Shown here: positions 1-64,000 of the stretch, in pieces | How the letters are laid out: each line of letters opens with the position of its first letter | How positions within the stretch are numbered: position 1 is the first letter of the stretch | Assembly: GCA_049973045.1 (NCBI GenBank) | Contig: JBMFJZ010000001.1 | Location: forward strand, 190,316-254,315 | DNA: 64,000 nucleotides | Reading direction: 5' to 3' | Source of the DNA: Bacteroidota bacterium | GTDB taxonomy: Bacteria > Bacteroidota > Ignavibacteria > 0-14-0-80-59-12 | Made by a program: the position numbers and the translations under genes | Notes under the pieces: generated by a model | Told to the model about the DNA's origin: nothing | The model's input: only the letters and a program-made list of their open reading frames with translations | Database searches by the model: none

Positions 1-645
1 CATGACCGATCTCGAAATTTGATAGGCTTCCCGCCAATATTTTCGCATCGCCGTGTTAGCAGAATGCTTATGAAGTTTAATCGGATGCAAGAGCCCCCAA
101 AGATAAACATACTCGATCCGTTTGTTTTGAGCAGTATAGAACAAATTGATTATGGTCTCCACACCGTAACCGGAGTTCCTGATCTTTTCGGTTACTGGAA
201 GTATATCTTTCTTGAAGACAGCACGTTCTCCTGCGATTGATTTAAATGGATTCATTTTCTTGTCGAGAACATTTTCGGTCGGATGCCCGATCACCATATC
301 TGCTTTTCCATCCCACAGTGGACTTAACAAGAGTGGAACGTAACGCTCCTGAAAATTCAAGAGGTCAGCATCGACAAAGAGTAGAATTTCGCCTTGCGCT
401 TTCGTTATTCCTTCAGCCATAGCAAATCCTTTTCCTCTGTTATGAGGGAATTCGATAACTCGTACCCTGGGTTGATTTGTAAACTCTTTTAGGATTCCGC
501 TTGTACCATCTGTTGAACCATCATTGATGACGATAATTTCGTTCACTTCCTTTGCGGCGATCAATGCTTTCACAACTCCGGATAGCGTTTGTTCTTCATT
601 GAAAGCGCATACAATGGCGGATACTGAATAATTGCTGCTGGTCAC
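1..645 (-). CDS. Glycosyltransferase family 2 (partial; 3' end beyond window edge)
   Basis: Not in the ORF track because it runs off position 1. Manual minus-strand translation from GTG at 645 (RBS GGAG upstream) gives MTSSNYSVSAIVCAFNEEQTLSGVVKALIAAKEVNEIIVINDGSTDGTSGILKEF...VDADL, the classic GT2 signature; no stop before position 1. Confidence 0.8.
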   Translation of the reverse strand, partial: MTSSNYSVSAIVCAFNEEQTLSGVVKALIAAKEVNEIIVINDGSTDGTSGILKEFTNQPRVRVIEFPHNRGKGFAMAEGITKAQGEILLFVDADLLNFQERYVPLLLSPLWDGKADMVIGHPTENVLDKKMNPFKSIAGERAVFKKDILPVTEKIRNSGYGVETIINLFYTAQNKRIEYVYLWGLLHPIKLHKHSANTAMRKYWREAYQISRSVM

Positions 646-694
646 TCTTACTTCTCCTTCAATTTTGTGGAAGGTTCAGTTCATGCAAAGTTTA

Positions 695-2179
695 CTACTG
701 TCTTTCATCGGTCTGCCGATGTGTCCTGTGTTTTTCATCCTGGTGCTCCAGGTAGAGCTCCTCCCATATTGGATCAAGAAGTTCGGCAACCTTTTCATCA
801 TATTGAATCATTGCATTGTAGTATTCAGGATCGCGAAGGGCATCTTCAGCCGATGGGTATCCGGGTTTAGCGTTGGTTTTCAAGAATAGATCATGCGCCT
901 GTTCATGGTGGTCACGGATGAAGCAGGGTCGGATTTCGTTACCGCGACAATGCGGCTGCCGCATGTAGTTATATGATCGTTGCCAATTACGTATGCCGTT
1001 GAAAAGGTCGGAAAAGAGCGCATCGGTTAGCGTCTTGCCCTTAGCGTAGAGTTCATTGACATTATCTTTCCAGTAGGGGATAAACACACACGGATAGATA
1101 TTGCCATTCCAGTCGATGTAGAGATATCCGCCGGAGCGGCCGGCGGAAATGCAGCCGGAAGAAAAAGTCCCACCGTTCCAGAAATCGGCTACAAACCGGC
1201 GCTCTTTTCGAACCAGTTCCTGCTCCCGGTCCCACATTTGTCGCCGTGTAAGAGGAGGGACCTGCCACGAAACATCTACTCCACGACCAATCGGCATGTA
1301 CTGGAATATCCACTCATAGATTGCGCCCCGTTCGTCGAAATAGTACTTAACCATCTCTTCTGAGACCAGGAGCTCCGCATTTGCAGAAGTAGCGGTTACG
1401 GAGATACCAAAGGGCACACCTGCATTCTGCAGGTTTTCAAAAGCAGCTAAGATGCGCCTGAACGTACCCTTGCCGCGGCGCTCGTCAGTCTCTTTCTCAA
1501 AGCCTTCTACTGAGATGGCGGGCGTCATATTACCGACCTCGGCGAGTCGCTCCGCTGTCTTTTCATTAATGAATGTGCCATTGGTGTAAACAAGAAAATA
1601 TTGTTCTTGGTGGCGCTTTGCGATTTCGATGATGTCTATACCGTCATCACGCCACATAAACGGTTCTCCACCAGAAATGACGGTGAACCAGCTTCCCCAT
1701 TTTTCATATTTCTCTTGAAGTATCCGCTCAACCGTTGCCGTTGATAGATGGGGCAAGCCTTTTGGAAGGCTAGCAGCGTAACAGTCTTTACACTGTAAGT
1801 TGCATCTACCCTCAGGCGAAAGAGTCAAAAAACCAGGTGGCTCTATACCGTATTCGTCACGAAACCTACGGCGCGCTTCTTTCCCACTGCCAAATCCTAA
1901 GAACTCCCGCAGAAATAGATTGATCATTCTGTCTCGCACAGCGGGGGAGCCGCGGTCATATGCCTTTAGGGCGGCATGTATCACATTGGTTGCCATGTAA
2001 AACTTATCTTCCCGCTCGCGTCTTGGTCCGATCTCTATTGGGCTCCCTTGATCAACCATGAATTTGCATGCCACCTTCTCTATAGGTGGCAAAGCTATCT
2101 TTGAAATTGCGTGCAGACTAAGCAGACGCAAAGTCTGTTTAGTTATGAAGTAAATAGCGTCCTTTTCGTTCAGTTTCAT
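695..2179 (-). CDS. Radical SAM enzyme with ~110 aa N-terminal extension and Cys-rich (SPASM/twitch-like) C-terminal region
   Basis: 494 aa ORF; CxxxCxxC motif CNLQCKDC at residues 126-133 (nt ~1781-1804), followed by GGEP; further Cys at GCISAG..YPC and HCRGNEIRPC. ATG at 2179 preceded by GGAGGTG. Confidence 0.75.
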   Translation of the reverse strand: MKLNEKDAIYFITKQTLRLLSLHAISKIALPPIEKVACKFMVDQGSPIEIGPRREREDKFYMATNVIHAALKAYDRGSPAVRDRMINLFLREFLGFGSGKEARRRFRDEYGIEPPGFLTLSPEGRCNLQCKDCYAASLPKGLPHLSTATVERILQEKYEKWGSWFTVISGGEPFMWRDDGIDIIEIAKRHQEQYFLVYTNGTFINEKTAERLAEVGNMTPAISVEGFEKETDERRGKGTFRRILAAFENLQNAGVPFGISVTATSANAELLVSEEMVKYYFDERGAIYEWIFQYMPIGRGVDVSWQVPPLTRRQMWDREQELVRKERRFVADFWNGGTFSSGCISAGRSGGYLYIDWNGNIYPCVFIPYWKDNVNELYAKGKTLTDALFSDLFNGIRNWQRSYNYMRQPHCRGNEIRPCFIRDHHEQAHDLFLKTNAKPGYPSAEDALRDPEYYNAMIQYDEKVAELLDPIWEELYLEHQDEKHRTHRQTDERQ

Positions 2180-2284
2180 TTTACACCTCCGCGTTTTTCG
2201 AAATACGCCTTATGGCATCTTGGAATTCTTCAGTCTTCTTCTACATTTCGCGACGGTATCCAATGGATATTTTCTCAAAGATGC

Positions 2285-3043
2285 TCAATATTTCTCCAAA
2301 TTTCGTTCCGTGAAAAGATCATCAGAAAGATTGCTGTCAAATTTTATTTCGCTCAGGATCATCTTTGTGCTATGTTCGTCCTTGAGATCCTTCATCTCAG
2401 CTTCCTTTGACACCCAGTAGCTGCCGATTTTCTCAATGTTCTTTCTCTCCATGACCTTCCAGAGTTTTCCAGCCTTATCATAAAACTCGGTCTTCACGGG
2501 ATAGAAAATGTCCTTGCGCACCCAGATTTTTAGTTTGCCATAGTCCTTGCTTCTACCCTCTTTTGGCGTCAGCTCTAATACATAGTGCTCTGCAGTGGTT
2601 TGAACGAGCTTTGCGTTATAGTTATCTGAATACTTTAGTGTGCCTATATCGTCGTATGTAAAGTCCGTGCCTGCGAATTTTTGATTCTTCACATGTGAGG
2701 CAATCCGGCGTACTTTCTTGAACGCAGGCAAGTATATGTATTGCACATCGTTGGGCAGCCCAAGAAAACCGATACCTCGTTGGTCGGCTGGGGCAAGGAA
2801 ACGGACAAGTCTTTTATTGTCGCCTTTCTGCAGCATTCTGATACTTCTTTCCCTTTCGCTGCCTTTGCTATCAATAAGTATAAGCTTTGCCCTGAGATCC
2901 TGATCCTTTGGCGCATTGATTACCGATTCAAATTTTGTCAGGATTTCTTCAGCGCTTGGTTGCTGTGCAGTTAAAGGTTTAGAAATCAGTAAAGTTGCCG
3001 CAAACAAGGGGACAACAAACGTGAGGCCCTGATTGATTGTCAT
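2285..3043 (-). CDS. LolA-like outer-membrane lipoprotein-sorting family protein (secreted)
   Basis: 252 aa with N-terminal signal peptide; size and composition resemble LolA-like proteins that accompany MMPL/RND exporters. Family assignment from memory, not searched. Confidence 0.55.
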   Translation of the reverse strand: MTINQGLTFVVPLFAATLLISKPLTAQQPSAEEILTKFESVINAPKDQDLRAKLILIDSKGSERERSIRMLQKGDNKRLVRFLAPADQRGIGFLGLPNDVQYIYLPAFKKVRRIASHVKNQKFAGTDFTYDDIGTLKYSDNYNAKLVQTTAEHYVLELTPKEGRSKDYGKLKIWVRKDIFYPVKTEFYDKAGKLWKVMERKNIEKIGSYWVSKEAEMKDLKDEHSTKMILSEIKFDSNLSDDLFTERNLEKY

Positions 3044-3081
3044 ATCGATTCTCCTCGTATATTATGTTTGTGTGGGTTGAA

Positions 3082-3924
3082 TTATTGCTTAACATACTTG
3101 GGTGGATTCCATCCATTTCGATTCCACGATTTTAGTTCGATGTCAATTGTTCCAAGAATGACGTTCATTTTTGCTCGTATTGGAATTTGAGCAGTGTCGT
3201 TGCTGAACCAGCCTTTGAATGGGCCGGTCAAGCCAAAAATCCCCGTGAACTCTGCAGTTCCATCGAACTCGATTACGTCAATTGGGTATCTAACAGCAGC
3301 GATGTTGACGCTCGTGCGCTTATTGTAGAAGTTCAGATATGTGGTCCCCCGCGAGCCGTCAACCATGGTCGGTACGGCGATTAGCTTGCCACTTTTGACG
3401 TTAGCGCGTGCGAAATATAGAAGCGACAACCCGTCCTGCGTCTTACTTTGTATTCGAACAGTGTCAACTTGTTCGATTTGAGCATCGGTTTTAAAGGCGC
3501 TGTCGACGATCCCTTTCTTTATGAGCAAAATTCCTTCTTGTCTATCGAAGTCGTATTTAAGTATTCTCCAATGTTCTCCTTCCTTCTCCCACGCTATGAA
3601 CGACTGTGAAAAGCATTCTTTGTCCATTGTGGTTTCAAAAATGGAATGAAGGTTTACAAAGGGAATCCCTGAGTACGAGTCGATATATGCAATCGCAGTA
3701 TGCCGAGTGCTGTTCTCGATATTTTCTGAGCTAAGCATTTTAGTCCGGATTGTACCTATCTTGATGAACCACCAGCCGACTTCGTACGTGAGGTCTTCGC
3801 CTACCTGAAAGAAACCTGAGTCCTGGACCTTTATTGGTTTAATGAGCATCATGGAGATCAGCCCAAACACAATGCCGCAGAAATAGATGTATATCTGTGT
3901 AAGCTTTTGCTTTCTTTGTCTCAT
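3082..3924 (-). CDS. Hypothetical membrane-anchored protein
   Basis: 280 aa ORF with N-terminal hydrophobic helix (IYIYFCGIVFGLISMMLI); start overlaps the upstream MMPL stop by 4 nt, suggesting translational coupling. Confidence 0.5.
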   Translation of the reverse strand: MRQRKQKLTQIYIYFCGIVFGLISMMLIKPIKVQDSGFFQVGEDLTYEVGWWFIKIGTIRTKMLSSENIENSTRHTAIAYIDSYSGIPFVNLHSIFETTMDKECFSQSFIAWEKEGEHWRILKYDFDRQEGILLIKKGIVDSAFKTDAQIEQVDTVRIQSKTQDGLSLLYFARANVKSGKLIAVPTMVDGSRGTTYLNFYNKRTSVNIAAVRYPIDVIEFDGTAEFTGIFGLTGPFKGWFSNDTAQIPIRAKMNVILGTIDIELKSWNRNGWNPPKYVKQ

Positions 3925-6638
3925 TGCTTTGCTGTATCTGTTTTATTCTGACTCTTATTGGATGCAAAATTTCCTATGAACTTCGCTTTCGTGAATAGTA
4001 TCAAAGCTGGTAAGAAAGTAATAGCGCCAACACTGCTGGCGACCATTGTTATTGCGATAAGCATTCCGAATCGCTGCAGTGGGACAACTTCGGCAAGAAG
4101 AAGAGTAAGGAATCCCGCCATCACAGCAAGCGCATTGATGAGAATAGCTCTGCCAGTTGTCTCCAGGGTTTTCCTCAGCACGTGTGGAACTTTATTATCT
4201 TTTTCGCCGCCATCAGAGCCATATTGTGCAAATTCCTCTTTGAACCGGTTTGTAAAGTGAATCGAGTAGTCGATGCCGACACCAACAGCAATGCTTCCGA
4301 CCAGTGCTGTTGCAACGTCCAGGGGAATTCCTGCAAATCCCATAAGTCCGAAATTGATGATAAGAGTTAGCACGATGGGGGTAACGCTGATAAGCCCACC
4401 AACGACGGAACGAAGTTGGAATGAAAGGAAGATCAATACAAGCGCTATTGCGATAACAAGACTTTGAAATTGACTGCGCATGATGCTGCTGTCTAAGTGC
4501 TGATATATGAGCCCCATCCCTGTCTGGCGAAAAGAGAAGTGAAGACGTTCCGGATCGTCCGGATGCTCCTTACCAAGGGACAGTTGTTCGTAAACCCGGA
4601 CTGGTATAGCAACGTTTTGCTGCTGAAAATCAGCTATGGCATCTCGTACTCCGTTGAGGAAGGAGAGATCGTTCTGCAATTCACTTGGGAACAGAGGAAC
4701 AAGTTGAACAACGCTGTTCTCAATTTTTTCTGATGACTTGCTTCCCTCTTGCCCGTTGAATTCATACGCGGTTTGCATGAGAACATCCACCACTTCATTT
4801 TCATTGATAGCAGATTGTGGATATCTTTTCCTTGCTTCCCATTCTATGAGTCTTGCTGCTCTGTTCGCTTTATACTCCTGAAGAATTTTCCTATCGGCTT
4901 CTGATAATGAGTTGTTGGAACTGAGATTCATAACAATAAGGTCTGTATCCAGTGCGTTGATGTAGTTTTCAATTGCATCGATAACGAATCTGCCTCGTTT
5001 GGTATCCACTGTCCCTAAGGTCGCTTGAATAACTCCTTCAGTTTTGTCAACGTTTACAAGCTGGTTCATCATCTCTTCGCCTTCGAGAAAGAACCACAGG
5101 TTGGTCACCTTGTCTCTTGAATCAGGAATGGTCTTCTGATCGTTCATGACTTCATGCATTTCCGCAATGAGGCTGGATGCAGATTGAGCGTTATGAACGT
5201 CGCTTAACGACTCGAGAAATTTTCCCATACGCCACATCTCTTTCAGCACAAAAGGATTCTGCAAGTCGCCCTGAACAAAGATTGTAATTGGTATTGAACC
5301 TCCGAACTTCTTCTCCATAAACTCCTGGGCAGTCCGAATGCTGGCGCCTGGCTTAAAGTAATCCACCATGTTGACTCGTCTATCAATGCGCAGAATTCCA
5401 GGGGTGCTGATGATAATCAGAATAATCGTCCCGATAACAATAAGTCGTTCATACCTGAAAACGAACTTAGCAACTTGATCCATAAATTTTGCTACAAACG
5501 CTGCGTTCTCAATGAAGCCGGTTTGACGGTTCTTTTCATCATGTAGTAGTGACAGTACCGCAGGGACAAATGTTACAGAGATGATCAGGGCGAACAATAC
5601 TCCAAGTGCTGAAAAGAGCCCGAACTCGCGAATCATTGTGAGATATGAGCCAAAGATGAAAGATAAAAACCCCACCATTGTTGTTAGAGCAGCAAGCAAA
5701 ATAGGGATCGATACCTCACCCAATGATTTTGCAAGTTGGTCTGCATTACCATTGCCTGATCGCACATCCTCATCATATCTGCTGATCAAATGGATGGTAT
5801 ACGCACTTCCGACAGCAATGAGAATCACAGGAATAATATCCGAAATTACGGTTAATGGAATTCCCAAAATGCTCATGCTGCCGAGTACCCAAATCATGCT
5901 CATAAGCACGCTGAGTAGAGGCAGGGCTACACCGCGAAGGGTTCCAAAACTCAGGATAAGCGTGATGCCAACAAGAGCACTTACAATTGGAACCAGGGTC
6001 TTGAGATCTTTAAAAATAAGATCGGTGAGTTCGATCATTTGGAAAGGGATGCCACTGAAATACACTTTTTCCGATAACTTCGCCTGTTCCGTAATCTCCT
6101 TCAGTTCCCGGGCAACGGCTAACCTGTCCGCACTCTGTTTGATTCGACAAATAATCAGGGCCGCTTTCGCATCAGATGAAACGATTCGACCAACGTATAA
6201 GTCTTTTGAAAGGGCATATCTTCTTAGGTGATCCAGTTCTTCGGCAGTTTGCGGCAGATTGTTTTCATCTATCAGCTTACTAACTTCAAGTCCACCGTTG
6301 GTCTTCTTAATGTCAAGGATATTAGCTAGGCTTGTTACTTCTGTTACACCATCAACGAGTTTGAACTGTTCTGTAAGGCGATTGATGTCCTTTATAGTTT
6401 CACGAGTGAAAATATCGTCTGACTCAACGGCAATGAAAGCAAGTGAATTGCCTCCAAATTCTTCTCCGACTTTGTTGAATAATTGTACCACAGGATCATC
6501 CTTTGGCAGATAGCTCAGAATATCGCTGTTCACCTTCAGATTGGTCATTTGGTAGCCAAGCACCAATGACAAAAGGATGGTTACAACTACGATATGAATT
6601 CGGTTCGTAAGTACAGCAGCAAAGAATCTTTCGATCAT
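3921..6638 (-). CDS. MMPL/RND-superfamily exporter
   Basis: 905 aa with two blocks of multiple transmembrane helices separated by large soluble domains, typical MMPL (HpnN-like) architecture. Confidence 0.85.
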   Translation of the reverse strand: MIERFFAAVLTNRIHIVVVTILLSLVLGYQMTNLKVNSDILSYLPKDDPVVQLFNKVGEEFGGNSLAFIAVESDDIFTRETIKDINRLTEQFKLVDGVTEVTSLANILDIKKTNGGLEVSKLIDENNLPQTAEELDHLRRYALSKDLYVGRIVSSDAKAALIICRIKQSADRLAVARELKEITEQAKLSEKVYFSGIPFQMIELTDLIFKDLKTLVPIVSALVGITLILSFGTLRGVALPLLSVLMSMIWVLGSMSILGIPLTVISDIIPVILIAVGSAYTIHLISRYDEDVRSGNGNADQLAKSLGEVSIPILLAALTTMVGFLSFIFGSYLTMIREFGLFSALGVLFALIISVTFVPAVLSLLHDEKNRQTGFIENAAFVAKFMDQVAKFVFRYERLIVIGTIILIIISTPGILRIDRRVNMVDYFKPGASIRTAQEFMEKKFGGSIPITIFVQGDLQNPFVLKEMWRMGKFLESLSDVHNAQSASSLIAEMHEVMNDQKTIPDSRDKVTNLWFFLEGEEMMNQLVNVDKTEGVIQATLGTVDTKRGRFVIDAIENYINALDTDLIVMNLSSNNSLSEADRKILQEYKANRAARLIEWEARKRYPQSAINENEVVDVLMQTAYEFNGQEGSKSSEKIENSVVQLVPLFPSELQNDLSFLNGVRDAIADFQQQNVAIPVRVYEQLSLGKEHPDDPERLHFSFRQTGMGLIYQHLDSSIMRSQFQSLVIAIALVLIFLSFQLRSVVGGLISVTPIVLTLIINFGLMGFAGIPLDVATALVGSIAVGVGIDYSIHFTNRFKEEFAQYGSDGGEKDNKVPHVLRKTLETTGRAILINALAVMAGFLTLLLAEVVPLQRFGMLIAITMVASSVGAITFLPALILFTKAKFIGNFASNKSQNKTDTAKQ

Positions 6639-6691
6639 CTTAGGTTGCTTCGACTATATTAGTTTTTTGGTCGATTCTCCGAGAAAAAAAA

Positions 6692-7264
6692 TTACCTTGT
6701 CTCAATTCCTTTGAACAACACATCGATAAGTGAATTGACACTTTTTTCAATGTCAGATAAGGATGTTTCAACCGTCCACGGATATTCCAAGCCTTTCAAG
6801 GCTGTGACGATAGCAAATGCAGTCAGCCCAGCGTCTTCAACTGCAAAAACCTTTGATGCGATCCCTTCCTCTAAAATGCTTTTAACTAAGTTGAGTTCCT
6901 CCTGAAAGCTCTCTCGACGAGCCTTCTCAATGAACGGATAGTGTCTAAGATAATCATCTTTCAGCGCACTGTAATAATTCGCAAGCTCCTTTAGAAAGCG
7001 CATTCTCGTTAATACAAAGGCTCGAAATTTTTCTTGAGGCGTTTTCGCCTGCTGTATAGCTTCGTGAATCCTCTCTCGTAAGTATCGGGATTCTTTATCA
7101 ATTATCTCGGCAAAGATCTGTTCTTTGGTTTTGAAATAATGGTAAATCGTCCCCTTTCCAATATGCGCCAGCTTTGCAATCTCGTCTACGGTTGTCTTCT
7201 TTAGTCCAAACCGAGCGAAAAGATTTTGGGAGGTTTTAAGTATGAGTTCTTTAGTGTTTATCAT
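6692..7264 (-). CDS. TetR/AcrR family transcriptional regulator
   Basis: 190 aa; N-terminal HTH KKTTVDEIAKLAHIGKGTIYHYFKTKEQIF is the canonical TetR signature; sits at the head of the MMPL gene set. Confidence 0.85.
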   Translation of the reverse strand: MINTKELILKTSQNLFARFGLKKTTVDEIAKLAHIGKGTIYHYFKTKEQIFAEIIDKESRYLRERIHEAIQQAKTPQEKFRAFVLTRMRFLKELANYYSALKDDYLRHYPFIEKARRESFQEELNLVKSILEEGIASKVFAVEDAGLTAFAIVTALKGLEYPWTVETSLSDIEKSVNSLIDVLFKGIETR

Positions 7265-7745
7265 GACGCTTCTATATACGATGAATCGACTAAAATGGTT
7301 TCACGGTACAATGTAGCTAAAAGAGTTTAAATTGTCAAGAAAAAGTGTTGTGTCTACATTCAAAATCCATTTCCGAATTCATTTGTGGCAAGCGCAGTTA
7401 AATCTTCTGTGACTTGGCTTAAAGAGACGAAGCTTGGGGAGGCTCTTCGAGGTGTGAGATCATGTGTGGGCCGGCCTTGGCGCCGGAGGCGCCATGCTCT
7501 AAGCGGTTTTGCTAATTTGCTTCAAGTATCTGCTTATTCCGCGAGACCTTATCCGATTTTCCTTATTGCGTGCCTCCGATCTGGTAGGGAATTCTTCTAC
7601 GTGAACTAACACCCATGGTATCCCGCTACGAGTTGATTTATTCTCACCTGAGTTATGCTCACCCAGGCGATTCCATAAATCCTCAGTGCTCCCGACATAA
7701 TAGCTGCCTGTCCTGGAGCTTCTGATTATGTAGACATAGTGGATG

Positions 7746-7820
7746 TCGGGGCGGGCGGATTTGAACCGCCGACCTCACGGTCCCGAACCGTGCGCTCTAA
7801 CCAGACTGAGCCACGCCCCG
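7746..7820 (-). tRNA. tRNA-Pro (anticodon CGG)
   Basis: Minus-strand sequence CGGGGCGTGGCTCAGTCTGGTTAGAGCGCACGGTTCGGGACCGTGAGGTCGGCGGTTCAAATCCGCCCGCCCCGA folds as a cloverleaf: 7 bp acceptor, GGTTCAAAT T-loop, anticodon loop TTCGGGA. No encoded CCA. Confidence 0.85.
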
Positions 7821-7882
7821 AGTGTTGCTTTATAAGCAACGCTGAACGATATTTATTATACTCAAACTCGGAGAAAGAATCA

Positions 7883-8974
7883 ATGTTTCCGTTCTCGCTC
7901 CCGAGGCTGACGTTCCTCGCATTGCAATTTCTCATCCTCTATTGTTTCGTTGCCAACAATGTTCTTGCCCAAACCTTTCGCATTCTTCGACCCGTTCGTG
8001 ACAGGTGGGAGACAAATGGCAGTTACCTCTACGCTGAGCCGAATATCAGGGAGCCTAATCGCGGACATACAGGAATAGACGTTCTTGTTAAGTTTGATTC
8101 CGTATTCGCAGTCGATGATGGCATTATCAGAACGATCTCTTATGAAGAGGGGGGAGCAGGCTATTACATTTTCCAGGAATCTCGGTGGAACGGCCAGCCG
8201 GTCTGGTTCGGATACTTCCATCTCAGCAAGAACAATGTGAAACATGTCGGTGACTCGGTAAAAGCTGGGGAACTCATTGCAATCTCGGGAAACACCGGCT
8301 ATTCAACTGGACCCCATCTGCACTTTGAAATACGTATTGGAACACTGGACTATTCAGGTCCGGAAAATCGCCGCAATCCTGAATTATGGTTCGCAATGGA
8401 GGGGATGGGGGCAGTTTACGGGCATGTTCCGAATGCGGCAAATGCAACTCGCGTCGACATTTACCCTGACCCGAAGCCGCGACCTCCCTATACGACATAT
8501 TCCTATTCACTGACCTATACTTTTGATGGATTGATCGGAAGTGACGACATCTACAAGGAGAACTATGCTATTGGAGATGTCCAGCCGGGGACGTACATTA
8601 TCACAGCCCTGGGAGGATTGTATAGACGCCAAGTTCATGTAACTTCCCGCGCTGTGGTTGATGCTGATAGGACATCGAATGTCAAGGATGCTTCTCCTTT
8701 CAGCCCGAGCACTTTTTTCCTTGCACAGAACTACCCGAATCCGTTTAATAGTTCGACAAGAGTCGCATTCTATGTACCAAGAGAAGGTCTAATCGATCTC
8801 TTTGTTAATGACGTTCTTGGTAGGAGCATTCATCATTTGTGGAAGGGCGAAGCAGCAAAAGGATGGCATGAGGTTGAATTCGATGCCGTGGCTATGCCAA
8901 GTGGAGTTTATTTTATTGTTTTGTCGGTGCCGGGAGAATTTTTTCAGGTGCGAAAAGCTTTGCTGCTGAAGTAG
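7883..8974 (+). CDS. M23 family peptidase with T9SS C-terminal sorting domain
   Basis: LytM motifs HTGIDV and GNTGYSTGPHLHFEI; C-terminal LAQNYPNPFNSSTRVAF. Start moved to ATG 7883 (RBS GGAG) because the track ORF start at 7739 reads through the tRNA-Pro gene. Confidence 0.8.
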   Translation: MFPFSLPRLTFLALQFLILYCFVANNVLAQTFRILRPVRDRWETNGSYLYAEPNIREPNRGHTGIDVLVKFDSVFAVDDGIIRTISYEEGGAGYYIFQESRWNGQPVWFGYFHLSKNNVKHVGDSVKAGELIAISGNTGYSTGPHLHFEIRIGTLDYSGPENRRNPELWFAMEGMGAVYGHVPNAANATRVDIYPDPKPRPPYTTYSYSLTYTFDGLIGSDDIYKENYAIGDVQPGTYIITALGGLYRRQVHVTSRAVVDADRTSNVKDASPFSPSTFFLAQNYPNPFNSSTRVAFYVPREGLIDLFVNDVLGRSIHHLWKGEAAKGWHEVEFDAVAMPSGVYFIVLSVPGEFFQVRKALLLK

Positions 8975-9112
8975 TCCTTTTTCTTACTCTTGCTATCTTG
9001 TCTTTAGAAGAAGGTTATTCGAGCTGGAGGCTGGGGAGCTCTGATTGAGGCTTAGATTGAAACTCTCTAGTCTAATCGGTATCTTTTAATAGGGGAGAGT
9101 TGGCAGTGGGCT

Positions 9113-10474
9113 ATGAGCAAATTGAAAATGGCGCACCAAGCGACACGAATTCTTGTGGCAATTATTGGCCTGCCTAACGTTGGTAAGTCGACGCTTTTCA
9201 ACCGGATTGTTGGCGAGCGCGATGCTATTGTTCACAGTGTTCCTGGTGTGACACGTGACCGGCACTATGCGCAGGCAGAGTGGGCAGGGAAAACCTTTGC
9301 TCTTGTTGACACAGGTGGCTTTGTCCCTGATTCGGATGACTTAATTGAGCGTGCGGTGCGAGAACAGGCAGAGGCTGCCATACAGGAATCGGATGTTGTT
9401 CTCTTTGTTGTTGATGCTCAGCATGGACCTAATCCTGTGGAAAAGACGATCGCCAGGCTACTGCGAAAATCGGAAAAGCCTGTCATCCTGTGTGTCAACA
9501 AAGTAGACGCGGATACTCATGAAGTGAATATTCATCAATTCCATGAGCTTGGGCTTGGCGATCCGATAGGAATTTCAGCGCTTTCCGGCAGAAACATTGG
9601 GAATCTGCTCGATCTTTTGGTTTCAGCTTTTCCATCGAATGGTGAAGTTGCAAATGATGTAATCAAAGAAAAGCAACGCAACGACAGGCTCAGAATAGCG
9701 ATTGTCGGAAGGCCCAATGTTGGAAAATCCTCCCTGGCAAATGCCTTATTAGGGGAGGAGCGAATCATTGTTACTGAGATACCCGGGACAACCCGTGATG
9801 CCATTGATTCGGTCTTGCGATATTATGGTGAAGAGATTGTTCTCATCGATACGGCGGGGCTTCGAAAGCATGCCCGCATTGCCGAGAGCATTGAATTCTT
9901 TAGCGCACTGCGTACCCTTCGTAGCCTTGAACAGTGCCATGTTGCTATTATTGTCATTGACGCGACGGTGGGTTTACAATCGCAGGATCTGAAAATCATC
10001 GAGGAGGCGATTGAGCGGAAGCGAGGTATAATTCTCGCTGCAAACAAGTGGGACCTTGTGGAGAAAGATTCTACAACTGCTCAACTGCTTGAAGCTGAGC
10101 TTCGACGGAAATTGAGGCGCTATGATTTTATCCCAATTGTTTTCGTCTCTGCGAAAACAAAACAGCGTGTGTTCCGTTTGATCGACTTAGCAAAATCGAT
10201 AAAAGCTGAGTTGCAAAAGCGCATAGAGACATCGACCTTGAACAACGTTTTGTTATCAGTTGTCCGTGATCATCCGCCTCCACCTGTAGGTGTTCGAGAA
10301 GTGAAAATCTCCTTCATAACGCAGGCGAAAGGAGATTCGCCGGTGTTTATCTTCTTTACGAATCATCCTGACGGCGTTTCGGAATCGTATGCTCGATTTC
10401 TTGAAAATCAACTTCGTAAGCAATTTGGTTTTCTCGGAGTTCCCATTACGCTTCGTTTTCGAAAAAAGAGTTGA
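9113..10474 (+). CDS. der: Ribosome biogenesis GTPase Der (EngA)
   Basis: Two tandem GTPase domains with P-loops GLPNVGKS and GRPNVGKS, plus C-terminal KH-like region. Confidence 0.9.
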   Translation: MSKLKMAHQATRILVAIIGLPNVGKSTLFNRIVGERDAIVHSVPGVTRDRHYAQAEWAGKTFALVDTGGFVPDSDDLIERAVREQAEAAIQESDVVLFVVDAQHGPNPVEKTIARLLRKSEKPVILCVNKVDADTHEVNIHQFHELGLGDPIGISALSGRNIGNLLDLLVSAFPSNGEVANDVIKEKQRNDRLRIAIVGRPNVGKSSLANALLGEERIIVTEIPGTTRDAIDSVLRYYGEEIVLIDTAGLRKHARIAESIEFFSALRTLRSLEQCHVAIIVIDATVGLQSQDLKIIEEAIERKRGIILAANKWDLVEKDSTTAQLLEAELRRKLRRYDFIPIVFVSAKTKQRVFRLIDLAKSIKAELQKRIETSTLNNVLLSVVRDHPPPPVGVREVKISFITQAKGDSPVFIFFTNHPDGVSESYARFLENQLRKQFGFLGVPITLRFRKKS

Positions 10475-10501
10475 GCGCCCATTGTGGAGAAACTGTAATC
10501 T

Positions 10502-11131
10502 ATGAAGAATCTTATCCTTGTAGATCATCCTTTGATCAAGCGTGATTTGACCATTCTTCGTAGCCGAGAAACACCGCATGATCTGTTTCGGCTAACTCTG
10601 CGGAGGCTTTCTACGCTTCTTGCGTTTGCGGTAACCAGGGATTTAGCATTAAAAGAATCGAGTATCTACACACCTCTGGAGAAGACGCGCGGTTATCGGC
10701 TTAACGAGAGTGTTGTTCTTGTTCCGGTTCTCAGGGCTGGACTTGGCATGGTTGATGGGTTCGTTGATCTTCTTCCGGAAGCGAAAGTTGGGCATATTGG
10801 ATTATTTCGTGATGAGGAAACGCTCACGCCTGTGGACTACTACTTTAAGGTGCCCAAAGGGCTTGGCAGAAGTCTGGTGATCCTTCTGGACCCGATGTTG
10901 GCAACAGGAGGGAGCGCTGTAGCTGCAATTGATTACTTGAAAGGACGTGGTGCCAAGAAAATCCGTGCTGTTGGGATTGTTGCAGCTCCTGAGGGGGTCA
11001 AACTTCTCTGGAAGAAACATCCCGATGTTCCAATATTTGCTGCAGCTCTCGATCGTCAACTGAACGGGAAAGGATATATTCTCCCCGGTCTCGGGGACGC
11101 TGGCGACCGAATTTTTGGTACTAAGGAGTAA
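10502..11131 (+). CDS. upp: Uracil phosphoribosyltransferase
   Basis: 209 aa; N-terminus and PRPP-binding region (VILLDPMLATGGSA) typical of UPRTase. Confidence 0.9.
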   Translation: MKNLILVDHPLIKRDLTILRSRETPHDLFRLTLRRLSTLLAFAVTRDLALKESSIYTPLEKTRGYRLNESVVLVPVLRAGLGMVDGFVDLLPEAKVGHIGLFRDEETLTPVDYYFKVPKGLGRSLVILLDPMLATGGSAVAAIDYLKGRGAKKIRAVGIVAAPEGVKLLWKKHPDVPIFAAALDRQLNGKGYILPGLGDAGDRIFGTKE

Positions 11132-11193
11132 CATTTAGTGTCGAACTTCGATCACATTGCTGACGTTGTTATATTAAGGTGGGCTGAATAAGC

Positions 11194-13419
11194 GTGATGC
11201 TTCCATCGCTACATACAGGAGCAGGCACGTACGAGCGAAAGTTAGATGACTTGCTTCGTGCCTGCCACTTGAATCTGTCCAGTGTTGATGATGACCTGAT
11301 TCGTCGCGCCTATTGGTTTAGCTTCAATGCTCACAAAAACGATTTTCGGGCTTCTGGAGAGCTGTATTTTAACCATCCTTACAACGTTGCTCTTATTATT
11401 GCCCGCGAAGTTCCACTTGACGATATCTCGGTTGCTGCGGCATTGCTTCACGATGTTGTCGAAGATACAGAATTTGAATTGAAAGACGTCCGGGCGGAGT
11501 TTGGCGATACCATCGCTGAAATTGTTGATGGTGTTACAAAGATCACTGACATTTTTCGTGGGCATGAGATCACTCAGGCAGAAAATTACCGAAAGATGCT
11601 TCTTTCCATGGTTCATGATGTGAGGGTTATGCTCGTCAAGCTTGCTGATCGCCTCCACAACATGCGCACCTTGGATTATCTTCCATCAGAAAAACGTCTC
11701 AGACTTGCCAAAGAAACTCTTGAGCTATACGCTCCTTTTGCCCACCGATTCGGTTTAGCGAACATCAAATGGGAACTTGAAGATTTAGCTTTCAAGTATC
11801 TTTATCCGGAAAAATATGATGAGCTGAAGCAACAGATCAGTGCCAAGCGGCGGGAACGAGAACACTACATTCGTCGTTTCATCGCTCCTATAGAGGAGAG
11901 GCTGAAAGCTGAAGGGTATAAGTTTGAGATCAGCGGTCGGCCGAAGAATCTTTATAGCATTTATAACAAGATGGTGAGTCGAAATAAGCCGCTTGATGAA
12001 ATCTATGATTTGTTTGCTATTCGGATCATCCTTGACACGCAGAACAACACTGATTGCTTTGCTGTTTATGGAATTGTGTCCGAAATTTACATTCCGATAC
12101 CTGAGCGATTCAAGAATTACATTTCTGTTCCCAAGAAAAATGGCTATCAATCGATTCATACAACGGTCATTGGTCCTGAAGGGAAGATGGTTGAAGTTCA
12201 AATCCGGACCCGTGAGATGCATGAGGTAGCCGAGCGTGGCGTTGCTGCCCATTGGAAGTACAAAGAGAATATCCCGAAGGTGGATAAAGAACTTGAGGAA
12301 TGGACTGCATGGGTACGTGAGATTTTTGAGCCTCGCTCCAGCGACGAGGCGCAAGCAAAGCAGGTCCTTGAGAGCTTTAAGCTTCATCTGTATCAAGAGG
12401 AAATTTACGTGTTTACTCCCAAAGGAGACTTGAAGATTCTGCCTCGCGGTGCCACACCAGTTGATTTTGCCTTTGAGATTCACTCTGATATTGGTTATCA
12501 CTGTATCGGGGCGAAGGTTAACGGCCGTATTGTCCCGTTGAATGCAATTCTTCACAGTGGTGATCAGGTCGAGATAATCACGTCGAAGAACCAAACACCA
12601 AGCGCTGATTGGGAGAAGTTTGTCGTCACACATAAAGCTAAGGCACATCTCCGCCGATGGATGAAAGAGGAAGCGCGTCTGGCCACTGAGCGGGGAAAAG
12701 AAATCTGGGAGCGAAAACTAAAACGACACAAGGTCCACCTCACTGATGAGGATTATGCAAAGATCTTAAAGGAGCTGAAGTTAGAAAGTCGTCAGGCACT
12801 CTATACACGAATTGCCCATGAGCAAATAGATCCCGACGGGATATTACGATTCTTTGAGCGTTCGGCTGAGGAACGTGCTGCTGGAGAAAACCCACCTGGC
12901 GAGACTGGTAGCTCTGGCAATCTTTTCACACAGTTTGTCCGCACTGCGAGAGATTCTCTTGGCAGCATTCTTATTTATGGTCAGCCTGCCTCTGCAGAGA
13001 AGGTTATGCACACGTATGCAAAATGCTGCAATCCTGTCCCCGGAGACGAGATTGTTGGATTCGTCACCATCGGTGAGGGAATAAAGATCCACCGTAAAAC
13101 GTGTCAGAATCTTGAGCGCCTTCGGGCTACAGACCCTGACCGTGTTGTGGAGGTAAATTGGCCCCCTACAACAGGACAAGAGTTCTTAGCTGGTATTCGA
13201 GTGGCTGGGGAAGACAAGCCTGGTATGCTCAATGAAATTACTCATGCGATCTCTTCCTATAACAACACAAATATTCGCGCTGTGAATCTTGATACCCATG
13301 ATTCCTTGTTTGAAGGATCGATCTTGATCTTTGTGAAAGATATTGAACATCTTAATCATTTGCTTGATCGCATTAGAAGGATCAAAGGTGTGTTACGAGT
13401 TGAACGACTTGAAGAATAA
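11194..13419 (+). CDS. spoT: Bifunctional (p)ppGpp synthetase/hydrolase (RelA/SpoT family)
   Basis: 741 aa; HD hydrolase motif HDVVEDT, RelA/SpoT synthetase domain, TGS and C-terminal ACT-like domain. Confidence 0.9.
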   Translation: MMLPSLHTGAGTYERKLDDLLRACHLNLSSVDDDLIRRAYWFSFNAHKNDFRASGELYFNHPYNVALIIAREVPLDDISVAAALLHDVVEDTEFELKDVRAEFGDTIAEIVDGVTKITDIFRGHEITQAENYRKMLLSMVHDVRVMLVKLADRLHNMRTLDYLPSEKRLRLAKETLELYAPFAHRFGLANIKWELEDLAFKYLYPEKYDELKQQISAKRREREHYIRRFIAPIEERLKAEGYKFEISGRPKNLYSIYNKMVSRNKPLDEIYDLFAIRIILDTQNNTDCFAVYGIVSEIYIPIPERFKNYISVPKKNGYQSIHTTVIGPEGKMVEVQIRTREMHEVAERGVAAHWKYKENIPKVDKELEEWTAWVREIFEPRSSDEAQAKQVLESFKLHLYQEEIYVFTPKGDLKILPRGATPVDFAFEIHSDIGYHCIGAKVNGRIVPLNAILHSGDQVEIITSKNQTPSADWEKFVVTHKAKAHLRRWMKEEARLATERGKEIWERKLKRHKVHLTDEDYAKILKELKLESRQALYTRIAHEQIDPDGILRFFERSAEERAAGENPPGETGSSGNLFTQFVRTARDSLGSILIYGQPASAEKVMHTYAKCCNPVPGDEIVGFVTIGEGIKIHRKTCQNLERLRATDPDRVVEVNWPPTTGQEFLAGIRVAGEDKPGMLNEITHAISSYNNTNIRAVNLDTHDSLFEGSILIFVKDIEHLNHLLDRIRRIKGVLRVERLEE

Positions 13420-13435
13420 TTCAGGACAAAAACCG

Positions 13436-13894
13436 ATGGGAAGAATCTTAGGGGTTGATTATGGCTCGCATCGCGTGGGCATAGCCGTGAGTGATCCATC
13501 ACGAACAATTTCTCAGCCTCTCATGACCCTGATTAATGATGATCAACTTATGAAAAGATTACTTGAGATAATTGATTCTTACGAGGTAGAGGAACTTGTT
13601 GTTGGAGAACCGCGGACACTAAAAGGGGAACTTGGTCAGAGCGCTGAAGAAGTGCATGATTTCGTTTTCAAGATCAGAGAATCGTGTGGAATTCCAGTAA
13701 AGTTATGGGATGAGAGGCTCACCTCTGTTCAGGCGCGACTTTCGATGCTGCAGATGGGGTTGAAGAAAAAACAACGCGCACAAAAAGCCACTGTTGACAA
13801 GGTTGCAGCTGCTTTGCTGCTTCAGAATTATCTCGATGCGCTGCAAATGGCAGAAGACCCTTTTTCAAACGATAACAACACGAAGCACGAATGA
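13436..13894 (+). CDS. ruvX: Holliday-junction resolvase-like protein RuvX (YqgF)
   Basis: ILGVDYGSHRVGIAVSD motif; start set at internal ATG 13436 because the track ORF start overlaps the spoT 3' end. Confidence 0.85.
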   Translation: MGRILGVDYGSHRVGIAVSDPSRTISQPLMTLINDDQLMKRLLEIIDSYEVEELVVGEPRTLKGELGQSAEEVHDFVFKIRESCGIPVKLWDERLTSVQARLSMLQMGLKKKQRAQKATVDKVAAALLLQNYLDALQMAEDPFSNDNNTKHE

Positions 13895-13895
13895 G

Positions 13896-14621
13896 ATGAG
13901 AGAGTTAGTTTCCTGGCTGTTGCGCCACAAGATTGTAAGCGTCTGCCTACTCTTTTCTCTTTTCATGGCCGTCGAGCTCGGGACGCTGCCTTTCAAAGAA
14001 GTTGCAGCTCTTCGCACTATCAATCCTCGATGGACTGCTCTTATGGAGGAGCGTAGAGAGCAAGCTGCATCCGCATCAATCCATGGACGGAGAAAATCTT
14101 TTACAGTTCGGCAATATTGGGTTCCGCTCGATCGGATCTCACCAAATCTTGTGCACGCTGTGGTCACCGCAGAAGATGGTACTTTTTACCAGCACTGGGG
14201 TGTTGATTGGTTTGAGGTGAAAGAGTCGATCGAGCGAGATTTGCAAGAGGGGAGACCTGTCCGTGGAGCAAGCACGATAACTCAGCAGTTGGCGAAGAAC
14301 CTTTTTCTCTCAACGGCTAAAGATCCGATTCGCAAAATACGCGAGATTCTCATTGCTCTTATCATTGAATGGCAGCTCTCTAAACGTCGAATTCTTGAAC
14401 TCTATCTAAATGTTGTTGAATGGGGAGATGGGATTTACGGTGCAGAGGCGGCATCGCGAAGCTATTTCGGGGTTTCTGCCGCTTTGCTTTCTCGTGAGCA
14501 AGCTGCTCGACTCGCTGCTGTGCTGCCAAGTCCACTTCGACATAAACCGAATAAAGACCAGCATTACGTGGTGCGGCGCTCATCGCTTATTCTTAGGAGA
14601 ATGGAGGTGCGAGGATATTAA
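13896..14621 (+). CDS. mtgA: Monofunctional peptidoglycan glycosyltransferase (GT51)
   Basis: EDGTFYQHWGVDW and RGASTITQQLAKN transglycosylase motifs; N-terminal TM anchor; ATG 13896 lies 1 nt after the ruvX stop. Confidence 0.8.
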   Translation: MRELVSWLLRHKIVSVCLLFSLFMAVELGTLPFKEVAALRTINPRWTALMEERREQAASASIHGRRKSFTVRQYWVPLDRISPNLVHAVVTAEDGTFYQHWGVDWFEVKESIERDLQEGRPVRGASTITQQLAKNLFLSTAKDPIRKIREILIALIIEWQLSKRRILELYLNVVEWGDGIYGAEAASRSYFGVSAALLSREQAARLAAVLPSPLRHKPNKDQHYVVRRSSLILRRMEVRGY

Positions 14622-14653
14622 ATCCGTCTGATAAATGGTTGGAGAGAATTTAG

Positions 14654-15340
14654 ATGAACACTCAAGATGTTCTGGACTTGATTGAAGAAGGAGAAGGATT
14701 CCATGTGGAGTTCAAGAGAAAAGTTCCTTCACCTCAGAAGATAGCCAAATCATTGATTGCTTTTGCAAATACGAGAGGAGGTTGCATTCTATTTGGCGTT
14801 GACGACGACGGTTCAATCATCGGCGTCGAGAGTGAAAAGGAAGAGGTTGAACTAATCAGGACAGCTGGGAACATGTTTTGTGATCCACCTGTCCCGGTGC
14901 ATATTGATATAGTTGGCTACAACGGAAAAGATGTGATCGTTGCTACAGTTGAGGAGAGCCGTGAAAAACCACATTTCTTCCGTAATGATGGAGATGAAGC
15001 AGCTCCGCCGAAAGCCTATATTCGTGTTCATGACAAATCGGTGCTCGCAAGTCGTGAAGTAGTTCAAATACTTCATGATGAGGACCCTGATGCTCCACCA
15101 CTGCGAATCTCGATTGGGGAGAATGAGCGTTTTCTCTTTCGTTTCCTCGATACCCATGAACGGATTACACTCCGCGAGTTTGCCCATCTTGTTAACATCT
15201 CTGAGCGCCGCGCGTCACGAATTCTTGTGCGCTTGGTACGTGCTGGCGTTATACGCATCCACACGGAAGAAAAGGAAGACTTTTACACTCTGGCTCAGGA
15301 TTTGAAATCACCTCAAGCAAATGAACTCTTTTCACGGTGA
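14654..15340 (+). CDS. AlbA_2/Schlafen-like DNA-binding domain protein with C-terminal wHTH (putative regulator)
   Basis: N-terminal EGEGFHVEFKRK...AFANTRGGCILFGVDDDGSIIGV matches the AlbA_2 'divergent AAA' fold pattern; C-terminal HTH-like segment. Confidence 0.5.
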   Translation: MNTQDVLDLIEEGEGFHVEFKRKVPSPQKIAKSLIAFANTRGGCILFGVDDDGSIIGVESEKEEVELIRTAGNMFCDPPVPVHIDIVGYNGKDVIVATVEESREKPHFFRNDGDEAAPPKAYIRVHDKSVLASREVVQILHDEDPDAPPLRISIGENERFLFRFLDTHERITLREFAHLVNISERRASRILVRLVRAGVIRIHTEEKEDFYTLAQDLKSPQANELFSR

Positions 15341-15668
15341 GGCTCTCAGACTGTGATAGATTCGTACAAGTTCAAAGAGAGCAACGCCGTAAGCGACAGC
15401 CACGTTCAGCCTGCCTTTGGCGGGTTTGATTCCGTACATTGGAACTTCGATCGCAAGGTCAGAAAGATCAAGGAGAGGCTTGCTTACACCGGTGATTTCA
15501 TTTCCGATGATAAGGGCGAGAGGAAACGAGGAATGAGGGATGAGGGATGCGGGTGTAAAGACTACGAACATTGTCAAGGATAGTGATAACCGGAACACGG
15601 GGCGCGTTTTGAAGCTGCTCAAGCGTGAACCGTCGTTGACGGATTTCATCGTGAGTAAGTTTGCGCAT
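15332..15668 (-). pseudogene. SpoU/TrmH (SPOUT) RNA methyltransferase remnant, frameshifted and internally truncated
   Basis: Two overlapping minus-strand frames: one gives MRKLTHDEIRQRRFTLEQLQNAPRVPVITILDNVRSLY (N-terminal-like), the other gives ...LALIIGNEITGVS...IEVPMYG...LNVAVAYGVALFEL (SPOUT motifs 2 and 3). The SAM-binding motif 1 is absent in both. Confidence 0.4.
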
Positions 15669-15708
15669 AGAAACCTCAAAGATTTTTATTGAAAATGTAG
15701 GGAGTAAC

Positions 15709-16317
15709 ATGTTGCGACGCAGGTTAATTGTCATCATGGCTTTTGGAGTTGCACTCTCGGGATGTTCATCATTGAAAAGAGCCGTTGAACGTATCCAGGC
15801 AGTCGAGCACTTGCAGTTCAAATTGAATTCTATCTCGGATTTCTCCCTCTCGGGTGTCTCTTTTTCACAGAAGACGTCTGTGAGCGAGATCAGAGCGAGT
15901 GAAATGATCTCGATTGGAAGGGACTTCGCTGCTCATCGAATGCCTGCACGTTTCGTTCTCAATGTCGATGTTCGCAATCCTAATACTGAACAGTCAGGTT
16001 TTTCGTTAGTGCTAAGAGAGCTTCGGTGGCGACTTGTCATTGACACTACATTTGGTGTCAAAGGCACGATGAGCGGTCCAGTTCGTGTGCCGGAAGGAGG
16101 AGCGGCTGTGGTGCTCCCAGTGCCAATCGAGATTGATCTGTTTGAGATTTTCCGCGGTGAGAGCCTGCGAAGTCTGATAAATCTTGCACTTGCTCTTGGT
16201 GGGAAGCGCGGCTCGCCGGCACGCCTTCGGCTCTATGTTCAGCCAACAGTCGATGGGCCTTTTGGTCCAATTCAGTACCCGGAAGAGATCGAGGTTATTG
16301 ATCGTGAGTTTCGTTAA
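15709..16317 (+). CDS. Lipoprotein, LEA_2/WHy-like domain (hypothetical)
   Basis: Signal peptide with lipobox (AFGVALSGCSS); pattern around VDVRNPN resembles LEA-14-like proteins. Start at ATG 15709. Confidence 0.55.
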   Translation: MLRRRLIVIMAFGVALSGCSSLKRAVERIQAVEHLQFKLNSISDFSLSGVSFSQKTSVSEIRASEMISIGRDFAAHRMPARFVLNVDVRNPNTEQSGFSLVLRELRWRLVIDTTFGVKGTMSGPVRVPEGGAAVVLPVPIEIDLFEIFRGESLRSLINLALALGGKRGSPARLRLYVQPTVDGPFGPIQYPEEIEVIDREFR

Positions 16318-16390
16318 TTGGGAGCTAGATGACGCGGCGGTCTATTTGATTCGCGTGCGAAAAATTTGTATATTTATTTTTTAAGCGATT

Positions 16391-17155
16391 ATGAAAAGGA
16401 GGAAACGGGGCATTATTATTGCGATTGATGGCACTGCTGCTTCTGGCAAAAGCACCACGGCTCGCGCATTGGCTCACTTGCTGGGGTATGGCTATCTTGA
16501 TACAGGTGCAATGTACCGTGCCATGGCTTTGAAGATTCTCCGTGCTGGCATTCGACTTCCCCCCACGATATCTACTGGATCATCGTTAATTACTGAGGTT
16601 GCCCCTGAAACGCTGTCTCAGATTGATTCCCTTGCAGAGAATACCTCGATTTCAGTGAGAAACGAAAAAGGTTCGGTCTGTGTTTATCTTGACGGAGAAG
16701 ATGTCACGGATTTGATCCGGACGCAGGAAGTTTCATCAATGGCGAGCATAGTGAGTACCTTACCTCGAGTGCGCGAGGTTCTCGTGCGTGAGCAAAGACG
16801 AGCGGGGCAGGAGGGGGGAATTGTTGCAGAGGGGCGGGATATCGGTACGATAGTTTTTCCGGACGCTGAGTTAAAGATTTTCATGACAGCATCGTTAGAT
16901 GAGCGTGCGCGCCGTCGGAAAAGGGAATTGCTTGTCCAGGGTGCTGAAGTGTCGGATGAAGAGGTGAAGCGCGAACTGCGCGAGCGCGATGAGCGTGATT
17001 CGTCGCGTGCATATAGTCCGCTGCGAAAGGCTCCGGATGCAGTGGAACTTGATACAACCAAGCTTACAATTGATGAGCAAGTAAAAATTGTTATGAACCT
17101 TGCGCAGAAGCGGATATCCTCAGGCAAAACATGGATCTGTGGGTTATGGAAATAG
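16391..17155 (+). CDS. cmk: Cytidylate kinase
   Basis: IAIDGTAASGKSTTARALA P-loop and YLDTGAMYRA motif. Confidence 0.9.
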   Translation: MKRRKRGIIIAIDGTAASGKSTTARALAHLLGYGYLDTGAMYRAMALKILRAGIRLPPTISTGSSLITEVAPETLSQIDSLAENTSISVRNEKGSVCVYLDGEDVTDLIRTQEVSSMASIVSTLPRVREVLVREQRRAGQEGGIVAEGRDIGTIVFPDAELKIFMTASLDERARRRKRELLVQGAEVSDEEVKRELRERDERDSSRAYSPLRKAPDAVELDTTKLTIDEQVKIVMNLAQKRISSGKTWICGLWK

Positions 17156-17170
17156 AAATGGAAGAAGGCA

Positions 17171-18070
17171 ATGCAAATCGTCGTTGATAAGAATGCGGGA
17201 TTTTGTTGGGGAGTTATACGTGCAGTTGAGTTTGCAGAAAAGGCGTTGGCGCAATTTGGGGAACTATATTCGCTTGGTGATATTATTCACAATCCTGAAG
17301 AAATCAAGCGACTTAAAGAAAAGGGGTTGCAAACTATCAGCCATGCTGATCTAGCCAACTTAGCAGGCAAACATGTGTTGATCAGGGCTCATGGAGAGCC
17401 TCCGAGTACTTTCGCTTTCGCTGAACGCTATGGGATCCATCTCATCGATGCCACGTGCCCGGTGGTTGCGAAGGTTCAAGAGCGCATTCGGAAATTCTAT
17501 AACGAAGGATATCAAATCGTGATCTTCGGTAAGAAAGAGCACGCAGAAGTGATTGGGCTTGTCGGTCAAACCAATGGCGAAGCAATTGTAATCAAGTCGC
17601 TTGATGAGATTCACAAGATCGATCTTCGACGCAAAACAGTTCTTTTTTCCCAGACAACAATGGACAAGCCTACATTCTATCGGATAAAGGGTGAACTGGA
17701 GAAGCACGTTCAGGAACTTATCGTAGGTAGCATCGAGGAAGAAGCCGTCGAGCATTTTCGAGCAAAGGACACGATTTGTGGCCAGGTGTCCGGACGCGAT
17801 AAGAAGCTCCGCGCATTCGCACGCGAGCATGATGTTATTGTTTTCGTGGCTGGAAGGAAAAGCTCGAATGGCAAAGTCCTTTTTGAAATCTGCCGGGAAG
17901 AGAATCCCAAGACCTACTTTGTTGAAAATGAATTTGAGGTAAACCTTTCCTGGTTTGAAGGGGCGAAGAGCGTTGGCATAACTGGAGCTACATCAACGCC
18001 GCAGTGGCTCATGGAAAAAGTTCGAAACCACCTTGAGGAGGAGATTCGCGCAGTTCCAGTGCCAAATTAA
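17171..18070 (+). CDS. ispH: 4-hydroxy-3-methylbut-2-enyl diphosphate reductase
   Basis: N-terminus NAGFCWGVIRAV and conserved Cys-containing segments typical of IspH/LytB. Confidence 0.9.
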   Translation: MQIVVDKNAGFCWGVIRAVEFAEKALAQFGELYSLGDIIHNPEEIKRLKEKGLQTISHADLANLAGKHVLIRAHGEPPSTFAFAERYGIHLIDATCPVVAKVQERIRKFYNEGYQIVIFGKKEHAEVIGLVGQTNGEAIVIKSLDEIHKIDLRRKTVLFSQTTMDKPTFYRIKGELEKHVQELIVGSIEEEAVEHFRAKDTICGQVSGRDKKLRAFAREHDVIVFVAGRKSSNGKVLFEICREENPKTYFVENEFEVNLSWFEGAKSVGITGATSTPQWLMEKVRNHLEEEIRAVPVPN

Positions 18071-18257
18071 TAGAGTTTCAAAAGCCATCAGGTAATTAAC
18101 TCATGTTTAACACAAATCCGCCAAGGGCGGACTCTCTGTACGGTACGGTGTTCTTGGTGGCTTTCATCGGAAATACGGAGAGATAATGTAAGACGTCAAG
18201 GACATCGGCATGGCTAAAGCTGTTCGATGTTCATGTTCGCTACTTTTCGGAGGTTGA

Positions 18258-20243
18258 ATGACAGAGGAACAGAATCCACAAGTTGCAAGCAGCGTTTCCA
18301 TTTCAGAGCAAGAGCCGGCAAATGGGGCAGGGGTTACCGAAGGAACGAATCCTTCGAATCCCTATCGAGTACGTTCATTAGATACTCAAGAAAATGAGTA
18401 CACGGAGGAGGAGCGTCAGCGACTTCAGCAGCTTTACGATGAGTCAATGGGAAAATTCTCCGAGGGGGAAATTGTCCGTGGCACCATTATCGCAATTACT
18501 GAGACAGATGCCGTTGTGGACATAGGCTTCAAGTCGGAAGGGGCAATTCCTCTCTCTGAATTCACAAATCCAGAGGAGCTCAAGATCGGTGGGGAAATTG
18601 AGGTATTTTTAGAGAGCGTTGAAGATAAAGATGGTAAGCTCATTCTCTCGCGTAAGCGGGCAGACTTCATGCGTATATGGGAAAGGGTGATTCGCGCTTA
18701 TGAGACTGGTGAAATTCTTCAGGGTCGTATAACCCGCCGTATAAAAGGGGGCATGGTTGTGGATCTTATGGGTATAGATGCCTTTCTGCCAGGTTCGCAA
18801 ATAGATGTTCGTCCTGTTCGGGACTTCGATTCCCTTGTCGGTAAAACAATGGATTTCCGTGTAGTCAAAGTGAATCGACCGACGGAAAACGTCGTCGTCA
18901 GCCATCGCGCCATTGTGGAGGAATCACTCGCTGATCAGAGGAGAGCTATACTCGAGAAGTTAGAAAAAGGTCAGGTCTTAGAAGGAACGGTGAAAGCGAT
19001 AACAGACTTCGGAGCATTTATTGACCTTGGCGGTGTTGATGGGCTGATTCATATCACAGACCTCTCTTGGGGACGTATTAATCATCCTTCAGAAGTGGTG
19101 AAACTTGATCAAACTGTCAACGTTGTCGTTCTCGATTTCGATGAGGGGAAAAAGAGGATTTCTCTTGGCTACAAGCAACTTCAACCACATCCGTGGGAAA
19201 ACATCGAGCAGCGCTATCCAGTGGGGACTCGCGTTTCCGGGCGAGTTGTCTCTATGACGGATTACGGTGCATTCGTGGAGATAGAACATGGCATCGAAGG
19301 GTTGATACACATCTCCGAGATGAGCTGGACCCAACATATTAAGCACCCATCCCAGATGGTTTCCATGGGTCAAGTAGTTGATGCAGTAATTTTAAGTGTG
19401 GACAAAGAGAACAAACGGATCTCGCTTGGCATGAAGCAACTTGAACCAGATCCATGGGATACAATTATGGAGAAGTATCCGGTTGGTTCACGCCACGTAG
19501 GGACTGTCCGGAACTTGACAAATTTTGGAGTCTTCGTTGAATTAGAAGAAGGTATCGATGGCTTAGTTCACATCTCCGACCTCTCATGGACAAAGAAAAT
19601 CCGCCATCCCGGTGAGCTTGTAAAAAAGGGACAGCGGCTTGAGGTTGTCATCACCGGTATCGACAAAGAACAGCGGCGCATTTCACTTAGCCATAAACAG
19701 GTTACAGAAAATCCATGGGAAAAGTTCGCTGAGCTCTATAAAGTTGGAGCGGAGACGGAAGGGAAAATCGTCCGCATCATCGAGAAGGGAATCATTGTAG
19801 AACTCCCCCTCGGTGTGGATGCTTTTGTGCCTCTCTCTCATCTTTCTGCGACCCCCCTAAAGAACATTGGAGACGCTTTCAAAGTAGGGGATACTCTTCC
19901 TCTGAAAGTGATCGAGTTCGATAAAGACACAAAGAAAATTGTCCTTTCAGTCCTCGAATATCTCAAGGATAAAGAGCAGAAGCTTGTCGATGAGTACACT
20001 CGGAAGCACCGGCTGCCCTCAATGACGTTAAAGGATGTAGCCGCGTTGACCAAGAAACGTGCGGAGGACATAGAAATTCCTGAGCTTGAATTCCCAGAGG
20101 CTCCTTTGCCTGGGGAGACGAAACCGACCACGGAACAAAGACCCGAAGCAACAGCTGAAACAAAGCCTGAGGAGCCGACAAATCCCTCCGATGGCGGGCT
20201 ACAAACCAAAGCAGACTCCGGAGCTTTGCCCGAAGAAATATAG
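18258..20243 (+). CDS. rpsA: 30S ribosomal protein S1
   Basis: 661 aa with repeated S1 domains (recurring GxVxxITDFGAFV-type motifs) and acidic/Pro-rich C-terminal tail. Confidence 0.9.
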   Translation: MTEEQNPQVASSVSISEQEPANGAGVTEGTNPSNPYRVRSLDTQENEYTEEERQRLQQLYDESMGKFSEGEIVRGTIIAITETDAVVDIGFKSEGAIPLSEFTNPEELKIGGEIEVFLESVEDKDGKLILSRKRADFMRIWERVIRAYETGEILQGRITRRIKGGMVVDLMGIDAFLPGSQIDVRPVRDFDSLVGKTMDFRVVKVNRPTENVVVSHRAIVEESLADQRRAILEKLEKGQVLEGTVKAITDFGAFIDLGGVDGLIHITDLSWGRINHPSEVVKLDQTVNVVVLDFDEGKKRISLGYKQLQPHPWENIEQRYPVGTRVSGRVVSMTDYGAFVEIEHGIEGLIHISEMSWTQHIKHPSQMVSMGQVVDAVILSVDKENKRISLGMKQLEPDPWDTIMEKYPVGSRHVGTVRNLTNFGVFVELEEGIDGLVHISDLSWTKKIRHPGELVKKGQRLEVVITGIDKEQRRISLSHKQVTENPWEKFAELYKVGAETEGKIVRIIEKGIIVELPLGVDAFVPLSHLSATPLKNIGDAFKVGDTLPLKVIEFDKDTKKIVLSVLEYLKDKEQKLVDEYTRKHRLPSMTLKDVAALTKKRAEDIEIPELEFPEAPLPGETKPTTEQRPEATAETKPEEPTNPSDGGLQTKADSGALPEEI

Positions 20244-20276
20244 AGCCTCGGTTTTTCCTGTTTCCCTGGGGGGTTG

Positions 20277-21614
20277 ATGAAGCGTGTTGGGTTTTATACA
20301 CTGGGCTGCAAGGTAAATTATGCGGAAAGTGCGTGTATTGCTGCGATGTTTCAGCAGCATGGCTTCCAGCTTACAAGCGAGCCGGGTGAAGCCGATGTTT
20401 GGATTATCAATACTTGCAGTGTAACAGAAAATGCAGACCGAGAGTGCCGACAGCTCATCCGCAGGATACATCGGAAGGCACCAGAGGCATTTGTTATTGT
20501 TACCGGGTGTTACGCCCAACTCCAGCCAGAGCGGGTAGCCTCCCTTGAAGGTGTAGATGCTGTTCTCGGGTCTCGAGAGAAAAGCCAAATCTTCGAACTT
20601 ATCTCTGAGTTCAAACGCCGGGGCGTTCCACTGATCGCTGTCTCTCCGCACAATGAGCTTGATGATTTCTGGTTAGCGGATTCAAGCGGCTTTGGTGAAC
20701 GGACTCGAGCCTTCCTGAAAATTCAAGACGGATGCGACTATAACTGCTCCTTTTGTGTTATTCCGCAGGCAAGAGGGGCATCGAGGAGCGAGCCGATCGA
20801 TAGCCTCATCATTCGCGCACGGTCGCTTATCAAAAGGGGATATAAGGAAATTGTGCTCACCGGAGTGAATGTTGGAGACTATGGGAGAAAGATCGGTGGC
20901 AGTTTGTATGAGCTTCTTTGTAAGTTAGATGAACTTGAAGGGCTGCAGCGTCTTCGCATCAGTTCTATTGAGCCCAATTTACTAACAGATGAGATAATCA
21001 AGCTTGTTGCCCGTTCAGAGAAAATTTGCCCGCATTTTCATATACCGCTTCAGAGTGGAAGTGACGCTGTGCTTGCGAGAATGCGGCGCCGATACAAAAG
21101 TGTGCTTTATCGCGATCGTGTTGAAACAATCTTATCACACATTCCCCATGCGGGCATCGGTGTGGATGTGATCGTTGGGTTCCCGGGTGAAACGGAAAGA
21201 GAATTTGAGGAGACATATCGATTCCTTTCAGATCTACCTGTCTCTTACTTTCATGTTTTCAGTTACTCGGTGCGACAGAACACGCCTGCAGCATCGATGG
21301 GGGGAGTGATCTCCCCTCGGGAGCTCGAGCGTCGTAGCAGAACTCTTCGAACACTTGGTGTTATGAAGCATCGTCGCTGGATGGGAAACTATATCGGTGA
21401 GCAAGTTTCTGTGCTTCTGGAGGGGGACTACACAGATGATGGTGCATTTATGCATGGCTTCACCCCAAATTATATGCGGGTGCGTCTTCCTGCACAGCGA
21501 AATCTCGAGAACGAGATCGTTACAGCCCGTGTCGTTGGGCTGCTCGGTGATCTTGCGCAAGGTACTTTCTGTCCATCTGAAGATGAGATTGTGATCCCCC
21601 AAGCCAATCTATGA
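20277..21614 (+). CDS. mtaB: tRNA methylthiotransferase, MtaB-like (radical SAM, MiaB/RimO family)
   Basis: N-terminal MTTase domain (FYTLGCKVNYAES), radical SAM CDYNCSFC, C-terminal TRAM-like region. Confidence 0.75.
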   Translation: MKRVGFYTLGCKVNYAESACIAAMFQQHGFQLTSEPGEADVWIINTCSVTENADRECRQLIRRIHRKAPEAFVIVTGCYAQLQPERVASLEGVDAVLGSREKSQIFELISEFKRRGVPLIAVSPHNELDDFWLADSSGFGERTRAFLKIQDGCDYNCSFCVIPQARGASRSEPIDSLIIRARSLIKRGYKEIVLTGVNVGDYGRKIGGSLYELLCKLDELEGLQRLRISSIEPNLLTDEIIKLVARSEKICPHFHIPLQSGSDAVLARMRRRYKSVLYRDRVETILSHIPHAGIGVDVIVGFPGETEREFEETYRFLSDLPVSYFHVFSYSVRQNTPAASMGGVISPRELERRSRTLRTLGVMKHRRWMGNYIGEQVSVLLEGDYTDDGAFMHGFTPNYMRVRLPAQRNLENEIVTARVVGLLGDLAQGTFCPSEDEIVIPQANL

Positions 21615-21639
21615 GCCCCCTGCTATATCAAAGGAGTTC

Positions 21640-22941
21640 ATGGTGAGAATCAAAGAGGTCGCTGCGGGCAGTATCGCTGCCAGCCTGAAATTGAGATCAG
21701 GCGATGAACTTGTTGAGATCAATGGGCACCGCATCAGGGACGAAATTGACTTGAGATTTTATGAAGCTGACCAGCACATCGAATTAAAGTGCGCTCATGA
21801 CGGCAAGGTCACTCTTTATGAAATTGAAAAAGAGACTGATGAACCTCTCGGTATCGTACTCGATGATATGAAGGTTCTCCATTGTGGCAACAATTGCATT
21901 TTTTGTTTTGTTGACCAAAACCCCAGGGGATTACGTGATGCGCTTTACATACGTGATGGAGATTATCGACTTTCGTTCATGTATGGTAACTACACGACTT
22001 TGACAAATGCAGGTAATGCGATTCTTCAGCGCATTGTCGAGCAAAGACTCTCCCCACTTTACATCTCTGTACATTCAACTGTGCCGGACATCCGTCGTAG
22101 ACTGCTGGGATTGAGGAAAGATGATCATCTCTTAGAAAAAATGCGCTTTCTTGCTAATCATGGCATTGACATGCACACGCAAATTGTTCTTTGTCCCGGG
22201 ATCAATGATGGAGCCTCGTTGCAGCAAACGATGCAGGACATGTGGGAGCTTCGAGACCATGTCATCTCACTGGCAATTGTTCCAGTTGGCTTAACTGATC
22301 ACCGAGCAAGCCTTGTGCCGTTGCAGCGCGTTGATAAGCTGTATGCAATGGAGCTACTTCAGACCGTCTGTGAGTGGCAGGAGAGGTTTCGCGCCATCGC
22401 AGGCAGAAATTTTGCCTATCCTTCCGATGAATTTTTCCTTCTTGCTGAGGAGAAGATCCCTGATTCTGCATACTACGATGGTTTCCCACAAATTGAAAAC
22501 GGTGTTGGAATGGTGCGGTCGTTTCTTGATCAGTTTGCCTGTGCCTCACGCCAGTTTCCGCGTCGCATGCCTGAACCAAAAACTATAACTCTTGCAACAG
22601 GTGTTCTTGCTTCCCCGTTTATCCGAAATGTTGTCGCTGGACGTCTTTCGAAGATCACAGGTTTAGAGGTGCGTGTTGCGGTGGCTTCCAATCGTTTGTT
22701 CGGGAAAAGCGTGACGGTGGCTGGTCTCCTCTCTGGAAAATGCTTCTATGAGGCTCTCCATGACCAACCACGAAGCGATTTAGTGCTGCTACCACCAGAT
22801 GTTCTCAATGAAGATGAGCTTTTCCTTGACGACTGGACACTCGATGAACTTTCAATGAAGTTAGACCAGAACGTACTGGTGTTTGACGGAAATTGGAGGC
22901 ATGTTTTTCGAATCCTTCATAAAAAGGAGAATCTGCATTGA
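21640..22941 (+). CDS. DUF512 protein (PDZ domain plus radical-SAM-like core)
   Basis: N-terminal PDZ-like segment, then HCGNNCIFCFVDQ Cys cluster and conserved C-terminal region characteristic of the DUF512 family. Family assignment from memory. Confidence 0.7.
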   Translation: MVRIKEVAAGSIAASLKLRSGDELVEINGHRIRDEIDLRFYEADQHIELKCAHDGKVTLYEIEKETDEPLGIVLDDMKVLHCGNNCIFCFVDQNPRGLRDALYIRDGDYRLSFMYGNYTTLTNAGNAILQRIVEQRLSPLYISVHSTVPDIRRRLLGLRKDDHLLEKMRFLANHGIDMHTQIVLCPGINDGASLQQTMQDMWELRDHVISLAIVPVGLTDHRASLVPLQRVDKLYAMELLQTVCEWQERFRAIAGRNFAYPSDEFFLLAEEKIPDSAYYDGFPQIENGVGMVRSFLDQFACASRQFPRRMPEPKTITLATGVLASPFIRNVVAGRLSKITGLEVRVAVASNRLFGKSVTVAGLLSGKCFYEALHDQPRSDLVLLPPDVLNEDELFLDDWTLDELSMKLDQNVLVFDGNWRHVFRILHKKENLH

Positions 22942-23717
22942 ACTCACAAAGAGTGGTCATCGTTTTCATTGTCTTTGTTTTATTCAATCAATTTCTGTTC
23001 GGTCAGTCATCGTTCGGCGTGGGCGATTTCGGCTGCCCGGGCGAAGTAAACCAGCCTCGGCCTGCCGGTCATTGGCAGTCTTTAGATCATAATACATCGA
23101 ATTGGCTGAGCGGAAATGAAGATCGCAAATGGGTGCTTGGAGCAGCATTGCTCTCGCTGGCGGTTCCCGGAGCCGGGCAATGGTACGCCTCTGATAAGCA
23201 GTCCGCTTTGATTTTCCTCGGCACCGAAGCAACACTATGGTTGGGATACGCAGCAGTTGATGCATATGGAAGATGGACACAGACGGGCGCAAGGATGTTC
23301 GCTGTGCAGCATGCGGGCATCGATCCAGTAGGTAAGAGCGACCAATTTTTCGTTGATATCGGGAATTTCATGAGCGTATATGACTATAATGAAAAGAAGT
23401 TAAGGGATCGAGCGCTGTCGAAGGTGTATGACCCTTCGCAGGGCTATTTTTGGCAATGGGATAATGTGGGCTCTCGATCGAGCTACCGGTCGATGCGGGT
23501 TACGGCTGATGCGGCGTTCAATGCAACAAAGTTCATCATTGCTGGAATAATTGTTAATCATATTGTCAGTGCAATTCATGCAGGCAATCGCGCTGCGAAA
23601 TGGAATGCATCTATTGAGATTTCTTCTGTGACAGGAGCCGGTGGGCGTGGGCAAGCCTCCTCCATTGCTTTTTTGAACCATAGATTTGTAAGTCTTCAGC
23701 TCAGATTTGCATTCTGA
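22938..23717 (+). CDS. Hypothetical secreted protein (DUF5683-like)
   Basis: Signal peptide; PGAGQWYASDK motif; start overlaps upstream stop (ATGA). Confidence 0.45.
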   Translation: MNSQRVVIVFIVFVLFNQFLFGQSSFGVGDFGCPGEVNQPRPAGHWQSLDHNTSNWLSGNEDRKWVLGAALLSLAVPGAGQWYASDKQSALIFLGTEATLWLGYAAVDAYGRWTQTGARMFAVQHAGIDPVGKSDQFFVDIGNFMSVYDYNEKKLRDRALSKVYDPSQGYFWQWDNVGSRSSYRSMRVTADAAFNATKFIIAGIIVNHIVSAIHAGNRAAKWNASIEISSVTGAGGRGQASSIAFLNHRFVSLQLRFAF

Positions 23718-23739
23718 GACTGCAAATACCGCCAAAATT

Positions 23740-24468
23740 ATGAAGACCTTCAAGCTTGTCGTTGAGTATGATGGTACAGATTTTGTAGGCTGGCAAGTTC
23801 AACCAAATGGACGGAGTGTGCAAGGGGTTCTTCAGGCTGCATTAGCTCAACTTATTGGAGGTAATGTGTCGGTAATTGGGGCTGGACGCACTGATGCCGG
23901 AGTCCATGCGCGTGGGCAAGTTGCGCACATACGAGTTGAGACCGCCCTTGATGCCGAAGCGATTCTTCACGGATTGAATTCTCTCCTCCCTGGGGATATT
24001 GTCGTCCACGATGTGGTTCAGGTAGACAATACATTTCATGCCCGATACAGCGCACGTGAAAGAACATATCGCTACATTATTGTTCGACGCCGAACCGCGA
24101 TCGATCGCCGGATAGCATGGTATGTGAAGTACCGGCTGAACGTTGAGCTGATGCAAAAAGCTGCATCAATGATTCTCGGTGTGCATGATTTTCGATCCTT
24201 TGCAGTGGCGAAGACTGGAACAAAAAATTTTCATTGTACTGTGACCTATTCACGGTGGACAGAGGTTGAGGATAAGCTCATCTATGAGATTCGGTCAAAC
24301 CGGTTCCTCCACGGGATGGTTCGTGCCCTTGTGGGGACGATGGTTGATATTGGTAGAGGACATATCGCTCTTGAAGAGTTTCCCGGCATTCTTGAGGCAA
24401 GAAATCGAAGCTGTGCGGGAATGTCTGCACCCGCTCATGGACTTGTTCTTGAATCAGTTCGCTACTGA
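23740..24468 (+). CDS. truA: tRNA pseudouridine(38-40) synthase
   Basis: VEYDGTDFVGWQVQ and GAGRTDAGVHA catalytic-Asp motif. Confidence 0.9.
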   Translation: MKTFKLVVEYDGTDFVGWQVQPNGRSVQGVLQAALAQLIGGNVSVIGAGRTDAGVHARGQVAHIRVETALDAEAILHGLNSLLPGDIVVHDVVQVDNTFHARYSARERTYRYIIVRRRTAIDRRIAWYVKYRLNVELMQKAASMILGVHDFRSFAVAKTGTKNFHCTVTYSRWTEVEDKLIYEIRSNRFLHGMVRALVGTMVDIGRGHIALEEFPGILEARNRSCAGMSAPAHGLVLESVRY

Positions 24469-24621
24469 AAGCTCTCCAAACGAGGGTTTGCTTTGAGATA
24501 CCCTATCTTGTAAATTTTCCTTGTCCGAGAATTCCCAGCGGCTATTTGGTCATTCTAATCCGCCAAAAGCGGAGTGCAGACAGAGGGCTTCGTTTTCAGC
24601 AGAAAAAGTTAAACATAGCTT

Positions 24622-25794
24622 ATGATACTCATTTACGCCGCCATCGTAATTATTCTCTTAGCTGGGCATTTCTTGATCTCGGCGATTCAGGGAGCCGTGC
24701 AAAAGAAGGAAGAGAAGATAGGGGCACGTTGGAAGCTGTCGCCAATTAGTTTTGCCCATTCAATAATAGGTCTCTTTGCGGGCCTCTTGTTTTTCGCTTT
24801 TGTGAGTCAGATTGCTGGGCAGCTGAGTATTTCTGGCCTGTCGATTATTCTAATGCAGGCAACGGCAGTCATTGTCTTTGTGCTTGTGTGGATTGGGTTA
24901 CATTTTGCTGGCATGCGCATTGCGCAAAGAGATTCTGGCGTTGCTCACCGTTTGCCTTCACTACCCATATTTTCCCACGGAAACCTCCTTGAGCGACTTT
25001 TCAGCTTGAGTATGAACGATCGTGATGCCGCTCTAGAAGAAAAGGAAGCAGGCAGCCCCTTCGTCCGCAGTGAGCTGTACGAGCAGGAGCTTATACGTGG
25101 CGTGTTGGATATCAGGGAGTTGACAGTGCGTGATGTGATGGTTCCTCGTACAGAAGTTGTTGCTGTCGATATTCGTACACCGCGAGATAAACTTCTTGAA
25201 ATTGTCACCGAGGAGGGTTACTCAAGAATTCCGCTCTACGATGGTACGATTGACAACGTCCTCGGTGTAATTTATACAAAAGATCTCATTGCTCTGCTGC
25301 AGCATCGCAATGTGATTGTGCTGGAGGATGTCATTCGGCCAGCGTATTTCGTTCCGGAGACAAAGCGGCTTGGAGAACTACTGAAGGAGATGCAAACGCA
25401 GCATGTTCATCTTGCGGTTGTTATTGATGAGTTTGGAGGTGTAGAGGGGATTGTGACATTGGAAGACATTCTGGAGGAGATCGTTGGTGAGATCCGTGAT
25501 GAGTATGACGAAGAGCCGGAAGAGATTATTGCTGTACAAGATGGTGGATTCCTTGTCGATGCGAGAACACCGGTGCGGCGTTTGAATGAACGCTTTGGTG
25601 AAATCTTGCCGGAATCAGATGAGTATGATACAATAGGTGGATTTGTGGCGTCACACGAGGGTCGAATACCACGTCTTGGTGAGGCAATAAACGTCGGCTC
25701 GATCCAGGTCATCATCACGAAACGGTCAAAGACGGCTGTGAAACAGGTCAAGCTTATGTTTACTCTTGCAGGAGACTCGCGGTATGAACGATGA
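24622..25794 (+). CDS. HlyC/CorC (CNNM) family transporter: TM domain, CBS pair, CorC_HlyC
   Basis: N-terminal TM helices, tandem CBS region (VRDVMVPRTEVVAV...), C-terminal transporter-associated domain. Confidence 0.8.
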   Translation: MILIYAAIVIILLAGHFLISAIQGAVQKKEEKIGARWKLSPISFAHSIIGLFAGLLFFAFVSQIAGQLSISGLSIILMQATAVIVFVLVWIGLHFAGMRIAQRDSGVAHRLPSLPIFSHGNLLERLFSLSMNDRDAALEEKEAGSPFVRSELYEQELIRGVLDIRELTVRDVMVPRTEVVAVDIRTPRDKLLEIVTEEGYSRIPLYDGTIDNVLGVIYTKDLIALLQHRNVIVLEDVIRPAYFVPETKRLGELLKEMQTQHVHLAVVIDEFGGVEGIVTLEDILEEIVGEIRDEYDEEPEEIIAVQDGGFLVDARTPVRRLNERFGEILPESDEYDTIGGFVASHEGRIPRLGEAINVGSIQVIITKRSKTAVKQVKLMFTLAGDSRYER

Positions 25795-26743
25795 TAGATA
25801 CGTCATTTCTGCGAGTCGTCGGACTGACATCCCTGCGTTCTTCATACGCTGGTTCCTCGAGCAATTACGTGCCGGGTGGGTTGATGTTCCGGATCCGTTC
25901 TCAGGAAAGCTTCAGCGTATCTCTTTGCAGCGTGATGATGTTCGTGCGATTGTTTTTTGGTCGCGAGATTATGCTCCTCTTCTTCCGCACCTTGACGAGA
26001 TTGATGATCGCGGGTACCCTGTCCTTTTTCATTTTACCATAACGGGTTTGCCGAAGGTTCTCGAACCTCATGGGATCTCGGTCGCTCGTGCCGTCTATCT
26101 TGCAGAACGGCTCTCAATACGCTATTCCCCCGAGCATGTGTTATGGCGTTTTGATCCGATCATAATTTCCAATAACACTCCAGCGTCGTCGGTGATTAAA
26201 AAATTTGATGAGCTTGCTCAGATGTTAAAAGGAGTGGTGCGGCGTGTATACGTAAGCTTCATTGATTTTTACTCGAAGGTGAACAGAAATCTTAGTGCAC
26301 TTCAAAGTCAGGCAGGAATACAAGTTGTTGACCCACCAGTTTCCGAGAAGCGTCGGATAGGTGAGGAGCTTGGTTCGATTGCAACTCGCTACGGGATGGA
26401 AGTCTATTCATGTACTGAGCCGGCTCTCATTGGAGCTGGAGGTATAAAAAAGGGAAGTTGTATTGATGCTCAGCTTCTTGAATCTCTTTATCCGGGAGCT
26501 GGCCTTGGAGTTCCTAAGCATCCAACACGGGCCGGGTGTGGATGTTTCGAGAGCAAAGATATCGGGATATACAACACCTGTTTTTTCGGCTGTCGTTACT
26601 GTTATGCGACAAGCTCTCTTGAACAGGTGAAAAAGCGTGCGTCTTTCTACAGGATTAAAGAGAGAGTAGCTACATCCGTCGGTAATGAGAAATCTATTCA
26701 AAGGGTGGAGCAGCCTTCACCGCTCCTGGCGACACAACCATGA
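25784..26743 (+). CDS. DUF1848 domain protein
   Basis: SASRRTDIPAF N-terminal motif and C-terminal CGC...DIGIYNTCFFGCRYCYA cysteine cluster; ATG 25784 preceded by GGAG. Confidence 0.6.
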   Translation: MNDDRYVISASRRTDIPAFFIRWFLEQLRAGWVDVPDPFSGKLQRISLQRDDVRAIVFWSRDYAPLLPHLDEIDDRGYPVLFHFTITGLPKVLEPHGISVARAVYLAERLSIRYSPEHVLWRFDPIIISNNTPASSVIKKFDELAQMLKGVVRRVYVSFIDFYSKVNRNLSALQSQAGIQVVDPPVSEKRRIGEELGSIATRYGMEVYSCTEPALIGAGGIKKGSCIDAQLLESLYPGAGLGVPKHPTRAGCGCFESKDIGIYNTCFFGCRYCYATSSLEQVKKRASFYRIKERVATSVGNEKSIQRVEQPSPLLATQP

Positions 26744-27723
26744 TTGCGCTTCTTTCATTGATTGCTGCTGTGTTCCCAATGGTAGGGTTTGTCATTGTGG
26801 TGTGGTGGATGGACCGTTATGACCGTGAACCTATTTCACTCGTTGGGTTGAATTTTTTGTGGGGAGCCTTTGGGGCAGTAGCTTTAGCGATCATCGGAAA
26901 CCTCCTTTTGACAGCAGGGATTGCTAACCTTGTAAAAGGGAAAGAAGAGATCGAGTTTTTGAGCACCGTTGCCGTCGCTCCGGTTGTCGAGGAATCAACG
27001 AAGGGGCTTTTCCTGCTGTTGACTGCCATGTCGCGTCGCTTCGACAATGTAACTGATGGAGCTGTCTATGGAGCGTCAATTGGATTTGGCTTCGGGATGA
27101 CTGAGAATTTTCTCTATTTCTTATCATTCCCGTTGGCTGAAGGCTGGCTTATTCTTGTTATTATAAGAACATTTTTCTCGGCGGTAATGCATGCAATGGC
27201 GACTGGTGTTCTTGGAGCCTTTGTTGGATTTGCGAAGTTTCGCCCTCGGGGACAGCAATTGTTTCTATGGTGGTTCGGTTGGTTGATAGCAGTGGGATTC
27301 CATGTCGTATGGAATGCCTCAGTTTCATTCGAAGGAGGCTTCGGGTACGGAGTTCTGTTTATCATCGTTGGCGTATGTATTCTACTTGCTCTCTTCCAGA
27401 TTTCTCTTCTTTATGAACATCGTGTTCTTCGGGCAGAGCTTAGCGAAGAATCACTTCTCGGTGTAATTCCGGGAGACCATGTTGCCATACTGCCAAGTTT
27501 CCGTCGCCGGAAACGTCGTGAGTGGTGTCCACCTGGCGTGAATCGAAAAGCCTACATTCGCTTGGCAACTGAGCTTGCCTTTCGCAAACATCAAAGCCGA
27601 ATTTGCCAACCATCAAAACGAGAATTATACCTCGACGATGTTGCAAAACTTCGTAACAAAATCTTAATGCTTCTTAAAACACCTGTTTGGAATGCTGACA
27701 CTCGATCATTGGAAAGTGTATGA
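26740..27723 (+). CDS. PrsW-family intramembrane metalloprotease
   Basis: Polytopic membrane protein with EESTKG and FGFGMTENFLYF motifs typical of PrsW. Confidence 0.7.
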   Translation: MIALLSLIAAVFPMVGFVIVVWWMDRYDREPISLVGLNFLWGAFGAVALAIIGNLLLTAGIANLVKGKEEIEFLSTVAVAPVVEESTKGLFLLLTAMSRRFDNVTDGAVYGASIGFGFGMTENFLYFLSFPLAEGWLILVIIRTFFSAVMHAMATGVLGAFVGFAKFRPRGQQLFLWWFGWLIAVGFHVVWNASVSFEGGFGYGVLFIIVGVCILLALFQISLLYEHRVLRAELSEESLLGVIPGDHVAILPSFRRRKRREWCPPGVNRKAYIRLATELAFRKHQSRICQPSKRELYLDDVAKLRNKILMLLKTPVWNADTRSLESV

Positions 27724-29165
27724 CCACTGTAACGAGCCAGCGCGTTTTACGTAACGCAACGATACTGTTCATTTCACAAGTGCTGACAAAGCTCATTGCC
27801 TTTGCAAATTTTCTCATTCTCACCCGGCTGTTAGGAGATCGTGGATTTGGCGAGATGAGCTTTGGACTCTCATATGCAGTACTGTTTATCGTGATTTCAA
27901 ATTTAGGCGTGGACACGATTGTTATTCGGGATATCGCTCAGAAGCAGCAAGACCCCGAGCTTCTTGTCGGCAACTCAGCGGCGCTCAGATTTGTTTTGAC
28001 TCTCCTTACGTTGGCGATGGCAATTGGCAGTAGCTTCGTCTTTGGATATTCTGGGTATCTTAGGCTTGTTATTTTCCTCTATGCCTTGGTGGTTATGGAA
28101 GATGCATATGCGCGCCTTCTGCTTAACGTTTTCAGAGCATACCAGCGGATGGAATATGAGGCAATCGTATTGTTGGTCGAGAAGATTTTAATTTTTGGTG
28201 GGCTTGCTGTGGGCTTTCTGCTTCGCATCAATGTTTATCAGGTGGCACTGATCTATATCGGAGCCGGGGTCATCAAGCTTGTTCTCACTGTCCTTCTGAT
28301 GGAGAGGCGGTTTCTTCATCTTTCACTGCAATGGGACGTTAAGTTCTGGCGATCGATTCTGCATGAGTCCATCCCATTTGCGGGTATCATCATGTTGGGG
28401 ACAATTAGTTGGAAAATTGACACTGTGATGTTGCAAGCGATGAAAGGAGAGACCGTTGTTGGTTGGTATGCAGCACCATATCGAATCATTGAAACGCTGC
28501 TGTTTGTTCCTGACGCCGTTGGCTCTGCTTTGATGCCCGCTGTGGCATCGCTCTTTGTCAGTGCTCGGTGGAAGGTGGCGAGTGGCGTTCGACAGGGAAT
28601 TCGATTGCTCGCCTTCGTTGGCATTGGGCTTGCAATAGGTGGGACAACATTAAGTCGTGAATTGCTTGGCCTTGTTCTTGGCCCCCATTTTGCTCCATCG
28701 ATTCCGGCATTTCAAATCCTCGTGTGGGCGATGGCTTTTATTTTTATTGAGTATGTGACAAGTAACACGCTCACTGCGACACATCTTCAAATGAAAATGA
28801 TACTAATTTCAGCAATTGGGGTCGTTGTCAACGTCTCCCTTAATCTTTTTCTAATTCCTAAATATAGCCTCATTGGGGCAAGTATTGCTACGGTGGTTAC
28901 AGAAGCCTGTAATGCCACGTTAGGTCTGTACTTTATCTGGAGGTTGCTTAGAGAATCAATTCTTTCCGTCGACATTTTTAAGTATATCCTGGCAGGCATC
29001 ACAATGGGTTTGGTGATTATCGGACTTAAGTCATTTAGCTGGATAACTGCCGGGCTTGTAGGGTCCGTGATTTATGTGGTTGTGGCATTTCTTCTGAAAG
29101 GAATCCGACAAGTAGATGTGGCTCTTGTGAGAGAATTCATTGCTCGACGTGGAAGGGTTGAATGA
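27720..29165 (+). CDS. Polysaccharide biosynthesis protein / oligosaccharide flippase (Wzx-like, MOP superfamily)
   Basis: 481 aa, ~12-14 predicted TM helices, Wzx-like N-terminus. Confidence 0.8.
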   Translation: MTTVTSQRVLRNATILFISQVLTKLIAFANFLILTRLLGDRGFGEMSFGLSYAVLFIVISNLGVDTIVIRDIAQKQQDPELLVGNSAALRFVLTLLTLAMAIGSSFVFGYSGYLRLVIFLYALVVMEDAYARLLLNVFRAYQRMEYEAIVLLVEKILIFGGLAVGFLLRINVYQVALIYIGAGVIKLVLTVLLMERRFLHLSLQWDVKFWRSILHESIPFAGIIMLGTISWKIDTVMLQAMKGETVVGWYAAPYRIIETLLFVPDAVGSALMPAVASLFVSARWKVASGVRQGIRLLAFVGIGLAIGGTTLSRELLGLVLGPHFAPSIPAFQILVWAMAFIFIEYVTSNTLTATHLQMKMILISAIGVVVNVSLNLFLIPKYSLIGASIATVVTEACNATLGLYFIWRLLRESILSVDIFKYILAGITMGLVIIGLKSFSWITAGLVGSVIYVVVAFLLKGIRQVDVALVREFIARRGRVE

Positions 29166-29172
29166 AGAAACT

Positions 29173-30195
29173 ATGGATCCGTTAGCTAAGGTGCTCTTTT
29201 ACCAATATCCGTCGCACATCCTGCTGCCCGGCGGAGGCCAGGTTCAGCTCTCACAAACATTTCAAGCGCTGAGAGCGCTTGGAGTGAATGTTTCTCTTTT
29301 CAATGCATGGTCTACACCTGATGGTGTTGGTATCTTGCATGTATTTGGAAGCGAATACTTCAATTTCGAAATCGTCCGGGTTGCAAAAACGTTAGGGTGG
29401 AGTGTCGTCATCTCACCGATATTCTTTGCACGAAACGAGCATGTTAGCCGACTATGGGGAGCCATCGACCAATTTCTCCCTTTGAGAACGTCGTTCGGGC
29501 TCCGACGTGATTTGCTTCGCATGTGCGATGCAATCCTTCCAAATTCTTGTGCTGAATTGGAGCAACTTTGTAAGATCTTTGGCGTTGATCGAAGGAAATG
29601 CTTCGTTATTCCCAATGCCGCTGAAGCACGCTTTGCTGAGGTCTCCCCTGAATTATTTGCTGAGAAGTACGGCTTGAAGGGCTTTGTTCTCTCCGTTGGA
29701 CGAATTGAGCCCAGAAAAAACCAGTTGCGTCTTGTTCAGGCTCTTGGCGGGAGCAAGATTCCACTTGTTCTGATCGGAGAAAAAGTCGATCAACAGTACG
29801 CTGTCCGAGTTTTAAAAGAAGCAGAAAAATTTCCGAATATCTATTATCTTGGTGAGATAGACCATGAAGATGAGCTGTTAGCCTCTGCGTACGCAGCCGC
29901 GCGTGTGCATGTGCTGGCAAGTCTTGGGGAAACACCCGGAATTGCAAATCTCGAGGCAGCACTTGCCGGATGCTCCATTGTCTCACCAGACGTTGCGCCA
30001 GCACGAGAATACTTCGGTGCATATGCCCACTACTGTGATCCTCTGGATATTAAGTCAATAAGGCTTGCTGTGCAGTGTGCTTTCGATGCTGGTGGCAGTG
30101 ATGAGCTTCGGAAGCATGTTCTTGCCTATTTTACCTGGGAAAGAAGTGCAAAGCTTACTATTCAAGTCTATGAGGAGATATTGAAAGGTAGGTAA
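29173..30195 (+). CDS. Glycosyltransferase family 1 (GT4-type)
   Basis: C-terminal GT-B motif GETPGIANLEAALAGCSIV; start taken at ATG 29173. Confidence 0.8.
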   Translation: MDPLAKVLFYQYPSHILLPGGGQVQLSQTFQALRALGVNVSLFNAWSTPDGVGILHVFGSEYFNFEIVRVAKTLGWSVVISPIFFARNEHVSRLWGAIDQFLPLRTSFGLRRDLLRMCDAILPNSCAELEQLCKIFGVDRRKCFVIPNAAEARFAEVSPELFAEKYGLKGFVLSVGRIEPRKNQLRLVQALGGSKIPLVLIGEKVDQQYAVRVLKEAEKFPNIYYLGEIDHEDELLASAYAAARVHVLASLGETPGIANLEAALAGCSIVSPDVAPAREYFGAYAHYCDPLDIKSIRLAVQCAFDAGGSDELRKHVLAYFTWERSAKLTIQVYEEILKGR

Positions 30196-30196
30196 A

Positions 30197-31315
30197 ATGA
30201 GAATAGCTGTTAACGGAGCAATTATCGGGAAAAAGCTTACCGGCTTGGGTGTCTATGCAACCAACGTTGTCAAGGAGCTTGCTTCTTGGTGTCGTGAAGT
30301 GATCGTGTATACGTCGGTGCCAGTTGATGGGGTGCCTGTCGTGCGACGTATTCCGCCCTTAGTTCGGCCTGAGTTCAGGTTGAAGGGACATGCATGGCGG
30401 TTGCTCTGGACGCAAAGTGTGCTTCCATGGCACATTTTGATTGACCGCCCCGATGTCCTGTTCAATCCATTGCCAGAAGGTCCGCTGTTTGCCAAAATTC
30501 CAATGGTGACGGTCACACACGATCTTATCCCGTTGCGGTATCCCGATGATCATCCTCGACAGCAGTATTACTTTCGGCATCTCGTGCCCGCTGTTCTCCA
30601 TCGCTCTCGCAGGATCATTGCCGATTCGACAGCGACAAAAGAGGATATCCAGTCATTTTACGGAATTGATGGTGAGCGCATTGCAGTAGTGCCGGCTGGC
30701 TACGATAGCACGGTATTTATTCCCGAAGGTGATCGCTGGAGTTTGTCGGCAATCCCGACAAGCACGGAGGGGCGTTATCAACTGCGTGGATACATTCTCT
30801 ATGTGGGGAATTTATTCCCCCACAAAAATCTTGCCCGACTCATCAGAGCGTTTCGCAGCTTCTGGCATGAATTCCGTATTGCACTTGTCATTGCTGGTGA
30901 CCGTGATCCTCGATTTATCTCTTTCCTTGAGTCAGAAGTAGGATCGGCTCCAGTGTTCATCATGGGCTATGTGAGTGCTTCGATACTACCAGCCCTTTAT
31001 CGTGGAGCTGAGTTATTTGTGCTGCCGTCGCTTTACGAAGGTTTTGGACTTACGCCCTTAGAGGCGATGGCATGCGGAACACCGGTTGCGCTTTCGCGCA
31101 TTGCACCTCTTACTGAATTAGCTGGAGATGCTGCTATATACTTCGATCCAATGGATGAAGCGTCAATTGCAGAAGCGTTGCGAACGGTGCTCGCCGATAG
31201 TGCGTTGCGGGTGTCTCTTCGCGAGAAAGGGCTGCAGCGGGCTCAGCGTTTTTCCTGGGAGCGAACAGCGAGACTTGTTTTTAAAGAGCTACGCACAGTA
31301 CTGAATGTAGAATGA
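30197..31315 (+). CDS. Glycosyltransferase family 1 (GT4-type)
   Basis: LYVGNLFPHKN and LPSLYEGFGLTPLEAMACGTPV motifs. Confidence 0.85.
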   Translation: MRIAVNGAIIGKKLTGLGVYATNVVKELASWCREVIVYTSVPVDGVPVVRRIPPLVRPEFRLKGHAWRLLWTQSVLPWHILIDRPDVLFNPLPEGPLFAKIPMVTVTHDLIPLRYPDDHPRQQYYFRHLVPAVLHRSRRIIADSTATKEDIQSFYGIDGERIAVVPAGYDSTVFIPEGDRWSLSAIPTSTEGRYQLRGYILYVGNLFPHKNLARLIRAFRSFWHEFRIALVIAGDRDPRFISFLESEVGSAPVFIMGYVSASILPALYRGAELFVLPSLYEGFGLTPLEAMACGTPVALSRIAPLTELAGDAAIYFDPMDEASIAEALRTVLADSALRVSLREKGLQRAQRFSWERTARLVFKELRTVLNVE

Positions 31316-31372
31316 CTTGAAGATGAAATAGAATCTAACAAACGAAGCTTAACCTGAAGGAGTGCAGTTGAA

Positions 31373-31951
31373 ATGAGGCTTGGAATTTTTGGTGGTTCAT
31401 TTAACCCCCCGCACATTGGGCATTTGATTGTTGCAGAACGAGTGAGGGAATCTGTTTTGCTCGATAGAATTCTGTTTGTCCCAACGGCTGTTCCTCCTCA
31501 TAAAGGTATGGTTGATCTTGTTGATGCCCAGCACCGCTTAGCGATGGTGCAACTTGCGATAAAGGACAATCCATTCTTTGAACTCTGTGACTGCGAAGTG
31601 AAGCGAGGCGGTATCTCCTATACGATCGAAACAATCCGCGAACTCAAGGCTTATTACACCGGGAATGAATTCTACCTCATCATTGGTTTGGATAATTTCC
31701 TCGGCTTCCACCGGTGGCGAGACCCGGAGGCAATCCTCGCCGAGGTAGTGCTCATTGTAATGGATCGCCCTGGCTCCAACGAAAGCCCCAATAGTTCTCC
31801 CTACGTTGATCGAGCATTATTTGTTGAGGTTCCTCTGATAGAAATTTCAGCGTCGATGATACGAGAAAAAGTGAAGTCAGGAGAATCAATACGGTATATG
31901 GTTCCGAGAGATGTAGAAGAGTATATTTATTCTCAGAACCTATACCGGTGA
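31373..31951 (+). CDS. nadD: Nicotinate-nucleotide adenylyltransferase
   Basis: GIFGGSFNPPHIGH nucleotidyltransferase motif. Confidence 0.9.
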   Translation: MRLGIFGGSFNPPHIGHLIVAERVRESVLLDRILFVPTAVPPHKGMVDLVDAQHRLAMVQLAIKDNPFFELCDCEVKRGGISYTIETIRELKAYYTGNEFYLIIGLDNFLGFHRWRDPEAILAEVVLIVMDRPGSNESPNSSPYVDRALFVEVPLIEISASMIREKVKSGESIRYMVPRDVEEYIYSQNLYR

Positions 31952-31958
31952 AGCGAAG

Positions 31959-31991
31959 CAACAGGCAATTCACGCTACGCTTTGCCTGTTC
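31959..31991. terminator. Stem-loop between convergent genes (possible bidirectional terminator)
   Basis: Inverted repeat AACAGGCAA (31960-31968) / TTGCCTGTT (31982-31990) with 13 nt loop, between the nadD stop and the stop of the minus-strand gene at 32013. No clear U-tract. Confidence 0.4.
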
Positions 31992-32012
31992 TGGGAAGTC
32001 GAGACAAGACCA

Positions 32013-34547
32013 TCACCTGATAAGCATCATCTTCCTTGTTTCGGTGAAGTTGCCAGCGGTCAGCGTGTAGAAGTAAACCCCGCTTGGCACTAACTGTCCA
32101 AACTGATTTTTACCATTCCATTTTACTTGATGGATTCCTGGATCAACTTCTCTGTTGATGAGGGTGGTAACCTCTCTTCCCAAGACGTCAAAAATTCTTA
32201 CAACCACGTTCCTACGGACAGGTAATGCAAAAAGAATATCTGTGTATGCATTTCCGCCGTAAGCGGGTCCGCCTCTGGTGGAGAATGGGTTGGGATAATT
32301 CTGGTAGAGTTCAAATCCATGGGGTACTGCCTCCGGCTCTTTGAGAGAGGTGGTATGAAGTGGGTAGCTTACTCTCAAATTATCTACATAAATGACACCA
32401 CCGTATGTCTTGTTCAAACTGCGCCTGACTCCTCCGCCAAGCAGGACGCCAATTTGAGTGAGTGTTATCGGATAGTTGAAACTTGAGGAACTGCTTGATG
32501 CATACGCAGGTATCGGGACGAATTTAGTTGAGTCGCTTGCCAGCACTCTGGAATAAAACTGAAATTGCCCACCATCATCGTCAGTCACTGTAAAGAACAC
32601 CACGTGGGATAGCGAATCGGCTTGAACATCTATCCATAAAGAATCGGGCACGCCGTAGATAGGGATCTGTGTGTTCAGGTACACATAACTCGGGTTCAGA
32701 TCGTAAGTGAATTTGTAATTGATTTTCAACGACTTTTGCCCAATTGATGAGCGATTTTCCGCCAACGTAACAAACGTGTTTGCCGGATCCACATTCTTGA
32801 AAGTAAAAGACCAGCCTGCAGTGCCTTCAATGGAATCTAATAAGGCGAAACCTCTCCCAATTTGTACACTCACTTCAGCAGTGTCTGTAAGCCCAAAATA
32901 CGAGGCTGCTATGAAAGTGCTACCTGACTGTCTCCCATGAAACACACCATTGCTGTCGATGATGCCTACAGCGGCATTCGTGGAGGACCATACCACCTTT
33001 GACTTATCAACCGATCGTTGCATCCCATCGATGTCATAGGCTTGCACCGTAAATATTACAGGGCGAGTGGTATCTGTAACTACTTTTCGCGGAGCGATTA
33101 CGATATTTCGAAGACCTTTCACGACGACGAACGCTGAGTCGCGGAGGTTCTCATAACTTGCAATGACATATCCGCTGTCGACAGAGCTTCCCGCTTTGAA
33201 AAGTCCATCAGGTGATATAGTTCCAATCCGTGGGTCGGCAGTAAACTGCAGCTTGGAAGAATCAACTTGAAGTGGATTATAATACTTATCCAGTACTGAG
33301 ATGCTGAATCGAAAAGTCTCTTCTTTGAAGATCCTTAGACTCTTTGGCTTAATCTCAATGGAAGATGCCACAGTGTCTCGCCTTGCTGTTGAGACAACAA
33401 GCAAAGCATTTGCCACGCTCCGTTCAGTCGGATCAGAGGGCGAATTGACGACAGAACCGCGCACCACCATTGTTGTTGAGCCACCACCATCGAAGTTGAT
33501 TCCGTGGTAGACTCCAAGATGAATCATCAGCGCGGCAAGCTCTTTGAGAGTCATCCCAACGCTGAAACCAGCTTGACGACCATCCACTGTGATCAGGTAG
33601 AGTTTAGAGCTATCAGCCGAAATTCCAGCACCTGTTCGCGGATGTCGCTGGTATGTGTGGTCCGGTCCACCTTCCTCTGCATACCCCCGATCAACATAGT
33701 CAAGTCCGTTGAAGACTATCTTCGGGAATCCTCCAAGCATTTCTTTCAATTTAGCAAGACTCGGAGTTAGATGCAGCGCGATTTTGACCGTGTCTCCTTT
33801 ATGCAGTTTGCTTGATAGGAAGGTAGATGCGACTCCATGTCCGGAGAGAACTGCACCACCTTTCGGGATCGACATATTTCCAACATATCCCACTATGGTA
33901 TCCACAACGCAAGCGACCGTGTCGTTGACAAACCATTCACCAAGAGGATGGACCTTCACCTCAGTCCCCCATTGGTTTGTGCCTGTGGTGCTTCCCATAT
34001 AAGAGTTGTAAAGGATAAGTGCATTAGTGTATCTCCACTCGTTGACCCCATTGATATTGACCGCAGTGTCACTGGTAATGAGGGAACCGCTGAATGACAC
34101 AATGCTTAAGGAGGGACGCTTGTCCATATCGAAACCAAGAGTAGATGTTTGGATTGGTCGGCGAAGTATTTCACCATTTTTCACCTGAACGTTGATAGGA
34201 ATCCCTGTCCCAGTATCGTAAAAATCGCCATTAATTGCCCCGACAACAAAATGGCCATCGTAGGTATTTCTATTTGCCATAGAACTTGTTCTTTCGAACC
34301 CGGCAAGTCTGTCCTGAGCTTTTGCAGTCTCAATCCTTATGTATGGATTTTTTAGATCGACTTCGAGGACGTTTATGTTCCACGGTACAGAGGAAACATA
34401 AATTCTGGTATAAACAATCCCCGGTCCGACAGGCTTGCTTAAGAGTGTGTCATATTTGATCTGACTCACTGAGATTGATGGCGTCAGTGCAGCAAGCCAG
34501 AGTGATGCCCATACAAGCGACAACTTGCTCAATGTTCTATACTTCAT
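32013..34547 (-). CDS. Secreted phosphodiester-glycosidase (NAGPA/DUF2233-like) protein with Ig-like domains and T9SS CTD
   Basis: Signal peptide; INFDGGGSTTMV motif of the phosphodiester glycosidase fold; Big_2-like repeats; C-terminal LYQNYPNPFSTRGGPAYGG...; RBS GGGAGG. Confidence 0.7.
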   Translation of the reverse strand: MKYRTLSKLSLVWASLWLAALTPSISVSQIKYDTLLSKPVGPGIVYTRIYVSSVPWNINVLEVDLKNPYIRIETAKAQDRLAGFERTSSMANRNTYDGHFVVGAINGDFYDTGTGIPINVQVKNGEILRRPIQTSTLGFDMDKRPSLSIVSFSGSLITSDTAVNINGVNEWRYTNALILYNSYMGSTTGTNQWGTEVKVHPLGEWFVNDTVACVVDTIVGYVGNMSIPKGGAVLSGHGVASTFLSSKLHKGDTVKIALHLTPSLAKLKEMLGGFPKIVFNGLDYVDRGYAEEGGPDHTYQRHPRTGAGISADSSKLYLITVDGRQAGFSVGMTLKELAALMIHLGVYHGINFDGGGSTTMVVRGSVVNSPSDPTERSVANALLVVSTARRDTVASSIEIKPKSLRIFKEETFRFSISVLDKYYNPLQVDSSKLQFTADPRIGTISPDGLFKAGSSVDSGYVIASYENLRDSAFVVVKGLRNIVIAPRKVVTDTTRPVIFTVQAYDIDGMQRSVDKSKVVWSSTNAAVGIIDSNGVFHGRQSGSTFIAASYFGLTDTAEVSVQIGRGFALLDSIEGTAGWSFTFKNVDPANTFVTLAENRSSIGQKSLKINYKFTYDLNPSYVYLNTQIPIYGVPDSLWIDVQADSLSHVVFFTVTDDDGGQFQFYSRVLASDSTKFVPIPAYASSSSSSFNYPITLTQIGVLLGGGVRRSLNKTYGGVIYVDNLRVSYPLHTTSLKEPEAVPHGFELYQNYPNPFSTRGGPAYGGNAYTDILFALPVRRNVVVRIFDVLGREVTTLINREVDPGIHQVKWNGKNQFGQLVPSGVYFYTLTAGNFTETRKMMLIR

Positions 34548-34580
34548 CTCTTGTGCCTCCCTATGTTTGACTGTGACACG

Positions 34581-35780
34581 TTACTTGATGAGAAGCATTC
34601 TCCTCGATTCGGAATAATTTCCTGCAATTAGCCGTATTACGTAAACTCCGCTGGGTAAATTCGAACCATCGAACTGGCTCTTATAGAAACCGGGTGAGAG
34701 TTCTCTATCGACCAGGGTGGCGACTTCTTGGCCGAGCATATCGTATACACGGAGGGACACCTTTGCCTGCGATCTAATTGAGAACTCGATTGTGGTTGCT
34801 GGGCTTCCGCCGTAGGCGGATCCACCTCTAACAGAAAATGGATTCGGATAGTTTTGCAGTAAACTATAGCCAGGCGGGACAGAGTTCAACTCTTTTTCGA
34901 CGTAGCTCGGGGTCCAGCTCACAGTAGCGTATTCATTCCAGGTGGCTGATGTCATTATATGGTATGCCCACAAGCTCACGCCTTGATAGTGGTATCCTTG
35001 GGCTACATTGCAAAAGCTGCTTATATCACCCGGATAAACAGGGTTGCCATAACCGAAGTAGCCTCCCTGTCCAATTGGAACTATTGGTGTTGTAACACCC
35101 CATATGGGGTACCACCATCCAAACTCGCTTTGCATGCGGTCAACTTCTTGCTTGGGAGTAAGCTTCCTTGCTGCCCAGTACGTTTGGGGCATGTTTACAT
35201 CCACTTTTTTAAGAAATGCTACCCAAGGGAAAGTAGAATGTACGCTAACACGAGCCCACGAGGTAAGTCCTACAAAGCTTTGCAAATGATGCGCCCTTAT
35301 GCTATCCATGTAACTTGCCGCAATGACCGTACGGTTCTGCAATGTATCAAATTCTATTTCAGCATCAACAAGCAAGCCGTCCAAGTCCGGTACATCAAGT
35401 ATCATGTTAGCCACATCTGCCTCGGTTACACCAATCCCCCAGCGTGGAGTGCCATAAATATACTGAAATCCAAAGAGCTCTATTCCGTTCTGGTGGAATA
35501 TTTTTACAACATTTTCCATCCCGCCGTAATTAAGTGCCCAGGTATACAGGGATTTGCCTGGTCTATTATAGTAGCTGTCACTGTCACCCATCTTAATAAC
35601 TACCCAGGTTACTCCTGAATTCTTCAGACGATTGATTATAGCCGTCAGATCACCACTCTCTACACTCCAGATCATCCAGATCCACATTCCCTTTGCTGCA
35701 GTTGGGACGAGAGCCTGCGCAACTGCAGCCAAGAATCCCGTGAGTACAAGTACAAAAATGATTGCTATTTTGACTTTCAT
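34581..35780 (-). CDS. Secreted glycoside-hydrolase-like (TIM-barrel-like) protein with T9SS CTD
   Basis: Signal peptide; C-terminal LLQNYPNPFSVRGGSAYGGSP...; catalytic domain family uncertain. Confidence 0.55.
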   Translation of the reverse strand: MKVKIAIIFVLVLTGFLAAVAQALVPTAAKGMWIWMIWSVESGDLTAIINRLKNSGVTWVVIKMGDSDSYYNRPGKSLYTWALNYGGMENVVKIFHQNGIELFGFQYIYGTPRWGIGVTEADVANMILDVPDLDGLLVDAEIEFDTLQNRTVIAASYMDSIRAHHLQSFVGLTSWARVSVHSTFPWVAFLKKVDVNMPQTYWAARKLTPKQEVDRMQSEFGWWYPIWGVTTPIVPIGQGGYFGYGNPVYPGDISSFCNVAQGYHYQGVSLWAYHIMTSATWNEYATVSWTPSYVEKELNSVPPGYSLLQNYPNPFSVRGGSAYGGSPATTIEFSIRSQAKVSLRVYDMLGQEVATLVDRELSPGFYKSQFDGSNLPSGVYVIRLIAGNYSESRRMLLIK

Positions 35781-36439
35781 TCCAAGCCTCCAGGATTTTC
35801 TTTCTCACACTGAAGTAATGAAAATGAATAGAGTATTTGATTGAATTGCCTTATGGTTGAACTGGTTGCGTCTTGCATCATGTGCAAGAGAGAGGACTGA
35901 ATTTCTTCCTTGGTCAATTTCTTATCGTTGATCACCTCGCCCGGCTTGCCCGATTGAAGGTCTTGTACAAGTGATATGACGTAATAACGATCTTTCTGAA
36001 GTGTGTAGCAATTAACCACCGCCTCCCATGCGCCCATGCCTGCATAGACTGCCCAGTATTCTCTCCGGAATTTCAGTCCATTTACCGTAATGGAATCAAT
36101 TAATAATCGGTCAATTAACAGATCCGCCTGAGCATTTTGATTCAGAAAATACCGTCCGCCGTAAGAACCCGGTAAATACACAAATGGTTCATTGGACACA
36201 GATACATAAGCGTACGGCGTAGACCCGTTCAGTCCGGATAGAGCGGAGAACTTGATCGAATAAGTTGCACTGTCTTCTCTCACAACCTCACCTGCAGTCT
36301 TGAACGAAAAACCAAAAGACTTGTTCGTGACCGTCTTCACCGACGACGAGATCTGGTCTTTGGGTTGTTGAGCAAAAGCAAGGAGATTATAAGATATGAC
36401 CAATACTGACACTGCAAGAATTTTGCATTTAGTAATCAT
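35777..36439 (-). CDS. Hypothetical secreted protein
   Basis: 220 aa ORF with signal peptide (ILAVSVLVISYNLLAFAQQ); stop overlaps the downstream gene start by 4 nt. Confidence 0.5.
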   Translation of the reverse strand: MITKCKILAVSVLVISYNLLAFAQQPKDQISSSVKTVTNKSFGFSFKTAGEVVREDSATYSIKFSALSGLNGSTPYAYVSVSNEPFVYLPGSYGGRYFLNQNAQADLLIDRLLIDSITVNGLKFRREYWAVYAGMGAWEAVVNCYTLQKDRYYVISLVQDLQSGKPGEVINDKKLTKEEIQSSLLHMMQDATSSTIRQFNQILYSFSLLQCEKENPGGLE

Positions 36440-36516
36440 AGCGTAACCCCCTTTCTATCCATCTTATTATTTTGAGTCCTGCTGAAAAGCAATGTGTCAA
36501 GAATTTGCTGCTTTCT

Positions 36517-38898
36517 TCATTTTATTAGCAACATTTTCCTCGATTCGGAATAACTTCCTGCAATCAGCCGTACTATGTAAACTCCACTGGGTAGACTGGA
36601 GCCATTGAACTGGGTCGTGTAGAAGCCTGGTGTGAGTTCTCTATCTATCAGGACAGCCACTTCCTGCCCGAGCACATCATAAACACGGAGAGATACTTTT
36701 ACCGCCGATGGCGGCACAAGTGCCTGCGAACCTATTGAAAACTCGATCGTCGTAGTCGGGTTAAATGGGTTCGGATAGTTTTGATACAGATGATAACCTT
36801 CAGCAATAGGAGGAGTTTCCACGACGCCGGTGGTTGAGCGTGTCTTAAATCGCCAAACCTCTGACCATTTGCTCGAACCGTAGGCGTTTATTGCAGCAAC
36901 CCTCCATGCATAGACTGTGCTTACCTGAAGAGAATCTTTTGTGAACTTGTAAGTCGTATCAGCTACCAGCACTGTATCGAGGATTGGTGCGGCGAAATCG
37001 ATGCTCCTGGAAACCTGAAGCCTATAGTTTAATGCGGCTGCCGATGGATGCCATATAAATGTTGGCTTGATCGAGATTTCTGTAGACAGATTGTTTGGAG
37101 AAGCAAGGAGTGGGGTCCTCGGAAACGCCGTGGTGTAATTCCATGTGTCACTGAACTGACCCGATCCACCTGCATTATTAGCTGCGACTCTCCAATGATA
37201 TTTCTGCAGACCCTCCATTCCAGTTATAAGTTTCAAAGTGTCTCTATATGCAAGTTCATCCACCAGAAGGTTACTTGCAAAGCTTGAATCCTGCGAGACT
37301 TGAACTCGATACGAAGCGGTTAGATACGAGCTGAACCAGTGTAGCACAACAGTATCGCGCTCATTCTCAGAACCATTTGCAGGTCCAGCTAAAAGTGGCG
37401 GCTGTGGCGCAGAGATCGTTACAGTGTTGCTCGATGAGCTTTCGTTATAATTGCGGTCAACAGCCGTAACGATGTAAGAATATGGACCTTTCCCTGGCGG
37501 GGTAGGAGGGGGAGTGCTCCGAGTTCCCTCAACTGAGATGATGTTTCGAGCGTCTGCGAGTTCGTCCGGAGTGATGTTTGAATGATCAAATCGGTAGATG
37601 ACGTAACGTGTAGCTGTATCCCCATCAATTGCAGGAACTGGAAGATCCCACCTGAGAATTGGTGGAGCATTTCCAGCTTGTGCATATTGTAGATTTTGTG
37701 GAGGATTAGGTGCAATGGAATCTTTCCATGCCATTTGGGGAAGAAGGGAGGGATAGCGATAGTAAACGAGCTTCAGTGAATCAGCGAAATTTCCATCGTT
37801 ACCGGTTATGTTCAAAGCTCTGAAGAAAATGCTTCCACCTACCTTTGCATTTGCTCTATTCTGCCTGATCTGCTGTTCAATTTCTCCGGGTCCCCAATTC
37901 GGGATTCTATATGCAGCTTGTCCCACGTATAAGTGTCTCCCATTCAGTTGCTCCGCCCACCATGGCATCAATTTGCCATAATCCTGATTGCCTCCATTGG
38001 GCCAATAAAGCTGCGGTGCGATGTAATCGATCGTTTTTGCATTAAGCCAGGCAAGCGCGTCAGCATACAGGACATTGTAAGCATCAAGTCCAATAATTCC
38101 CGGCGGAATTCCGTTTTTCCATATCCCGAACGGGGAGATTCCAAATTTCACCCATGGCTTGATTGCATTTGTGCTATCGTGCACTTGTTTGATCAACAGG
38201 TTAATGTTATCGCGTCGCCAATCTCCTCGATCTGTGAATCCGCGATTATAATGAGCGAAAGTTGAATCGTCTTCATTTGTAATTTGATTGGGGGGGTAGG
38301 GATAAAAATAATCGTCAAAGTGCACACCATCCACATCGTATCTTCGAACGACATCCATGATTACTGACGTAACATAATCTCTAACCTGTGGAAGTCCTGG
38401 GTCAAGTATCTTGAGCGTACCGAAGGTCAATATCCAATCTGGATGCTTGACAGAAACGTGATTGGGGTCGAGCTGATAGCTTCCAACACTTCTAACAGCT
38501 CTATATGGATTAAACCATGCATGGAGCTCCATGCCGCGTTTATGCGTCTCCTCTATAGCAAACTGGAGCGGATCATAGTATGGAGAAGGAGGCTGTCCCT
38601 GCTTTCCCGTTAGCCAGTATGACCATGGCTCAAGTGTCGATTGATAGAATGCATCACATTCAGGGCGAATCTGAAAAATCACCGCATTTATGCCGGCGTT
38701 TTTGAGCTTGTCAAGTAGTGTTACCAGTTCATTTTTTTGTTGATATGCTGGGAGTCCTCGTTGAGAAGGCCAGTCGAGATTAGTGACTGTCGCAATCCAT
38801 GCTCCGCGAAATTCACGCTTGGGCGGAGCGGAGGTTTGAGAACTTATGTTAGATACAGCAAATATCAGAAGTAGTGACAAGGAGTTCCTAAGACGCAT
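36517..38898 (-). CDS. Glycoside hydrolase family-10-like (GHL10/YngK-type) protein with Fn3-like domains and T9SS CTD
   Basis: N-terminal EFRGAWIATVTNLDWPS is the GHL10 hallmark; central Fn3-like repeats; C-terminal HLYQNYPNPFNPTTTIEF. Confidence 0.75.
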   Translation of the reverse strand: MRLRNSLSLLLIFAVSNISSQTSAPPKREFRGAWIATVTNLDWPSQRGLPAYQQKNELVTLLDKLKNAGINAVIFQIRPECDAFYQSTLEPWSYWLTGKQGQPPSPYYDPLQFAIEETHKRGMELHAWFNPYRAVRSVGSYQLDPNHVSVKHPDWILTFGTLKILDPGLPQVRDYVTSVIMDVVRRYDVDGVHFDDYFYPYPPNQITNEDDSTFAHYNRGFTDRGDWRRDNINLLIKQVHDSTNAIKPWVKFGISPFGIWKNGIPPGIIGLDAYNVLYADALAWLNAKTIDYIAPQLYWPNGGNQDYGKLMPWWAEQLNGRHLYVGQAAYRIPNWGPGEIEQQIRQNRANAKVGGSIFFRALNITGNDGNFADSLKLVYYRYPSLLPQMAWKDSIAPNPPQNLQYAQAGNAPPILRWDLPVPAIDGDTATRYVIYRFDHSNITPDELADARNIISVEGTRSTPPPTPPGKGPYSYIVTAVDRNYNESSSSNTVTISAPQPPLLAGPANGSENERDTVVLHWFSSYLTASYRVQVSQDSSFASNLLVDELAYRDTLKLITGMEGLQKYHWRVAANNAGGSGQFSDTWNYTTAFPRTPLLASPNNLSTEISIKPTFIWHPSAAALNYRLQVSRSIDFAAPILDTVLVADTTYKFTKDSLQVSTVYAWRVAAINAYGSSKWSEVWRFKTRSTTGVVETPPIAEGYHLYQNYPNPFNPTTTIEFSIGSQALVPPSAVKVSLRVYDVLGQEVAVLIDRELTPGFYTTQFNGSSLPSGVYIVRLIAGSYSESRKMLLIK

Positions 38899-38939
38899 GA
38901 TCTCTCCTTTGCGATGTTTTTCGAATTATTAGCAGTCCG

Positions 38940-39140
38940 CTGAATCCGGCTTCGACAGGCTCACCATGACACGCTGGCTCTCACACGGGAGTGAGCGCAC
39001 GACAGGACGAGCAATCTGCGCCTGAGCCTGCCGAAGCATTGTCACCCTGAGCTTGTCGAAGGGTGACTATTGAGACCGTCTTTCCCTGTAGTTAGTATGT
39101 TCCGCCTGAGGCGGACCGCATTTGCAAAATGCAAAGTGTA
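38940..39140. repeat. Repeat-rich intergenic segment with hairpin-forming units
   Basis: cctgagcctgccgaag (39021-39036) and gtcaccctgagcttgtcgaagggtgac (39041-39067; 8 bp inverted repeat), tccgcctgaggcgga hairpin (39101-39115), palindromic tttgcaaa. Confidence 0.45.
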
Positions 39141-39181
39141 ACACGCCGCCTGACATTACAGTGCGCAAATATGCGACGAAC

Positions 39182-39221
39182 AAAAAGGGCGCTTGCAAGC
39201 TCAAAACTCACAAACGCCCTT
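39182..39221 (-). terminator. Putative Rho-independent terminator for the minus-strand gene ending at 39263
   Basis: On the minus strand, GC-rich stem AAGGGCG...CGCCCTT followed by TTTTTGTT (complement of the plus-strand A-run at 39182-39186). Confidence 0.45.
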
Positions 39222-39262
39222 CATAAATTTCCAGCATGACTACGTAACTAACCGAGATTCAA

Positions 39263-40549
39263 TCACTTCATCAGAATCATCTTCTTCGTCAAATGGGTCC
39301 CTTCAGGTGCATCCAGTGTGTAAATGTAAACGCCCGAAGGCAAATTGCCGGCATTGAATGTCACCGAATGATACCCAGCAGATTTGTAGCCGTCAACTAA
39401 CGTGGCAACTTCTCTGCCGAGCACATCGTAGACTCTCAATGTAACCTTACCGGAATTCTTCAGAGCGAAGTCGATCTTCGTCGAGGGGTTGAACGGATTC
39501 GGATAGTTCTGAGAGAGCTCATATGCGACCGGGACTTCACCTTGTTCCCTAACTCCTACAGAGGGTGTACGGACGAACATCTGGACCGGGGTAACAGTGC
39601 TAATATTAAACGCAGCAACGTAGACAGTATCCCCTGTGGGGCTGAAGGCTATTCCTCTCGGCCGTGGATCGAGTGAAAGGTCACCCTGCCACTTAATGCT
39701 GTCGACGATCGTTTTAGTGGCAAGGTCATATGCATACCAGGCATAGGGGCTGTATGGTGGATCGGGCAATCCGGAAGTTGTGTTTCCTGAGCCTACCCAC
39801 ATCCACCCTGTCTTTGGATCCCAAGCCATCGTCTCAACGACGAACTGAGTTAAGATAGAATCCTGCAAGACGTATGGACCGAGCGACCCGTTGTCGCTAT
39901 GGTAGACGTAGACCTTTCTCAGGCTATAGCGTGGCACATAAACGTCGTTTCCATTCTTGGATACAAGGATGTCGCGTCCGTAGCCATCCACAGAACTGGC
40001 GACGTTGCCGGCAGGAGAGAAGTCGGGGTTAAAAACTGCTACTGCACCGCCTGGGAGCACGGGTGCGAGGAAAACCTCCCCCAATGAATCATCAGCAACG
40101 CCGGCAATAGACTTTGTGTACCCTGAGATGGGGTTCATGACCCGGTTCATCCCCTGCCCGGTCTTGTAATTGATCCTCCAGAGTCGAGTGCTCCATTTGA
40201 CAGAAAGAATGTTCCCTTGGTAATCTGTTCTCATCCCGTAGCCAGCACCGTTTAGTGTATCGGTGATGCCGCCTGCGCTCAGCATTTTGATTGGTGAGAA
40301 TGGAGCCGGCGTCCCGTCTGGATAGAACACATAGATTGCACCGGTCTTCACTCCAGGAGCCAGACTGTCGTTGGATCCGCTGTATGATTGTATCCATACT
40401 TTCCCTTCCGGATCAACTGCGATACCGTTGTTAACCCCTGAAGGGAGTTTAAAACTGGTATCCGGGAAAGCTTTTACAAATTGCCACTGCGCAATGGCAA
40501 AAGGAGTGGCGACAATCAATAGAATCAAGATAAGAGCAAGTTTTTTCAT
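39263..40549 (-). CDS. Secreted beta-propeller-like protein with T9SS CTD
   Basis: Signal peptide MKKLALILILLIVATPFAIAQ; start at ATG 40549 preceded by GGAGGT; C-terminal LSQNYPNPFNPSTKIDF. Confidence 0.7.
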   Translation of the reverse strand: MKKLALILILLIVATPFAIAQWQFVKAFPDTSFKLPSGVNNGIAVDPEGKVWIQSYSGSNDSLAPGVKTGAIYVFYPDGTPAPFSPIKMLSAGGITDTLNGAGYGMRTDYQGNILSVKWSTRLWRINYKTGQGMNRVMNPISGYTKSIAGVADDSLGEVFLAPVLPGGAVAVFNPDFSPAGNVASSVDGYGRDILVSKNGNDVYVPRYSLRKVYVYHSDNGSLGPYVLQDSILTQFVVETMAWDPKTGWMWVGSGNTTSGLPDPPYSPYAWYAYDLATKTIVDSIKWQGDLSLDPRPRGIAFSPTGDTVYVAAFNISTVTPVQMFVRTPSVGVREQGEVPVAYELSQNYPNPFNPSTKIDFALKNSGKVTLRVYDVLGREVATLVDGYKSAGYHSVTFNAGNLPSGVYIYTLDAPEGTHLTKKMILMK

Positions 40550-40689
40550 TCCTGACCTCCGTTCGACTAAGTTTAATGGTTGAATAACGTGAGCAATTTT
40601 CTCGACGCTCAACTTGTGAAACTTCTAAGGGAGCCCCTTGCATCACCTCCTTCAATGGCGATTTCTCATATAACAATGACCTCTATTTG

Positions 40690-41907
40690 TTATTGTGTTC
40701 CGTAATAAGGAGCGCCGCTCTTCTTCGTGTCGATTCTCAGTAGTTTCCCAGCGCCGGTGCTGGCAAAGAGTGAACCCCCACTTCCCCAGGCAAAAATCTT
40801 GCACGAAGGGGAAAGGGTTGCAGTATACGCTGTATATGGTGTTTCATACGTTCCATTAGGATGAACGATCACGAGGAAGACACCTGTAGCATCGTTCCCA
40901 ATATAAAGATCCCCTTCTGAAGAGAAAGTAATTGCCAGTGCGGATGGTGTGGTTCCGTAGACACCGGAGAAATCGAAATAGACCTCTGGAGTTCCCAAGC
41001 TATCAGGAAGAATCCGAGCACGCCAAACTTTTTCAACTGAATCCTTCTGAGCTGCGAAGTAAAGATAATTGTTAAAAACTCGTAGGGAATGAATATTGGC
41101 TGCAAAAGGAAAAGTTTTGACCGATTTATCCGGCTTTATGAGGTAAATAAAATTATTGTTTCCACCAGCCCAAACATTTTTACTTTGGTCAAAGTCAAAG
41201 TCGTATATCTGGACTCCAACGGGGAAGGCAACCCATACTTGAGCAGGGCTTCCTCCACCCGGTGCAAACCGATACATTGCTCGGATATTTCTTGCTGCGT
41301 ACAGATAACCACCCGGGCCGAATTTAAGTGATGTCCATCCGACAGCACCAGAAGTTCTCGGTGCGTAGCTCGTTCTCAGGCCATCTGGAGTGAGCTTATC
41401 GATCCCATTGTCAGACCCGCTGGCAACAATTGAGGCATACAGAATGCCCGATGCATCCGTCGCAAGGCCAAGAACGGTCTCACTTGGCAGGAAACTCCCG
41501 AATGGGGCAACAGCTGCTTTTAGCTTGTAACGATACGGCTCACTGAAAAGCTCTGCGCCAATAACAGATACCCTGATCTGTACGCTATCCCCGATGACAA
41601 CCGGGGACTGGAGAACAAGCTGAGTTGAAGTCGCGCTGATAATCTTGGCAATCCCTGCATTAAAGAAGACAATGTCCTCCTGTGGATTCGGCGAAAAGTT
41701 TCGTCCGGTTATTATAATCGTATCCACAGCCGCAAGGGCACTATCAGGTGGGAAAACAGTGTCGATAACAGGTTGCGGCTTGCTTTGCCAATTCGGGTCA
41801 TACAGGCTGGGAGCGCTTTCATACTTGCAGCCGATCATTGCCGTCAGAGAGAAGATCGTGAGCAACGATGACACGAGAAGGAACTTAGTTTCAAGTGTGT
41901 TCTTCAT
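40690..41907 (-). CDS. Lipoprotein, IPT/TIG-like N-domain plus beta-propeller-like region (hypothetical)
   Basis: Signal peptide with lipobox (LTAMIGCKYE); no T9SS CTD. Confidence 0.55.
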   Translation of the reverse strand: MKNTLETKFLLVSSLLTIFSLTAMIGCKYESAPSLYDPNWQSKPQPVIDTVFPPDSALAAVDTIIITGRNFSPNPQEDIVFFNAGIAKIISATSTQLVLQSPVVIGDSVQIRVSVIGAELFSEPYRYKLKAAVAPFGSFLPSETVLGLATDASGILYASIVASGSDNGIDKLTPDGLRTSYAPRTSGAVGWTSLKFGPGGYLYAARNIRAMYRFAPGGGSPAQVWVAFPVGVQIYDFDFDQSKNVWAGGNNNFIYLIKPDKSVKTFPFAANIHSLRVFNNYLYFAAQKDSVEKVWRARILPDSLGTPEVYFDFSGVYGTTPSALAITFSSEGDLYIGNDATGVFLVIVHPNGTYETPYTAYTATLSPSCKIFAWGSGGSLFASTGAGKLLRIDTKKSGAPYYGTQ

Positions 41908-41956
41908 GGCACATTCCATATTTTAGAGTTCAAAGAGTATTATTCCATGTGCTATT

Positions 41957-42967
41957 TCAAAGCGAGAAATGAAATCCGAGTCGATGGACATTTGCAAACG
42001 TTTTAAACGGCGTAAAAGAATAGTCAAATCCTAAGGTAGTCCCTGCAATTTCTTTTTGCAAACCTATACCCGCGGTGAATCCATACTCATCGTTATTGAA
42101 CATATATCCAGCACGCAGCATAACAATCTGTGCAAATCGGTATTCTGCGCCAATGTTGACCTGCTCAGGATAATCGCGCGGATGAGTTGCATCGACGGAA
42201 AGAAGGAGTGAATGTATATATTTGTCGACGTCGGTAAGATCCAGTACGTCCATCGCAAACCCGATCCTGAAAATAAGTGGTAGCTGGAATGACTCCTGTC
42301 GGTATTTCAACTCGCGAGCGAAATTGCGCACGCTCATCCCAAAGGTAAGACTTTTGAATCCGGTTTTGTATATAATTCCGAAATCAAAAGAGGGGACATT
42401 CAACTTATTGTCAACTCTGATCAGATTTCCGGCAGAGTCCAATCCTACTGCGCTCATTCCGAGTGATTGGTAGACGAAGTTGACGTTTCCCCCGACTGCA
42501 AACCTGTCGCTCAATGCACGGGCATATCCTACACCTACAGCAAGTGCTGTCGGCTTAAAAGTACCGACGTCAAGGAATCCCTGCTCATTGTTTGCACGGA
42601 TTGTTTCCTGAAGCTCTCCATAATCTACAGAACGAAGTGTAATGCCGAAAACGCCGTAATCTCCATGAAACGGGCTGAACGCGATGCTGGCGAAGACGTG
42701 GTTGATGTCAGCAATCCAGTTTACGCGACCGAAAGATATGTCCGCAAAGCTACCCAATCTCGCCATCCCAGCAGGATTGTAGAACATCGCCGTTGATGTT
42801 CCCTCTATGGCAGTGACCGCTTCGCCAATGGCTGCTATTCGAGGGTCAGGACCGACGCTAATAAATTTCATGCCGGTTTGCGCAAGCTTCTGCTGTCCAC
42901 ATGCAAAACTTCTTGCGATTGTAAACAAAAGGAACATGCTTGATAAGAAAATAATAAACCTCTTCAT
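41957..42967 (-). CDS. PorV/PorQ-like outer-membrane beta-barrel protein (T9SS-associated family)
   Basis: Signal peptide MKRFIIFLSSMFLLFTIARSFA; FYNPAGMA motif and alternating amphipathic strands. Start chosen at ATG 42967 (RBS AAGGA). Family assignment from memory. Confidence 0.5.
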   Translation of the reverse strand: MKRFIIFLSSMFLLFTIARSFACGQQKLAQTGMKFISVGPDPRIAAIGEAVTAIEGTSTAMFYNPAGMARLGSFADISFGRVNWIADINHVFASIAFSPFHGDYGVFGITLRSVDYGELQETIRANNEQGFLDVGTFKPTALAVGVGYARALSDRFAVGGNVNFVYQSLGMSAVGLDSAGNLIRVDNKLNVPSFDFGIIYKTGFKSLTFGMSVRNFARELKYRQESFQLPLIFRIGFAMDVLDLTDVDKYIHSLLLSVDATHPRDYPEQVNIGAEYRFAQIVMLRAGYMFNNDEYGFTAGIGLQKEIAGTTLGFDYSFTPFKTFANVHRLGFHFSL

Positions 42968-42995
42968 GGTCATTGTCCTTGATCGTTTGAGACTT

Positions 42996-45053
42996 TCATC
43001 TGATGACGACAAACTTTCGTATGGCCCTTTCGCCAGTGGGCGTCTCAATAACAACGATGTACACCCCACTCACAATGATCTGATTATACGATGTCGTTAG
43101 ATCCCAGTATTCATCACCGCTGCCATTGGTATGTTCGATTGTCTTAATGAGTTCTCCGAGCTCAGTGTAAATTTTGATAGTGCATTCGCCAGGGATATTC
43201 AGAAAACCGATCTTATTAGGCTCATTTGGGTAGAGAAGACGATTGGGGTCAGCAGCAATGTTGTACGGGTTCGGAACAACCCGTATGGCGTAGAGTGAGC
43301 TTCCCGGTGGCCTCAGGAGATACGCTGGGTCATAGGACTGAGTATAATAACGACCGCTGACCAATCCTCCATCTCCAACAGAAACGATGTAGTAATAATG
43401 AGCAACTCCACGCACAACAGAGGTGTCCCTGTAACTGTTCTCGGTCGGCTGGGCTTCATAAATCAAACGGTAGGCGCTATCATAACGTGCCACAGCTCTG
43501 TAAATTCTAAAGCCCCTGAGCGTAGGGTCATTAGGGATATCCCAGGTGAGAGTAATGCGATCGCCGCCGGAGGTAACATTAAATGATGAGGGTGGCAACG
43601 GTGGCTGAGGGATGTTATAGCCAGAGTTGTAGTTTGCTATCGCACGTCTGAAAGTCTGGAACAGAGAATCTCGCCCCGTGTACACCCATTCGTTCTTTGT
43701 TTTCTGCACACCTTTGTAAGTAATGGGTGCCGTATTATTCCCTCCACTTGCCTTATACGCTCTGCCAATCTCAATGCAGGCTTCACGGTCAAGACCCGCT
43801 GCTGCCTCAGCCATCACAATGTGGATACTCTGACCCGGTCCAAGACGATAAGGTCCGTATCCATTAGCAATGGAGTAGCCACCTGTTGTTCCCAGAGACG
43901 GGTCGCCTCCAGGACCGACTTTGTCGGCGTGGCGTGGAGACATGTGCCCTGATGCCATCCACGCATATTCATTTTGCATTTTCGGGATGTTGTATTGATC
44001 GTTCTGGGAATTCAGTGGGTCATCGGAGCTAACGTACATCGTAGTGCTTGGCTGGTTAGGGTCATCTGTTGTGTCCGTCGGAGATCGGTCGGCGTGAATG
44101 GTCACAACGCCAACAAACTGCGCTGCGCCTAACCTGCCTGTAGTATCAAATTTGTCCACGTATCCATACGGGTCTGGTTCCCAGATAGGTCCTCCGATGT
44201 TATCGTACTTGGTAAAAGGTGGATATTTGCCATGCCACGAATATTGTGCGCGAATATCATTGTCTTTATTCCCGGGAAAGAATGTTGTAGAGGGATTCAA
44301 GCCGTCACCACGGGCGTCGTTCATTGTATTGATTCCCCATCCGGTAGCGTTGCCAAATACGTATCGGGTCTGTCTGTTTACCGCATAACGGTACTGAAAG
44401 AAAATGTAGAGGCTGTCGAGAGTTTGATTAGGCAGCTCGATCTCCGGGTCAGCATCTATGTTTCCGGTATTTGTGAACGTGTAATCGTAAATGATGTAGT
44501 TATCATTGTACTGCTGACTGAATGCAAGTATCTTCCTTGTCATCGTCAAGCCTATCGATGTGTTGACGACGTTGTAGATCATTCGGTCAGCTTTCAACGT
44601 TGGGTCGACCGCATCATTGTCATTTGGCTTGCTATAAGAGAGGTTTCCGTCTACAAAGACCCGAGGTGGATCGAAGCGACTGATCGTCTTGAATTCGATG
44701 GGGAAGAACTCACCAACGCCTGAAACCCTTGGTCCAACGTGCACCACTTTTGCAGGATAAAACCTCCCTTCTGCATCAGTGTAATTTTTTACGCCTATCC
44801 AGAGCCCTTTTGCCGCCTCCATATCCTGATACGGATAAATAGCTGGCCATTGCAAGCCGTCCTGTTGGACCTTCACTCTCCCTTCCTCGATTTCGCACCC
44901 CATATTTGAATACCAACTTTGCAGCGAACCAACCGCCATCCATTTTGTGGCAAACTGTGCTTGAGCCGAGGATGAGATTAAGAGGAGTAAAGTTATGAAG
45001 AGTAAAGCAAATCGGCTTACTGTTGTGTGTCGCTGATATGAACCCAGAATCAT
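42996..45053 (-). CDS. Large secreted protein with Fn3-like domain and variant C-terminal sorting-type domain
   Basis: Signal peptide; C-terminal VVPNPYNIAADP...GVYIVVIETPTGERAIRKFVVIR resembles a T9SS CTD but lacks the canonical NYPNPFN. Confidence 0.6.
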   Translation of the reverse strand: MILGSYQRHTTVSRFALLFITLLLLISSSAQAQFATKWMAVGSLQSWYSNMGCEIEEGRVKVQQDGLQWPAIYPYQDMEAAKGLWIGVKNYTDAEGRFYPAKVVHVGPRVSGVGEFFPIEFKTISRFDPPRVFVDGNLSYSKPNDNDAVDPTLKADRMIYNVVNTSIGLTMTRKILAFSQQYNDNYIIYDYTFTNTGNIDADPEIELPNQTLDSLYIFFQYRYAVNRQTRYVFGNATGWGINTMNDARGDGLNPSTTFFPGNKDNDIRAQYSWHGKYPPFTKYDNIGGPIWEPDPYGYVDKFDTTGRLGAAQFVGVVTIHADRSPTDTTDDPNQPSTTMYVSSDDPLNSQNDQYNIPKMQNEYAWMASGHMSPRHADKVGPGGDPSLGTTGGYSIANGYGPYRLGPGQSIHIVMAEAAAGLDREACIEIGRAYKASGGNNTAPITYKGVQKTKNEWVYTGRDSLFQTFRRAIANYNSGYNIPQPPLPPSSFNVTSGGDRITLTWDIPNDPTLRGFRIYRAVARYDSAYRLIYEAQPTENSYRDTSVVRGVAHYYYIVSVGDGGLVSGRYYTQSYDPAYLLRPPGSSLYAIRVVPNPYNIAADPNRLLYPNEPNKIGFLNIPGECTIKIYTELGELIKTIEHTNGSGDEYWDLTTSYNQIIVSGVYIVVIETPTGERAIRKFVVIR

Positions 45054-45090
45054 TTCTTCCTCGCCATGGTTAAGTAATGTAATGGACTTT

Positions 45091-48000
45091 CTATGGGATA
45101 TCGTACGAAACTCTGATGCCCCAGAATATATTTCGTGGATTTAGAAATGCGAGCTGGTAAAGGTTTGGCATATCGATGTACGGTTTCTCATCGCTCCTGT
45201 AGTCTCCGGGTTTATCATTACCGGGTGTGTTTGGATACCCCAGCTTTTGATTTTGTTGATCGCCGGCAATTTCAGCAGGAAGATGCAACGACATCATATA
45301 CGCCTGGAAGTCCTTGGAATCGTAAAAGCCGATGAACGGATACATATACTTGATGTTGAACACGTTGTATACATCTGCAAAGACTTCGAGGTTGGCGCCT
45401 GCAATCTTGAAAAGCTTGCTGATACGCAGGTCAAAATTTATGTAGTCCTTCCACTGAATATTATACTGAACTCCCGGGATGTAGGCACCTCCCGTCCATG
45501 TGAAGTATGTTCCTGCCTGCCAGGAGCCGAGGAGGTTTAGGTGCCAGCCGGAAAGCGGGCGTATCACACCGAGCGTTGGTCCGAAGTCATATGGTGTGAA
45601 GAAATCAAGATTAAGCCTTGCATATGGTCTTGGCACCGGCTTTGTTTGGTACAAATCGCTGTAATTAGTCCGCATATATTGTCGCATGTCAGCGGGGCTT
45701 TGATAGTATGTTTGATAGCCAAATCTGCCGTACGTTGAGACCATATACGTATAATTCACGAAACCTTGCAGCCAGTTTCCGCGCGTTTTTGAGAGTGTTA
45801 CTTCGAATCCTCTGATGTCCCTATATAAATTGCTTGTGCTCAGGGAGTAATTCACTTTGGTATCGCTGCTTATGTAGCGTGTGCTGGTACGTTCCTGTGA
45901 TACATCTTTGTAATATGCAGCAATATGAATCAGGAACTGATTGAACAGCGATTGCTCATAGCCAAGCTCATATGCCACGGTTTTGGGGAGCGGGGCATTT
46001 GGATCCGCCATCCAGGTAACAGCGTTATTGTCTGAAAATCGGCGGATAAGGTACAGGTCATCAGGGGTCGGCATCTGTCGGAAATGCCCATAGTTAAAGT
46101 ACAGCTTTGAATTTTCCGTTATTGGGAATGAGACCCCGAGGCGGGGGCTGAGTGTGATGATACGTTTCGTCGGTTCATGCTGCAGAAGGGTATCTAGTCC
46201 CAAGGAGTATTCCCCCGAGAGTGCGGGGTCATACGGCGTGAACTTGTACCAGTATCCGCCAGCGTAAGAGTAATCAAGTCGAAGTCCTACGTTCGCTATC
46301 ATTCCTTCGAATTCGAGTTTATCCTGCGCGTAGAGTGCGGCTCGTGTTGGATACGTATGCCAGTGAGACCAAGAACGGCCGCTCGGTAGATAGGCATCGA
46401 CTGATGCGTAACTGACATTATTATCGGTGTAAACAAACTCAAAACCAGCCTTAACCTGGTTATAGCGGTCGAGCTGGCTGGTGATATCAAACCTTGCCTC
46501 CCAGACGGTAACTTTACTGCTATCGCGGGAATTACTCATTCCTACGCTCATCCTCATCCCATCGATCGCATAAGATGGTTGAGGCCAGAATCCAAACGGT
46601 GCTTCATCGACGTAGTAGTAGTTTCCGAAGCGGTAAATTCTTGAAGTGTCCCGAAGTCTACCGGGATTTGTATTATACGCAGATCGAAACGCACGCAGCG
46701 AAGCCTCATAGAATGTCGATGAGCTCAGAACATGTGATAATTTTCCTCCCAGCATGTTGTAAGTGACAGTACTTGGTGCCCAGTAGTCGTACGTAAACAT
46801 ACGGGTGTCAATATAACTGACCTGGGAGAAAGCTTCTGCGATACTAACCGATGAATTGAATATCCCGGGCAATCCAGCATTGTTGTCGTTTGTCCCACTC
46901 TGTTGGCCTGTCAACCCTTCGAGCATTAATTTCATACCTTTGCCAACGTCGGATGTTAGTTTCAACTGGAAACTATAATCTTCGTAGCTATCTTTTGAAA
47001 GAGGAACAAAGTACATCGTCCTCGTTTGTCTGTACGAAGTAAAGAACCGGAGATCGCCTAACATTTTTCCTATCCCCGGAACTGGGCCACCAAAGCTTGC
47101 ATCAACATCGTAATCGGGTTTGGCGATCTCAAATTGTTTCCGATGTTGCCAGAGCCAGAGTCTCTGAGCCGCCGTGGGTGTCAGAAACTTTGTCGAGTCT
47201 CCACTTTGGAGAGACTTCTGTGCAATTGCGATCCATCCTTCGAATTCCGGGTATTGTTTTTGCGTGTATGCATCCCACGCACCATTCTTTGTCCCTGTCC
47301 AGCAAACAGCTGGATCGAGATAAGGACGCACCCAATAGAAATCAAGTGAGTTCAATGGGGATCCGAAATGTTTTGGTCCGGGAGGTCGGTAGCGTGCGAT
47401 CAAACCGACAGTATAACGGTCGGTGCTACCTTCCCTCGTCACAATGTTGATGACGCCCGAACGAATATTCCCATATTCGGCATTGAACCCGCCAGTCTGA
47501 ATTTGAATGTCTTTGACCGCGGTGTAACTGATGCTCGTAAACGGAGTATTGTTTCTTTCGTCACGTAGAGTAAGTCCATCAAGCATGAACGCGGTCTGGT
47601 CGCTTGTACCACCGCGTATTGTTAAGCCCTGGATGCCAGCTTGTAAGCCTATAGCAAATGTCACGCTAGTTGTGGGCAAAGGCTGGATCTGCTCAATGCT
47701 TAAATTGGTCGTGCTCGCTGAAACGTCCTTCTCGATAACGGGCCGTGTCGCCACAACTGTGACCTCCCCCGTAGTGATGGTAGCTTCACTCAGCGAGAAG
47801 TTCACTGTCGTTGTTTGATCGATGTTTACGCGAACGCCAGAAATTGTGGAAGGTGCATACCCTACTAAAGAAGCTTTTAGACGATAGGTACCGGGAGGCA
47901 CACTGAGAATAACGAAGTAACCGTCAACGTTTGTAGAGGCACCAAGCCTCGTTCCCTCAACTATCACGTTGACGCCAACTAACTTTTCACCTGTTTGAGC

Positions 48001-48099
48001 ATCTCTAACAGTTCCATCAATTTTCCCAGTTGTTCCTGCAAAAGCTAAAGTTGCTACAAATAAAAGCGTGACAACAAAAGAGACAGTAACCACTTTCAT
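45091..48099 (-). CDS. TonB-dependent receptor (SusC-like) with N-terminal carboxypeptidase-regulatory-like domain
   Basis: Signal peptide; CarbopepD_reg-like segment; plug-domain motifs (FNAEYGN, SGVINIVT); ~1000 aa. Start at ATG 48099 with RBS AGGAG. C-terminus ends ...SYDIP rather than the usual aromatic residue. Confidence 0.75.
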   Translation of the reverse strand: MKVVTVSFVVTLLFVATLAFAGTTGKIDGTVRDAQTGEKLVGVNVIVEGTRLGASTNVDGYFVILSVPPGTYRLKASLVGYAPSTISGVRVNIDQTTTVNFSLSEATITTGEVTVVATRPVIEKDVSASTTNLSIEQIQPLPTTSVTFAIGLQAGIQGLTIRGGTSDQTAFMLDGLTLRDERNNTPFTSISYTAVKDIQIQTGGFNAEYGNIRSGVINIVTREGSTDRYTVGLIARYRPPGPKHFGSPLNSLDFYWVRPYLDPAVCWTGTKNGAWDAYTQKQYPEFEGWIAIAQKSLQSGDSTKFLTPTAAQRLWLWQHRKQFEIAKPDYDVDASFGGPVPGIGKMLGDLRFFTSYRQTRTMYFVPLSKDSYEDYSFQLKLTSDVGKGMKLMLEGLTGQQSGTNDNNAGLPGIFNSSVSIAEAFSQVSYIDTRMFTYDYWAPSTVTYNMLGGKLSHVLSSSTFYEASLRAFRSAYNTNPGRLRDTSRIYRFGNYYYVDEAPFGFWPQPSYAIDGMRMSVGMSNSRDSSKVTVWEARFDITSQLDRYNQVKAGFEFVYTDNNVSYASVDAYLPSGRSWSHWHTYPTRAALYAQDKLEFEGMIANVGLRLDYSYAGGYWYKFTPYDPALSGEYSLGLDTLLQHEPTKRIITLSPRLGVSFPITENSKLYFNYGHFRQMPTPDDLYLIRRFSDNNAVTWMADPNAPLPKTVAYELGYEQSLFNQFLIHIAAYYKDVSQERTSTRYISSDTKVNYSLSTSNLYRDIRGFEVTLSKTRGNWLQGFVNYTYMVSTYGRFGYQTYYQSPADMRQYMRTNYSDLYQTKPVPRPYARLNLDFFTPYDFGPTLGVIRPLSGWHLNLLGSWQAGTYFTWTGGAYIPGVQYNIQWKDYINFDLRISKLFKIAGANLEVFADVYNVFNIKYMYPFIGFYDSKDFQAYMMSLHLPAEIAGDQQNQKLGYPNTPGNDKPGDYRSDEKPYIDMPNLYQLAFLNPRNIFWGIRVSYDIP

Positions 48100-48511
48100 G
48101 AGCTGCTTCTCCTCTTTTACAGAGTGAAACAAGAAAGAAATGATGATGTGCTATTAGCGGTTTGCTGAGACGCGCGATATCGCACCGTCGGTTGAGCATC
48201 AAAATCCTCCGATTAGGAATATACAAAAAATACGTAGTGATGTCAAGCTTTTGGGACGACTTTGCTGGCTCAACTTGAATAATCAAGCAGAATCCTCATC
48301 GACCCCAGACACCGCACCCCTGTTTTCAGTTATTGATTTTTTGGCGCTGTATCTACTTAGTTAGGGGCATGTAGCGCTCCAATCAACAGGATTTTGCACC
48401 CTTGAAACAAACCTTGCATCTCTTTCAAGAATTTTGCAGAATAATGGCGGCGCTCTGTATCGCCTCTCCTAAAGTTTGGCGAGTTTTCATTACATTTGAT
48501 GGGATAGTACT

Positions 48512-51121
48512 ATGAAGCTTTCTCAGAAGGTCGCTTCCTTATTTGCTTTTATTCTGGTGTTTATTTTTCCATGGATCAGCAATTCACAAGACGTTTCGCT
48601 TCTGCGCTCAGCTTTTGAATCTGCAAGTAAAGAATTCGATGTTCCAGTCGAACTTCTTAAAGGCATTGCATTTGTTGAATCGCGATGGACGCAGCTTCAG
48701 CCTCATGCAGATTCCTCCTCGGCAAACTGTACAGGGATGCCCCCAGCCTACGGGGTCATGGGTCTGCGGGATGATGAATACTTTGGACATTCACTTGTCG
48801 AAGCAGCGAAATTGATTCATCGTTCGCCTGAAGAACTGAAGCACAATCCTGCTGAGAATATTCGTGGGGCAGCCGCACTATTGAAGAAGCTTGCAGCTAC
48901 TCATTTGAAGAAAGCTGCCCCTCAGCTTGAGTCATGGAATGACGTTGTCGCTGCCTATAGTGGGATCCCTCAGCAGGCTATTGCACGACTTTATGCACAG
49001 GACGTGTATCGGGTTCTTGCCACGGGCTGGCATTCAGAACGGATTGATATTGAGCCTCACGTCATTCAGATGAATCTCAACTCGGATTCCCTCATACGAG
49101 CAATGGGAGGAGAACCACTTCCGCCATCGCTGTTGTCTGATGACTATCCACTGGCAGTGTGGGATCCAAGTCAGAATTTCAGCTCGCGTGGGGGGGAAGC
49201 AATTACCCGGGTCATTATCCATGACACAGAAGGATCGTTTGCCGGTGCTCTCTCATGGCTAAAAAATCCACAGGCTCAGGCAAGTGCTCATTACATCATC
49301 CGCAGCTCTGATGGATATATTGTTCAACTGGTGCGCGAGCGAGACAAGGCATGGCATGCAAGGTGCTGGAATCCATTTACGGTTGGAATCGAGCATGAAG
49401 GGTATGTAAATAATCCTTCATTTTTTACTGACGTCATGTATCGCTCATCGGCTGCACTCACACGCAGCATCACAAGGAAGTATGGTATTCCACAGGATTT
49501 GTATCACATCATTGGGCATGGCGTCTGGACGCAAAGGAGCATCTGGTCGGTAATTCGTCACGACCAGGATTTTGCACGATATGACCCCAATAGCACCGAC
49601 TATAGTTCATGCAATGATCATACAGACCCAGGCCAGTACTGGAACTGGCAATACTATCTGGCTCTTGTCAAAGCGGATAGTGCACCACCGCGCATCTTAG
49701 CTATGGCTCCCTCTCCCGGAACCATTGGATACAAGGCATACAAACCTCTCGTGATTACATTTGATAAGCCGATGATTCAACAGCGGACGGATTCAGCGCT
49801 TCACATAACTCCACCGATCCAGGGCTCGATCACCTGGTCAAACAATTATCAGACTATGACGTTCCGGCCTAATCAATTTTGGAATTTCTCGACTACGTAT
49901 ACCGTCATGGTTGATACAACGGCTCTGAGCATCGCAGGAATTTCAATCGATGGCAATGGAGATGGCACAGGGGGAGATCCCTTCATGGCACAGTTTACAA
50001 CCACTGCACCTGATATTACACCTCCACGTATAATCAGCGTATATCCATTGTGGGGGATGGATAATGTGTCAACATATACATCGATGCGAATTGTGTTTGA
50101 TGAGCCAGTGCAATGGTCTTCACTTGCTGGGCGCGTTTTGCTGTACGACGATAGCAGTCGTATAGTCGGTGTGACGGAGGCTCGAAGCGATACAGTGAAC
50201 GATTTCAATTACGTGACGTTCAGGCCTGCTGCTCCGCTTCGCTCCCACGCAGGGTATGCGATCAAACTTGGTGCTGGTATCAAGGACCTTTTCGGAAACG
50301 GAACGACAAATGATGAATGGATTTACTTTTTCACACAGAATGAATTTCTTCCTGGCGTGGTTGTTGATAGCTTTGAAACTCAAGCTGGTTGGCAACAGCC
50401 CATGGCGAGTCTCGCCACAGTGGGAGCTGATTCTGCCCGAACAAAATTTGCCATCTCAAATGAACGTGTCTATGCAGGACGTTATGCGGGTAAACTTTCA
50501 TACGCTTTTCTCTATGATAGCGGTGGGCTTGTGTGCGAACATAATGCTGCAGGGGTTCCTATCGAAGGAAGGTCAACGATTGGTGCATGGATTTATGGTG
50601 ACGCGAGTGGCAACACTCTGGAGTTATGGTTTTCACCCGGTGACACAAAGATTGTAATCGGTCCCTTAGTCTGGTTTGGCTGGCGGTACGTGAACGTTTT
50701 TGTAAGAGATGTGCCGGGAAACAGCCGCTCTTTAAGCAGCATCATCGTCCGGCAAGTGCCGGGAGCTTCGAAAGGCGGGGCTATTTTCATTGATGATCTT
50801 CAAGTCAATGGATTGATCTCGAAGGTGGAATCACAGCCGTTAGTTCCTGAACGAGCTTACCTCAATCAGAACTATCCAAACCCGTTCAATTCGTCCACGA
50901 TAATTTCATTTGGCTTACCGGAACCGGCAGCAGTAACGCTGAAAGTCTACGATGTTCTTGGGCGGGAGGTGGCGACACTGGTCAGCGGGAAAATAGCGGC
51001 TGGGACACATATGGTGACGTTCGATGCCTCCCATCTTCCGAGCGGTATTTATTTTTATCGCCTTGAGATGAACGGTGCAACTCACTTTGTTTCAATAAAG
51101 AAATTGGTTCTTTTAAGGTAA
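48512..51121 (+). CDS. Secreted N-acetylmuramoyl-L-alanine amidase (Amidase_2/PGRP-like) with Ig-like domains and T9SS CTD
   Basis: VIIHDTEGSFAGALSWL...AHYIIRSSDG...GIEHEGY amidase_2 motifs; SbsA/Big-like repeats; C-terminal LNQNYPNPFNSSTIISF. Confidence 0.75.
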   Translation: MKLSQKVASLFAFILVFIFPWISNSQDVSLLRSAFESASKEFDVPVELLKGIAFVESRWTQLQPHADSSSANCTGMPPAYGVMGLRDDEYFGHSLVEAAKLIHRSPEELKHNPAENIRGAAALLKKLAATHLKKAAPQLESWNDVVAAYSGIPQQAIARLYAQDVYRVLATGWHSERIDIEPHVIQMNLNSDSLIRAMGGEPLPPSLLSDDYPLAVWDPSQNFSSRGGEAITRVIIHDTEGSFAGALSWLKNPQAQASAHYIIRSSDGYIVQLVRERDKAWHARCWNPFTVGIEHEGYVNNPSFFTDVMYRSSAALTRSITRKYGIPQDLYHIIGHGVWTQRSIWSVIRHDQDFARYDPNSTDYSSCNDHTDPGQYWNWQYYLALVKADSAPPRILAMAPSPGTIGYKAYKPLVITFDKPMIQQRTDSALHITPPIQGSITWSNNYQTMTFRPNQFWNFSTTYTVMVDTTALSIAGISIDGNGDGTGGDPFMAQFTTTAPDITPPRIISVYPLWGMDNVSTYTSMRIVFDEPVQWSSLAGRVLLYDDSSRIVGVTEARSDTVNDFNYVTFRPAAPLRSHAGYAIKLGAGIKDLFGNGTTNDEWIYFFTQNEFLPGVVVDSFETQAGWQQPMASLATVGADSARTKFAISNERVYAGRYAGKLSYAFLYDSGGLVCEHNAAGVPIEGRSTIGAWIYGDASGNTLELWFSPGDTKIVIGPLVWFGWRYVNVFVRDVPGNSRSLSSIIVRQVPGASKGGAIFIDDLQVNGLISKVESQPLVPERAYLNQNYPNPFNSSTIISFGLPEPAAVTLKVYDVLGREVATLVSGKIAAGTHMVTFDASHLPSGIYFYRLEMNGATHFVSIKKLVLLR

Positions 51122-51263
51122 TACCACAATGAAAAACCGATTGTGGCTCTCTCTTGCTCTTCTCGTCTTCGCTTTTAGTGGCACCTGAGGCGCCATTTGG
51201 AGCCAACTTAAGCCAAAGCCTTATGAGCCTCTGGCTCAGAATGTACTGACACCATGTGTTACA

Positions 51264-51653
51264 GTGAAGATTTATTTTGAGAATGACTCCCTCGAGCAAC
51301 GTGATGCTGTAGAGATGGGGCAGCATGGGGAATTTGTTCGTGTGTATCCCATAAAGCGATGTATTTCTGCTCTGCAACTACCTACAGCAACACTTCGGGA
51401 ACTTCTGAAGGGACCTACCGAGGCAGAGCGAGAGCAGGGTTACGACACTAATCTTGAAGGACTCACTCTCAGACGTTTTTGGGTTCGTCGGGGTGTTGCA
51501 ACAGTTGATTTAGTAGGCGAGCTTCGCTTGCGCGGTGAGCTATCCGGCCTGCGTCTTCGACTGCAGGTTGAAAAAACACTTAAGCAATTTCGTACCATAC
51601 GTAAAGTCGTAATCCGTGTCAATGGCAGAACAGATTTTGATTCATTGAGGTGA
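51264..51653 (+). CDS. GerMN-domain protein; intact ORF lacks the signal peptide, which lies upstream beyond an in-frame TGA
   Basis: VKIYFEND...LRELLKGPTEAEREQGY...VATVDL...IRKVVIRVNG fits the GerMN pattern. Same-frame ATG at 51129 encodes MKNRLWLSLALLVFAFSGT and is followed by TGA at 51186-51188. Confidence 0.5.
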   Translation: MKIYFENDSLEQRDAVEMGQHGEFVRVYPIKRCISALQLPTATLRELLKGPTEAEREQGYDTNLEGLTLRRFWVRRGVATVDLVGELRLRGELSGLRLRLQVEKTLKQFRTIRKVVIRVNGRTDFDSLR

Positions 51654-52561
51654 CAATGGCAAACAAGAAAAAGGTTGGATTTATTGGCTTAGGAACAATG
51701 GGTAAGCCAATGGCAAGGAACCTTCTGAGAGCTGGCTACGATCTTGTGGTCTATAATCGGACACAGGAGAAAATCAGCCAGGGTGGACTTGTGGCAGCAG
51801 GGGCAAAAAGCGCAGCTTCCCCAAAAGAGGTTGGTGAAAGTGCAGAGATAATTTTCCTCATGCTAACTGATCCTGCTGCAGTTGATCAAATTCTATTTGG
51901 CAAAGATGGAGTTGTTGATGGTGCGAGAGCAGGTGCGTTAATTGTGGATTGCAGTACAGTTCCACCAACGTTTTCACGGTCACTCGCTGAAAGACTCCGT
52001 GAGAGAGAAATGATGTTTATAGACGCTCCTGTTACTGGCAGCAAGCAGGCAGCAGAAAATGCGGAGCTTGTTTTCCTTGTCGGCGGTGAGGCCGAAAACG
52101 TCGCTGTTGTGAAGCCCTTGCTGGAGAAAATGGGGAAGGCGGTCTTTCATCTTGGCGGAGTCGGTATGGGATCCTCAACAAAGCTGGCGGTGAATCTCAT
52201 GCTGGCAACTATGATGGTGGCGTTTGCGGAAGGACTGCTCTTTGCCGAAAGTTTGAGAGTTCCCCGTGAAAAACTTCTCGAAGTTGTCGGCATGAGCGCA
52301 ATACAGTCACCTCTTTTTCGACTGAAAGGAATGGTGATCCAGCAAGACGATTACACGCCAAGCTTTGCCCTTGACCTGATGCTGAAAGATTTGCGCCTTA
52401 TCGCTGATGAAGCAGCAAGGACAAATACACCGCTGCCGGTTACGGGGTTGGTAAAGGAGCTCTACACTTCAGCAGCGGTGAATGGATTTGGCGGTGAGGA
52501 TTTCGCTGCTGTCTTCAAGTTTTATAAATTTCTTACGGCTGGTTCGAAAAAGAAAGATTAA
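51650..52561 (+). CDS. NAD(P)-dependent oxidoreductase, 3-hydroxyisobutyrate dehydrogenase family
   Basis: Rossmann motif VGFIGLGTMGKPMARNL and conserved HIBADH-type catalytic region. Confidence 0.85.
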   Translation: MTMANKKKVGFIGLGTMGKPMARNLLRAGYDLVVYNRTQEKISQGGLVAAGAKSAASPKEVGESAEIIFLMLTDPAAVDQILFGKDGVVDGARAGALIVDCSTVPPTFSRSLAERLREREMMFIDAPVTGSKQAAENAELVFLVGGEAENVAVVKPLLEKMGKAVFHLGGVGMGSSTKLAVNLMLATMMVAFAEGLLFAESLRVPREKLLEVVGMSAIQSPLFRLKGMVIQQDDYTPSFALDLMLKDLRLIADEAARTNTPLPVTGLVKELYTSAAVNGFGGEDFAAVFKFYKFLTAGSKKKD

Positions 52562-52576
52562 CCCCGGAGTTCAAAA

Positions 52577-54067
52577 ATGGACTATGTTTCCCCTCAGAAG
52601 TTGGTTATCGGAGCTGCTGGAGAAAACTTTCCGGCGCTGCGTCACCTTGTAGATAGAGTGTTGACCTGGCATCAGATGTGGCGACAAGGGGCGTATCCAA
52701 ACGATCCCCCGTGGGAATGGATTCGGCTTTCCGGTGAGGAGGAGGAAAAACTTCGCTGCGCGCTGGATGAGTTCCTTAAGCGCTTCTCGGTGAATCTCCC
52801 GTTTTTCAGTCCACGCTACGCGGCGCAGATGCTCAAAGACCCTTCGCTTCCTGCGCTGCTTGGATACATAGCGGCACTTCTCTTGAACCCAAATAATCAT
52901 GCATACGAAGGTGGACCCGCAACGACAGAGATGGAGATGGAAGTTATCGGCGATCTCCTCCGATTCATAGGGTTTGGCAGTGGCTGGGGGCATCTTGCCA
53001 GCGGTGGCTCACTGGCGAACATGGAAGCACTCTGGGCTGTCCGTGACTTTCGAAAGCGAGGAATTGCTGTCTTTTCTCGTGGCTCGCATTATTCATGGAA
53101 GCGGATTGCATCAATTCTCCGAATCGATGGATACGAGGAAATTGATGTCGATGATCACTATCGAATTGACCTCAACCATCTGGAGGATGTGCTACGAAAG
53201 CGAAATGTGATCTTTGTCATGGCGAATCTCGGAACAACAGGTGTCGGTGCTATTGATCCAATCAAAGAGATCGTTGCACTCCGTGAGCATTACGGATTCC
53301 ACCTTCATGTAGATGCAGCGTATGGTGGATACGCTCGAAGCGTTGTTCTTGAAGAAGGCTATTCGGTGCTTCCTCAAAGTGCCGTACTTTGGTTAGAGAA
53401 ATATGTCTACGATCAGCTTGTCGCTCTGAAGCATGCTGATTCCGTGACAATTGATCCTCATAAGCATGGGTTAGCTCCGTATGGAGCTGGTGCGGTGCTT
53501 TACAAGGACGAGCGAATACGCGATGTTATCCTGAACACTGCTCCTTATACGTATCACAAATTGGATAAGCCCAACATCGGCATGTGGACGCTCGAAGGTT
53601 CGCGGCCCGGAGCGTCCGCGGCTGCAGTTTGGCTCACGCATAAGCTGATCCCCCTTGATCAGCGTGGCTTCGGGAAGATTTTAAAGGAAACGATGGAGAC
53701 AGCAAGGGAATTTTCCGCTAAATTGAAGGCTACCAGTCATCTTGTACCGTTAAGCAAACCTGATCTGGACATCTTATGCTTCTATGATGACGCACCAGAA
53801 ACAAAGCTTAGCGAGGTGAATGAGAGAACTGAGAAGCTCTATCAGAACTTTTCAGTGGAAAATCCGAAGGCGCCATTTGTATTCTCGAAATTTGTTATTG
53901 CGGGGCAGCCTCTCAAGCGCCTTTTCCCACGCCATTTGCATGATGCGGAAAGTGTGACGGTGATGCGTGGAGTCCTCATGAAGCCGTACTTAAGAGACTA
54001 TGCAGGGAAATCGTATTTGGCAGAGTTGCTCTCGTTGCTGGAAGGAGATGGAGGTTTAGGGAGATGA
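52577..54067 (+). CDS. PLP-dependent group II decarboxylase family protein
   Basis: 496 aa; fold-type I pattern with HKHG segment (DPHKHGLAPYGAG) as candidate PLP-binding lysine. Confidence 0.7.
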   Translation: MDYVSPQKLVIGAAGENFPALRHLVDRVLTWHQMWRQGAYPNDPPWEWIRLSGEEEEKLRCALDEFLKRFSVNLPFFSPRYAAQMLKDPSLPALLGYIAALLLNPNNHAYEGGPATTEMEMEVIGDLLRFIGFGSGWGHLASGGSLANMEALWAVRDFRKRGIAVFSRGSHYSWKRIASILRIDGYEEIDVDDHYRIDLNHLEDVLRKRNVIFVMANLGTTGVGAIDPIKEIVALREHYGFHLHVDAAYGGYARSVVLEEGYSVLPQSAVLWLEKYVYDQLVALKHADSVTIDPHKHGLAPYGAGAVLYKDERIRDVILNTAPYTYHKLDKPNIGMWTLEGSRPGASAAAVWLTHKLIPLDQRGFGKILKETMETAREFSAKLKATSHLVPLSKPDLDILCFYDDAPETKLSEVNERTEKLYQNFSVENPKAPFVFSKFVIAGQPLKRLFPRHLHDAESVTVMRGVLMKPYLRDYAGKSYLAELLSLLEGDGGLGR

Positions 54068-54302
54068 CAGAAAGCTCAAGTGTTGCCGGTATGTGGACAT
54101 CATCGTGCTTCAGCACTCACAAGTTCGAAACAGGGAGAGCCGGAACTGTAGCTTCACACAAGCCAGGCACAATTTGCCAAAAGAAGTCAAAACTGTTATA
54201 TTAAATCTTTGCAAGGCTTGCCTTCCCTGCTTACGGGCGGCAAGTGGTGCTGTGAGCTAGGCGCTAAGAACGCCAGGCTTTGAGCACCGACCTTTCGGTA
54301 TT

Positions 54303-54375
54303 GCGCCCATGGCTCAATTGGTAGAGCAACTGACTCTTAATCAGTGGGTTCCAGGTTCGAGTCCTGGTGGGCGCA
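54303..54375 (+). tRNA. tRNA-Lys (anticodon CTT)
   Basis: GCGCCCATGGCTCAATTGGTAGAGCAACTGACTCTTAATCAGTGGGTTCCAGGTTCGAGTCCTGGTGGGCGCA; 7 bp acceptor, GGTTCGAGT T-loop, anticodon loop CTCTTAA. Confidence 0.85.
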
Positions 54376-54458
54376 CAAGGTCGTCTTTTTCCAGAGTGAC
54401 CTTGGATGCTAGGGAACCGTAGTCCTTCAGCACTCATGTGGATAACACATTTCTCACC

Positions 54459-54494
54459 CCGCCTTTGGCGGACTTACAGCCCGCCTTTGGCGGG
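54459..54494 (+). terminator. Tandem short hairpins downstream of tRNA-Lys (terminator-like)
   Basis: Two copies of CCGCC-TTT-GGCGG (54459-54471 and 54481-54493), about 85 nt after the tRNA 3' end. Confidence 0.35.
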
Positions 54495-54579
54495 TTCTTG
54501 ATTTCCATGGCGCTCTTGGAGCCACATTGTTCTTCGCTAAGGGACACTCCTTGGGGATTTGAAACACGGAGCTTTTTGG

Positions 54580-55878
54580 ATGAAATTTCTTTGTGGTCTC
54601 GCACGGAAAAGATTCGATGCTTTTACTCTCTTCTTCATTTTGGTGAACGGAGTTCTTGCGGGCGGCTGCGGCACATCGCTGCCAACAGGCGAACGACAGA
54701 TGGGACGTGACCAACTTGTTTCTCCGTTAGCGCATTATCATTTTTTAAGCTATCTGAATGAAGCTGGCGAGAAGATTTTTCGATTCTTTGCCCGGATCGC
54801 CTATGACGACGTCGTCTTTGTGCTGGATACCACAGGGCGATATAGTGCAAGCTACGCTATCTCTGTAGATTTCTTCAATGATGAGGGCATTCAAGATTAT
54901 GTGACTGGCAGAACAATTGAACGTTCCGTGACAACCGCATCGTATGCAGAAACAAATTCGCTCACAAAGTTTGACACAACTGATGTCCCTCTATCAATTG
55001 TTCCCGGTACATATTATGTCGTCATCCGACTTGTTGATCACAATAGTGGCCGGGAATCGTTTCAGCAGTCGAAAGTACGGGTGAAAGATTTCTCAAGTGG
55101 TGGCATCGTCCTCAGTAGTGTATTTCTCCTTTCCTCATCTGCAGATCTACCGCAGCAAACGGGCAAGTATGAATCGCTGGATGAGATTGCTGATCTCTCG
55201 AAGAACTTTGTTGCTGCGGTCGAAATGAAGGCGAATCGCGCTGGGAGTGCTCGTGTTCAGTTCTCAGTGATTTCAGGGAGCGGGGGCAGGGCGCTTGATA
55301 GCACGGTCGTTACCTCTGTGGACTCAGGTCAGATTCTCTGGGAGTCAATGGAAATTCCATCTGATAAGCTGACCTCCGGGTACTATACTGTCCTTGTTCG
55401 AGCAATTCTCGATACAGCCTCTGACACGAGCGAAGGGAGGTTTTCTGTTACGCAAACTCTTGTCCCGACAGGGAAGCTGCAACTTGAGGAGGCTATTGAC
55501 GAACTATCGATTATCGCAACATCAGGTGAACTTAAGAAGCTCAAAGAAGGGTCCTTTGCTGAGCGGCAAGAGAACTTTAAGAAATATTGGCTAACGATGG
55601 CAAATGGGGACGAGGCCCTTGCGGAAGCTCTCATGCGTGAGTATTATAGTCGTGTAGCAAGAGCAAATGAACGCTTTTCCTTTGGGAAAGTTTCAGGATG
55701 GCGAACTGATCGAGGGAGAGTTTATGTGAAGTACGGTATTCCCAGTAGTGTTGAACGCTCCCAACCAAGTTTTTCAGGACCGATCTTCGAGATCTGGAGT
55801 TACTACAACCTTAAGAAGCGTTTCATATTTATCGATCAATTTCAAACTGGTGATTTCCGTTTGTACAGAGAAGAGTAG
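54580..55878 (+). CDS. GWxTD domain protein (secreted/lipoprotein-like)
   Basis: C-terminal GWRTDRGRVYVKYGIPS matches the GWxTD motif; N-terminal signal-like region with Cys; ATG 54580 preceded by GGAG. Confidence 0.7.
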   Translation: MKFLCGLARKRFDAFTLFFILVNGVLAGGCGTSLPTGERQMGRDQLVSPLAHYHFLSYLNEAGEKIFRFFARIAYDDVVFVLDTTGRYSASYAISVDFFNDEGIQDYVTGRTIERSVTTASYAETNSLTKFDTTDVPLSIVPGTYYVVIRLVDHNSGRESFQQSKVRVKDFSSGGIVLSSVFLLSSSADLPQQTGKYESLDEIADLSKNFVAAVEMKANRAGSARVQFSVISGSGGRALDSTVVTSVDSGQILWESMEIPSDKLTSGYYTVLVRAILDTASDTSEGRFSVTQTLVPTGKLQLEEAIDELSIIATSGELKKLKEGSFAERQENFKKYWLTMANGDEALAEALMREYYSRVARANERFSFGKVSGWRTDRGRVYVKYGIPSSVERSQPSFSGPIFEIWSYYNLKKRFIFIDQFQTGDFRLYREE

Positions 55879-55883
55879 CTTTT

Positions 55884-56426
55884 ATGGAGAGTGTTATTAC
55901 TGTGAGGCCGTTTCGTACGAAGAGTGAAACGTATAAAGAACTCTTGTCTCAGATAGAGTCATTGATTTCCGGTGAACCTGACCTCATTGGAGATCTGGCA
56001 AATGTTGTATCGGCTCTGAAGTTTTCTTTTCCATATTACTCATGGGTCGGTTTTTATTTCAGCTTAGGGAGCATTTTATTACTCGGACCGTTTCGGGGGA
56101 AACCTGCTTGCGCGAGGCTCGAAGTGGGGAAAGGCGTTTGCGGCACGGCGGCAGCTGAGAATCGAACCGTGATTGTTCCCAATGTTTATGAATTCCCCGG
56201 ACATATCTTTTGCGACGAGAATTCAAGATCTGAGATAGTTGTTCCTTTAAGTAAAGACGGTAAAGTCCTTGGCGTGCTTGATATTGATAGCTATGACTTT
56301 AATCAGTTTGACGCAGTTGATGCGCTGTGGTTGGAGAAAATTGCACAACGGCTGAGCTATAGCTTAGCGGATTCTCTGATCTCATACTGTTTATGGGTTT
56401 CAGGTCGTTTTCATGGGGCAAAGTAG
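55884..56426 (+). CDS. GAF domain protein (free methionine-R-sulfoxide reductase-like)
   Basis: 180 aa; WVGFYF...GKGVCGTAAAENRTVIVPNV...VLGVLDIDS pattern typical of single-domain GAF/fRMsr proteins. Confidence 0.7.
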   Translation: MESVITVRPFRTKSETYKELLSQIESLISGEPDLIGDLANVVSALKFSFPYYSWVGFYFSLGSILLLGPFRGKPACARLEVGKGVCGTAAAENRTVIVPNVYEFPGHIFCDENSRSEIVVPLSKDGKVLGVLDIDSYDFNQFDAVDALWLEKIAQRLSYSLADSLISYCLWVSGRFHGAK

Positions 56427-57174
56427 TTCAACCCGTCCGGTGGCACTTGTTACAGGCGCAGGTCGCAGGCTTGGAAGATACATTGCGCAAGGGTTAATTG
56501 AAAAAGGATATGACCTTCTGGTCCATTTTCACGCCTCCGAAGAGGGTGCCTTATCATTGGTGGAGCGTGCCAAACAGACTGGTGGAAATGCTGCGATAGT
56601 TAAGGCTGACCTATCAACGGTTACGGGAGTTACCTTACTTGTCGACAAGGCTTTCGAGCAGTTCAAACGTATTGATCTTCTTGTGAACAATGCAGGGGTT
56701 TTTCTTAGTGGAAGTGCGTTAAACGCTTCCGAAGAAGTGTGGGATATGACGATCAATGTGAATCTTCGTGCGATCTTTTTTCTGTGCCAGAAAATTGGGC
56801 GCCAGATGCTTTCAAACGGTGGAGGGAGAATTATAAATATCGCGTCCCTGGGCGGCTTTCAACCATGGGTTGAACATGCCCCATACAGTATCTCGAAAGC
56901 AGGGGTCATAATGTTAACCAGAATTTTTGCAAAGGCACTTGCTCCAGATGTTCTCGTCAATGCGATTGCTCCGGGAGTTATTCTTATGCAGGACGAAATC
57001 ACTAAGGCGCAACATATCCCCGAAGAGAGGATCCCTCTCAAGCGTTATGGCACGTACAAAGATATCGTTGAGGCTGTGCTATTTTTTGCTACGCAAGCAA
57101 GCTATACTACTGGACAAGTTTTAATGGTCGACGGAGGACGTTTTTTATCCGCCTATGGTGGAGATGTGGGATGA
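56413..57174 (+). CDS. SDR family NAD(P)-dependent oxidoreductase
   Basis: ALVTGAGRRLG glycine-rich motif, NNAG, and YSISKAG catalytic Tyr/Lys motif. Confidence 0.85.
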   Translation: MGQSSSTRPVALVTGAGRRLGRYIAQGLIEKGYDLLVHFHASEEGALSLVERAKQTGGNAAIVKADLSTVTGVTLLVDKAFEQFKRIDLLVNNAGVFLSGSALNASEEVWDMTINVNLRAIFFLCQKIGRQMLSNGGGRIINIASLGGFQPWVEHAPYSISKAGVIMLTRIFAKALAPDVLVNAIAPGVILMQDEITKAQHIPEERIPLKRYGTYKDIVEAVLFFATQASYTTGQVLMVDGGRFLSAYGGDVG

Positions 57175-58031
57175 GAAAGAAACTTAACACAAATAAGCCT
57201 GTTAAGGCTTATAAGAACGTTGATTTCCTTATCAGTCCTGATGCACGAACAATCCGAATACTCTCTGAGTTTCTTGAGCCTATGAGAAGATTCAGGATGA
57301 ACGGCATCAAAGACACCATCGTCTTTTTTGGTTCAGCTCGTGTTCGACCTCGCCGGGAAGTGCTTCAGGTTCTCCGATCATTGAAACACAAAGCAAGAAG
57401 GGAAGGACTGAGTCGTTCCTTGAAAAGGAAGCTTGATGAAGCTGCAATCGACTACGAGATGTCAAGATATTACGAAGATGCTGTTGTTTTATCCCGGCTG
57501 TTGACCAAGTGGTCTCTCAGCTTGGTTGACGGCCACCGGTTTGTGATTTGCAGCGGCGGGGGTCCGGGAATCATGGAGGCGGCTAACAAAGGGGCATTTC
57601 TTGCTGGAGGAAAATCGATTGGACTCAACATCAGTTTGCCGTCAGAGCAATATTCAAATCATTACATCACACCGGAACTCAACGAAGAATTTCATTATTT
57701 CTTCATGCGTAAATTCTGGTTTGCCTACCTTGCAAAAGCGCTTGTGATTTTCCCGGGCGGCTACGGGACACTTGATGAACTTTTTGAGATGTTGACACTT
57801 TTGCAAACTAAGAAGATCAGAAAGAAAATGTCCATCGTCATTTACGGTACTGAATATTGGAATAAAGTATTGAATTTTGAAGAGATGGTTCGTCACCACG
57901 CGATTTCCCGACGTGATTTGCGGCTGTTGAAATTTTGTGATGATCCACAGGAAGCATTCGAGTATCTGAAAACTGAGCTTACGAAAAATTACCTCAGTGG
58001 AGATGTCTATCCTGACAATGTTGAATCTTGA
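57171..58031 (+). CDS. LOG family protein (TIGR00730-type Rossmann fold, long form)
   Basis: GGGPGIMEAANKGA and PGGYGTLDEL motifs. Confidence 0.8.
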   Translation: MRKKLNTNKPVKAYKNVDFLISPDARTIRILSEFLEPMRRFRMNGIKDTIVFFGSARVRPRREVLQVLRSLKHKARREGLSRSLKRKLDEAAIDYEMSRYYEDAVVLSRLLTKWSLSLVDGHRFVICSGGGPGIMEAANKGAFLAGGKSIGLNISLPSEQYSNHYITPELNEEFHYFFMRKFWFAYLAKALVIFPGGYGTLDELFEMLTLLQTKKIRKKMSIVIYGTEYWNKVLNFEEMVRHHAISRRDLRLLKFCDDPQEAFEYLKTELTKNYLSGDVYPDNVES

Positions 58032-58914
58032 ACCAGAGATTCAATCGATTCTGAAGCTTCTTGATGATTCGGATGAGATCTACGCTTCGGTGGCAAAGGA
58101 GCTTATCCGGCGAGGCAGCACCGTAGTTCCGACATTGCGCTTTATCATAGCCAACGGAAATAAACTTGAAGCCGAGCGAGCACAGGAAGTCCTCGAGGCA
58201 ATTGCCTTTGAACTTTCAGAGCGAAGGCTCCGTGAAGTTTTCGAGGAAAAGGACAATAAGCCTGATCTCGAAAAAGCTGCTCTCGCTATTGCATTGGCTG
58301 CATATCCGGAGCTTGATCCTCGCCCGTACTCTGAGTTGCTTGACTTGTTAGCGTTTGAATTAGATTCACATATTGATTCTACAACAGCGCTATCGGAGAT
58401 TCCTCTAATATTTGGGAAATACATCGCAGTGGAAAAGCAGTTCAAGGTTAACCGTGAGTCGTTCTACGATCCTGATAACAACTATCTGAACAAAGTCCTT
58501 GAACGGCGGAAAGGGTCTCCAGTTTCAATAGCCTGTCTTTATCTTTTGGTCGGTGATAGGCTGAATCTCCCAGTCGAAGGGATTGCGCTGCCATCGCATT
58601 TTCTTGTTCGCTTAAAGCTCGACGGGAAGGAGCTTTATCTTGATCCGTACGAAGAAGGTGGGCGGGCGCTTTCACGTAAGGAATGTTATGAAAGGTTTCC
58701 CCGCTTTGGGGGACAAGCTGCCAATTTTGGCGCTAAGAGCCATGTCTCCGATTTCTTTGTGCCTGTTGGAAGGGAAGAGATACTTATACGAATGCTGAAC
58801 AATCTCATCTCCGCATACAGCTATAGTGGGGAATCCCGCCGGTGGCGAAATTATGTAAAGCATTTTCAACGTCTGCGAGCCGTCGTTGAGCTGGCGTTGG
58901 GTCGCCACAAATGA
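57997..58914 (+). CDS. Transglutaminase-like / SirB1-type domain protein
   Basis: GSPVSIACLYLLVGDRLNLPVEGIALPSHFLVRL resembles the Transglut_core2 family. Confidence 0.65.
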   Translation: MEMSILTMLNLEPEIQSILKLLDDSDEIYASVAKELIRRGSTVVPTLRFIIANGNKLEAERAQEVLEAIAFELSERRLREVFEEKDNKPDLEKAALAIALAAYPELDPRPYSELLDLLAFELDSHIDSTTALSEIPLIFGKYIAVEKQFKVNRESFYDPDNNYLNKVLERRKGSPVSIACLYLLVGDRLNLPVEGIALPSHFLVRLKLDGKELYLDPYEEGGRALSRKECYERFPRFGGQAANFGAKSHVSDFFVPVGREEILIRMLNNLISAYSYSGESRRWRNYVKHFQRLRAVVELALGRHK

Positions 58915-59003
58915 AGGTATCGGGTGGAACTTTTAGTACCGCCTGCTAAGCGCGAAAGATTTCCTTGCAATTGACGTGAGAGCTTTGTATCATTCTAATA
59001 GTT

Positions 59004-59431
59004 GGGGGTGACCAGGTTTCGACGGGATGAGGATGGTCAGAACTGCGTACCGTGCTTTCCGTGTGCACGTTAAACAAGCGGAGAAACCAATAAGTGCGAA
59101 CTACGATTACGCACTGGCAGCTTAAGCCCGGCTTGGGCAGGTTGCCCGTCCTTTTTTGTCAGTCCGCCTACGGCGGATTGATCCGTGGCGTTTAGAGTGC
59201 TACGGAGCTTCTCCTACCGAGCCACTAAAGGGCGTCGATCACGGGTAGGATAGTTAGTGCTTTTTCCCGGTGAGCACTAACGAAGGGCGCTAAAGGCGCC
59301 GTGAGCCGGGATAGCCTTCCGCCGGTCGCGCCGTCCGATAGGCAGAAGGCAAAAAGAAAAAAGGCAGGCTGCGTACGGAGACGTTCTGATGGTCTTCTTC
59401 TCGGACGCGGGTTCGATTCCCGCCACCTCCA
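59004..59431 (+). ncRNA. ssrA: tmRNA (transfer-messenger RNA)
   Basis: 5' GGGGGTGACCAGGTTTCGACGGG and 3' GGACGCGGGTTCGATTCCCGCCACCTCCA tRNA-like ends whose termini pair as an acceptor stem; internal tag reading frame ending ...GCGAACTACGATTACGCACTGGCAGCTTAA (ANYDYALAA*). Confidence 0.85.
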
Positions 59432-59547
59432 CTCTGCTTGCTTTCAGCGATAACTGTAAATCGAAAATAGCAAATTTTAAATTTCATCTGCTCTCATTCC
59501 CATGGCAAATCTTCTGACAATCACTACTGTCCCGCCAAACGCGAGAT

Positions 59548-60558
59548 TTATCGCGTCCCCAAGTACCTTCCTGGCACAAGGTAATTTTTCACATAATCTG
59601 CCACTGCTTCTTCAAACGGAGTGAATGCACTGGTAAACCCAGTTTTGCGAAGCTTTCCTAACTCAGCTTTTGTGAAATACTGGTACTGAGCCCGTATCGA
59701 TTCCGGCATTGGGAAGTACTCGATTTGAGGTTCTTTACCCAGCGATAGAAACATTGCCTGAGCGAGTTCATTAAACGAATGCGCCTGTCCAGTTCCAACA
59801 TTGAAAATTCCATTTGACTCCGGGTGATCGATAAAATATTGCACCACTTGTATCACGTCTTTGATATAGATAAAATCCCGCTTTTGCTCACCATGAGCAT
59901 AATCTGAGCGATGGGACTCGAAAAGTCGAATCTTGCCCTCTTCGTACATCAAGGGGAAAGACCGATAAATAACACTTGCCATTGTTCCCTTATGATATTC
60001 GTTTGGACCGAATACATTGAAGAAGCGTAAGCCAACGACCTTATCTGCCAAACCATGTTCCAGCACCCACATGTCAAATAGCCACTTTGAAAAGCCATAG
60101 GCATTAAGTGGTCGCAGATAAGGTGTGAGGGCATCCTCATCTGAGAAACCGAGTGAGCCATCACCGTAGACTGCGGCAGAGGATGCGTAGATGAATCGTG
60201 CCCCACGATCGATTGCCCACTCACAAAGCTTCCTTGAATATTCGGTATTGATCTGAAATAAAAAATCAGCATCGGTCTCCGTGGTATCGGTGCGAGCTCC
60301 GATATGCAGCACGATGTCAATGTGCTGTGCCCAGCGTTCGGTATGAAGCTTTTCGAAAAGTTTTTCTCGATCGATGAGCTCAAGAAAGCGACATCCGAGT
60401 AGGTTTTTCCATTTGGCGCTGGAGCGCCATGACGCCTTAGCACTCATTTCATTGGTGCCAAATCGATCGCAGAGGATCAGGTCATTCCGGCCCCGAGTGT
60501 TCAGTGACCATGTTAGTGCACTTCCAATGAAGCCGGCTGCTCCAGTAATTAGTATCAT
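59548..60558 (-). CDS. hldD: ADP-L-glycero-D-manno-heptose 6-epimerase
   Basis: Close motif-by-motif resemblance to E. coli HldD: ILITGAAGFIGS, FIYASSAAVYG, NAYGFSKWLFDMWV, GLRFFNVFGPNEYHKGTMASV, KRDFIYIKDV, QIEYFPMP. Confidence 0.85.
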   Translation of the reverse strand: MILITGAAGFIGSALTWSLNTRGRNDLILCDRFGTNEMSAKASWRSSAKWKNLLGCRFLELIDREKLFEKLHTERWAQHIDIVLHIGARTDTTETDADFLFQINTEYSRKLCEWAIDRGARFIYASSAAVYGDGSLGFSDEDALTPYLRPLNAYGFSKWLFDMWVLEHGLADKVVGLRFFNVFGPNEYHKGTMASVIYRSFPLMYEEGKIRLFESHRSDYAHGEQKRDFIYIKDVIQVVQYFIDHPESNGIFNVGTGQAHSFNELAQAMFLSLGKEPQIEYFPMPESIRAQYQYFTKAELGKLRKTGFTSAFTPFEEAVADYVKNYLVPGRYLGTR

Positions 60559-60583
60559 GATTATTCTTCCTCATTATAGTTCT

Positions 60584-61642
60584 TCAAAACCAACGTTTCA
60601 GTAACCGCAAGGCTCCCTGATTCCACGCAACGCGATGGGTGACACCTGCCTCGATCGGGATAGTTTCTTTGTTGTCGATGTACCATTGATAGGACCGAAT
60701 CAAAGCTTGCGCATTGCTGAATCTTGGTTTCCATCCGAGTGCAGCTTGAATTTTCTCAGTGGAGACAAATGAGTCCTTGTCAGCTGTGCCATAGACCCAT
60801 TTGTACAAAGGGGAGATGCCGAATGCCTCCAGCAGGGCAAGTGCGCCTTTCGCAAAGCGGGCCGGAATAGCCATCACACGGGCTCCTGTGTTCGCATACT
60901 CGCAGAGCGCCATTAAATCTTCATAGACCGTTCCAAATTCTGTTGCACCAATGTTGAACGTATCATTGACCTTCTCGGGTGGGGAAAATGATGTTAACCA
61001 AATTGCCTCGACAAGGTCTTCAACTTCCAGGAGCTGATAACGATTTTTCCCTGAGCCAATCATTGGGATACGTTTCCCGCTCTCCACCCAATCGTAAAGA
61101 ATCTGAAACACACCGAGGCGCCCAGTCCCGATGAATGTTTTTGGACGGAGTACTGATACAATGGATCCCTGGCTCCGATATTCGCGGCATATTTGCTCCG
61201 CTTTGATCTTGCTTTCTCCATATGCGCCAACCCCGTTGAGCTTGTCTGATTCTTCGATTGGATGTTTCTTTGGTATGCCATAAACCGCTGTTGAGGAAAT
61301 ATAGATCACGCGCTCAACATTGTTTGCTTTGGCAGCTTTCAGCACGTTAGATGTTCCATTTATATTCACGTCAAAAATTTCTCTTTTCTCCCACAACGGG
61401 AGAGCGGCTGCTGCGTGAATAACCAAGTCGTATGGTTTTGCAGAGAGCAAACGATTCAGCCCATCTAAATCGCGGACATCCATTTGAAGAAGCTCAACAT
61501 TCCTTGGATAGTCCTCCGGATCGTACTTGGCGATGTCAATGAGTGTCAGTTCAGCTCCACGCCTTGCAAATACGTTTGCAACATGGTAACCCAGGAATCC
61601 AGCTCCTCCTGTAACGAGGATTCTTTTATTGCTCAGCATCAT
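60584..61642 (-). CDS. NAD-dependent epimerase/dehydratase family protein
   Basis: ILVTGGAGFLG Rossmann motif; YGESK catalytic motif. Confidence 0.8.
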   Translation of the reverse strand: MMLSNKRILVTGGAGFLGYHVANVFARRGAELTLIDIAKYDPEDYPRNVELLQMDVRDLDGLNRLLSAKPYDLVIHAAAALPLWEKREIFDVNINGTSNVLKAAKANNVERVIYISSTAVYGIPKKHPIEESDKLNGVGAYGESKIKAEQICREYRSQGSIVSVLRPKTFIGTGRLGVFQILYDWVESGKRIPMIGSGKNRYQLLEVEDLVEAIWLTSFSPPEKVNDTFNIGATEFGTVYEDLMALCEYANTGARVMAIPARFAKGALALLEAFGISPLYKWVYGTADKDSFVSTEKIQAALGWKPRFSNAQALIRSYQWYIDNKETIPIEAGVTHRVAWNQGALRLLKRWF

Positions 61643-61716
61643 ATTGCTTCCTTCCCTGTTTTTATAATGGCCAAATATTTAAACCGATGTTATTCCAGAA
61701 ACAATAAATACATCGT

Positions 61717-62970
61717 TTAAAAGTCTTTTCCGTTATTGGACTGGCCGGTTAATGAGTCGTCACGTGTAAGAGTAAAGAGCGTGATTTCAGGAGGACAGTT
61801 TACTCTCATTGGTAATCCTACAGTGCCAATACCCCGTGATACGTACAGTTGAGTGCCGTTGTTACGGTAGAAGCCTGCAACGTAGTAGGAAAACAAAGAG
61901 GCAAATGCAATCGGGATCTTGCCCAACCGGGCAAAGACAATTTGTCCACCGTGTGTATGACCGGCAACGGTAAAATCAACTCTCTTTTGCGCGACCTCCG
62001 GAAAGTTATATGGCTTGTGGCTCATAAGAATTCGAACTACGCCAACAGGCACCCCATTAACAGCTGCCTCCAAATTGTCACCATGACCAAGATCATCAAT
62101 GCCGAGGAGAGCGATTGCCTCGTCGTTGCGGTGAAGCATCACATGTTCATTGCGTAAGACTTTGATCCCAATTTCTTCAACGCGGCGAGTGATTTCATCA
62201 GCGCCGGCATAAAAATCATGATTCCCGAGAACCCCATATATACCGAGAGGAGCGCGGACGTCTTGAAATGCTTCAGCGAATGGATGAACTTCGTCCTTGC
62301 GGAACGTTACAAAATCTCCGGGCATAAGTATAAGGTCGGCATTCAGCGACTGGAGAAGTTTAGCATACATCACCATTTCAGATTTCGGCATGAACATTCC
62401 AGAATGGATATCGCTTATCAGCGCTACTGTTGTCCCTTCAAATGATGAGGGAAGATTCTTAAGCTTTATGGTTCGATGGGTGATTTCGCACTTCGTTTGC
62501 AGCATAATTCCATCGAGCGCTCCAATAAATGAATAAGTAGCAGCTCCAGCGAAAGCTGTTTTCAGAAAAAGGCGCCGGGAACGACTGTAAGCTAATTCTT
62601 TCGCCGAATTATTTCCTGCTTTCATCTCGGTTTTTCCTCGAAGGAATATGTGGTCAATAATGGAAAATAGTCCTCTCGCTAATTGAATAACGATAAGATA
62701 GACCACTAACAACAGTGAAGCTCCTTGCCAGACATAGAACATTTTAAGCCACAGAGGCATTGGGGAATTCTGTGTTGCGATGGCCGCTGGGAGAAGAATG
62801 AAGAGAAGTGTAGGGACATTCATCACAGTGAAGGTTACAGCTATTACAACACGTTGCCAGGTCTGAGATTTTGAAAGGATATGGTTTCTCAGAAAAAGGA
62901 ACAGAAACCATTGTTCCGCAGAGATGAACAGCAGAACCAGAAAACGAAAAATGATATATCGCACGACCAT
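61717..62970 (-). CDS. Membrane-anchored metallophosphoesterase
   Basis: N-terminal TM helices; calcineurin-like motifs GDFV, GNHDFY, GHTHGGQ. Confidence 0.8.
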   Translation of the reverse strand: MVVRYIIFRFLVLLFISAEQWFLFLFLRNHILSKSQTWQRVVIAVTFTVMNVPTLLFILLPAAIATQNSPMPLWLKMFYVWQGASLLLVVYLIVIQLARGLFSIIDHIFLRGKTEMKAGNNSAKELAYSRSRRLFLKTAFAGAATYSFIGALDGIMLQTKCEITHRTIKLKNLPSSFEGTTVALISDIHSGMFMPKSEMVMYAKLLQSLNADLILMPGDFVTFRKDEVHPFAEAFQDVRAPLGIYGVLGNHDFYAGADEITRRVEEIGIKVLRNEHVMLHRNDEAIALLGIDDLGHGDNLEAAVNGVPVGVVRILMSHKPYNFPEVAQKRVDFTVAGHTHGGQIVFARLGKIPIAFASLFSYYVAGFYRNNGTQLYVSRGIGTVGLPMRVNCPPEITLFTLTRDDSLTGQSNNGKDF

Positions 62971-63067
62971 CTGTCTATACGAGTTTTGGGTCCTCAGAGA
63001 TTGAATTATACATCATGCTTTGATATATTTCAACTTACCAATGGTAAGCCGAAGTGTATCACTGCCG

Positions 63068-63814
63068 ATGAAACGATTGATCAAGAAAGCGGTAATAGTC
63101 CTTGCCCTTCTATTTCTTGTCGTTTTACTTTTAGATACTGTTTTGATGCCTTGGTACGTTAACGAAGGGGGCACAGTACAAGTTCCAGAGGTCACGGGCA
63201 GGAGCGAAAAAGATGCGGCTGAGATACTTCAGATGGCTGGATTGTCACCGAAAAATGGTGGAGTGCGTCCTGATTCTAAATATCCCTCTGGATTTGTCAT
63301 TCAGCAGAACCCTGAAGCAGGTGCGGTGGTCAAGAGGGGGAGAAGGGTTTATCTCGTGTTCAGTGGTGGAGAGCCGAAGTCAACAGTCCCGAGCCTGCGT
63401 GGGAAGACGCTCCGTGATGCGCGATTTGCCTTAGAACGAAATGGGTTTGCTCTTGGGACAATTGAGTATCAAGCTTCGGACGAATTTCCCGAGAACACAA
63501 TCATCGACCAGTCCATCCCCGCTGGCTCGCAGGTTCGCCGTGGTAGCGCAGTATCAGTTGTTGTAAGTTCTGGGCATGCTGGCAATCTCACAGCTGTTCC
63601 AAACGTTTTAGGGCGCTCACTTGGGGAAGCGGAACAGCTGCTCCGAAAGGAGGGCTTTCAGCTTGGCAAAGTGACATTCCAAACTTCAAGCCAATACTTG
63701 CCAAATACAGTGCTGGATCAATACCCACGTGCCGGGATACTTGCAGCTCCCGGAAGTAGTGTTGATCTGTTTGTCGCCCAAGCAACATCCGGCTATCCAC
63801 CCACAGAAAATTAA
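63068..63814 (+). CDS. PASTA domain protein (three PASTA repeats, no kinase or transpeptidase domain)
   Basis: N-terminal TM anchor then three repeats of the PASTA pattern ([16 protein letters not shown]..., [16 protein letters not shown]..., [16 protein letters not shown]...). Confidence 0.7.
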
Positions 63815-63822
63815 GCTGTTTT

Positions 63823-64000
63823 ATGAAACTCCTTGCAGCATCAATTCTCTCAGCTGATTTCTTGCACCTTCGACAAGAAATAAGTATTCTTGTCCGTGGT
63901 GGAGCAGATTGGATCCATATCGATGTGATGGATGGTCAGTTTGTGCCGAATATTACTTTTGGCCCATTCATGGTTGCGGCCGTTCGAAAAGCAATTCCAA
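63823..64000 (+). CDS. rpe: Ribulose-phosphate 3-epimerase (partial; 3' end beyond window edge)
   Basis: Manual translation [51 protein letters not shown] matches the Rpe N-terminus; not in the ORF track because it is truncated. Confidence 0.8.

What the first reader, a model, noticed from the sequence alone, without database searches (positions are those of the whole stretch)
1..7264. TetR-headed gene set coupling an MMPL exporter and LolA-like protein to a radical SAM enzyme and a GT2: candidate lipid/pigment tailoring-export system
Six co-directional minus-strand genes (TetR, MMPL/RND exporter, small membrane protein, LolA-like secreted protein, radical SAM, GT2) with short or overlapping junctions (MMPL and the 280 aa gene overlap by 4 nt). 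MMPL + LolA-like + GT2 is the export/tailoring signature of aryl-polyene/flexirubin-type and hopanoid-type loci, but a radical SAM enzyme is not part of the described versions I know. The set runs off the left edge, so biosynthetic core genes may lie just outside the window.
Basis: partly seen in the sequence, partly recalled or inferred. Interest (0 to 1): 0.65.

Follow-up and report, generated by a model that had tools for sequence, protein, structure and literature searches.

The report
Lipid transporter operon carrying Mss-like enzyme
An uncultured Bacteroidota genome carries a widespread, TetR-controlled envelope lipid-transporter operon into which a radical-SAM enzyme related to bacterial membrane-spanning-lipid synthases has been inserted, a link between lipid tailoring and lipid transport that has apparently not been described.

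Summary
The six minus-strand genes are real and correctly typed: TetR, an HAE3/MMPL pump, DUF3108, a LolA-like protein, a radical SAM and a GT2 cut by the window edge. Extending the contig leftwards finds no KS/ACP core, only LysE and a DUF1302-like outer-membrane barrel.

In 41 related metagenome loci the conserved unit is TetR–MMPL–LolA-like–(DUF3108)–OMP. This resembles the AmeABCD-type HAE3 transporter. Lipid enzymes sit in or beside it in varying combinations: patatin, FabH, GT2, PAP2, ABC1 and this radical SAM.

The radical SAM is accessory. It is absent from the closest relatives, which have GT2–patatin instead. It recurs in 5–7 of the 41 cassettes, at different positions and in several phyla.

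It belongs to a large clade of anaerobes. That clade aligns end to end (30–34% identity, E=5e-83) with a Clostridia/Atribacterota clade that carries the published motifs of Mss, the membrane-spanning lipid synthase.

Best reading: a TetR-gated lipid tailoring and envelope transport operon. It is not an aryl-polyene, flexirubin or hopanoid locus. The enzyme's product and the transport direction are inferred, and no experimentally validated Mss sequence could be compared directly.

The parts
6692..7264 (-). TetR/AcrR-family regulator (190 aa), first gene of the operon. It resembles FadR and QacR over its full length.
   Evidence: Pfam TetR_N 56.8 bits and TetR_C_24. Best NCBIfam partial match is Bacillus FadR. 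PDB full-length matches are QacR and FadR. Homologues at 45-61% identity sit next to rSAM homologues or at the head of MMPL cassettes in other phyla.
3921..6638 (-). HAE3/MMPL-type RND inner-membrane transporter (905 aa) with a sterol-sensing-like domain.
   Evidence: Pfam MMPL 167 bits and Sterol-sensing 58 bits. TIGR00921 HAE3 scores 309 bits against a 351.9 cutoff. Nearest solved relatives are NPC1, HpnN and MmpL3/4/5. Present in 38 of 41 LolA-centred loci.
3082..3924 (-). DUF3108 protein (280 aa) with an N-terminal hydrophobic anchor or signal. It overlaps MMPL by 4 nt and is an optional fourth component of the cassette.
   Evidence: Pfam DUF3108 41.6 bits. No PDB sequence relative. Present in 9 of 41 cassettes, either before LolA as here or between LolA and the OMP.
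2285..3043 (-). Periplasmic LolA-like (TP_0789-like/DUF1329-like) lipid carrier (252 aa) that starts with a signal-peptide-like segment.
   Evidence: Pfam LolA_like 200.6 bits and DUF1329 44.5 bits. PDB relatives are 9tp6, 3bk5, 4z48 and 3buu. Used as the anchor for the metagenome scan.
695..2179 (-). Radical SAM enzyme (494 aa): a five-helix N-terminal domain, the CNLQCKDC cluster motif at residues 126-133, and a twitch-like C-terminal part with three invariant Cys (343, 364, 419). It belongs to the clade of FCB-group (Fibrobacteres-Chlorobi-Bacteroidetes) and candidate-phylum bacteria that is sister to Mss (membrane-spanning lipid synthase).
   Evidence: for the fold and domains. for the relationship to the Clostridia/Atribacterota clade: 30-34% identity, E=5e-83 and 78 invariant columns. 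for the lipid-gene neighbourhoods.
1..645 (-). Small soluble GT2 glycosyltransferase, 215 of 233 codons, cut by the window edge. It is of the GpgS/DPM1-like type.
   Evidence: Pfam Glycos_transf_2 98 bits. The full gene is in L001 at 11535-12236. PDB relatives are GpgS, GtrB-like and DPMS. Homologues at 44-80% identity sit in related cassettes: directly upstream of LysE-OMP in L092, and separated from LysE-OMP by patatin in L084-L086.
7310..7338 (-). Promoter-like site TTGACA-17-TACATT. Its -10 hexamer ends 45 nt upstream of the TetR start codon.
   Evidence: This is a consensus match only, and the number of such sites in the region is not above shuffles.
7286..7293 (-). TTAGTCGA, a 7/8 match to the right arm of a palindrome (TCGACCAA-N9-TTGGTCGA) that is conserved upstream of orthologous TetR genes elsewhere. 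The left arm is not recognisable here.
   Evidence: The full palindrome (at least 13 of 16 matches) occurs in 15 of 39 TetR upstream regions against 17 of 780 control windows.

Best explanation
The region is most of one TetR-headed operon of an uncultured Bacteroidota bacterium. The operon has two layers.

Layer 1 is a conserved envelope-spanning transporter cassette for lipids or other hydrophobic molecules.
- A TetR repressor, probably released by a lipid or acyl-CoA-like ligand.
- An HAE3/MMPL proton-driven RND pump that takes its substrate from the inner membrane.
- A periplasmic LolA-like carrier, here with a DUF3108 protein.
- A DUF1302-like outer-membrane barrel. It lies just left of the window, after a LysE-type permease.

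Layer 2 is a set of accessory lipid enzymes placed inside the cassette.
- A radical SAM enzyme of the Mss (membrane-spanning lipid synthase) family.
- A small GT2.

Proposed working: the radical SAM uses 5'-deoxyadenosyl radical chemistry and one auxiliary Fe-S cluster on unactivated carbons of membrane-lipid acyl tails. The most likely reaction is tail-to-tail C-C coupling to give diabolic-acid-type bolalipids. The GT2 makes or decorates a glycolipid or carrier lipid. The pump, carrier and barrel then move the product, or lipids displaced by it, between the inner and outer membranes.

Shown: gene content, conservation of the cassette, recurrent insertion of the radical SAM, and homology to the Mss-type clade.

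Inferred: the enzyme's product, the GT2 substrate, the TetR ligand and the direction of transport.
For: Cassette:
- In 41 LolA-centred metagenome loci of at least 5 kb, MMPL is present in 38, the OMP in 35 and TetR in 30, always in the same orientation.
- The same contig in NCBI assemblies shows LysE and the OMP to the left of the window.
- The MMPL's nearest solved relatives are lipid transporters: NPC1, HpnN and MmpL3.

Link between the radical SAM and the cassette:
- It lies within 6 kb of LolA in 5 of 41 loci, and within the fetched locus in 7 of 41. I estimate roughly 0.3% by chance.
- Its position differs between loci: MMPL-rSAM-LolA-OMP in L103, MMPL-LolA-rSAM-OMP in L107 and L117, rSAM-GT2-LysE-OMP in L092.
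- From the radical SAM side, cassette genes are nearby in KSB1, WOR-3, Spirochaetota (Rectinema), Bacteroidales and Acidobacteriota.

Regulator:
- A TetR gene lies within 6 kb of the radical SAM in 17 of 69 loci. Seven of these are clear orthologues of the window's TetR (45-61% identity).
- Pairwise identities of the TetR and radical SAM proteins correlate (Mantel r=0.46, p=0.002).
- One palindromic operator-like motif precedes these TetR genes whether MMPL or the radical SAM follows.

Lipid function of the radical SAM:
- Its neighbours across phyla are patatin, ABC1/UbiB, FabH, PlsC-type acyltransferases, PAP2, PgpA, CdsA, UppS, an AttH/CrtC-like hydratase and an alpha-oxoamine-synthase-like aminotransferase.
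- It aligns end to end with a clade from Moorella, Thermanaeromonas, Halothermothrix, Thermosediminibacterales and Atribacterota. Identity is 30-34%, E=5e-83, with 78 invariant columns including all six Cys.
- That clade shows the published Mss block motifs CNxxCxGC, DF and VEPC...F.
- In Halothermothrix the clade's gene is followed by HGD-D/BcrAD genes, the domains of the PlsA/Ger ether-lipid enzymes. In Moorella it lies near ABC1.
- The clade's unusual taxon range matches what is published for 'Mss homologues': FCB group, candidate phyla, Spirochaetes, Chloroflexi, PVC group (Planctomycetes-Verrucomicrobia-Chlamydiae), Patescibacteria and Woesearchaeota.
Against: - No validated Mss sequence (WP_004080829.1 or WP_129545148.1) could be obtained. 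Membership rests on a proxy clade identified by motifs, taxa and context.
- Identity to that clade is only 30-34%, and the window's clade lacks VEPC (it has IYPC).
- The window protein has D where Mss has the conserved G in CNxxCxGC.
- The closest relatives of this cassette (LolA 85-87% identical) have no radical SAM.
- Most radical SAM homologues (about 90%) have no cassette within 6 kb, so the coupling is facultative.
- Described DUF1302/DUF1329/HAE3 systems have been linked to export of toxic hydrocarbons or to use of fatty esters, not to export of endogenous lipids.
- Co-transcription is not shown.
Confidence: 0.55

Rival explanations
1. The cassette is an efflux or uptake system for external hydrophobic compounds such as hydrocarbons, fatty esters or host and environmental lipids, like AmeABCD or the Pseudomonas DUF1302/DUF1329/RND genes. 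The accessory enzymes (patatin, radical SAM, GT2, FabH) would then process scavenged lipids rather than tailor a product for export.
For: - AmeABCD has the same kinds of parts and confers monoterpene tolerance.
- Pseudomonas putida DUF1302/DUF1329/BNR/RND mutants are impaired on Tween 20 and butyl stearate.
- The TetR resembles FadR and QacR, which sense acyl-CoA or drugs.
- Patatin-like lipases are the commonest accessory gene apart from DUF3108.
- The radical SAM family also occurs in Patescibacteria and in DPANN (small-genome, Woesearchaeota-type) archaea. By general knowledge these organisms scavenge lipids.
Against: - RND pumps normally export.
- Several accessory genes are anabolic: FabH, PlsC-type acyltransferases, GT2 and an alpha-oxoamine-synthase-like enzyme.
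- No beta-oxidation genes were seen in the cassettes.
Confidence: 0.25
2. The radical SAM sits next to the transporter by accident of genome arrangement. The two share nothing beyond a neighbouring TetR gene.
For: - The nearest relatives of the cassette lack the radical SAM.
- Only about 8% of radical SAM loci have cassette genes within 6 kb.
- There is a 105-nt gap between LolA and the radical SAM.
Against: - The two are found together in at least six phylum-level groups, with different gene orders, including insertion between MMPL and LolA and between LolA and the OMP.
- The frequency is about 40 times my chance estimate.
- The TetR family and operator motif are shared.
- No terminator-like site was found in the intergenic gaps.
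Confidence: 0.07
3. One reading: the export and tailoring end of an aryl-polyene, flexirubin or hopanoid-type pigment or lipid cluster, with its core genes lying outside the window.
Against: - No KS, ACP, dehydratase, squalene-hopene cyclase or hpn genes lie within 10 kb on either side, or in 41 related cassettes apart from an occasional FabH.
- HpnN models score far below their cutoffs.
- The conserved partners are TetR and a DUF1302-like OMP instead.
Confidence: 0.03
4. The radical SAM is a peptide (RiPP) or protein maturase, and the pump exports the modified peptide.
For: - The best sequence and structure matches among solved proteins are peptide- or protein-modifying SPASM/twitch enzymes: SkfB, SuiB and anSME.
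- Some genome annotations call clade members PqqE or MftC.
Against: - The N-terminal domain is predicted to be all-helical. By my knowledge, a peptide-recognition (RRE) domain would contain a beta-sheet.
- No conserved small precursor gene, peptidase or ABC exporter is nearby.
- The neighbours are consistently lipid enzymes.
- NCBIfam maturase models score far below their cutoffs.
Confidence: 0.04

Closest known systems
Mss, the bacterial membrane-spanning lipid synthase (Thermotoga maritima Tmari_0825/WP_004080829.1; Thermoanaerobacter ethanolicus WP_129545148.1; Sahonero-Canavesi et al. 2022, PMC13159169)
   Same: - A radical SAM enzyme of about 460-500 aa with a CN..C..C cluster motif.
- The same block structure: GGEP; S.EG...D.RRG.G; W.F..P.G; DFWN; PC.F; N...PC.
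- Full-length alignment at 30-34% identity, E=5e-83, to the Clostridia/Atribacterota clade that carries the published Mss motifs.
- Restricted to anaerobes, with the same odd taxon range.
- Lipid-gene neighbours, with ABC1 shared with Moorella.
   Different: - A distinct sister clade: WIFQYMPIGR in place of WSFHYIPIGR, IYPC in place of VEPC, a two-residue GG insertion and two C-terminal insertions.
- The window protein has D in place of the conserved G of CNxxCxGC.
- No member of this clade has been tested experimentally, and the validated enzymes themselves could not be aligned here.
- Being embedded in an outer-membrane transport cassette has not been reported for Mss.
AmeABCD-type tetrapartite HAE3 RND system (Castellaniella defragrans, PMC6394551) and the Pseudomonas DUF1302/DUF1329/BNR/RND genes (bioRxiv 10.1101/2020.07.04.188060)
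   Same: An HAE3-type RND pump, a periplasmic LolA-superfamily (DUF1329-like) protein, a DUF1302-type outer-membrane barrel and a fourth extracytoplasmic protein, all encoded together.
   Different: - The fourth protein is DUF3108, not COG4447/BNR, and it is optional (9 of 41 loci).
- The LolA-like protein has about 250 aa against 451.
- The OMP has about 450 aa and matches DUF1302 only weakly (21.4 bits against a 23.2 cutoff).
- The cassette is headed by a conserved TetR with its own operator-like motif.
- The gene order differs.
- It carries lipid-enzyme accessory genes rather than lying in a catabolic island.
HpnN (hopanoid) and BstA/B/C (sterol) lipid transporters
   Same: RND/MMPL-type pumps with a sterol-sensing-like domain that move an endogenous, specially tailored lipid to the outer membrane. 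Partial matches: HpnN 141 bits and BstA 63 bits; PDB 6wu0.
   Different: - Scores are far below the equivalog cutoffs.
- No hopanoid or sterol synthesis genes are nearby.
- Per, HpnN works without dedicated LolA-like or OMP partners.
Aryl-polyene and flexirubin gene clusters
   Different: - No KS, ACP, KR or DH core is present here.
- Instead there is a TetR, a DUF1302-like OMP and a radical SAM, none of which I know as part of those clusters.
Tes/GDGT-MAS, the archaeal tetraether synthase (PDB 7tol/7tom)
   Different: Only generic radical SAM similarity in sequence (profile E=0.002). The window's family has three invariant downstream Cys, which suggests one auxiliary cluster. By my knowledge GDGT-MAS has more metal sites.

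Membership tests
Mss (membrane-spanning lipid synthase) family | Radical SAM core with CxxxCxxC, extended to CNxxCxGC (block I of Sahonero-Canavesi et al.) | tested here: inconclusive
   The window has CNLQCKDC: the Cys and Asn are present, but Gly is replaced by Asp. Most members of its clade have Gly, for example CNLRCIGC in KSB1 and CNLNCTGC in Aminicenantes.
Mss (membrane-spanning lipid synthase) family | Homology to a validated Mss at the published threshold (E<=1e-50, identity>=30%) | not testable with these tools
   WP_004080829.1 and WP_129545148.1 could not be retrieved. Against proxy members of the Clostridia/Atribacterota clade the window protein scores E=5e-83 at 34% identity over 469 aa, and 30-34% identity to Moorella, Halothermothrix and Thermanaeromonas proteins.
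Mss (membrane-spanning lipid synthase) family | Blocks II-VI: GGE; N/S/G-rich with R; G,S,N,E then W..P,Q,R; DF, Y, H, VEPC...P,C,F; prolines plus Cys | tested here: inconclusive
   Present: GGEP, S.EG..ETD.RRGKG, FGISVTA..N, W.FQYMPIGR, DFWN, PCVF and N.I.PC. Absent: VEPC (the window has IYPC) and the His. The proxy clade has YFHITAxGDVEPCAF exactly as described.
Mss (membrane-spanning lipid synthase) family | Produces long-chain alpha,omega-dicarboxylic (diabolic or iso-diabolic) acids when expressed anaerobically | not testable with these tools
   Needs an experiment.
AmeABCD-type HAE3 tetrapartite transporter | Inner-membrane RND pump of the HAE3 family | tested here: inconclusive
   TIGR00921 is the best NCBIfam model, at 309 bits against a cutoff of 351.9.
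AmeABCD-type HAE3 tetrapartite transporter | Periplasmic LolA-superfamily (DUF1329) partner | tested here: met
   LolA_like 200.6 bits and DUF1329 44.5 bits, both above their cutoffs.
AmeABCD-type HAE3 tetrapartite transporter | DUF1302 outer-membrane protein encoded with the pump | tested here: inconclusive
   A 450-aa protein left of the window matches DUF1302 at 21.4 bits (cutoff 23.2) over a short stretch. Its homologue in L068 starts with a signal-peptide-like segment. It is present in 35 of 41 cassettes. The barrel fold was not modelled.
AmeABCD-type HAE3 tetrapartite transporter | Second periplasmic protein of the COG4447/BNR type | tested here: not met
   The fourth protein is DUF3108, with no BNR or COG4447-like match.
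Hopanoid transporter HpnN locus | HpnN equivalog score and neighbouring hopanoid (shc/hpn) genes | tested here: not met
   TIGR03480 scores 141 bits against 752, and NF052374 scores 80 against 1100. No such genes lie within 10 kb.
Aryl-polyene / flexirubin cluster | KS/CLF, ACP, ketoreductase and dehydratase core next to the export genes | tested here: not met
   Absent from the extended contig and from 41 related cassettes. Only a FabH appears, in 5 of them.
Gms (GMGT synthase) | Extra COG4001 domain, and a strong match to Thermococcus Gms | not tested
   No Gms sequence or COG model was available. The published bacterial Gms set is small (193 sequences), whereas this family has 691 clusters (at 50% identity) below E=1e-30. 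This argues against membership only indirectly.

The most novel reading that the evidence does not exclude
[quoted passage not shown] The interchangeable accessory genes (the Mss-like radical SAM, patatin, FabH, GT2, PAP2) would decide which lipid is made. In this genome the cargo would be a bolalipid made by the Mss-like enzyme. That would give the first transport route for diabolic-acid or brGDGT-type lipids, and a genomic marker for their uncultured producers.
Probability: 0.25. Interest if true: 0.7.

Novelty: new variant of a known kind. Interest (0 to 1): 0.5.

Why it matters
Branched tetraether and diabolic-acid lipids are used widely as palaeoclimate proxies. Their anaerobic producers, and how cells handle these lipids, remain poorly known.

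Three things here give testable leads:
- An Mss-family gene repeatedly wired into an envelope lipid-transport operon, under a shared TetR and operator.
- A cultured carrier of the arrangement, Rectinema subterraneum.
- A concrete candidate for how such lipids, or the lipids they displace, cross the periplasm.

The finding also assigns a working role, with a variable 'accessory enzyme' content, to a very common but uncharacterised cassette: TetR, HAE3 pump, LolA-like protein and DUF1302-like OMP.

Tried and rejected
Attempts to obtain a validated Mss sequence all failed.
- The supplement of the PMC version is not held.
- The bioRxiv tables S18-S22 are truncated.
- The Black Sea paper's supplements hold no sequences.
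- A search for the accession numbers found only the same papers.
- The afdb50 fold library is not available.
- A homologue search seeded with a 'Bacillota' metagenome-assembled member returned only uncultured and Patescibacteria relatives.

The link to Mss was finally made indirectly. The 50%-clustered library search exposed a second tier of hits. A search from one Firmicutes member of that tier then followed.

Ideas considered and rejected:
- HpnN, aryl-polyene and RiPP-maturase readings.
- Base composition as evidence that the radical SAM was inserted recently. Its GC (0.489) lies within the range of the window's other genes (0.451-0.502). The other cassette genes are slightly AT-richer (0.41-0.44).

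Weak results:
- The promoter and terminator scans are no better than shuffles.
- The 7-bp inverted repeat flanking the promoter was seen only by eye and is not claimed.
- The first ORF-based counts missed genes, for example the GT2 in L084. They were redone on all stop-to-stop ORFs.

Full report
**Observation.** The six minus-strand genes exist as described.
- TetR: 6692..7264.
- A 905-aa MMPL/RND protein: 3921..6638.
- A 280-aa protein: 3082..3924. It overlaps MMPL by 4 nt.
- A 252-aa protein: 2285..3043.
- A 494-aa protein: 695..2179.
- An ORF starting with GTG at 645 that runs off the left edge.

Pfam confirms TetR_N, MMPL with a sterol-sensing-like domain, DUF3108, LolA_like (200.6 bits, plus DUF1329), Radical_SAM with a sub-threshold SPASM match, and Glycos_transf_2. 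In NCBIfam the best model for the pump is HAE3 (TIGR00921), at 309 bits against a cutoff of 351.9. No equivalog model comes near its cutoff for the radical SAM, the GT2 or the TetR. The intergenic gaps are 38-105 nt with no terminator-like site in them. A TTGACA-17-TACATT site lies upstream of TetR, although such sites are no more frequent here than in shuffles. The exact proteins occur in NCBI assemblies labelled 'Bacteroidota bacterium', with consecutive accessions MGB9773177-81.

**Extending the contig.** The same radical SAM protein lies on three public contigs. Left of the window they continue as follows.
- The rest of the GT2 (233 aa in all).
- A 185-nt gap.
- A LysE-type permease.
- Ten nucleotides later, a 450-aa protein with no Pfam hit on record.
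- A convergent esterase.

There is no KS, ACP or dehydratase gene. The 450-aa protein matches DUF1302 weakly (21.4 bits against a cutoff of 23.2). A homologue from the same protein cluster starts with a signal-peptide-like segment.

**What is conserved, seen from the LolA side.** I scanned metagenome contigs with an alignment of LolA-like proteins and obtained 80 loci. I scored all stop-to-stop ORFs with HMMs built from the clusters found earlier. Counts among the 41 loci of at least 5 kb:

| Gene | Loci out of 41 |
|---|---|
| MMPL | 38 |
| DUF1302-like OMP | 35 |
| TetR | 30 |
| DUF3108 | 9 |
| patatin-like phospholipase | 7 |
| this radical SAM | 5 within 6 kb, 7 within the locus |
| FabH | 5 |
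| phasin-like | 5 |
| ABC1/UbiB | 4 |
| GT2 | 4 |
| LysE | 3 |
| a GNAT-like protein | 3 |

- The order is nearly always TetR-MMPL-LolA-(DUF3108)-OMP.
- Single loci add PAP2, an alpha-oxoamine-synthase-like aminotransferase, and a membrane GT2.
- The conserved unit is therefore a four- or five-part transporter cassette, and the accessory genes vary.

Its nearest described analogue is AmeABCD: an HAE3 pump, a DUF1302 OMP, a DUF1329 LolA-like protein and one more periplasmic protein. The Pseudomonas DUF1302/DUF1329/BNR/RND genes are similar. The pump's closest solved relatives are NPC1, HpnN and MmpL3/4/5.

**The radical SAM is an accessory that recurs.** The closest relatives of the window's cassette are L084-L086.
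- Their identities to the window's proteins are LolA 85-87%, TetR 87%, OMP 77-81%, GT2 63-80% and LysE 59-62%.
- In L084 and L085 the order is LolA-GT2-patatin-LysE-OMP.
- In L086 a 236-aa membrane protein lies between LolA and GT2.
- None of the three has a radical SAM.

Elsewhere the radical SAM is inside the cassette at different places.
- MMPL-rSAM-LolA-OMP in L103.
- MMPL-LolA-rSAM-OMP in L107 and L117.
- rSAM-GT2-LysE-OMP in L092, the same order as in the window's genome.
- TetR-MMPL-rSAM-x-LolA-OMP in a KSB1 genome, L013.

At most a few copies of this gene are expected per genome of a few thousand genes. I estimate the chance of one lying within about ten genes of a given cassette at roughly 0.3%. 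The observed rate is 12-17%.

**Seen from the radical SAM side.** Among the 69 loci of at least 5 kb, genes found within 6 kb of the radical SAM were:

| Gene | Loci out of 69 |
|---|---|
| TetR | 17 |
| phasin-like | 13 |
| ABC1 | 9 |
| patatin | 9 |
| GT2 | 6 |
| OMP | 6 |
| LolA | 5 |
| MMPL | 5 |

Further neighbours include:
- FabH.
- PlsC-type acyltransferases: L068 reads TetR-rSAM-FabH-acyltransferase-patatin-acyltransferase-GT2-GT2-OMP.
- An AttH/CrtC-like hydratase in L040.
- In five Planctomycetota genomes, a conserved PgpA-x-rSAM-...-UppS-CdsA block.

Seven of the TetR genes are clear orthologues of the window's TetR, at 45-61% identity. Pairwise identities of TetR and radical SAM correlate (Mantel r=0.46, p=0.002, n=17).

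A palindrome, TCGACCAA-N9-TTGGTCGA, lies about 35 nt upstream of the start codon in 15 of 39 TetR upstream regions (at least 13 of 16 matches). It occurs in 17 of 780 control windows. It appears whether MMPL or the radical SAM follows the TetR gene. The window keeps only the right arm.

**Identity of the radical SAM.**
- Size of the family: more than 3300 clusters at 90% identity among the candidates scored, and 691 clusters at 50% identity below E=1e-30.
- The window's clade is 40-75% identical across Cloacimonadota, Fibrobacterota, KSB1, Aminicenantes, Planctomycetota, Anaerolineae, Spirochaetota, Armatimonadota, Omnitrophota, Patescibacteria, Woesearchaeota and Altiarchaeota.
- Six Cys are invariant: C126, C130 and C133, plus C343, C364 and C419.
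- An AlphaFold model (pLDDT 84.9) shows a five-helix N-terminal domain, a radical SAM barrel and a C-terminal extension.
- Sequence profiles see GDGT-MAS only at E=0.002. It is therefore not a Tes.

**The link to Mss.** The published distribution of 'Mss homologues' matches this clade closely. It covers the FCB group, candidate phyla, Spirochaetes, some Chloroflexi, deltaproteobacteria, Omnitrophica/Planctomycetes, Patescibacteria and Woesearchaeota. Validated Mss sequences were out of reach, so the link was made indirectly.
- The exhaustive library search showed a second tier of 450-500-aa proteins at 250-375 bits.
- One of them, P0296, a Firmicutes sequence from a metagenome-assembled genome, aligns with the window protein over 469 residues at 34% identity, E=5e-83.
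- Its relatives come from Moorella, Thermanaeromonas, Desulfofundulus, Halothermothrix, Koleobacter (Thermosediminibacterales), Thermoanaerobacterales and Atribacterota. These are the orders named in the paper for Mss.
- That clade carries CNLxCxGCWAG and YFHITAxGDVEPCAF, which is the published description of Mss blocks I and V.
- In Halothermothrix orenii the gene is followed by HGD-D, HGD-D and BcrAD_BadFG genes. These are the domains of the PlsA/Ger ether-lipid enzymes. In Moorella humiferrea it is followed by a 231-aa protein and then ABC1/UbiB.
- The 231-aa protein and ABC1 also recur beside the window's clade.
- The two clades share 78 invariant columns, including all six Cys.

I conclude that the window's enzyme belongs to the Mss family in the broad sense, in an untested sister clade. 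That clade differs by WIFQYMPIGR, IYPC in place of VEPC, and three insertions. In the window protein, D replaces the block I glycine.

**Mechanism and its limits.** The best-supported picture is a TetR-gated operon. An Mss-like enzyme remodels membrane-lipid tails and a small GpgS/DPM1-like GT2 acts on a lipid or carrier. An HAE3 pump, a LolA-like carrier and a DUF1302-like barrel then move lipid across the envelope.

Gene content, synteny and homology are shown. The product, the GT2 substrate, the ligand of the TetR (which resembles FadR and QacR) and the direction of transport are inferred.

- The main rival is that the cassette handles external hydrophobic compounds or scavenged lipids, as proposed for AmeABCD and the Pseudomonas genes.
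- Coincidental adjacency is disfavoured by recurrence in several phyla with different gene orders.
- The aryl-polyene, flexirubin, hopanoid and RiPP readings fail their defining features.

**Novelty.** Both halves are known kinds: Mss homologues since 2022, and HAE3/DUF1329/DUF1302 cassettes since 2018.

The combination may be new, together with the variable accessory content of the cassette and the shared TetR and operator motif. A full-text search for papers holding at least three of 'radical SAM', MMPL, LolA and DUF3108 returned none. The Mss papers I read mention clustering only with gms, tes or ger genes.

I rate it a new variant of a known kind, of moderate interest.

Noticed in passing
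L133, L137, L134, L127, L027, L161, L156 and other loci, about 35 nt upstream of the TetR start codons; window 7286..7293 (-) keeps a half-site only: A conserved palindrome, TCGACCAA-N9-TTGGTCGA, lies just downstream of the -10 region of TetR genes that head MMPL cassettes or TetR-radical SAM pairs. It occurs in 15 of 39 upstream regions against 17 of 780 control windows. It is probably the TetR operator.
   Followed up: partly
L084, L085, L086 (metagenome contigs Ga0066636_10004713, Ga0210049_1008005, Ga0180009_10015100): The closest relatives of the window's cassette carry GT2 and patatin between LolA and LysE-OMP, with no radical SAM. L086 also has a 236-aa membrane protein there. In L084 and L085 only the last ~50 codons of DUF3108 remain.
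   Followed up: yes
L164 (Halothermothrix orenii CP001098.1, 1719626-1733014) and L165 (Moorella humiferrea CP136418.1): In H. orenii the Mss-type radical SAM is followed by HGD-D, HGD-D and BcrAD_BadFG genes (PlsA/Ger-like ether-lipid enzymes). In Moorella it is followed by a 231-aa protein and then an ABC1/UbiB kinase. Both neighbours also occur beside the window's clade.
   Followed up: partly
L056, L066, L073, L079, L080 (Planctomycetota): A conserved block of PgpA, an 835-aa membrane protein with no Pfam match and the radical SAM. Two unknown proteins, PurA, UppS and CdsA follow. This is a phospholipid-synthesis neighbourhood. The 835-aa protein is unexplained.
   Followed up: partly
L040:11763-12935 (WOR-3); L021, L032, L090, L092: In L040 an AttH/CrtC-like lipocalin hydratase lies two genes downstream of the radical SAM. 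In the other four loci an alpha-oxoamine-synthase-like aminotransferase (Spt/KBL/BioF type) lies beside it.
   Followed up: no
L048 (Rectinema subterraneum SURF-ANA1, NZ_WESA01000026.1): A cultured spirochaete carries LolA, a 466-aa protein in the OMP position, MMPL, a TetR-like gene and the radical SAM together. This makes it a candidate organism for experiments.
   Followed up: no
L086:1533-2243, L095, L103:3063-3770, L107:5786-6493, L040:8463-9260: A family of ~235-aa multi-pass membrane proteins with no Pfam match recurs inside or beside these cassettes.
   Followed up: no
window 7460..7750 (-) and 7746..7820 (-): A small GIY-YIG-type ORF lies between the TetR promoter and a tRNA gene. It is called as a 76-aa gene in L002 and is not called in L001. 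Together they mark the right-hand boundary of the operon.
   Followed up: partly
window 59004..59434 (+), 54303..54375 (+): A tmRNA gene (158.6 bits) and a second tRNA.
   Followed up: no
window 20274..21614 (+), 21640..22941 (+): Two further radical SAM genes next to ribosomal protein S1: a MiaB/RimO-like one (UPF0004 plus Radical_SAM) and a PDZ-DUF512 type. They are unrelated to the finding.
   Followed up: no
window 36517..38898 (-), 48512..51121 (+), 45091..48132 (-), 42996..45053 (-): Two proteins with the type IX secretion sorting tail (a GHL10 hydrolase and an amidase/SLT protein), consistent with Bacteroidota. There is also a SusC-like TonB-dependent receptor, followed by a 685-aa protein with no Pfam match that may be SusD-like.
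   Followed up: no
(P0168, P0170, P0197, P0198; L050, L054): The radical SAM clade also occurs in Patescibacteria (Parcubacteria, Moranbacteria, Woesebacteria) and in DPANN and Altiarchaeota archaea. These are organisms thought to depend on scavenged lipids.
   Followed up: no

What the first reader, a model, noticed from the sequence alone, without database searches (positions are those of the whole stretch)
695..2179. Radical SAM enzyme with long N-terminal extension and auxiliary-cluster cysteines, of unassigned function
The CxxxCxxC motif sits at residues 126-133, not near the N-terminus, and the C-terminal half carries four or five further Cys in a SPASM/twitch-like spacing. Sitting next to a lipid-type exporter, it could be a lipid-modifying radical SAM enzyme (for example an alkyl/ether-lipid or membrane-spanning-lipid synthase-like activity), but that is speculation from context only.
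Basis: partly seen in the sequence, partly recalled or inferred. Interest (0 to 1): 0.55.

Follow-up and report, generated by a model that had tools for sequence, protein, structure and literature searches.

The report
Membrane-spanning lipid synthase homologue, export operon
This gene encodes a radical SAM enzyme related to the bacterial enzyme that welds two fatty-acid tails into one membrane-spanning lipid, and it sits in an operon with lipid-handling and lipid-export genes, so it is a new member of a recently described family, not a new kind of enzyme.

Summary
The ORF at 695-2179 (minus strand, 494 aa) has CxxxCxxC at residues 126-133 behind a roughly 115-residue helical N-terminal extension. 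It has four more Cys in the C-terminal half, and three of them (C343, C364, C419) are invariant in every homologue examined.

No Pfam or NCBIfam family claims the protein. It is nevertheless a full-length homologue of Thermotoga maritima TM0824 (AAD35906.1/AGL49750.1): 36% identity, pairwise E 1e-71, profile-profile probability 100%. I infer that TM0824 is Tmari_0825, the experimentally confirmed membrane-spanning lipid synthase Mss. This accession-to-locus-tag link is an inference, not a direct look-up.

The window protein belongs to a sister clade (FCB group, candidate phyla, CPR, DPANN) that is about 36% identical to the Thermotoga clade. It is not a Tes/GDGT-MAS member and not a full SPASM protein. 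It looks like a one-auxiliary-cluster, twitch-type enzyme.

Gene context across about 80 loci is lipid-centred: TetR, FabH, patatin, ABC1 kinase, PgpA, glycosyltransferases and MMPL/LolA-like transporters. In the window the operon reads TetR - HAE3/MMPL - DUF3108 - LolA-like - rSAM - GT2, and continues with patatin - LysE - DUF1302-like in a 92%-identical relative.

Novelty is modest: a new member of a known kind. The link to the transporter appears undescribed.

The parts
695..2179 (-). Mss-family radical SAM enzyme, 494 aa (stop codon at 695-697)
   Evidence: ORF; Pfam Radical_SAM 7e-22; 36% identity and E 1e-71 to Thermotoga TM0824-type protein; hhalign probability 100%; AF2 pLDDT 91.7
1835..2179 (-). 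N-terminal helical extension (aa 1-115)
   Evidence: Five helices at residues 5-110 in the AF2 model. Present with similar length in both clades, with CxxxCxxC at 120-127 in T. maritima
1781..1804 (-). CxxxCxxC radical SAM cluster motif (C126, C130, C133)
   Evidence: invariant
905..1192 (-). Twitch-like auxiliary-cluster region (aa 330-425) with invariant ADFWN, C343-x15-G-x4-C364, and P-C419-x3-D423
   Evidence: Invariant columns. The Pfam SPASM match is partial only: 18.7 bits, below the 21.5 cut-off
2186..2190 (-). GGAGG ribosome-binding site, 6 nt before the ATG
   Evidence: Sequence read
2285..3043 (-). LolA_like / TP_0789-like periplasmic lipid-carrier-type protein with an N-terminal signal-like segment
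   Evidence: Pfam LolA_like 2e-59; hydrophobic N-terminus; recurs beside the rSAM in L010, L022, L037, L045, L050, L084 and L085
3082..3924 (-). DUF3108 protein with an N-terminal hydrophobic segment; overlaps the MMPL stop by 4 nt
   Evidence: Pfam DUF3108 1.7e-10
3921..6638 (-). HAE3/MMPL-type RND transporter with a sterol-sensing-like domain
   Evidence: Pfam MMPL 5e-49 and Sterol-sensing 1e-15; NCBIfam HAE3 5.5e-92 and HpnN-like 3e-41, both below their cut-offs
6692..7264 (-). TetR-family regulator (FadR-like), first gene of the operon
   Evidence: Pfam TetR_N 2e-15. Best NCBIfam match is Bacillus-type FadR, below cut-off. TetR is the commonest neighbour of the family: 15 of 150 neighbour ORFs. 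It is also adjacent in Thermotoga and Methanosphaera
7310..7338 (-). Sigma-70-like promoter match (TTGACA-17-TACATT) upstream of tetR
   Evidence: This is a consensus match only; the region holds no more such matches than shuffled sequence
1..645 (-). GT2 glycosyltransferase, cut by the window start, 49 nt downstream of the rSAM
   Evidence: Pfam Glycos_transf_2 7e-28. In the 92%-identical relative the operon continues GT2 - patatin - LysE - DUF1302-like

Best explanation
The gene encodes a soluble or peripheral radical SAM enzyme of the Mss (membrane-spanning lipid synthase) superfamily.

Proposed mechanism. The CxxxCxxC [4Fe-4S] cluster cleaves SAM to a 5'-deoxyadenosyl radical. This radical abstracts a hydrogen from the omega or omega-1 carbon of a fatty-acyl tail of a membrane glycerolipid. 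The lipid radical is then coupled to the tail of a second lipid. The product is a C30-C34 diabolic or iso-diabolic-type diacid that spans the membrane.

A single auxiliary Fe-S cluster would sit in a twitch-like domain, held by C343, C364 and C419, possibly with D423 as a fourth ligand. By analogy with Tes, it would handle the second electron or hold the radical intermediate. The helical N- and C-terminal extensions would form the lipid-binding part.

The gene is expressed from a TetR-controlled operon. The operon also holds a GT2 glycosyltransferase (and a patatin lipase in the closest relative) and an HAE3-RND / LolA-like / DUF3108 (/ DUF1302-like) envelope system. The product, or a glycolipid made from it, is therefore probably handed across the periplasm to the outer membrane.

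Shown here: the ORF, its motifs and their conservation, homology to the Thermotoga protein, the gene order, and the recurrent lipid context. Inferred: the identity TM0824 = Tmari_0825, the chemistry, the auxiliary cluster and its ligands, and the transport step.
For: Homology.
- BLASTP against the Thermotoga TM0824-type protein P0274 gives 36% identity over residues 66-450, E 1e-71.
- P0274 shares its 90% cluster with T. maritima AAD35906.1/AGL49750.1.
- Profile-profile comparison of the two clades gives probability 100%, E 1e-111, 384 aligned columns.
- Both clades share CxxxCxxC, GGEP, RRGxG, ADFWN, the three auxiliary Cys and the roughly 115-residue N-extension.

Identity of TM0824.
- In the Thermotoga locus the 482-aa gene lies at the TM0824 position: Fe-ADH, PheS, PheT, TetR, rSAM ... 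gyrB. The TM numbers of these anchors are from my own knowledge.
- The Tmari numbering runs one above the TM numbering here. Papers name encapsulin as Tmari_0786, EncFtn as Tmari_0787 and Thi4 as Tmari_0788. From my knowledge these are TM0785-0787.
- T. maritima Mss is Tmari_0825 (PMC13159169).

Taxonomic spread.
- The family occurs in FCB, Spirochaetes, Chloroflexi, Deltaproteobacteria, Planctomycetes, Armatimonadota, Omnitrophota, CPR, Woesearchaeota, Gammaproteobacteria, Synergistetes and Thermotogae genera including Thermotoga, Thermosipho, Pseudothermotoga, Fervidobacterium and Mesotoga.
- This mirrors the published Mss-homologue distribution.

Gene context.
- Neighbours in 64 loci include TetR 15, ABC1 7, patatin 6, phasin-like 5, PgpA 4, MMPL 3 and glycosyltransferases.
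- FabH, CdsA, UppS and a CrtC/AttH-like protein also occur next to the gene.
- MMPL plus LolA-like lies beside the gene in the window, KSB1, WOR-3, Rectinema, Bacteroidales and TA06.

Structure.
- The AF2 model is confident (pLDDT 91.7).
Against: - The window protein is in a sister clade (A). It is only about 36% identical to the clade holding the T. maritima enzyme and carries a clade-specific insertion of about 14 residues between C364 and C419. No clade A member has been tested.
- The link AGL49750.1 = Tmari_0825 is inferred from a numbering offset, not read from the record. A second 323-aa rSAM/SPASM gene lies next door in Thermotoga and would be Tmari_0825 if the offset were 0.
- The T. 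ethanolicus Mss sequence could not be obtained.
- The literature notes that Mss homologues do not always coincide with detected membrane-spanning lipids.
- No Ger/PlsA gene was found among the ORFs of the window that were annotated.
- The auxiliary cluster, its ligands and the transport role are untested inferences.
Confidence: 0.6

Rival explanations
1. It is a lipid-modifying radical SAM enzyme, but the reaction differs from tail-to-tail coupling. Possibilities are an intramolecular cross-link, a cyclisation, a desaturation, or another C-H functionalisation of an acyl or alkyl chain. The substrate would be the lipid or glycolipid that the neighbouring transporter exports.
For: Clade A and the Thermotoga clade share only about 36% identity. 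Clade A carries an insertion near the auxiliary-cluster region. Neighbours vary and include other tail-modifying candidates: B12-rSAM in L016, L020 and L054 and a CrtC/AttH-like protein in L037. Related enzymes such as Tes, Gms and Mss perform different C-C couplings on similar scaffolds.
Against: All catalytic and cluster motifs, and the overall architecture, are conserved with the Thermotoga protein along 384 columns. TetR adjacency is shared by both clades. Published surveys already treat these proteins as Mss homologues.
Confidence: 0.2
2. It acts on a hydrophobic small molecule that is not a membrane lipid, such as a signal, pigment or xenobiotic. The TetR regulator would sense that molecule and the HAE3-RND/LolA-like system would pump it out.
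For: TetR plus an RND pump is a classic efflux arrangement. HAE3/LolA-like/DUF1302 modules are general hydrophobe-handling systems. Enterobacterial and Methanosphaera plasmids carry relatives without lipid genes nearby.
Against: Recurrent neighbours in many phyla are phospholipid and fatty-acid genes: FabH, patatin, PgpA, CdsA and ABC1. Only 6-8 of about 80 loci have the pump, so the enzyme does not depend on it. It is homologous to the Thermotoga Mss candidate.
Confidence: 0.1
3. It is a peptide or protein maturase of the SPASM/twitch class, like SkfB, anSME or a sactipeptide or ranthipeptide synthase.
Against: All of those hits are far below the curated cut-offs and cover mainly the radical SAM core. 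No conserved small precursor ORF, peptidase/ABC exporter pair or sulfatase lies beside the gene in the window or in related loci. The family keeps one length and about 50% identity across many phyla, unlike RiPP maturases.
Confidence: 0.05
4. It is a cofactor-biosynthesis enzyme of the NirJ/AhbD/MftC/MoaA type.
For: The top NCBIfam hits are NirJ2 (87.6 bits), MftC (80.5) and NirJ (76.6).
Against: The scores are 3- to 6-fold below the curated cut-offs of 265-515 bits. No heme d1, alternative-heme, mycofactocin or Moco genes are adjacent. These families lack the N- and C-terminal extensions.
Confidence: 0.03

Closest known systems
Mss, bacterial membrane-spanning lipid synthase (T. maritima Tmari_0825; T. 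ethanolicus WP_129545148.1; Sahonero-Canavesi et al. 2022, PMC13159169)
   Same: Radical SAM enzyme of about 480-495 aa with an N-terminal extension of about 115 residues. It shares CxxxCxxC, three conserved auxiliary Cys, the ADFWN and RRGxG motifs, and a helical C-terminus. It is 36% identical to the T. maritima TM0824 protein over 385 residues. A TetR gene is adjacent. The taxonomic spread matches the published homologue list.
   Different: It belongs to a separate clade, with 52% identity within clades and 36% between them. It has an insertion of about 14 residues after the second auxiliary Cys, a GG insertion in the hairpin, and a divergent N-terminal sequence. Here it is embedded in an RND/LolA-like export operon, which Thermotoga lacks. 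Activity is untested.
Tes / GDGT-MAS (archaeal tetraether synthase, MJ0619, PDB 7TOL/7TOM)
   Same: A radical SAM enzyme with an N-terminal extension of similar length: CxxxCxxC sits at about residue 116 in 7TOL, and the matched stretch 112-249 aligns with query 118-252. It performs lipid tail-to-tail C(sp3)-C(sp3) coupling and is the likely mechanistic model.
Twitch/SPASM radical SAM enzymes (SkfB 6EFN, anSME 4K36, SuiB 5V1Q, MoaA 1TV7)
   Different: The CxxCx5Cx3C block of the second auxiliary cluster is absent. The Pfam SPASM score is below threshold. The substrates of those enzymes are peptides, proteins or nucleotides. They lack the N-terminal five-helix domain and the long helical C-terminus.
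HpnN (hopanoid) and BstA-C (sterol) RND-based lipid transport to the outer membrane
   Same: The operon's RND protein matches HpnN and BstA models weakly (3e-41 and 1e-17). It has a sterol-sensing-type domain. It is paired with periplasmic and outer-membrane-type partners, as those systems are.
   Different: The scores are far below the curated cut-offs (141 vs 752 bits for HpnN), so it is an HAE3-type paralogue and not an orthologue. Its partners are LolA_like, DUF3108 and DUF1302-like proteins. The cargo is unknown.

Membership tests
Mss (membrane-spanning lipid synthase) family | Radical SAM CxxxCxxC motif and SAM-binding core | tested here: met
   C126/C130/C133, GGEP, Pfam Radical_SAM 7e-22
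Mss (membrane-spanning lipid synthase) family | Homology to a confirmed Mss at the published thresholds (E <= 1e-50, identity >= 30%): T. maritima enzyme | tested here: met
   36% identity, E 1e-71 (a single-pair E-value), residues 66-450, against P0274. P0274 is in the same 90% cluster as T. maritima AAD35906.1/AGL49750.1. hhalign E 1e-111. Caveat: the equation of this protein with Tmari_0825 is inferred from gene order and the +1 numbering offset
Mss (membrane-spanning lipid synthase) family | Homology to T. ethanolicus Mss WP_129545148.1 | not testable with these tools
   The sequence was not retrievable. No Thermoanaerobacter protein appeared in the three homologue searches. Supplements with sequences are not held
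Mss (membrane-spanning lipid synthase) family | Catalyses formation of diabolic or iso-diabolic diacids from two fatty acyl chains under anoxic conditions | not testable with these tools
   Needs heterologous expression and GC-MS, as in PMC13159169
Tes / GDGT-MAS family | Full-length sequence homology to Tes, and Cys ligands for two auxiliary [4Fe-4S] clusters besides the radical SAM cluster (three [4Fe-4S] in all) | tested here: not met
SPASM-domain radical SAM subfamily | Seven-Cys motif CX9-15GX4C ... CX2CX5CX3C ... C binding two auxiliary clusters | tested here: not met
   Only CX15GX4C plus one distal Cys are present. Pfam SPASM scores 18.7 bits, below the 21.5 cut-off. No CxxC block
Twitch-domain radical SAM subfamily | Truncated SPASM domain: a beta-hairpin flanked by Cys plus a distal Cys, binding one auxiliary cluster | tested here: inconclusive
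NirJ / AhbD / MftC cofactor enzymes | Score above the curated NCBIfam cut-off | tested here: not met
   Best scores are 87.6, 80.5 and 76.6 bits, against cut-offs of 500, 265 and 515
RiPP maturases (SkfB/AlbA/PapB type) | Adjacent precursor peptide gene and an RRE or peptide-binding N-domain | tested here: not met
   No conserved short ORF or peptide-export genes were found among neighbours in about 80 loci. The N-domain is an all-helical bundle with no match to such families

The most novel reading that the evidence does not exclude
The operon is a complete 'make and deliver' system. The Mss-type enzyme, GT2 and patatin would build a membrane-spanning (diabolic-acid-type) glycolipid. A dedicated HAE3-RND / LolA-like / DUF3108 / DUF1302-like trans-envelope machine would move it, or its precursors, to the outer membrane of a diderm FCB-group bacterium.

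This would be a previously undescribed lipid-trafficking route. It would also point to uncultured anaerobic FCB and candidate-phylum bacteria as a source of branched membrane-spanning lipids (brGDGT precursors).
Probability: 0.25. Interest if true: 0.65.

Novelty: new member of a known kind. Interest (0 to 1): 0.4.

Why it matters
Branched membrane-spanning lipids (brGDGTs and diabolic acids) are widely used palaeoclimate proxies, but their producers in anoxic settings are still debated. Mss was identified only in 2022 and has no Pfam or NCBIfam model, so genes like this one are annotated simply as 'radical SAM protein'.

This work places the window gene in the Mss superfamily and defines a conserved signature for it: an N-terminal helical extension, CxxxCxxC, ADFWN, CX15GX4C and PCxxxD. 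It also separates two clades.

The repeated linkage to TetR, FabH, patatin, GT2 and an RND/LolA-like transporter gives testable hypotheses. These concern how such lipids are regulated and moved in diderm bacteria. One cultured carrier, Rectinema subterraneum, is available for testing.

Tried and rejected
- **Curated HMM libraries.** Pfam and NCBIfam gave no family-level assignment.
- **PDB sequence searches.** A single-sequence search and a profile search found only core-level matches. Tes matched at E 1e-3, so Tes membership was rejected.
- **AlphaFold DB fold search.** This search was meant to pull out named Thermotoga or Thermoanaerobacter proteins, but the library was not available.
- **Second homologue search.** The query was a Bacillota member (L021). 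It returned no named Mss-bearing genera.
- **Route that worked.** A tblastn against plasmids found a 34%-identical gene on an E. albertii plasmid. Its homologues included named Thermotogae proteins.
- **Supplementary files.** Those of the Mss papers were either not held or truncated. No accession cross-check and no T. ethanolicus sequence could be obtained.
- **Exact-sequence look-up of T. maritima P0353.** The 90%-cluster representative P0274 was used instead.
- **Last cluster look-up.** It was aimed at unnamed NCBI clusters. It found Synergistetes, Fervidobacterium and Pseudothermotoga but no Thermoanaerobacter.
- **Promoter and terminator scan.** It found no more sites than in shuffled sequence, so only the tetR-proximal match is mentioned, as a weak lead.
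- **Readings considered and rejected.** The RiPP-maturase, anSME and heme/cofactor readings were rejected on scores and context.
- **Auxiliary Cys geometry.** AF2 coordinates were not exposed, so distances between the auxiliary Cys could not be measured.
Full report
**1. The observation.** The ORF at 695..2179 on the minus strand encodes 494 aa starting with ATG. A GGAGG ribosome-binding site sits 6 nt upstream of the start. Cysteines are at 38, 126, 130, 133, 343, 364, 411 and 419.

In alignments of 20 and 100 homologues (45-92% identity), C126, C130, C133, C343, C364 and C419 are invariant. C38 and C411 are not. The pattern C343-x15-G359-x4-C364 is the first half of the SPASM/twitch motif. 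The CxxCx5Cx3C block of full SPASM domains is missing, and Pfam SPASM scores 18.7 bits against a cut-off of 21.5.

There is no transmembrane segment; the best 19-residue hydropathy is 1.08. An AlphaFold2 model built on 100 homologues is confident (pLDDT 91.7, pTM 0.91). It shows five N-terminal helices (residues 5-110), a partial TIM-barrel core, a short hairpin between C343 and C364, and a helical C-terminus.

**2. What the curated resources say.** No NCBIfam family comes near its cut-off. The best hits are NirJ2 at 87.6 bits against 500, and MftC at 80.5 against 265.

PDB sequence searches hit only the radical SAM core. With a single sequence, SkfB matches at 3e-10. With a profile, SkfB reaches 7e-16, anSME 3e-9, and Tes/GDGT-MAS (7TOL) only 1e-3 over residues 118-252.

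**3. The family.**
- The protein has thousands of homologues (3306 with E <= 1e-3 among the candidates scored).
- There are 305 clusters at 50% identity with E <= 1e-30 among 1.84 billion representatives.
- A scan of one genome per species found at least 585 loci. The best 80 come from Cloacimonadota, Fibrobacterota, KSB1, Aminicenantes, Latescibacterota, Bacteroidota, Ignavibacteria, WOR-3, Nitrospirae, Chloroflexi, Planctomycetota, Omnitrophota, Armatimonadota, Spirochaetes (including the cultured Rectinema subterraneum), Deltaproteobacteria, Bacillota, Woesearchaeota and Altiarchaeota.
- CPR members appear.

**4. Link to Mss.** This distribution resembles the one published for homologues of Mss, the bacterial membrane-spanning lipid synthase. 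Mss was shown to couple two fatty-acid tails into diabolic or iso-diabolic acids when expressed anaerobically in E. coli (PMC13159169).

The reference sequences were not directly available, so I bridged to them in steps:
- A tblastn against plasmids found a 34%-identical gene on an E. albertii IncF plasmid.
- Homologues of that gene include, at about 50% identity, proteins from Thermotogae genera including Thermotoga, Thermosipho, Pseudothermotoga, Fervidobacterium, Petrotoga, Marinitoga, Mesotoga, Kosmotogaceae, Oceanotoga and Tepiditoga. Fervidobacterium, Pseudothermotoga and Synergistetes members were named.
- The Thermotoga cluster contains T. maritima MSB8 AAD35906.1 / AGL49750.1, 482 aa, annotated 'AstB/chuR-related protein'.

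The window protein aligns to this protein type with 36% identity over residues 66-450, E 1e-71. Profile-profile comparison of the two groups gives probability 100%, E 1e-111, over 384 columns. A joint alignment shows shared invariants: CxxxCxxC, GGEP, SxEG...TDxRRGxG, ADFWN, G-C343, P-C364-x-F and P-C419-x3-D423. The N-terminal extension has the same length in both groups.

**5. Is the T. maritima protein really Mss (Tmari_0825)?** The Thermotoga locus reads Fe-ADH, PheS, PheT, TetR, the 482-aa rSAM, a 323-aa rSAM/SPASM... gyrB. From my own knowledge of T. maritima structural-genomics targets (TM0820 Fe-ADH, TM0828 PfkB, TM0833 GyrB), the 482-aa gene is at TM0824.

Papers name encapsulin (TM0785 from my knowledge) as Tmari_0786, its ferritin partner as Tmari_0787 and Thi4 as Tmari_0788. 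The Tmari numbering therefore runs one ahead of the TM numbering shortly upstream, which gives Tmari_0825 = TM0824.

An offset of 0 would instead point to the 323-aa generic SPASM neighbour. That protein is AhbD/NirJ/MftC-like. If it were Mss, homologue surveys should pick up methanogens and many other archaea. Published surveys report only DPANN and Asgard archaea, whereas the TM0824-type family shows Woesearchaeota and Altiarchaeota. I rate the identification at about 85%. It remains an inference.

**6. Two clades.** All-against-all BLAST of 364 full-length members separates two clades:
- Clade A: the window protein, 224 sequences, with FCB, candidate-phylum, CPR and DPANN members.
- Clade B: 140 sequences, with Thermotogae, Gammaproteobacteria, Synergistetes, some Firmicutes and Chloroflexi.

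Mean identity is about 52% within each clade and 36% between them. Clade A has a GG insertion in the hairpin and about 14 extra residues between C364 and C419. Function in clade A therefore rests on homology, not on experiment.

**7. Gene context.** In the window the following genes all lie on the minus strand, with gaps of -4 to 105 nt:
- TetR (6692-7264);
- HAE3/MMPL RND (3921-6638);
- DUF3108 (3082-3924);
- LolA_like (2285-3043);
- the rSAM (695-2179);
- a GT2 glycosyltransferase cut by the window edge (1-645).

No terminator-like site lies between the genes. One promoter-like match lies before tetR; it is weak evidence, since the region holds no more matches than shuffled sequence.

The 92%-identical relative on a 564-kb metagenome contig has the same order. 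It continues GT2 - patatin - LysE - DUF1302-like. An 84%-identical TA06 relative has TetR - FabH - three unknown genes - GT2 - MMPL - LolA_like - rSAM - DUF1302-like.

Among 150 same-strand neighbours within two genes, taken from 64 loci, the commonest Pfam families are TetR (15), ABC1 kinase (7), patatin (6), ArsR/MarR-type HTH regulators (5 each), phasin-like (5), PgpA (4) and PhaR-type (4). MMPL, GT1, GT2, GT4, PagL and radical SAM occur 3 times each.

Other recurrent arrangements:
- MMPL plus LolA_like accompanies the gene in KSB1 (L010), an unclassified bacterium (L022), WOR-3 (L037), Rectinema (L045) and Bacteroidales (L050).
- FabH follows the gene in L022, L037, L050 and L065.
- Planctomycete loci read PgpA - unknown - rSAM - two unknown genes - PurA - UppS - CdsA.
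- A B12-rSAM and a CrtC/AttH-like lipocalin protein occur next to it in some loci.
- TetR adjacency also holds in Thermotoga and on a Methanosphaera plasmid.

The context is consistently about fatty acids and phospholipids. It is not about peptides or cofactors.

**8. Mechanism (inferred).** By homology with Mss and by analogy with Tes (reviewed in PMC13459092), the enzyme would work as follows:
- It cleaves SAM reductively at the CxxxCxxC cluster.
- The resulting radical abstracts H from the omega or omega-1 carbon of an acyl chain of a membrane glycerolipid.
- The lipid radical couples to a second chain, giving a membrane-spanning diacid lipid.

The three invariant distal Cys would hold one auxiliary cluster. 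The invariant Asp four residues after C419 is a candidate fourth ligand; this is my inference, and Asp ligation is known in other radical SAM auxiliary clusters.

The helical N- and C-terminal parts, absent from peptide-modifying relatives, are candidates for the lipid-binding tunnel. TetR, whose best match is FadR-like, would tie expression to acyl-chain status. GT2 and patatin would add a head group or remodel the lipid. The RND, LolA-like, DUF3108 and DUF1302-like proteins carry signal-like N-termini and would move the product across the envelope. The transport step is the most speculative part.

**9. Comparison with the known, and novelty.** The gene is best filed as a new, untested member of the Mss superfamily, in the clade that the literature already lists as 'closely related' homologues in FCB, candidate phyla, Spirochaetes, Chloroflexi and Deltaproteobacteria. 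It is not Tes, not Gms-like (those are described as full SPASM proteins with two auxiliary clusters) and not a RiPP maturase.

A literature search for Mss together with MMPL, LolA or RND found nothing that links them. The operon association may therefore be new, within the limits of the held library.

**10. Verdict.** The gene is a new member of a known kind. Interest is moderate (0.4): it is useful for annotation and for the question of who makes branched membrane-spanning lipids, but it is not surprising to specialists.

The most novel reading still open is a dedicated synthesis-and-export route delivering a membrane-spanning glycolipid to the outer membrane (probability about 0.25).

Noticed in passing
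window 7745-7820 (-): tRNA-Pro(CGG) lies just upstream of the tetR operon. The 411-aa ORF 7739-8974 (+) in the mechanical ORF list overlaps it. The real M23 peptidase probably starts later, since it is 364 aa in the 92%-identical relative's locus.
   Followed up: partly
window 36517-38898 (-), 39263-40612 (-), 48512-51121 (+), 45091-48132 (-): Three proteins carry type IX secretion C-terminal sorting domains: a GHL10 protein, an unknown protein and an amidase with Big_5 repeats. There is also a TonB-dependent receptor with a CarboxypepD_reg domain. These mark the host as a diderm of the FCB group. The flanking genes are housekeeping (Der, Upp, RelA, Cmk, IspH, S1).
   Followed up: partly
L037:11763-12935 (+): In a WOR-3 genome a CrtC/AttH-like lipocalin protein lies one short ORF after the Mss-like gene, followed by MMPL - LolA_like - DUF1302-like - FabH. 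AttH-type hydratases were recently tied to hydroxylated tetraether lipids, according to the title of a 2025 preprint listed.
   Followed up: no
L016:11590-12987, L020:11408-12808, L054 (cluster c30): A B12-binding radical SAM gene sits directly next to the Mss-like gene in three unrelated genomes (Bacteroidetes, Nitrospirae, Anaerolineae). It is a candidate lipid-tail methylase or cyclase.
   Followed up: no
L081:2254-3633 (E. albertii plasmid pEA5_1); also K. pneumoniae plasmid NZ_CP077819.1: Enterobacterial plasmids carry a Thermotoga-clade Mss-like radical SAM gene, about 50% identical to Thermotoga proteins. On the E. albertii IncF plasmid it is the next annotated gene after repB. Relatives also occur in Salmonella, Klebsiella, Edwardsiella, Photobacterium and Sodalis. 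Its role in facultative anaerobes is unexplained.
   Followed up: partly
L082:5284-6996 (Methanosphaera sp. ISO3-F5 plasmid pNP174): A TetR gene is directly followed by a shorter (361 aa) relative. It keeps the three auxiliary Cys but lacks most of the N- and C-terminal extensions. It sits on an archaeal plasmid.
   Followed up: no
L083:4949-5920 (+) (Thermotoga sp. Mc24): The Thermotoga Mss-type gene is flanked by a TetR gene and by a second, 323-aa radical SAM/SPASM gene (AhbD/NirJ/MftC-like, no family assignment). This neighbour is the only alternative candidate for locus tag Tmari_0825.
   Followed up: partly
L009, L011, L044, L010, L001 (clusters c5-c3-c2): In Aminicenantes, Solibacteraceae and KSB1 loci a recurring trio accompanies the gene: a phasin-like protein, an ABC1 atypical kinase and a patatin phospholipase. 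The set is reminiscent of lipid-droplet or granule-associated proteins.
   Followed up: no
window 20274-21614 (+): A second radical SAM gene in the window is an ordinary MiaB/RimO-type methylthiotransferase (UPF0004 + Radical_SAM). It is unrelated to the finding.
   Followed up: no

What the first reader, a model, noticed from the sequence alone, without database searches (positions are those of the whole stretch)
41957..48099. TonB-dependent receptor + secreted Fn3 protein + PorV-like gene: non-SusD outer-membrane module next to T9SS cargo
A ~1000 aa SusC-like TonB-dependent receptor is followed on the same strand by a 685 aa secreted protein with a variant sorting-type C-terminus (not a SusD-like lipoprotein) and then a PorV/PorQ-family beta-barrel. 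In Bacteroidota, PorV-type proteins shuttle T9SS cargo and PorP/SprF-type proteins pair with specific adhesins, so this may be a dedicated cargo-plus-receptor unit or an unusual uptake system. The receptor's C-terminus (...SYDIP) lacks the usual terminal aromatic residue.
Basis: partly seen in the sequence, partly recalled or inferred. Interest (0 to 1): 0.5.

Follow-up and report, generated by a model that had tools for sequence, protein, structure and literature searches.

The report
SusD-less uptake module with private PorV
This is a five-gene outer-membrane operon, kept in the same order in hundreds of Ignavibacteria-, Kryptonia-, KSB1-, Caldithrix- and Rhodothermus-like species, that joins a TonB-dependent importer to a secreted sugar-binding-type protein and that protein's own PorV-like barrel, and it probably scavenges bacterial cell-wall fragments.

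Summary
On the minus strand lie a 1002-aa TonB-dependent transporter (48099..45091), a 685-aa secreted protein ending in a T9SS type-A sorting domain (45053..42996), and a 337-aa PorV/PorQ-family barrel (42970..41957).

- **Barrel classification.** It passes NCBIfam PorV_fam (194.8 bits, cut-off 90). It fails the PorV, PorQ, PorP/SprF and FadL models.
- **Gene order.** In 80 loci from other species, the transporter lies directly upstream in 67/67 testable cases and the barrel directly downstream in 69/70.

The unit is larger than reported. It is a five-gene operon that continues with a TIG/β-propeller lipoprotein and a β-propeller T9SS cargo protein.

The 685-aa protein is mainly a galactose-mutarotase-like β-supersandwich, followed by Fn3 and the sorting domain. 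The transporter is a classical 22-strand TBDT with a SusC-type N-terminal domain, but it is not SusC/RagA and has no SusD partner.

Recurrent neighbours point to peptidoglycan fragments as substrate: a Cwp19-like GHL10 lytic transglycosylase, MurNAc-L-Ala amidases, NamZ, a YkfC-like peptidase and a dipeptide-epimerase-like enzyme.

Ancient duplicates keep one barrel per transporter/cargo pair. No description was found in the searchable literature. Physical pairing and substrate remain inferred.

The parts
48218..48246 (-). Promoter-like site (TTGACA-17-TATATT, 11/12) upstream of the transporter gene
   Evidence: It is a consensus match only. No Rfam riboswitch lies in the 5' region.
45091..48099 (-). 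TonB-dependent transporter, 1002 aa: SusC-type N-terminal CarboxypepD_reg domain, putative TonB box EVTVVATRP, plug, 22-strand barrel
42996..45053 (-). X685: secreted 685-aa protein made of a galactose-mutarotase-like β-supersandwich (~35-480), Fn3 (~488-565) and a T9SS type-A sorting domain (~590-685)
41957..42970 (-). PorV/PorQ-family outer-membrane β-barrel, 337 aa, neither a PorV nor a PorQ orthologue
   Evidence: NF033709 194.8 bits against cut-off 90. PorQ 92.5/220, PorV 84.8/250, PorP/SprF 38/90.55. Pfam Toluene_X 17.7/29.7. PDB PorV 6h3i E=0.003. Directly downstream of X685 in 69/70 loci, median gap 41 bp.
40690..41919 (-). Lipoprotein (…AMIGC lipobox) with an IPT/TIG domain and a β-propeller-like C-terminal part
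   Evidence: Pfam TIG. Weak propeller hits in PDB. Follows the barrel gene in 59/66 loci.
39263..40612 (-). β-propeller-type protein with a canonical T9SS type-A sorting domain; last gene of the operon
   Evidence: Por_Secre_tail/TIGR04183. Follows the TIG gene in 52/56 loci.
39184..39222 (-). Strong intrinsic-terminator-like hairpin (18 pairs plus a T run) closing the five-gene operon
36517..38898 (-). GHL10 (Cwp19-like) glycosidase / lytic-transglycosylase domain, Fn3-like repeats and a T9SS sorting domain
   Evidence: PF02638 256.7 bits. E=2.5e-96 to Cwp19 5oq2 over 353 residues. Cwp19 is an experimentally shown peptidoglycan lytic transglycosylase (PMC6016235). A GHL10 domain is present in 35/80 loci and 22/42 full-flank loci.
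35777..36439 (-). 220-aa secreted protein of unknown family
   Evidence: No Pfam or NCBIfam hit. Same position in the 97%-identical strain.
34581..35780 (-). 399-aa T9SS cargo of unknown function
   Evidence: Por_Secre_tail/TIGR04183.
32013..34547 (-). NAGPA-type phosphodiester glycosidase with a T9SS sorting domain
   Evidence: PF09992 120 bits. TIGR04183. Not found in the other 80 loci.
48512..51121 (+). Divergently transcribed T9SS cargo: SLT lytic-transglycosylase domain, Amidase_2 (MurNAc-L-Ala amidase), Big_5 x2 and a sorting domain
   Evidence: In 12 other loci a protein on the same Big_5 + sorting-domain scaffold sits nearby; the one checked (L050) carries Amidase_3 instead.

Best explanation
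This is the core of a conserved, SusD-independent outer-membrane nutrient-capture and import module found in FCB-group bacteria outside the well-studied Bacteroidia.

Proposed working (every step is inferred unless marked shown):
1. T9SS-secreted enzymes encoded beside the operon cut polymer outside the cell. These are a Cwp19-like GHL10 lytic transglycosylase and MurNAc-L-Ala amidases.
2. X685, the 685-aa protein, is exported by the T9SS through its type-A sorting domain. It is handed to the PorV/PorQ-family barrel encoded 26 bp downstream of its stop codon.
3. That barrel stays bound to X685 as its private carrier and anchor. Known parallels are PorQ-PorZ, PorV-PorU and SprF-SprB.
4. X685 therefore displays its carbohydrate-binding-type β-supersandwich at the cell surface beside the transporter.
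5. With the TIG/β-propeller lipoprotein and the β-propeller cargo protein, it captures fragments and feeds them to the TonB-dependent transporter, which imports them into the periplasm.

The most likely substrate is peptidoglycan-derived glycan or muropeptide.

Shown here: gene content, family and fold assignments, operon signals, near-invariant synteny, and co-duplication of the three core genes.

Inferred: the barrel-cargo complex, its closeness to the transporter, and the substrate.
For: **Classification**
- The barrel passes PorV_fam and fails the PorV, PorQ, PorP/SprF and FadL models.
- X685 passes the T9SS type-A model. Its tail aligns motif-for-motif with five canonical tails in the window: PNPY/PNPF, (I/V)Y(T/D)xLG, SGVY, K..(V/L)(I/L)(R/K).

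**Synteny**
- X685 relatives occur in 476 species-level genomes labelled Kryptoniota, Ignavibacteriota, KSB1, Calditrichia, Rhodothermales and others.
- Transporter upstream 67/67; barrel downstream 69/70; TIG lipoprotein next 59/66; propeller cargo next 52/56.
- Unsupervised clustering of all ORFs in the loci recovers exactly these five families as the top neighbours.

**One barrel per pair**
- Ten genomes with two complete cassettes carry one barrel per cassette.
- Transporter, X685 and barrel each split into the same two types. Within-type identities between genomes are 59/54% (transporter), 60/55% (X685) and 53.5/52.5% (barrel); between types they are 45/44%, 38.5/38% and 48/46.5%.

**Fold**
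- Natural fusions join it to BNR/sortilin propellers or β-helix domains, nearly always with a detectable sorting domain.

**Transporter**
- The model is a 22-strand TBDT.
- I read the conserved EVTVVATRP motif as a TonB box.

**Substrate**
- The window's GHL10 domain matches Cwp19 at E=2.5e-96. Cwp19 is a shown peptidoglycan lytic transglycosylase (PMC6016235).
- Amidase_2 + SLT in the window, and Amidase_3 on the same scaffold in L050, the one related locus checked, look like a non-homologous swap that keeps the function.
- NamZ, NlpC/P60 + YkfC-type SH3, an enolase-superfamily enzyme resembling dipeptide epimerases, NagX-like and NagC-like genes recur in the loci.

**Operon signals**: promoter-like site and strong terminator.

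**Precedent**: sorting domains bind PorV loops, and carriers can remain as anchors (PMC10994853). A FadL/PorV-like barrel serves as a platform for a surface protein in BamG-BamH (PMC12578637).
Against: - No physical interaction was tested.
- X685's sorting domain is only slightly better conserved (61%) than ordinary sorting domains in the same loci (45-54%). Conservation therefore does not show that the tail is retained.
- Peptidoglycan-related genes lie within ±10 kb in only 24/42 full-flank loci. At least nine Rhodothermales-labelled loci (L052, L058, L064, L066 and L074-L076 among the full-flank ones, plus L048 and L059) show none.
- Another GHL10 protein has been reported to act on starch (title of PMC9967864).
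- X685 is unusually conserved (about 60% identity across lineages) and has many invariant Asp/His/Arg/Glu/Trp residues. That would also fit an enzyme.
- The TIG/propeller lipoprotein, not X685, could be the transporter's lid, as in BtuB-BtuG.
- No inner-membrane importer or cytoplasmic muropeptide pathway is encoded in this window.
Confidence: 0.5

Rival explanations
1. The PorV-like barrel is only a local, extra copy of the general T9SS shuttle. It helps export all the sorting-domain cargo of the locus (X685, the propeller protein, GHL10, the amidase). It forms no lasting complex and has no specific link to the transporter. X685 is then released or LPS-anchored like ordinary cargo.
For: - Six sorting-domain proteins cluster here.
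- PorV is a general type-A carrier (PMC10994853).
- Other PorV/PorQ-family genes sit beside other secreted proteins in related loci: L004 2676-3692 and L031 2199-3212.
- X685's sorting domain is not dramatically better conserved than ordinary ones.
Against: - The barrel is glued to X685 and the transporter: 69/70 adjacency with a median gap of 41 bp. The enzyme cargo genes come and go.
- Duplicated cassettes each keep their own barrel, which co-diverges with its transporter and X685.
- It fails the PorV equivalog model, 84.8 bits against 250.
Confidence: 0.2
2. X685 is a surface enzyme that processes the substrate before import (a glycan-cleaving, lyase-type or epimerase-type activity built on the supersandwich), rather than a passive binding protein. 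This can hold together with anchoring by the barrel.
For: - About 60% identity across distant lineages, with many invariant D/E/H/R/W/Y positions in the N-domain.
Against: - No sequence family or catalytic motif could be assigned.
- Invariant residues could equally serve ligand binding or protein interfaces.
Confidence: 0.22
3. The module imports something other than peptidoglycan fragments, for example chitin/GlcNAc oligomers, another amino-sugar polymer or α-glucan. The peptidoglycan-related neighbours would then be a lineage-specific add-on.
For: - NagC-like ROK regulator and NagX-like acetyltransferase neighbours are typical of GlcNAc/chitin systems.
- 18/42 full-flank loci have no peptidoglycan-related gene within 10 kb.
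- One GHL10 protein is reported as starch-active (title of PMC9967864).
- A second cassette type exists, which suggests substrate diversification.
Against: - The peptidoglycan-specific signals are independent of each other: Cwp19-like GHL10 at E=2.5e-96, two non-homologous MurNAc-L-Ala amidase domains on one scaffold, NamZ, and a YkfC-type peptidase. A dipeptide-epimerase-like enzyme is a further, weaker signal.
- Very high conservation of the core fits a chemically invariant substrate (inference).
Confidence: 0.3
4. The module is not a nutrient importer. It is a cell-surface or adhesion apparatus in which a PorV-like carrier holds a T9SS protein, with the TonB-dependent barrel acting as an energised anchor or signal transducer. 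Alternatively, the barrel is a FadL-type channel for a small hydrophobic molecule.
For: - Carrier-anchored adhesins exist, such as SprF-SprB.
- The barrel has a weak FadL/Toluene_X resemblance, E=0.0013.
- The core is conserved like housekeeping machinery.
Against: - The transporter has a plug and what I read as a conserved TonB box, and no signalling (STN-type) N-terminal domain.
- The neighbours are hydrolases and catabolic enzymes, not motility genes.
- The FadL model is far below its cut-off, 17.7 against 29.7, while PorV_fam passes.
Confidence: 0.08

Closest known systems
SusCD-type polysaccharide utilisation systems ("utilisomes") of Bacteroidia
   Same: - A TonB-dependent transporter with a carboxypeptidase-regulatory-like N-terminal domain.
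- Operon partners that are surface-exposed glycan-binding-type proteins, plus secreted degradative enzymes.
- Likely the same capture-then-import logic.
   Different: - No SusD/RagB gene.
- The transporter fails TIGR04056 (63.9 against 368) and is structurally nearer BtuB/Cir than SusC.
- The invariant partner is a β-supersandwich T9SS cargo plus a PorV-family barrel, not a TPR lipoprotein lid.
- The core is highly conserved, about 55-60% identity across lineages, whereas to my knowledge PULs are very diverse.
T9SS carrier/anchor pairs: PorV-PorU, PorQ-PorZ (attachment complex) and SprF-SprB
   Same: - An outer-membrane barrel of the PorV/PorQ/PorP superfamily encoded next to a specific sorting-domain protein.
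- The literature shows sorting domains bind the carrier's extracellular loops, and that carriers can stay attached as anchors (PMC10994853).
   Different: - The barrel is neither a PorV, a PorQ nor a PorP/SprF member by the curated models.
- X685's only resemblance to PorZ is in the shared sorting domain (17.9 bits against 260), and it gave no PorU (NF033707) hit at E<=0.01 in the same scan.
- The pair is always embedded in a TonB-dependent transporter operon, which is not described for any known carrier pair.
TonB-dependent transporters with non-SusD surface lipoprotein partners in Bacteroides (BtuB-BtuG, XusA-XusB)
   Same: - The TIG/β-propeller lipoprotein here could play a BtuG-like lid role.
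   Different: - Those partners are lipoproteins and need no T9SS or PorV-like barrel.
- Their substrates are vitamins or siderophores.
- No B12 or other riboswitch is present here.
BamG-BamH of the Bacteroidota BAM complex
   Same: A 14-strand FadL/PorV-like barrel used as a fixed attachment platform for a surface-exposed protein through its extracellular loops (PMC12578637).
   Different: - BamG binds BamA and lipoproteins, not sorting-domain cargo.
- BamG appeared only as a faint hit (29 bits against 250) for a different PorV-family paralogue in L031, not for this barrel.
Peptidoglycan-scavenging and muropeptide-catabolic enzymes: Cwp19 (GHL10 lytic transglycosylase), NamZ exo-muramidase, B. 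subtilis YkfB/YkfC
   Same: Homologues or look-alikes of these enzymes recur beside the cassette. The window's GHL10 domain is about half identical to Cwp19 by eye from the alignment.
   Different: - In those organisms the enzymes act in autolysis or recycling, with no dedicated outer-membrane importer.
- Here they are T9SS-secreted and linked to a TonB-dependent transporter.
- That YkfB/YkfC act on murein peptides is from my own knowledge, not from a paper read here.

Membership tests
SusC/RagA TonB-linked outer membrane protein (TIGR04056) | Whole-protein score at or above the curated cut-off (368.25 bits) | tested here: not met
   63.9 bits, matching only profile positions 2-128, the N-terminal domain.
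SusC/RagA TonB-linked outer membrane protein (TIGR04056) | Adjacent SusD/RagB-family lipoprotein gene | tested here: not met
   The downstream gene has no Pfam hit and folds as a β-supersandwich + Fn3 + sorting domain. No SusD-family Pfam match was returned for any window ORF of at least 150 aa scanned.
SusC/RagA TonB-linked outer membrane protein (TIGR04056) | Carboxypeptidase-regulatory-like N-terminal extension before the TonB box and plug | tested here: met
   [not shown]
TonB-dependent transporter (generic) | Plug domain, TonB box and 22-strand barrel | tested here: met
   [not shown]
PorV/PorQ family (NF033709) | Score at or above 90 bits over the full-length profile | tested here: met
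   194.8 bits, profile positions 1-325 of 326.
T9SS shuttle PorV (NF033710 equivalog) | Score at or above 250 bits | tested here: not met
   84.8 bits. Pfam PorV 25.7 against 27. PDB PorV 6h3i only E=0.003.
T9SS PorQ (NF033711 equivalog) | Score at or above 220 bits | tested here: not met
   92.5 bits.
PorP/SprF family (TIGR03519) | Score at or above 90.55 bits | tested here: not met
   38 bits.
FadL/TodX (PF03349) | Score at or above 29.7 bits | tested here: not met
   17.7 bits.
T9SS type-A cargo (TIGR04183 sorting domain) | C-terminal domain passing the curated cut-off, plus an N-terminal signal peptide | tested here: met
   X685 scores 26.9 bits against 23 at residues 607-683. It aligns with five canonical tails of the window and carries a 12-residue insertion after PNPY. 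The signal peptide was read from the sequence. Pfam PF18962 did not report it.
T9SS type-A cargo (TIGR04183 sorting domain) | Actual T9SS-dependent export and the fate of the tail (cleaved or retained) | not testable with these tools
   Needs proteomics or mutants.
GHL10 / Cwp19-type peptidoglycan lytic transglycosylase (neighbouring gene 38898..36517) | GHL10 domain (PF02638) and close similarity to Cwp19 | tested here: met
   256.7 bits. E=2.5e-96 to 5oq2. Activity on peptidoglycan was not tested, and catalytic residues were not checked.
Carrier-cargo anchoring complex (PorQ-PorZ-like) | Stable physical complex between the barrel and the uncleaved sorting domain of its partner | not testable with these tools
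   Only genomic evidence is available: 69/70 adjacency and 1:1 co-duplication.

The most novel reading that the evidence does not exclude
A previously undescribed outer-membrane architecture, widespread in the non-Bacteroidia FCB lineages (at least 476 species). A distinct clade of PorV/PorQ-family barrels acts as a private, permanent carrier and anchor for one type-A T9SS protein, placing it beside a TonB-dependent transporter. This would make a T9SS-built, SusD-independent "utilisome" dedicated to harvesting peptidoglycan from other bacteria. It would mean that type-A cargo, like type-B cargo, can have dedicated carriers, and that T9SS and TonB-dependent import are structurally coupled.
Probability: 0.35. 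Interest if true: 0.8.

Novelty: new variant of a known kind. Interest (0 to 1): 0.62.

Why it matters
**T9SS biology.** PorV is treated as the general carrier for type-A cargo, and dedicated carriers are known only for type-B cargo. A conserved one-to-one PorV-family/cargo pair would extend the dedicated-carrier principle to type-A cargo.

**Nutrient uptake.** It would show how large FCB lineages that lack this kind of SusD partner build a surface capture device on a TonB-dependent transporter.

**Ecology.** Ignavibacteria, Kryptonia, KSB1, Calditrichia and Rhodothermales are common in sediments, hot springs and sludge. A dedicated, highly conserved peptidoglycan-harvesting system would give a concrete gene marker for bacterial necromass turnover.

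**Annotation.** The 685-aa family has at least 634 clusters at 50% identity. The named members seen here are mostly called 'hypothetical protein', with a few generic domain labels.

Tried and rejected
- **Sequence searches of X685.** Pfam gave nothing and PDB gave only a marginal Fn3 hit. Only fold comparison was informative.
- **Sorting-domain retention test.** I compared conservation of X685's tail with ordinary cargo tails. The result (61% against 45-54%) was not discriminating, so it is not used as evidence.
- **SLT/Amidase_2 as a conserved neighbour.** Domain-level tblastn found it in only one other locus. The 12-locus cluster shares the Big_5 + sorting-domain scaffold, and the member checked (L050) carries Amidase_3. 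The claim was narrowed accordingly.
- **NAGPA as a conserved neighbour.** It was found in none of the 80 loci and appears to be specific to this strain.
- **Riboswitch control** (B12, TPP and others). None was found.
- **Foldseek against AFDB.** The library was unavailable.
- **Literature.** Seven of the eight full-text searches looked for this cassette and none found it; the eighth was the GHL10 search. The Caldithrix and Melioribacter genome papers do not mention it. One search was spoiled because 'susc' also matches 'susceptibility'.
- **Rest of the window.** It holds housekeeping and glycosyltransferase genes, with no muropeptide permease or catabolic genes.

Full report
**1. What is in the sequence**

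The finding's three genes exist as described, all on the minus strand.

- **Transporter.** Its start is the ATG at 48099, preceded by AAGAGGAG, giving 1002 aa. An independent gene call in a 97%-identical strain also gives 1002 aa. It has a CarboxypepD_reg-like N-terminal domain and a Plug domain. The motif EVTVVATRP, which I read as the TonB box, is conserved in homologues.
- **X685.** The next gene (45053..42996) encodes a 685-aa protein with a signal peptide. Pfam finds nothing. NCBIfam's T9SS type-A sorting-domain model is passed at 26.9 bits against a cut-off of 23.
- **Barrel.** The third gene (42970..41957, 337 aa) passes NCBIfam PorV_fam at 194.8 bits against 90. It fails the equivalog models for PorV (84.8/250) and PorQ (92.5/220), the PorP/SprF model (38/90.55) and Pfam FadL (17.7/29.7).

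**2. The unit is a five-gene operon in a T9SS-cargo neighbourhood**

- Downstream on the same strand are a lipoprotein with an IPT/TIG domain and a propeller-like body (41919..40690), then a β-propeller-type protein with a canonical sorting domain (40612..39263).
- A strong promoter-like site (11/12 match) precedes the transporter. An 18-pair terminator hairpin follows the fifth gene. These are consensus matches only.
- Beyond it lie further genes: a GHL10 + Fn3 + sorting-domain protein, a 220-aa secreted protein, a 399-aa sorting-domain protein and a NAGPA phosphodiester glycosidase with a sorting domain.
- Divergently upstream is an SLT + Amidase_2 + Big_5 + sorting-domain protein.
- X685's tail aligns with the five canonical tails of these neighbours. 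It differs mainly by a 12-residue insertion after the PNPY motif.

**3. Conservation**

- X685 has more than 2281 homologues. Those listed are 55-73% identical over the full length, apart from a 97%-identical copy from a near-identical strain. Most named ones are called 'hypothetical protein'; a few carry generic domain labels.
- A scan of one genome per species found relatives in 476 genomes. The closest is a Candidatus Kryptoniota MAG at 74%. Others are labelled Ignavibacteriota, KSB1/Zhuqueibacter, Calditrichia, Rhodothermales and Zixibacteria. Some MAG labels, such as 'Cytophagia' or 'Synechococcus', are probably unreliable.
- In the 80 loci fetched:
  - the transporter is directly upstream on the same strand in 67/67 testable loci;
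  - the barrel is directly downstream in 69/70 (median gap 41 bp; L069 is the exception);
  - the TIG lipoprotein follows in 59/66;
  - the propeller cargo follows in 52/56.
- Blind all-against-all clustering of every ORF in these loci returns exactly these five families as the most widespread, followed by GHL10.

**4. One barrel per transporter/cargo pair**

About a dozen genomes carry a second, paralogous cassette, often in tandem. Each has its own barrel, placed either before the second transporter or after the second X685.

In the ten loci with two complete cassettes, all three proteins split into the same two types:

| Protein | Within type, between genomes (type 1 / type 2) | Between types (same genome / different genomes) |
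|---|---|---|
| Transporter | 59% / 54% | 45% / 44% |
| X685 | 60% / 55% | 38.5% / 38% |
| Barrel | 53.5% / 52.5% | 48% / 46.5% |

The trio was therefore duplicated as a unit long ago and kept as matched sets. This argues for a specific partnership rather than a generic shuttle that happens to lie nearby. The separation is weakest for the barrel.

**5. Folds**

  - weaker hits to GH174 fucanases, polysaccharide lyases and the YidC P1 domain.

  This is a carbohydrate-recognising fold that is occasionally catalytic.
- **X685 family breadth.** A profile search of 1.84 billion representatives finds 634 clusters at E<1e-30. Some longer members are fused to N-terminal BNR/sortilin-type propellers or to C-terminal right-handed β-helices; six of the seven checked hit the Por_Secre_tail model and the seventh hit only the related FlgD_ig model. 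The propeller fusions hint, Rosetta-stone style, that X685 works with the propeller proteins encoded separately in the operon.

**6. What is transported**

- The window's GHL10 domain matches C. difficile Cwp19 at E=2.5e-96 over 353 residues. Cwp19 was shown experimentally to be a peptidoglycan lytic transglycosylase, and that paper assigns this activity to the GHL10 domain (PMC6016235).
- A GHL10 gene lies in 35/80 loci and 22/42 loci with full flanks, mostly just after the operon on the same strand.
- The window's divergent neighbour carries SLT and Amidase_2 domains. In 12 other loci a related protein sits nearby on the same Big_5 + sorting-domain scaffold; the one examined (L050) carries Amidase_3. 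This looks like a non-homologous swap that keeps MurNAc-L-Ala amidase function.
- Other recurrent neighbours:
  - NamZ exo-β-N-acetylmuramidase: 5 of the 80 loci, including the KSB1 locus L009 first seen as L001;
  - NlpC/P60 with a YkfC-type SH3 domain: 9 loci;
  - an enolase-superfamily enzyme: 7-8 loci. Its best NCBIfam match is N-acetyl-D-Glu racemase DgcA, followed by muconate cycloisomerase and then L-Ala-D/L-Glu epimerases, all below cut-off;
  - a NagX-like acetyltransferase: 10 loci;
  - a NagC-like ROK regulator: 4 loci.
- Together these point to peptidoglycan or muropeptide harvesting.
- The evidence is contextual and incomplete. Of the 42 full-flank loci, 18 show no peptidoglycan-related gene within 10 kb. 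At least nine Rhodothermales-labelled loci show none: L052, L058, L064, L066 and L074-L076 among the full-flank ones, plus L048 and L059. A different GHL10 protein has been reported as starch-active.
- The unusually high conservation of the three core proteins would fit a chemically invariant substrate such as the glycan backbone of peptidoglycan. That is inference only.

**7. Proposed mechanism**

- Cryo-EM work on the T9SS shows that type-A sorting domains bind the extracellular loops of the carrier PorV inside the translocon. It also shows that the carriers of gliding adhesins remain attached as anchors (PMC10994853).
- In Bacteroidota BAM, a FadL/PorV-like barrel (BamG) is a fixed platform for a surface lipoprotein (PMC12578637).
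- By analogy, I propose that the cassette barrel carries X685 out of the translocon and stays bound to it. This would tether the supersandwich next to the transporter.
- X685, the TIG/propeller lipoprotein and the propeller cargo would then form a capture device feeding fragments released by the secreted lytic enzymes into the transporter.
- Either X685 or the lipoprotein could be the actual lid. The lipoprotein would resemble BtuG.
- None of the protein contacts was tested.

**8. Comparison with known systems, and novelty**

- In function the module resembles SusCD utilisomes and the BtuB-BtuG and XusA-XusB pairs. In its secretion logic it resembles PorQ-PorZ and SprF-SprB.
- It is not a member of the SusC/RagA, SusD, PorV, PorQ or PorP/SprF families by their curated models.
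- Seven full-text searches and two genome papers gave no description of the cassette. The library covers open-access papers only, so a description elsewhere cannot be excluded.
- I rate it a new variant of known kinds: TBDT-plus-surface-partner systems and T9SS carrier-cargo pairs. Interest is moderately high because of its breadth, its strict architecture and the testable link between T9SS and TonB-dependent import.

**9. Verdict**

- The mechanism is proposed at about 0.5 confidence.
- The peptidoglycan substrate is the weakest link, together with the untested barrel-cargo complex.

Noticed in passing
L004 15855-22079; L009, L010, L012, L015, L022, L042, L044, L045, L067 (coordinates): About a dozen genomes carry a second, paralogous cassette, often in tandem. 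Identities to the first are about 45% (transporter), 38% (X685) and 47% (barrel). The second barrel's position varies: before the second transporter or after the second X685. This may mean a second substrate.
   Followed up: partly
window 48512-51121 compared with L050 1629-4142 (and 11 similar loci): The divergent neighbour keeps a Big_5 x2 + sorting-domain scaffold but swaps its catalytic head. The window and L054 have SLT + Amidase_2. L050, the one member of the 12-locus cluster that was scanned, has Amidase_3 plus a CarboxypepD_reg-like domain. This is a non-homologous replacement with the same predicted MurNAc-L-Ala amidase function.
   Followed up: partly
L004 24-5465; L031 28-5587: Further PorV/PorQ-family genes (27-30% identical to the cassette barrel) lie between a large protein with no family hit (883 or 721 aa) and another sorting-domain protein (FG-GAP type, or GHL10). 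Private PorV-family barrels next to particular secreted proteins may be a general habit of these lineages.
   Followed up: partly
P0367, P0383, P0385 (N-terminal BNR/sortilin propellers); P0434, P0443, P0457 (C-terminal β-helix / PMP repeats): Longer relatives of X685 are fused to β-propeller or right-handed β-helix modules. Six of the seven checked hit the Por_Secre_tail model; P0443 hit only the related FlgD_ig model.
   Followed up: partly
window 32013-34547 (-): An NAGPA-type phosphodiester glycosidase with a T9SS sorting domain. It is absent from all 80 related loci. Speculatively, it could remove phosphodiester-linked wall polymers from peptidoglycan.
   Followed up: no
window ~51121-51653 (+); L084 3401-3925: A small gene between the amidase gene and the dehydrogenase gene is called in the sister strain as a 174-aa GerMN ('Germane') domain protein. 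In the window the listed ORF (51264-51653, GTG start) is probably cut short at its start.
   Followed up: no
window: signal peptides of the ORFs at 45053, 40612, 38898, 36439 (-) and 48512 (+): Read by eye, most predicted signal-peptidase I sites in this locus leave an N-terminal Gln (AQA/QF, AIA/QW, ISS/QT, AFA/QQ, SNS/QD). [quoted passage not shown] It may be worth checking in a Kryptoniota-like genome.
   Followed up: no
L069 2565-4643: This is the only locus where X685 has no PorV-like gene downstream (1 of 70 testable). No transporter hit was seen on this contig either, but only about 2.5 kb of upstream sequence is present, too little to test for one.
   Followed up: no
window 59004-59434 (+); 54303-54375 (+); 7746-7820 (-): A tmRNA gene (158.6 bits) and two tRNA genes.
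   Followed up: no
window 54559-55878 (+); 63020-63814 (+); 14654-15340 (+): A GWxTD-domain protein, a protein with three PASTA domains, and a Schlafen/AlbA_2-domain protein lie elsewhere in the window. No link to the cassette was seen.
   Followed up: no
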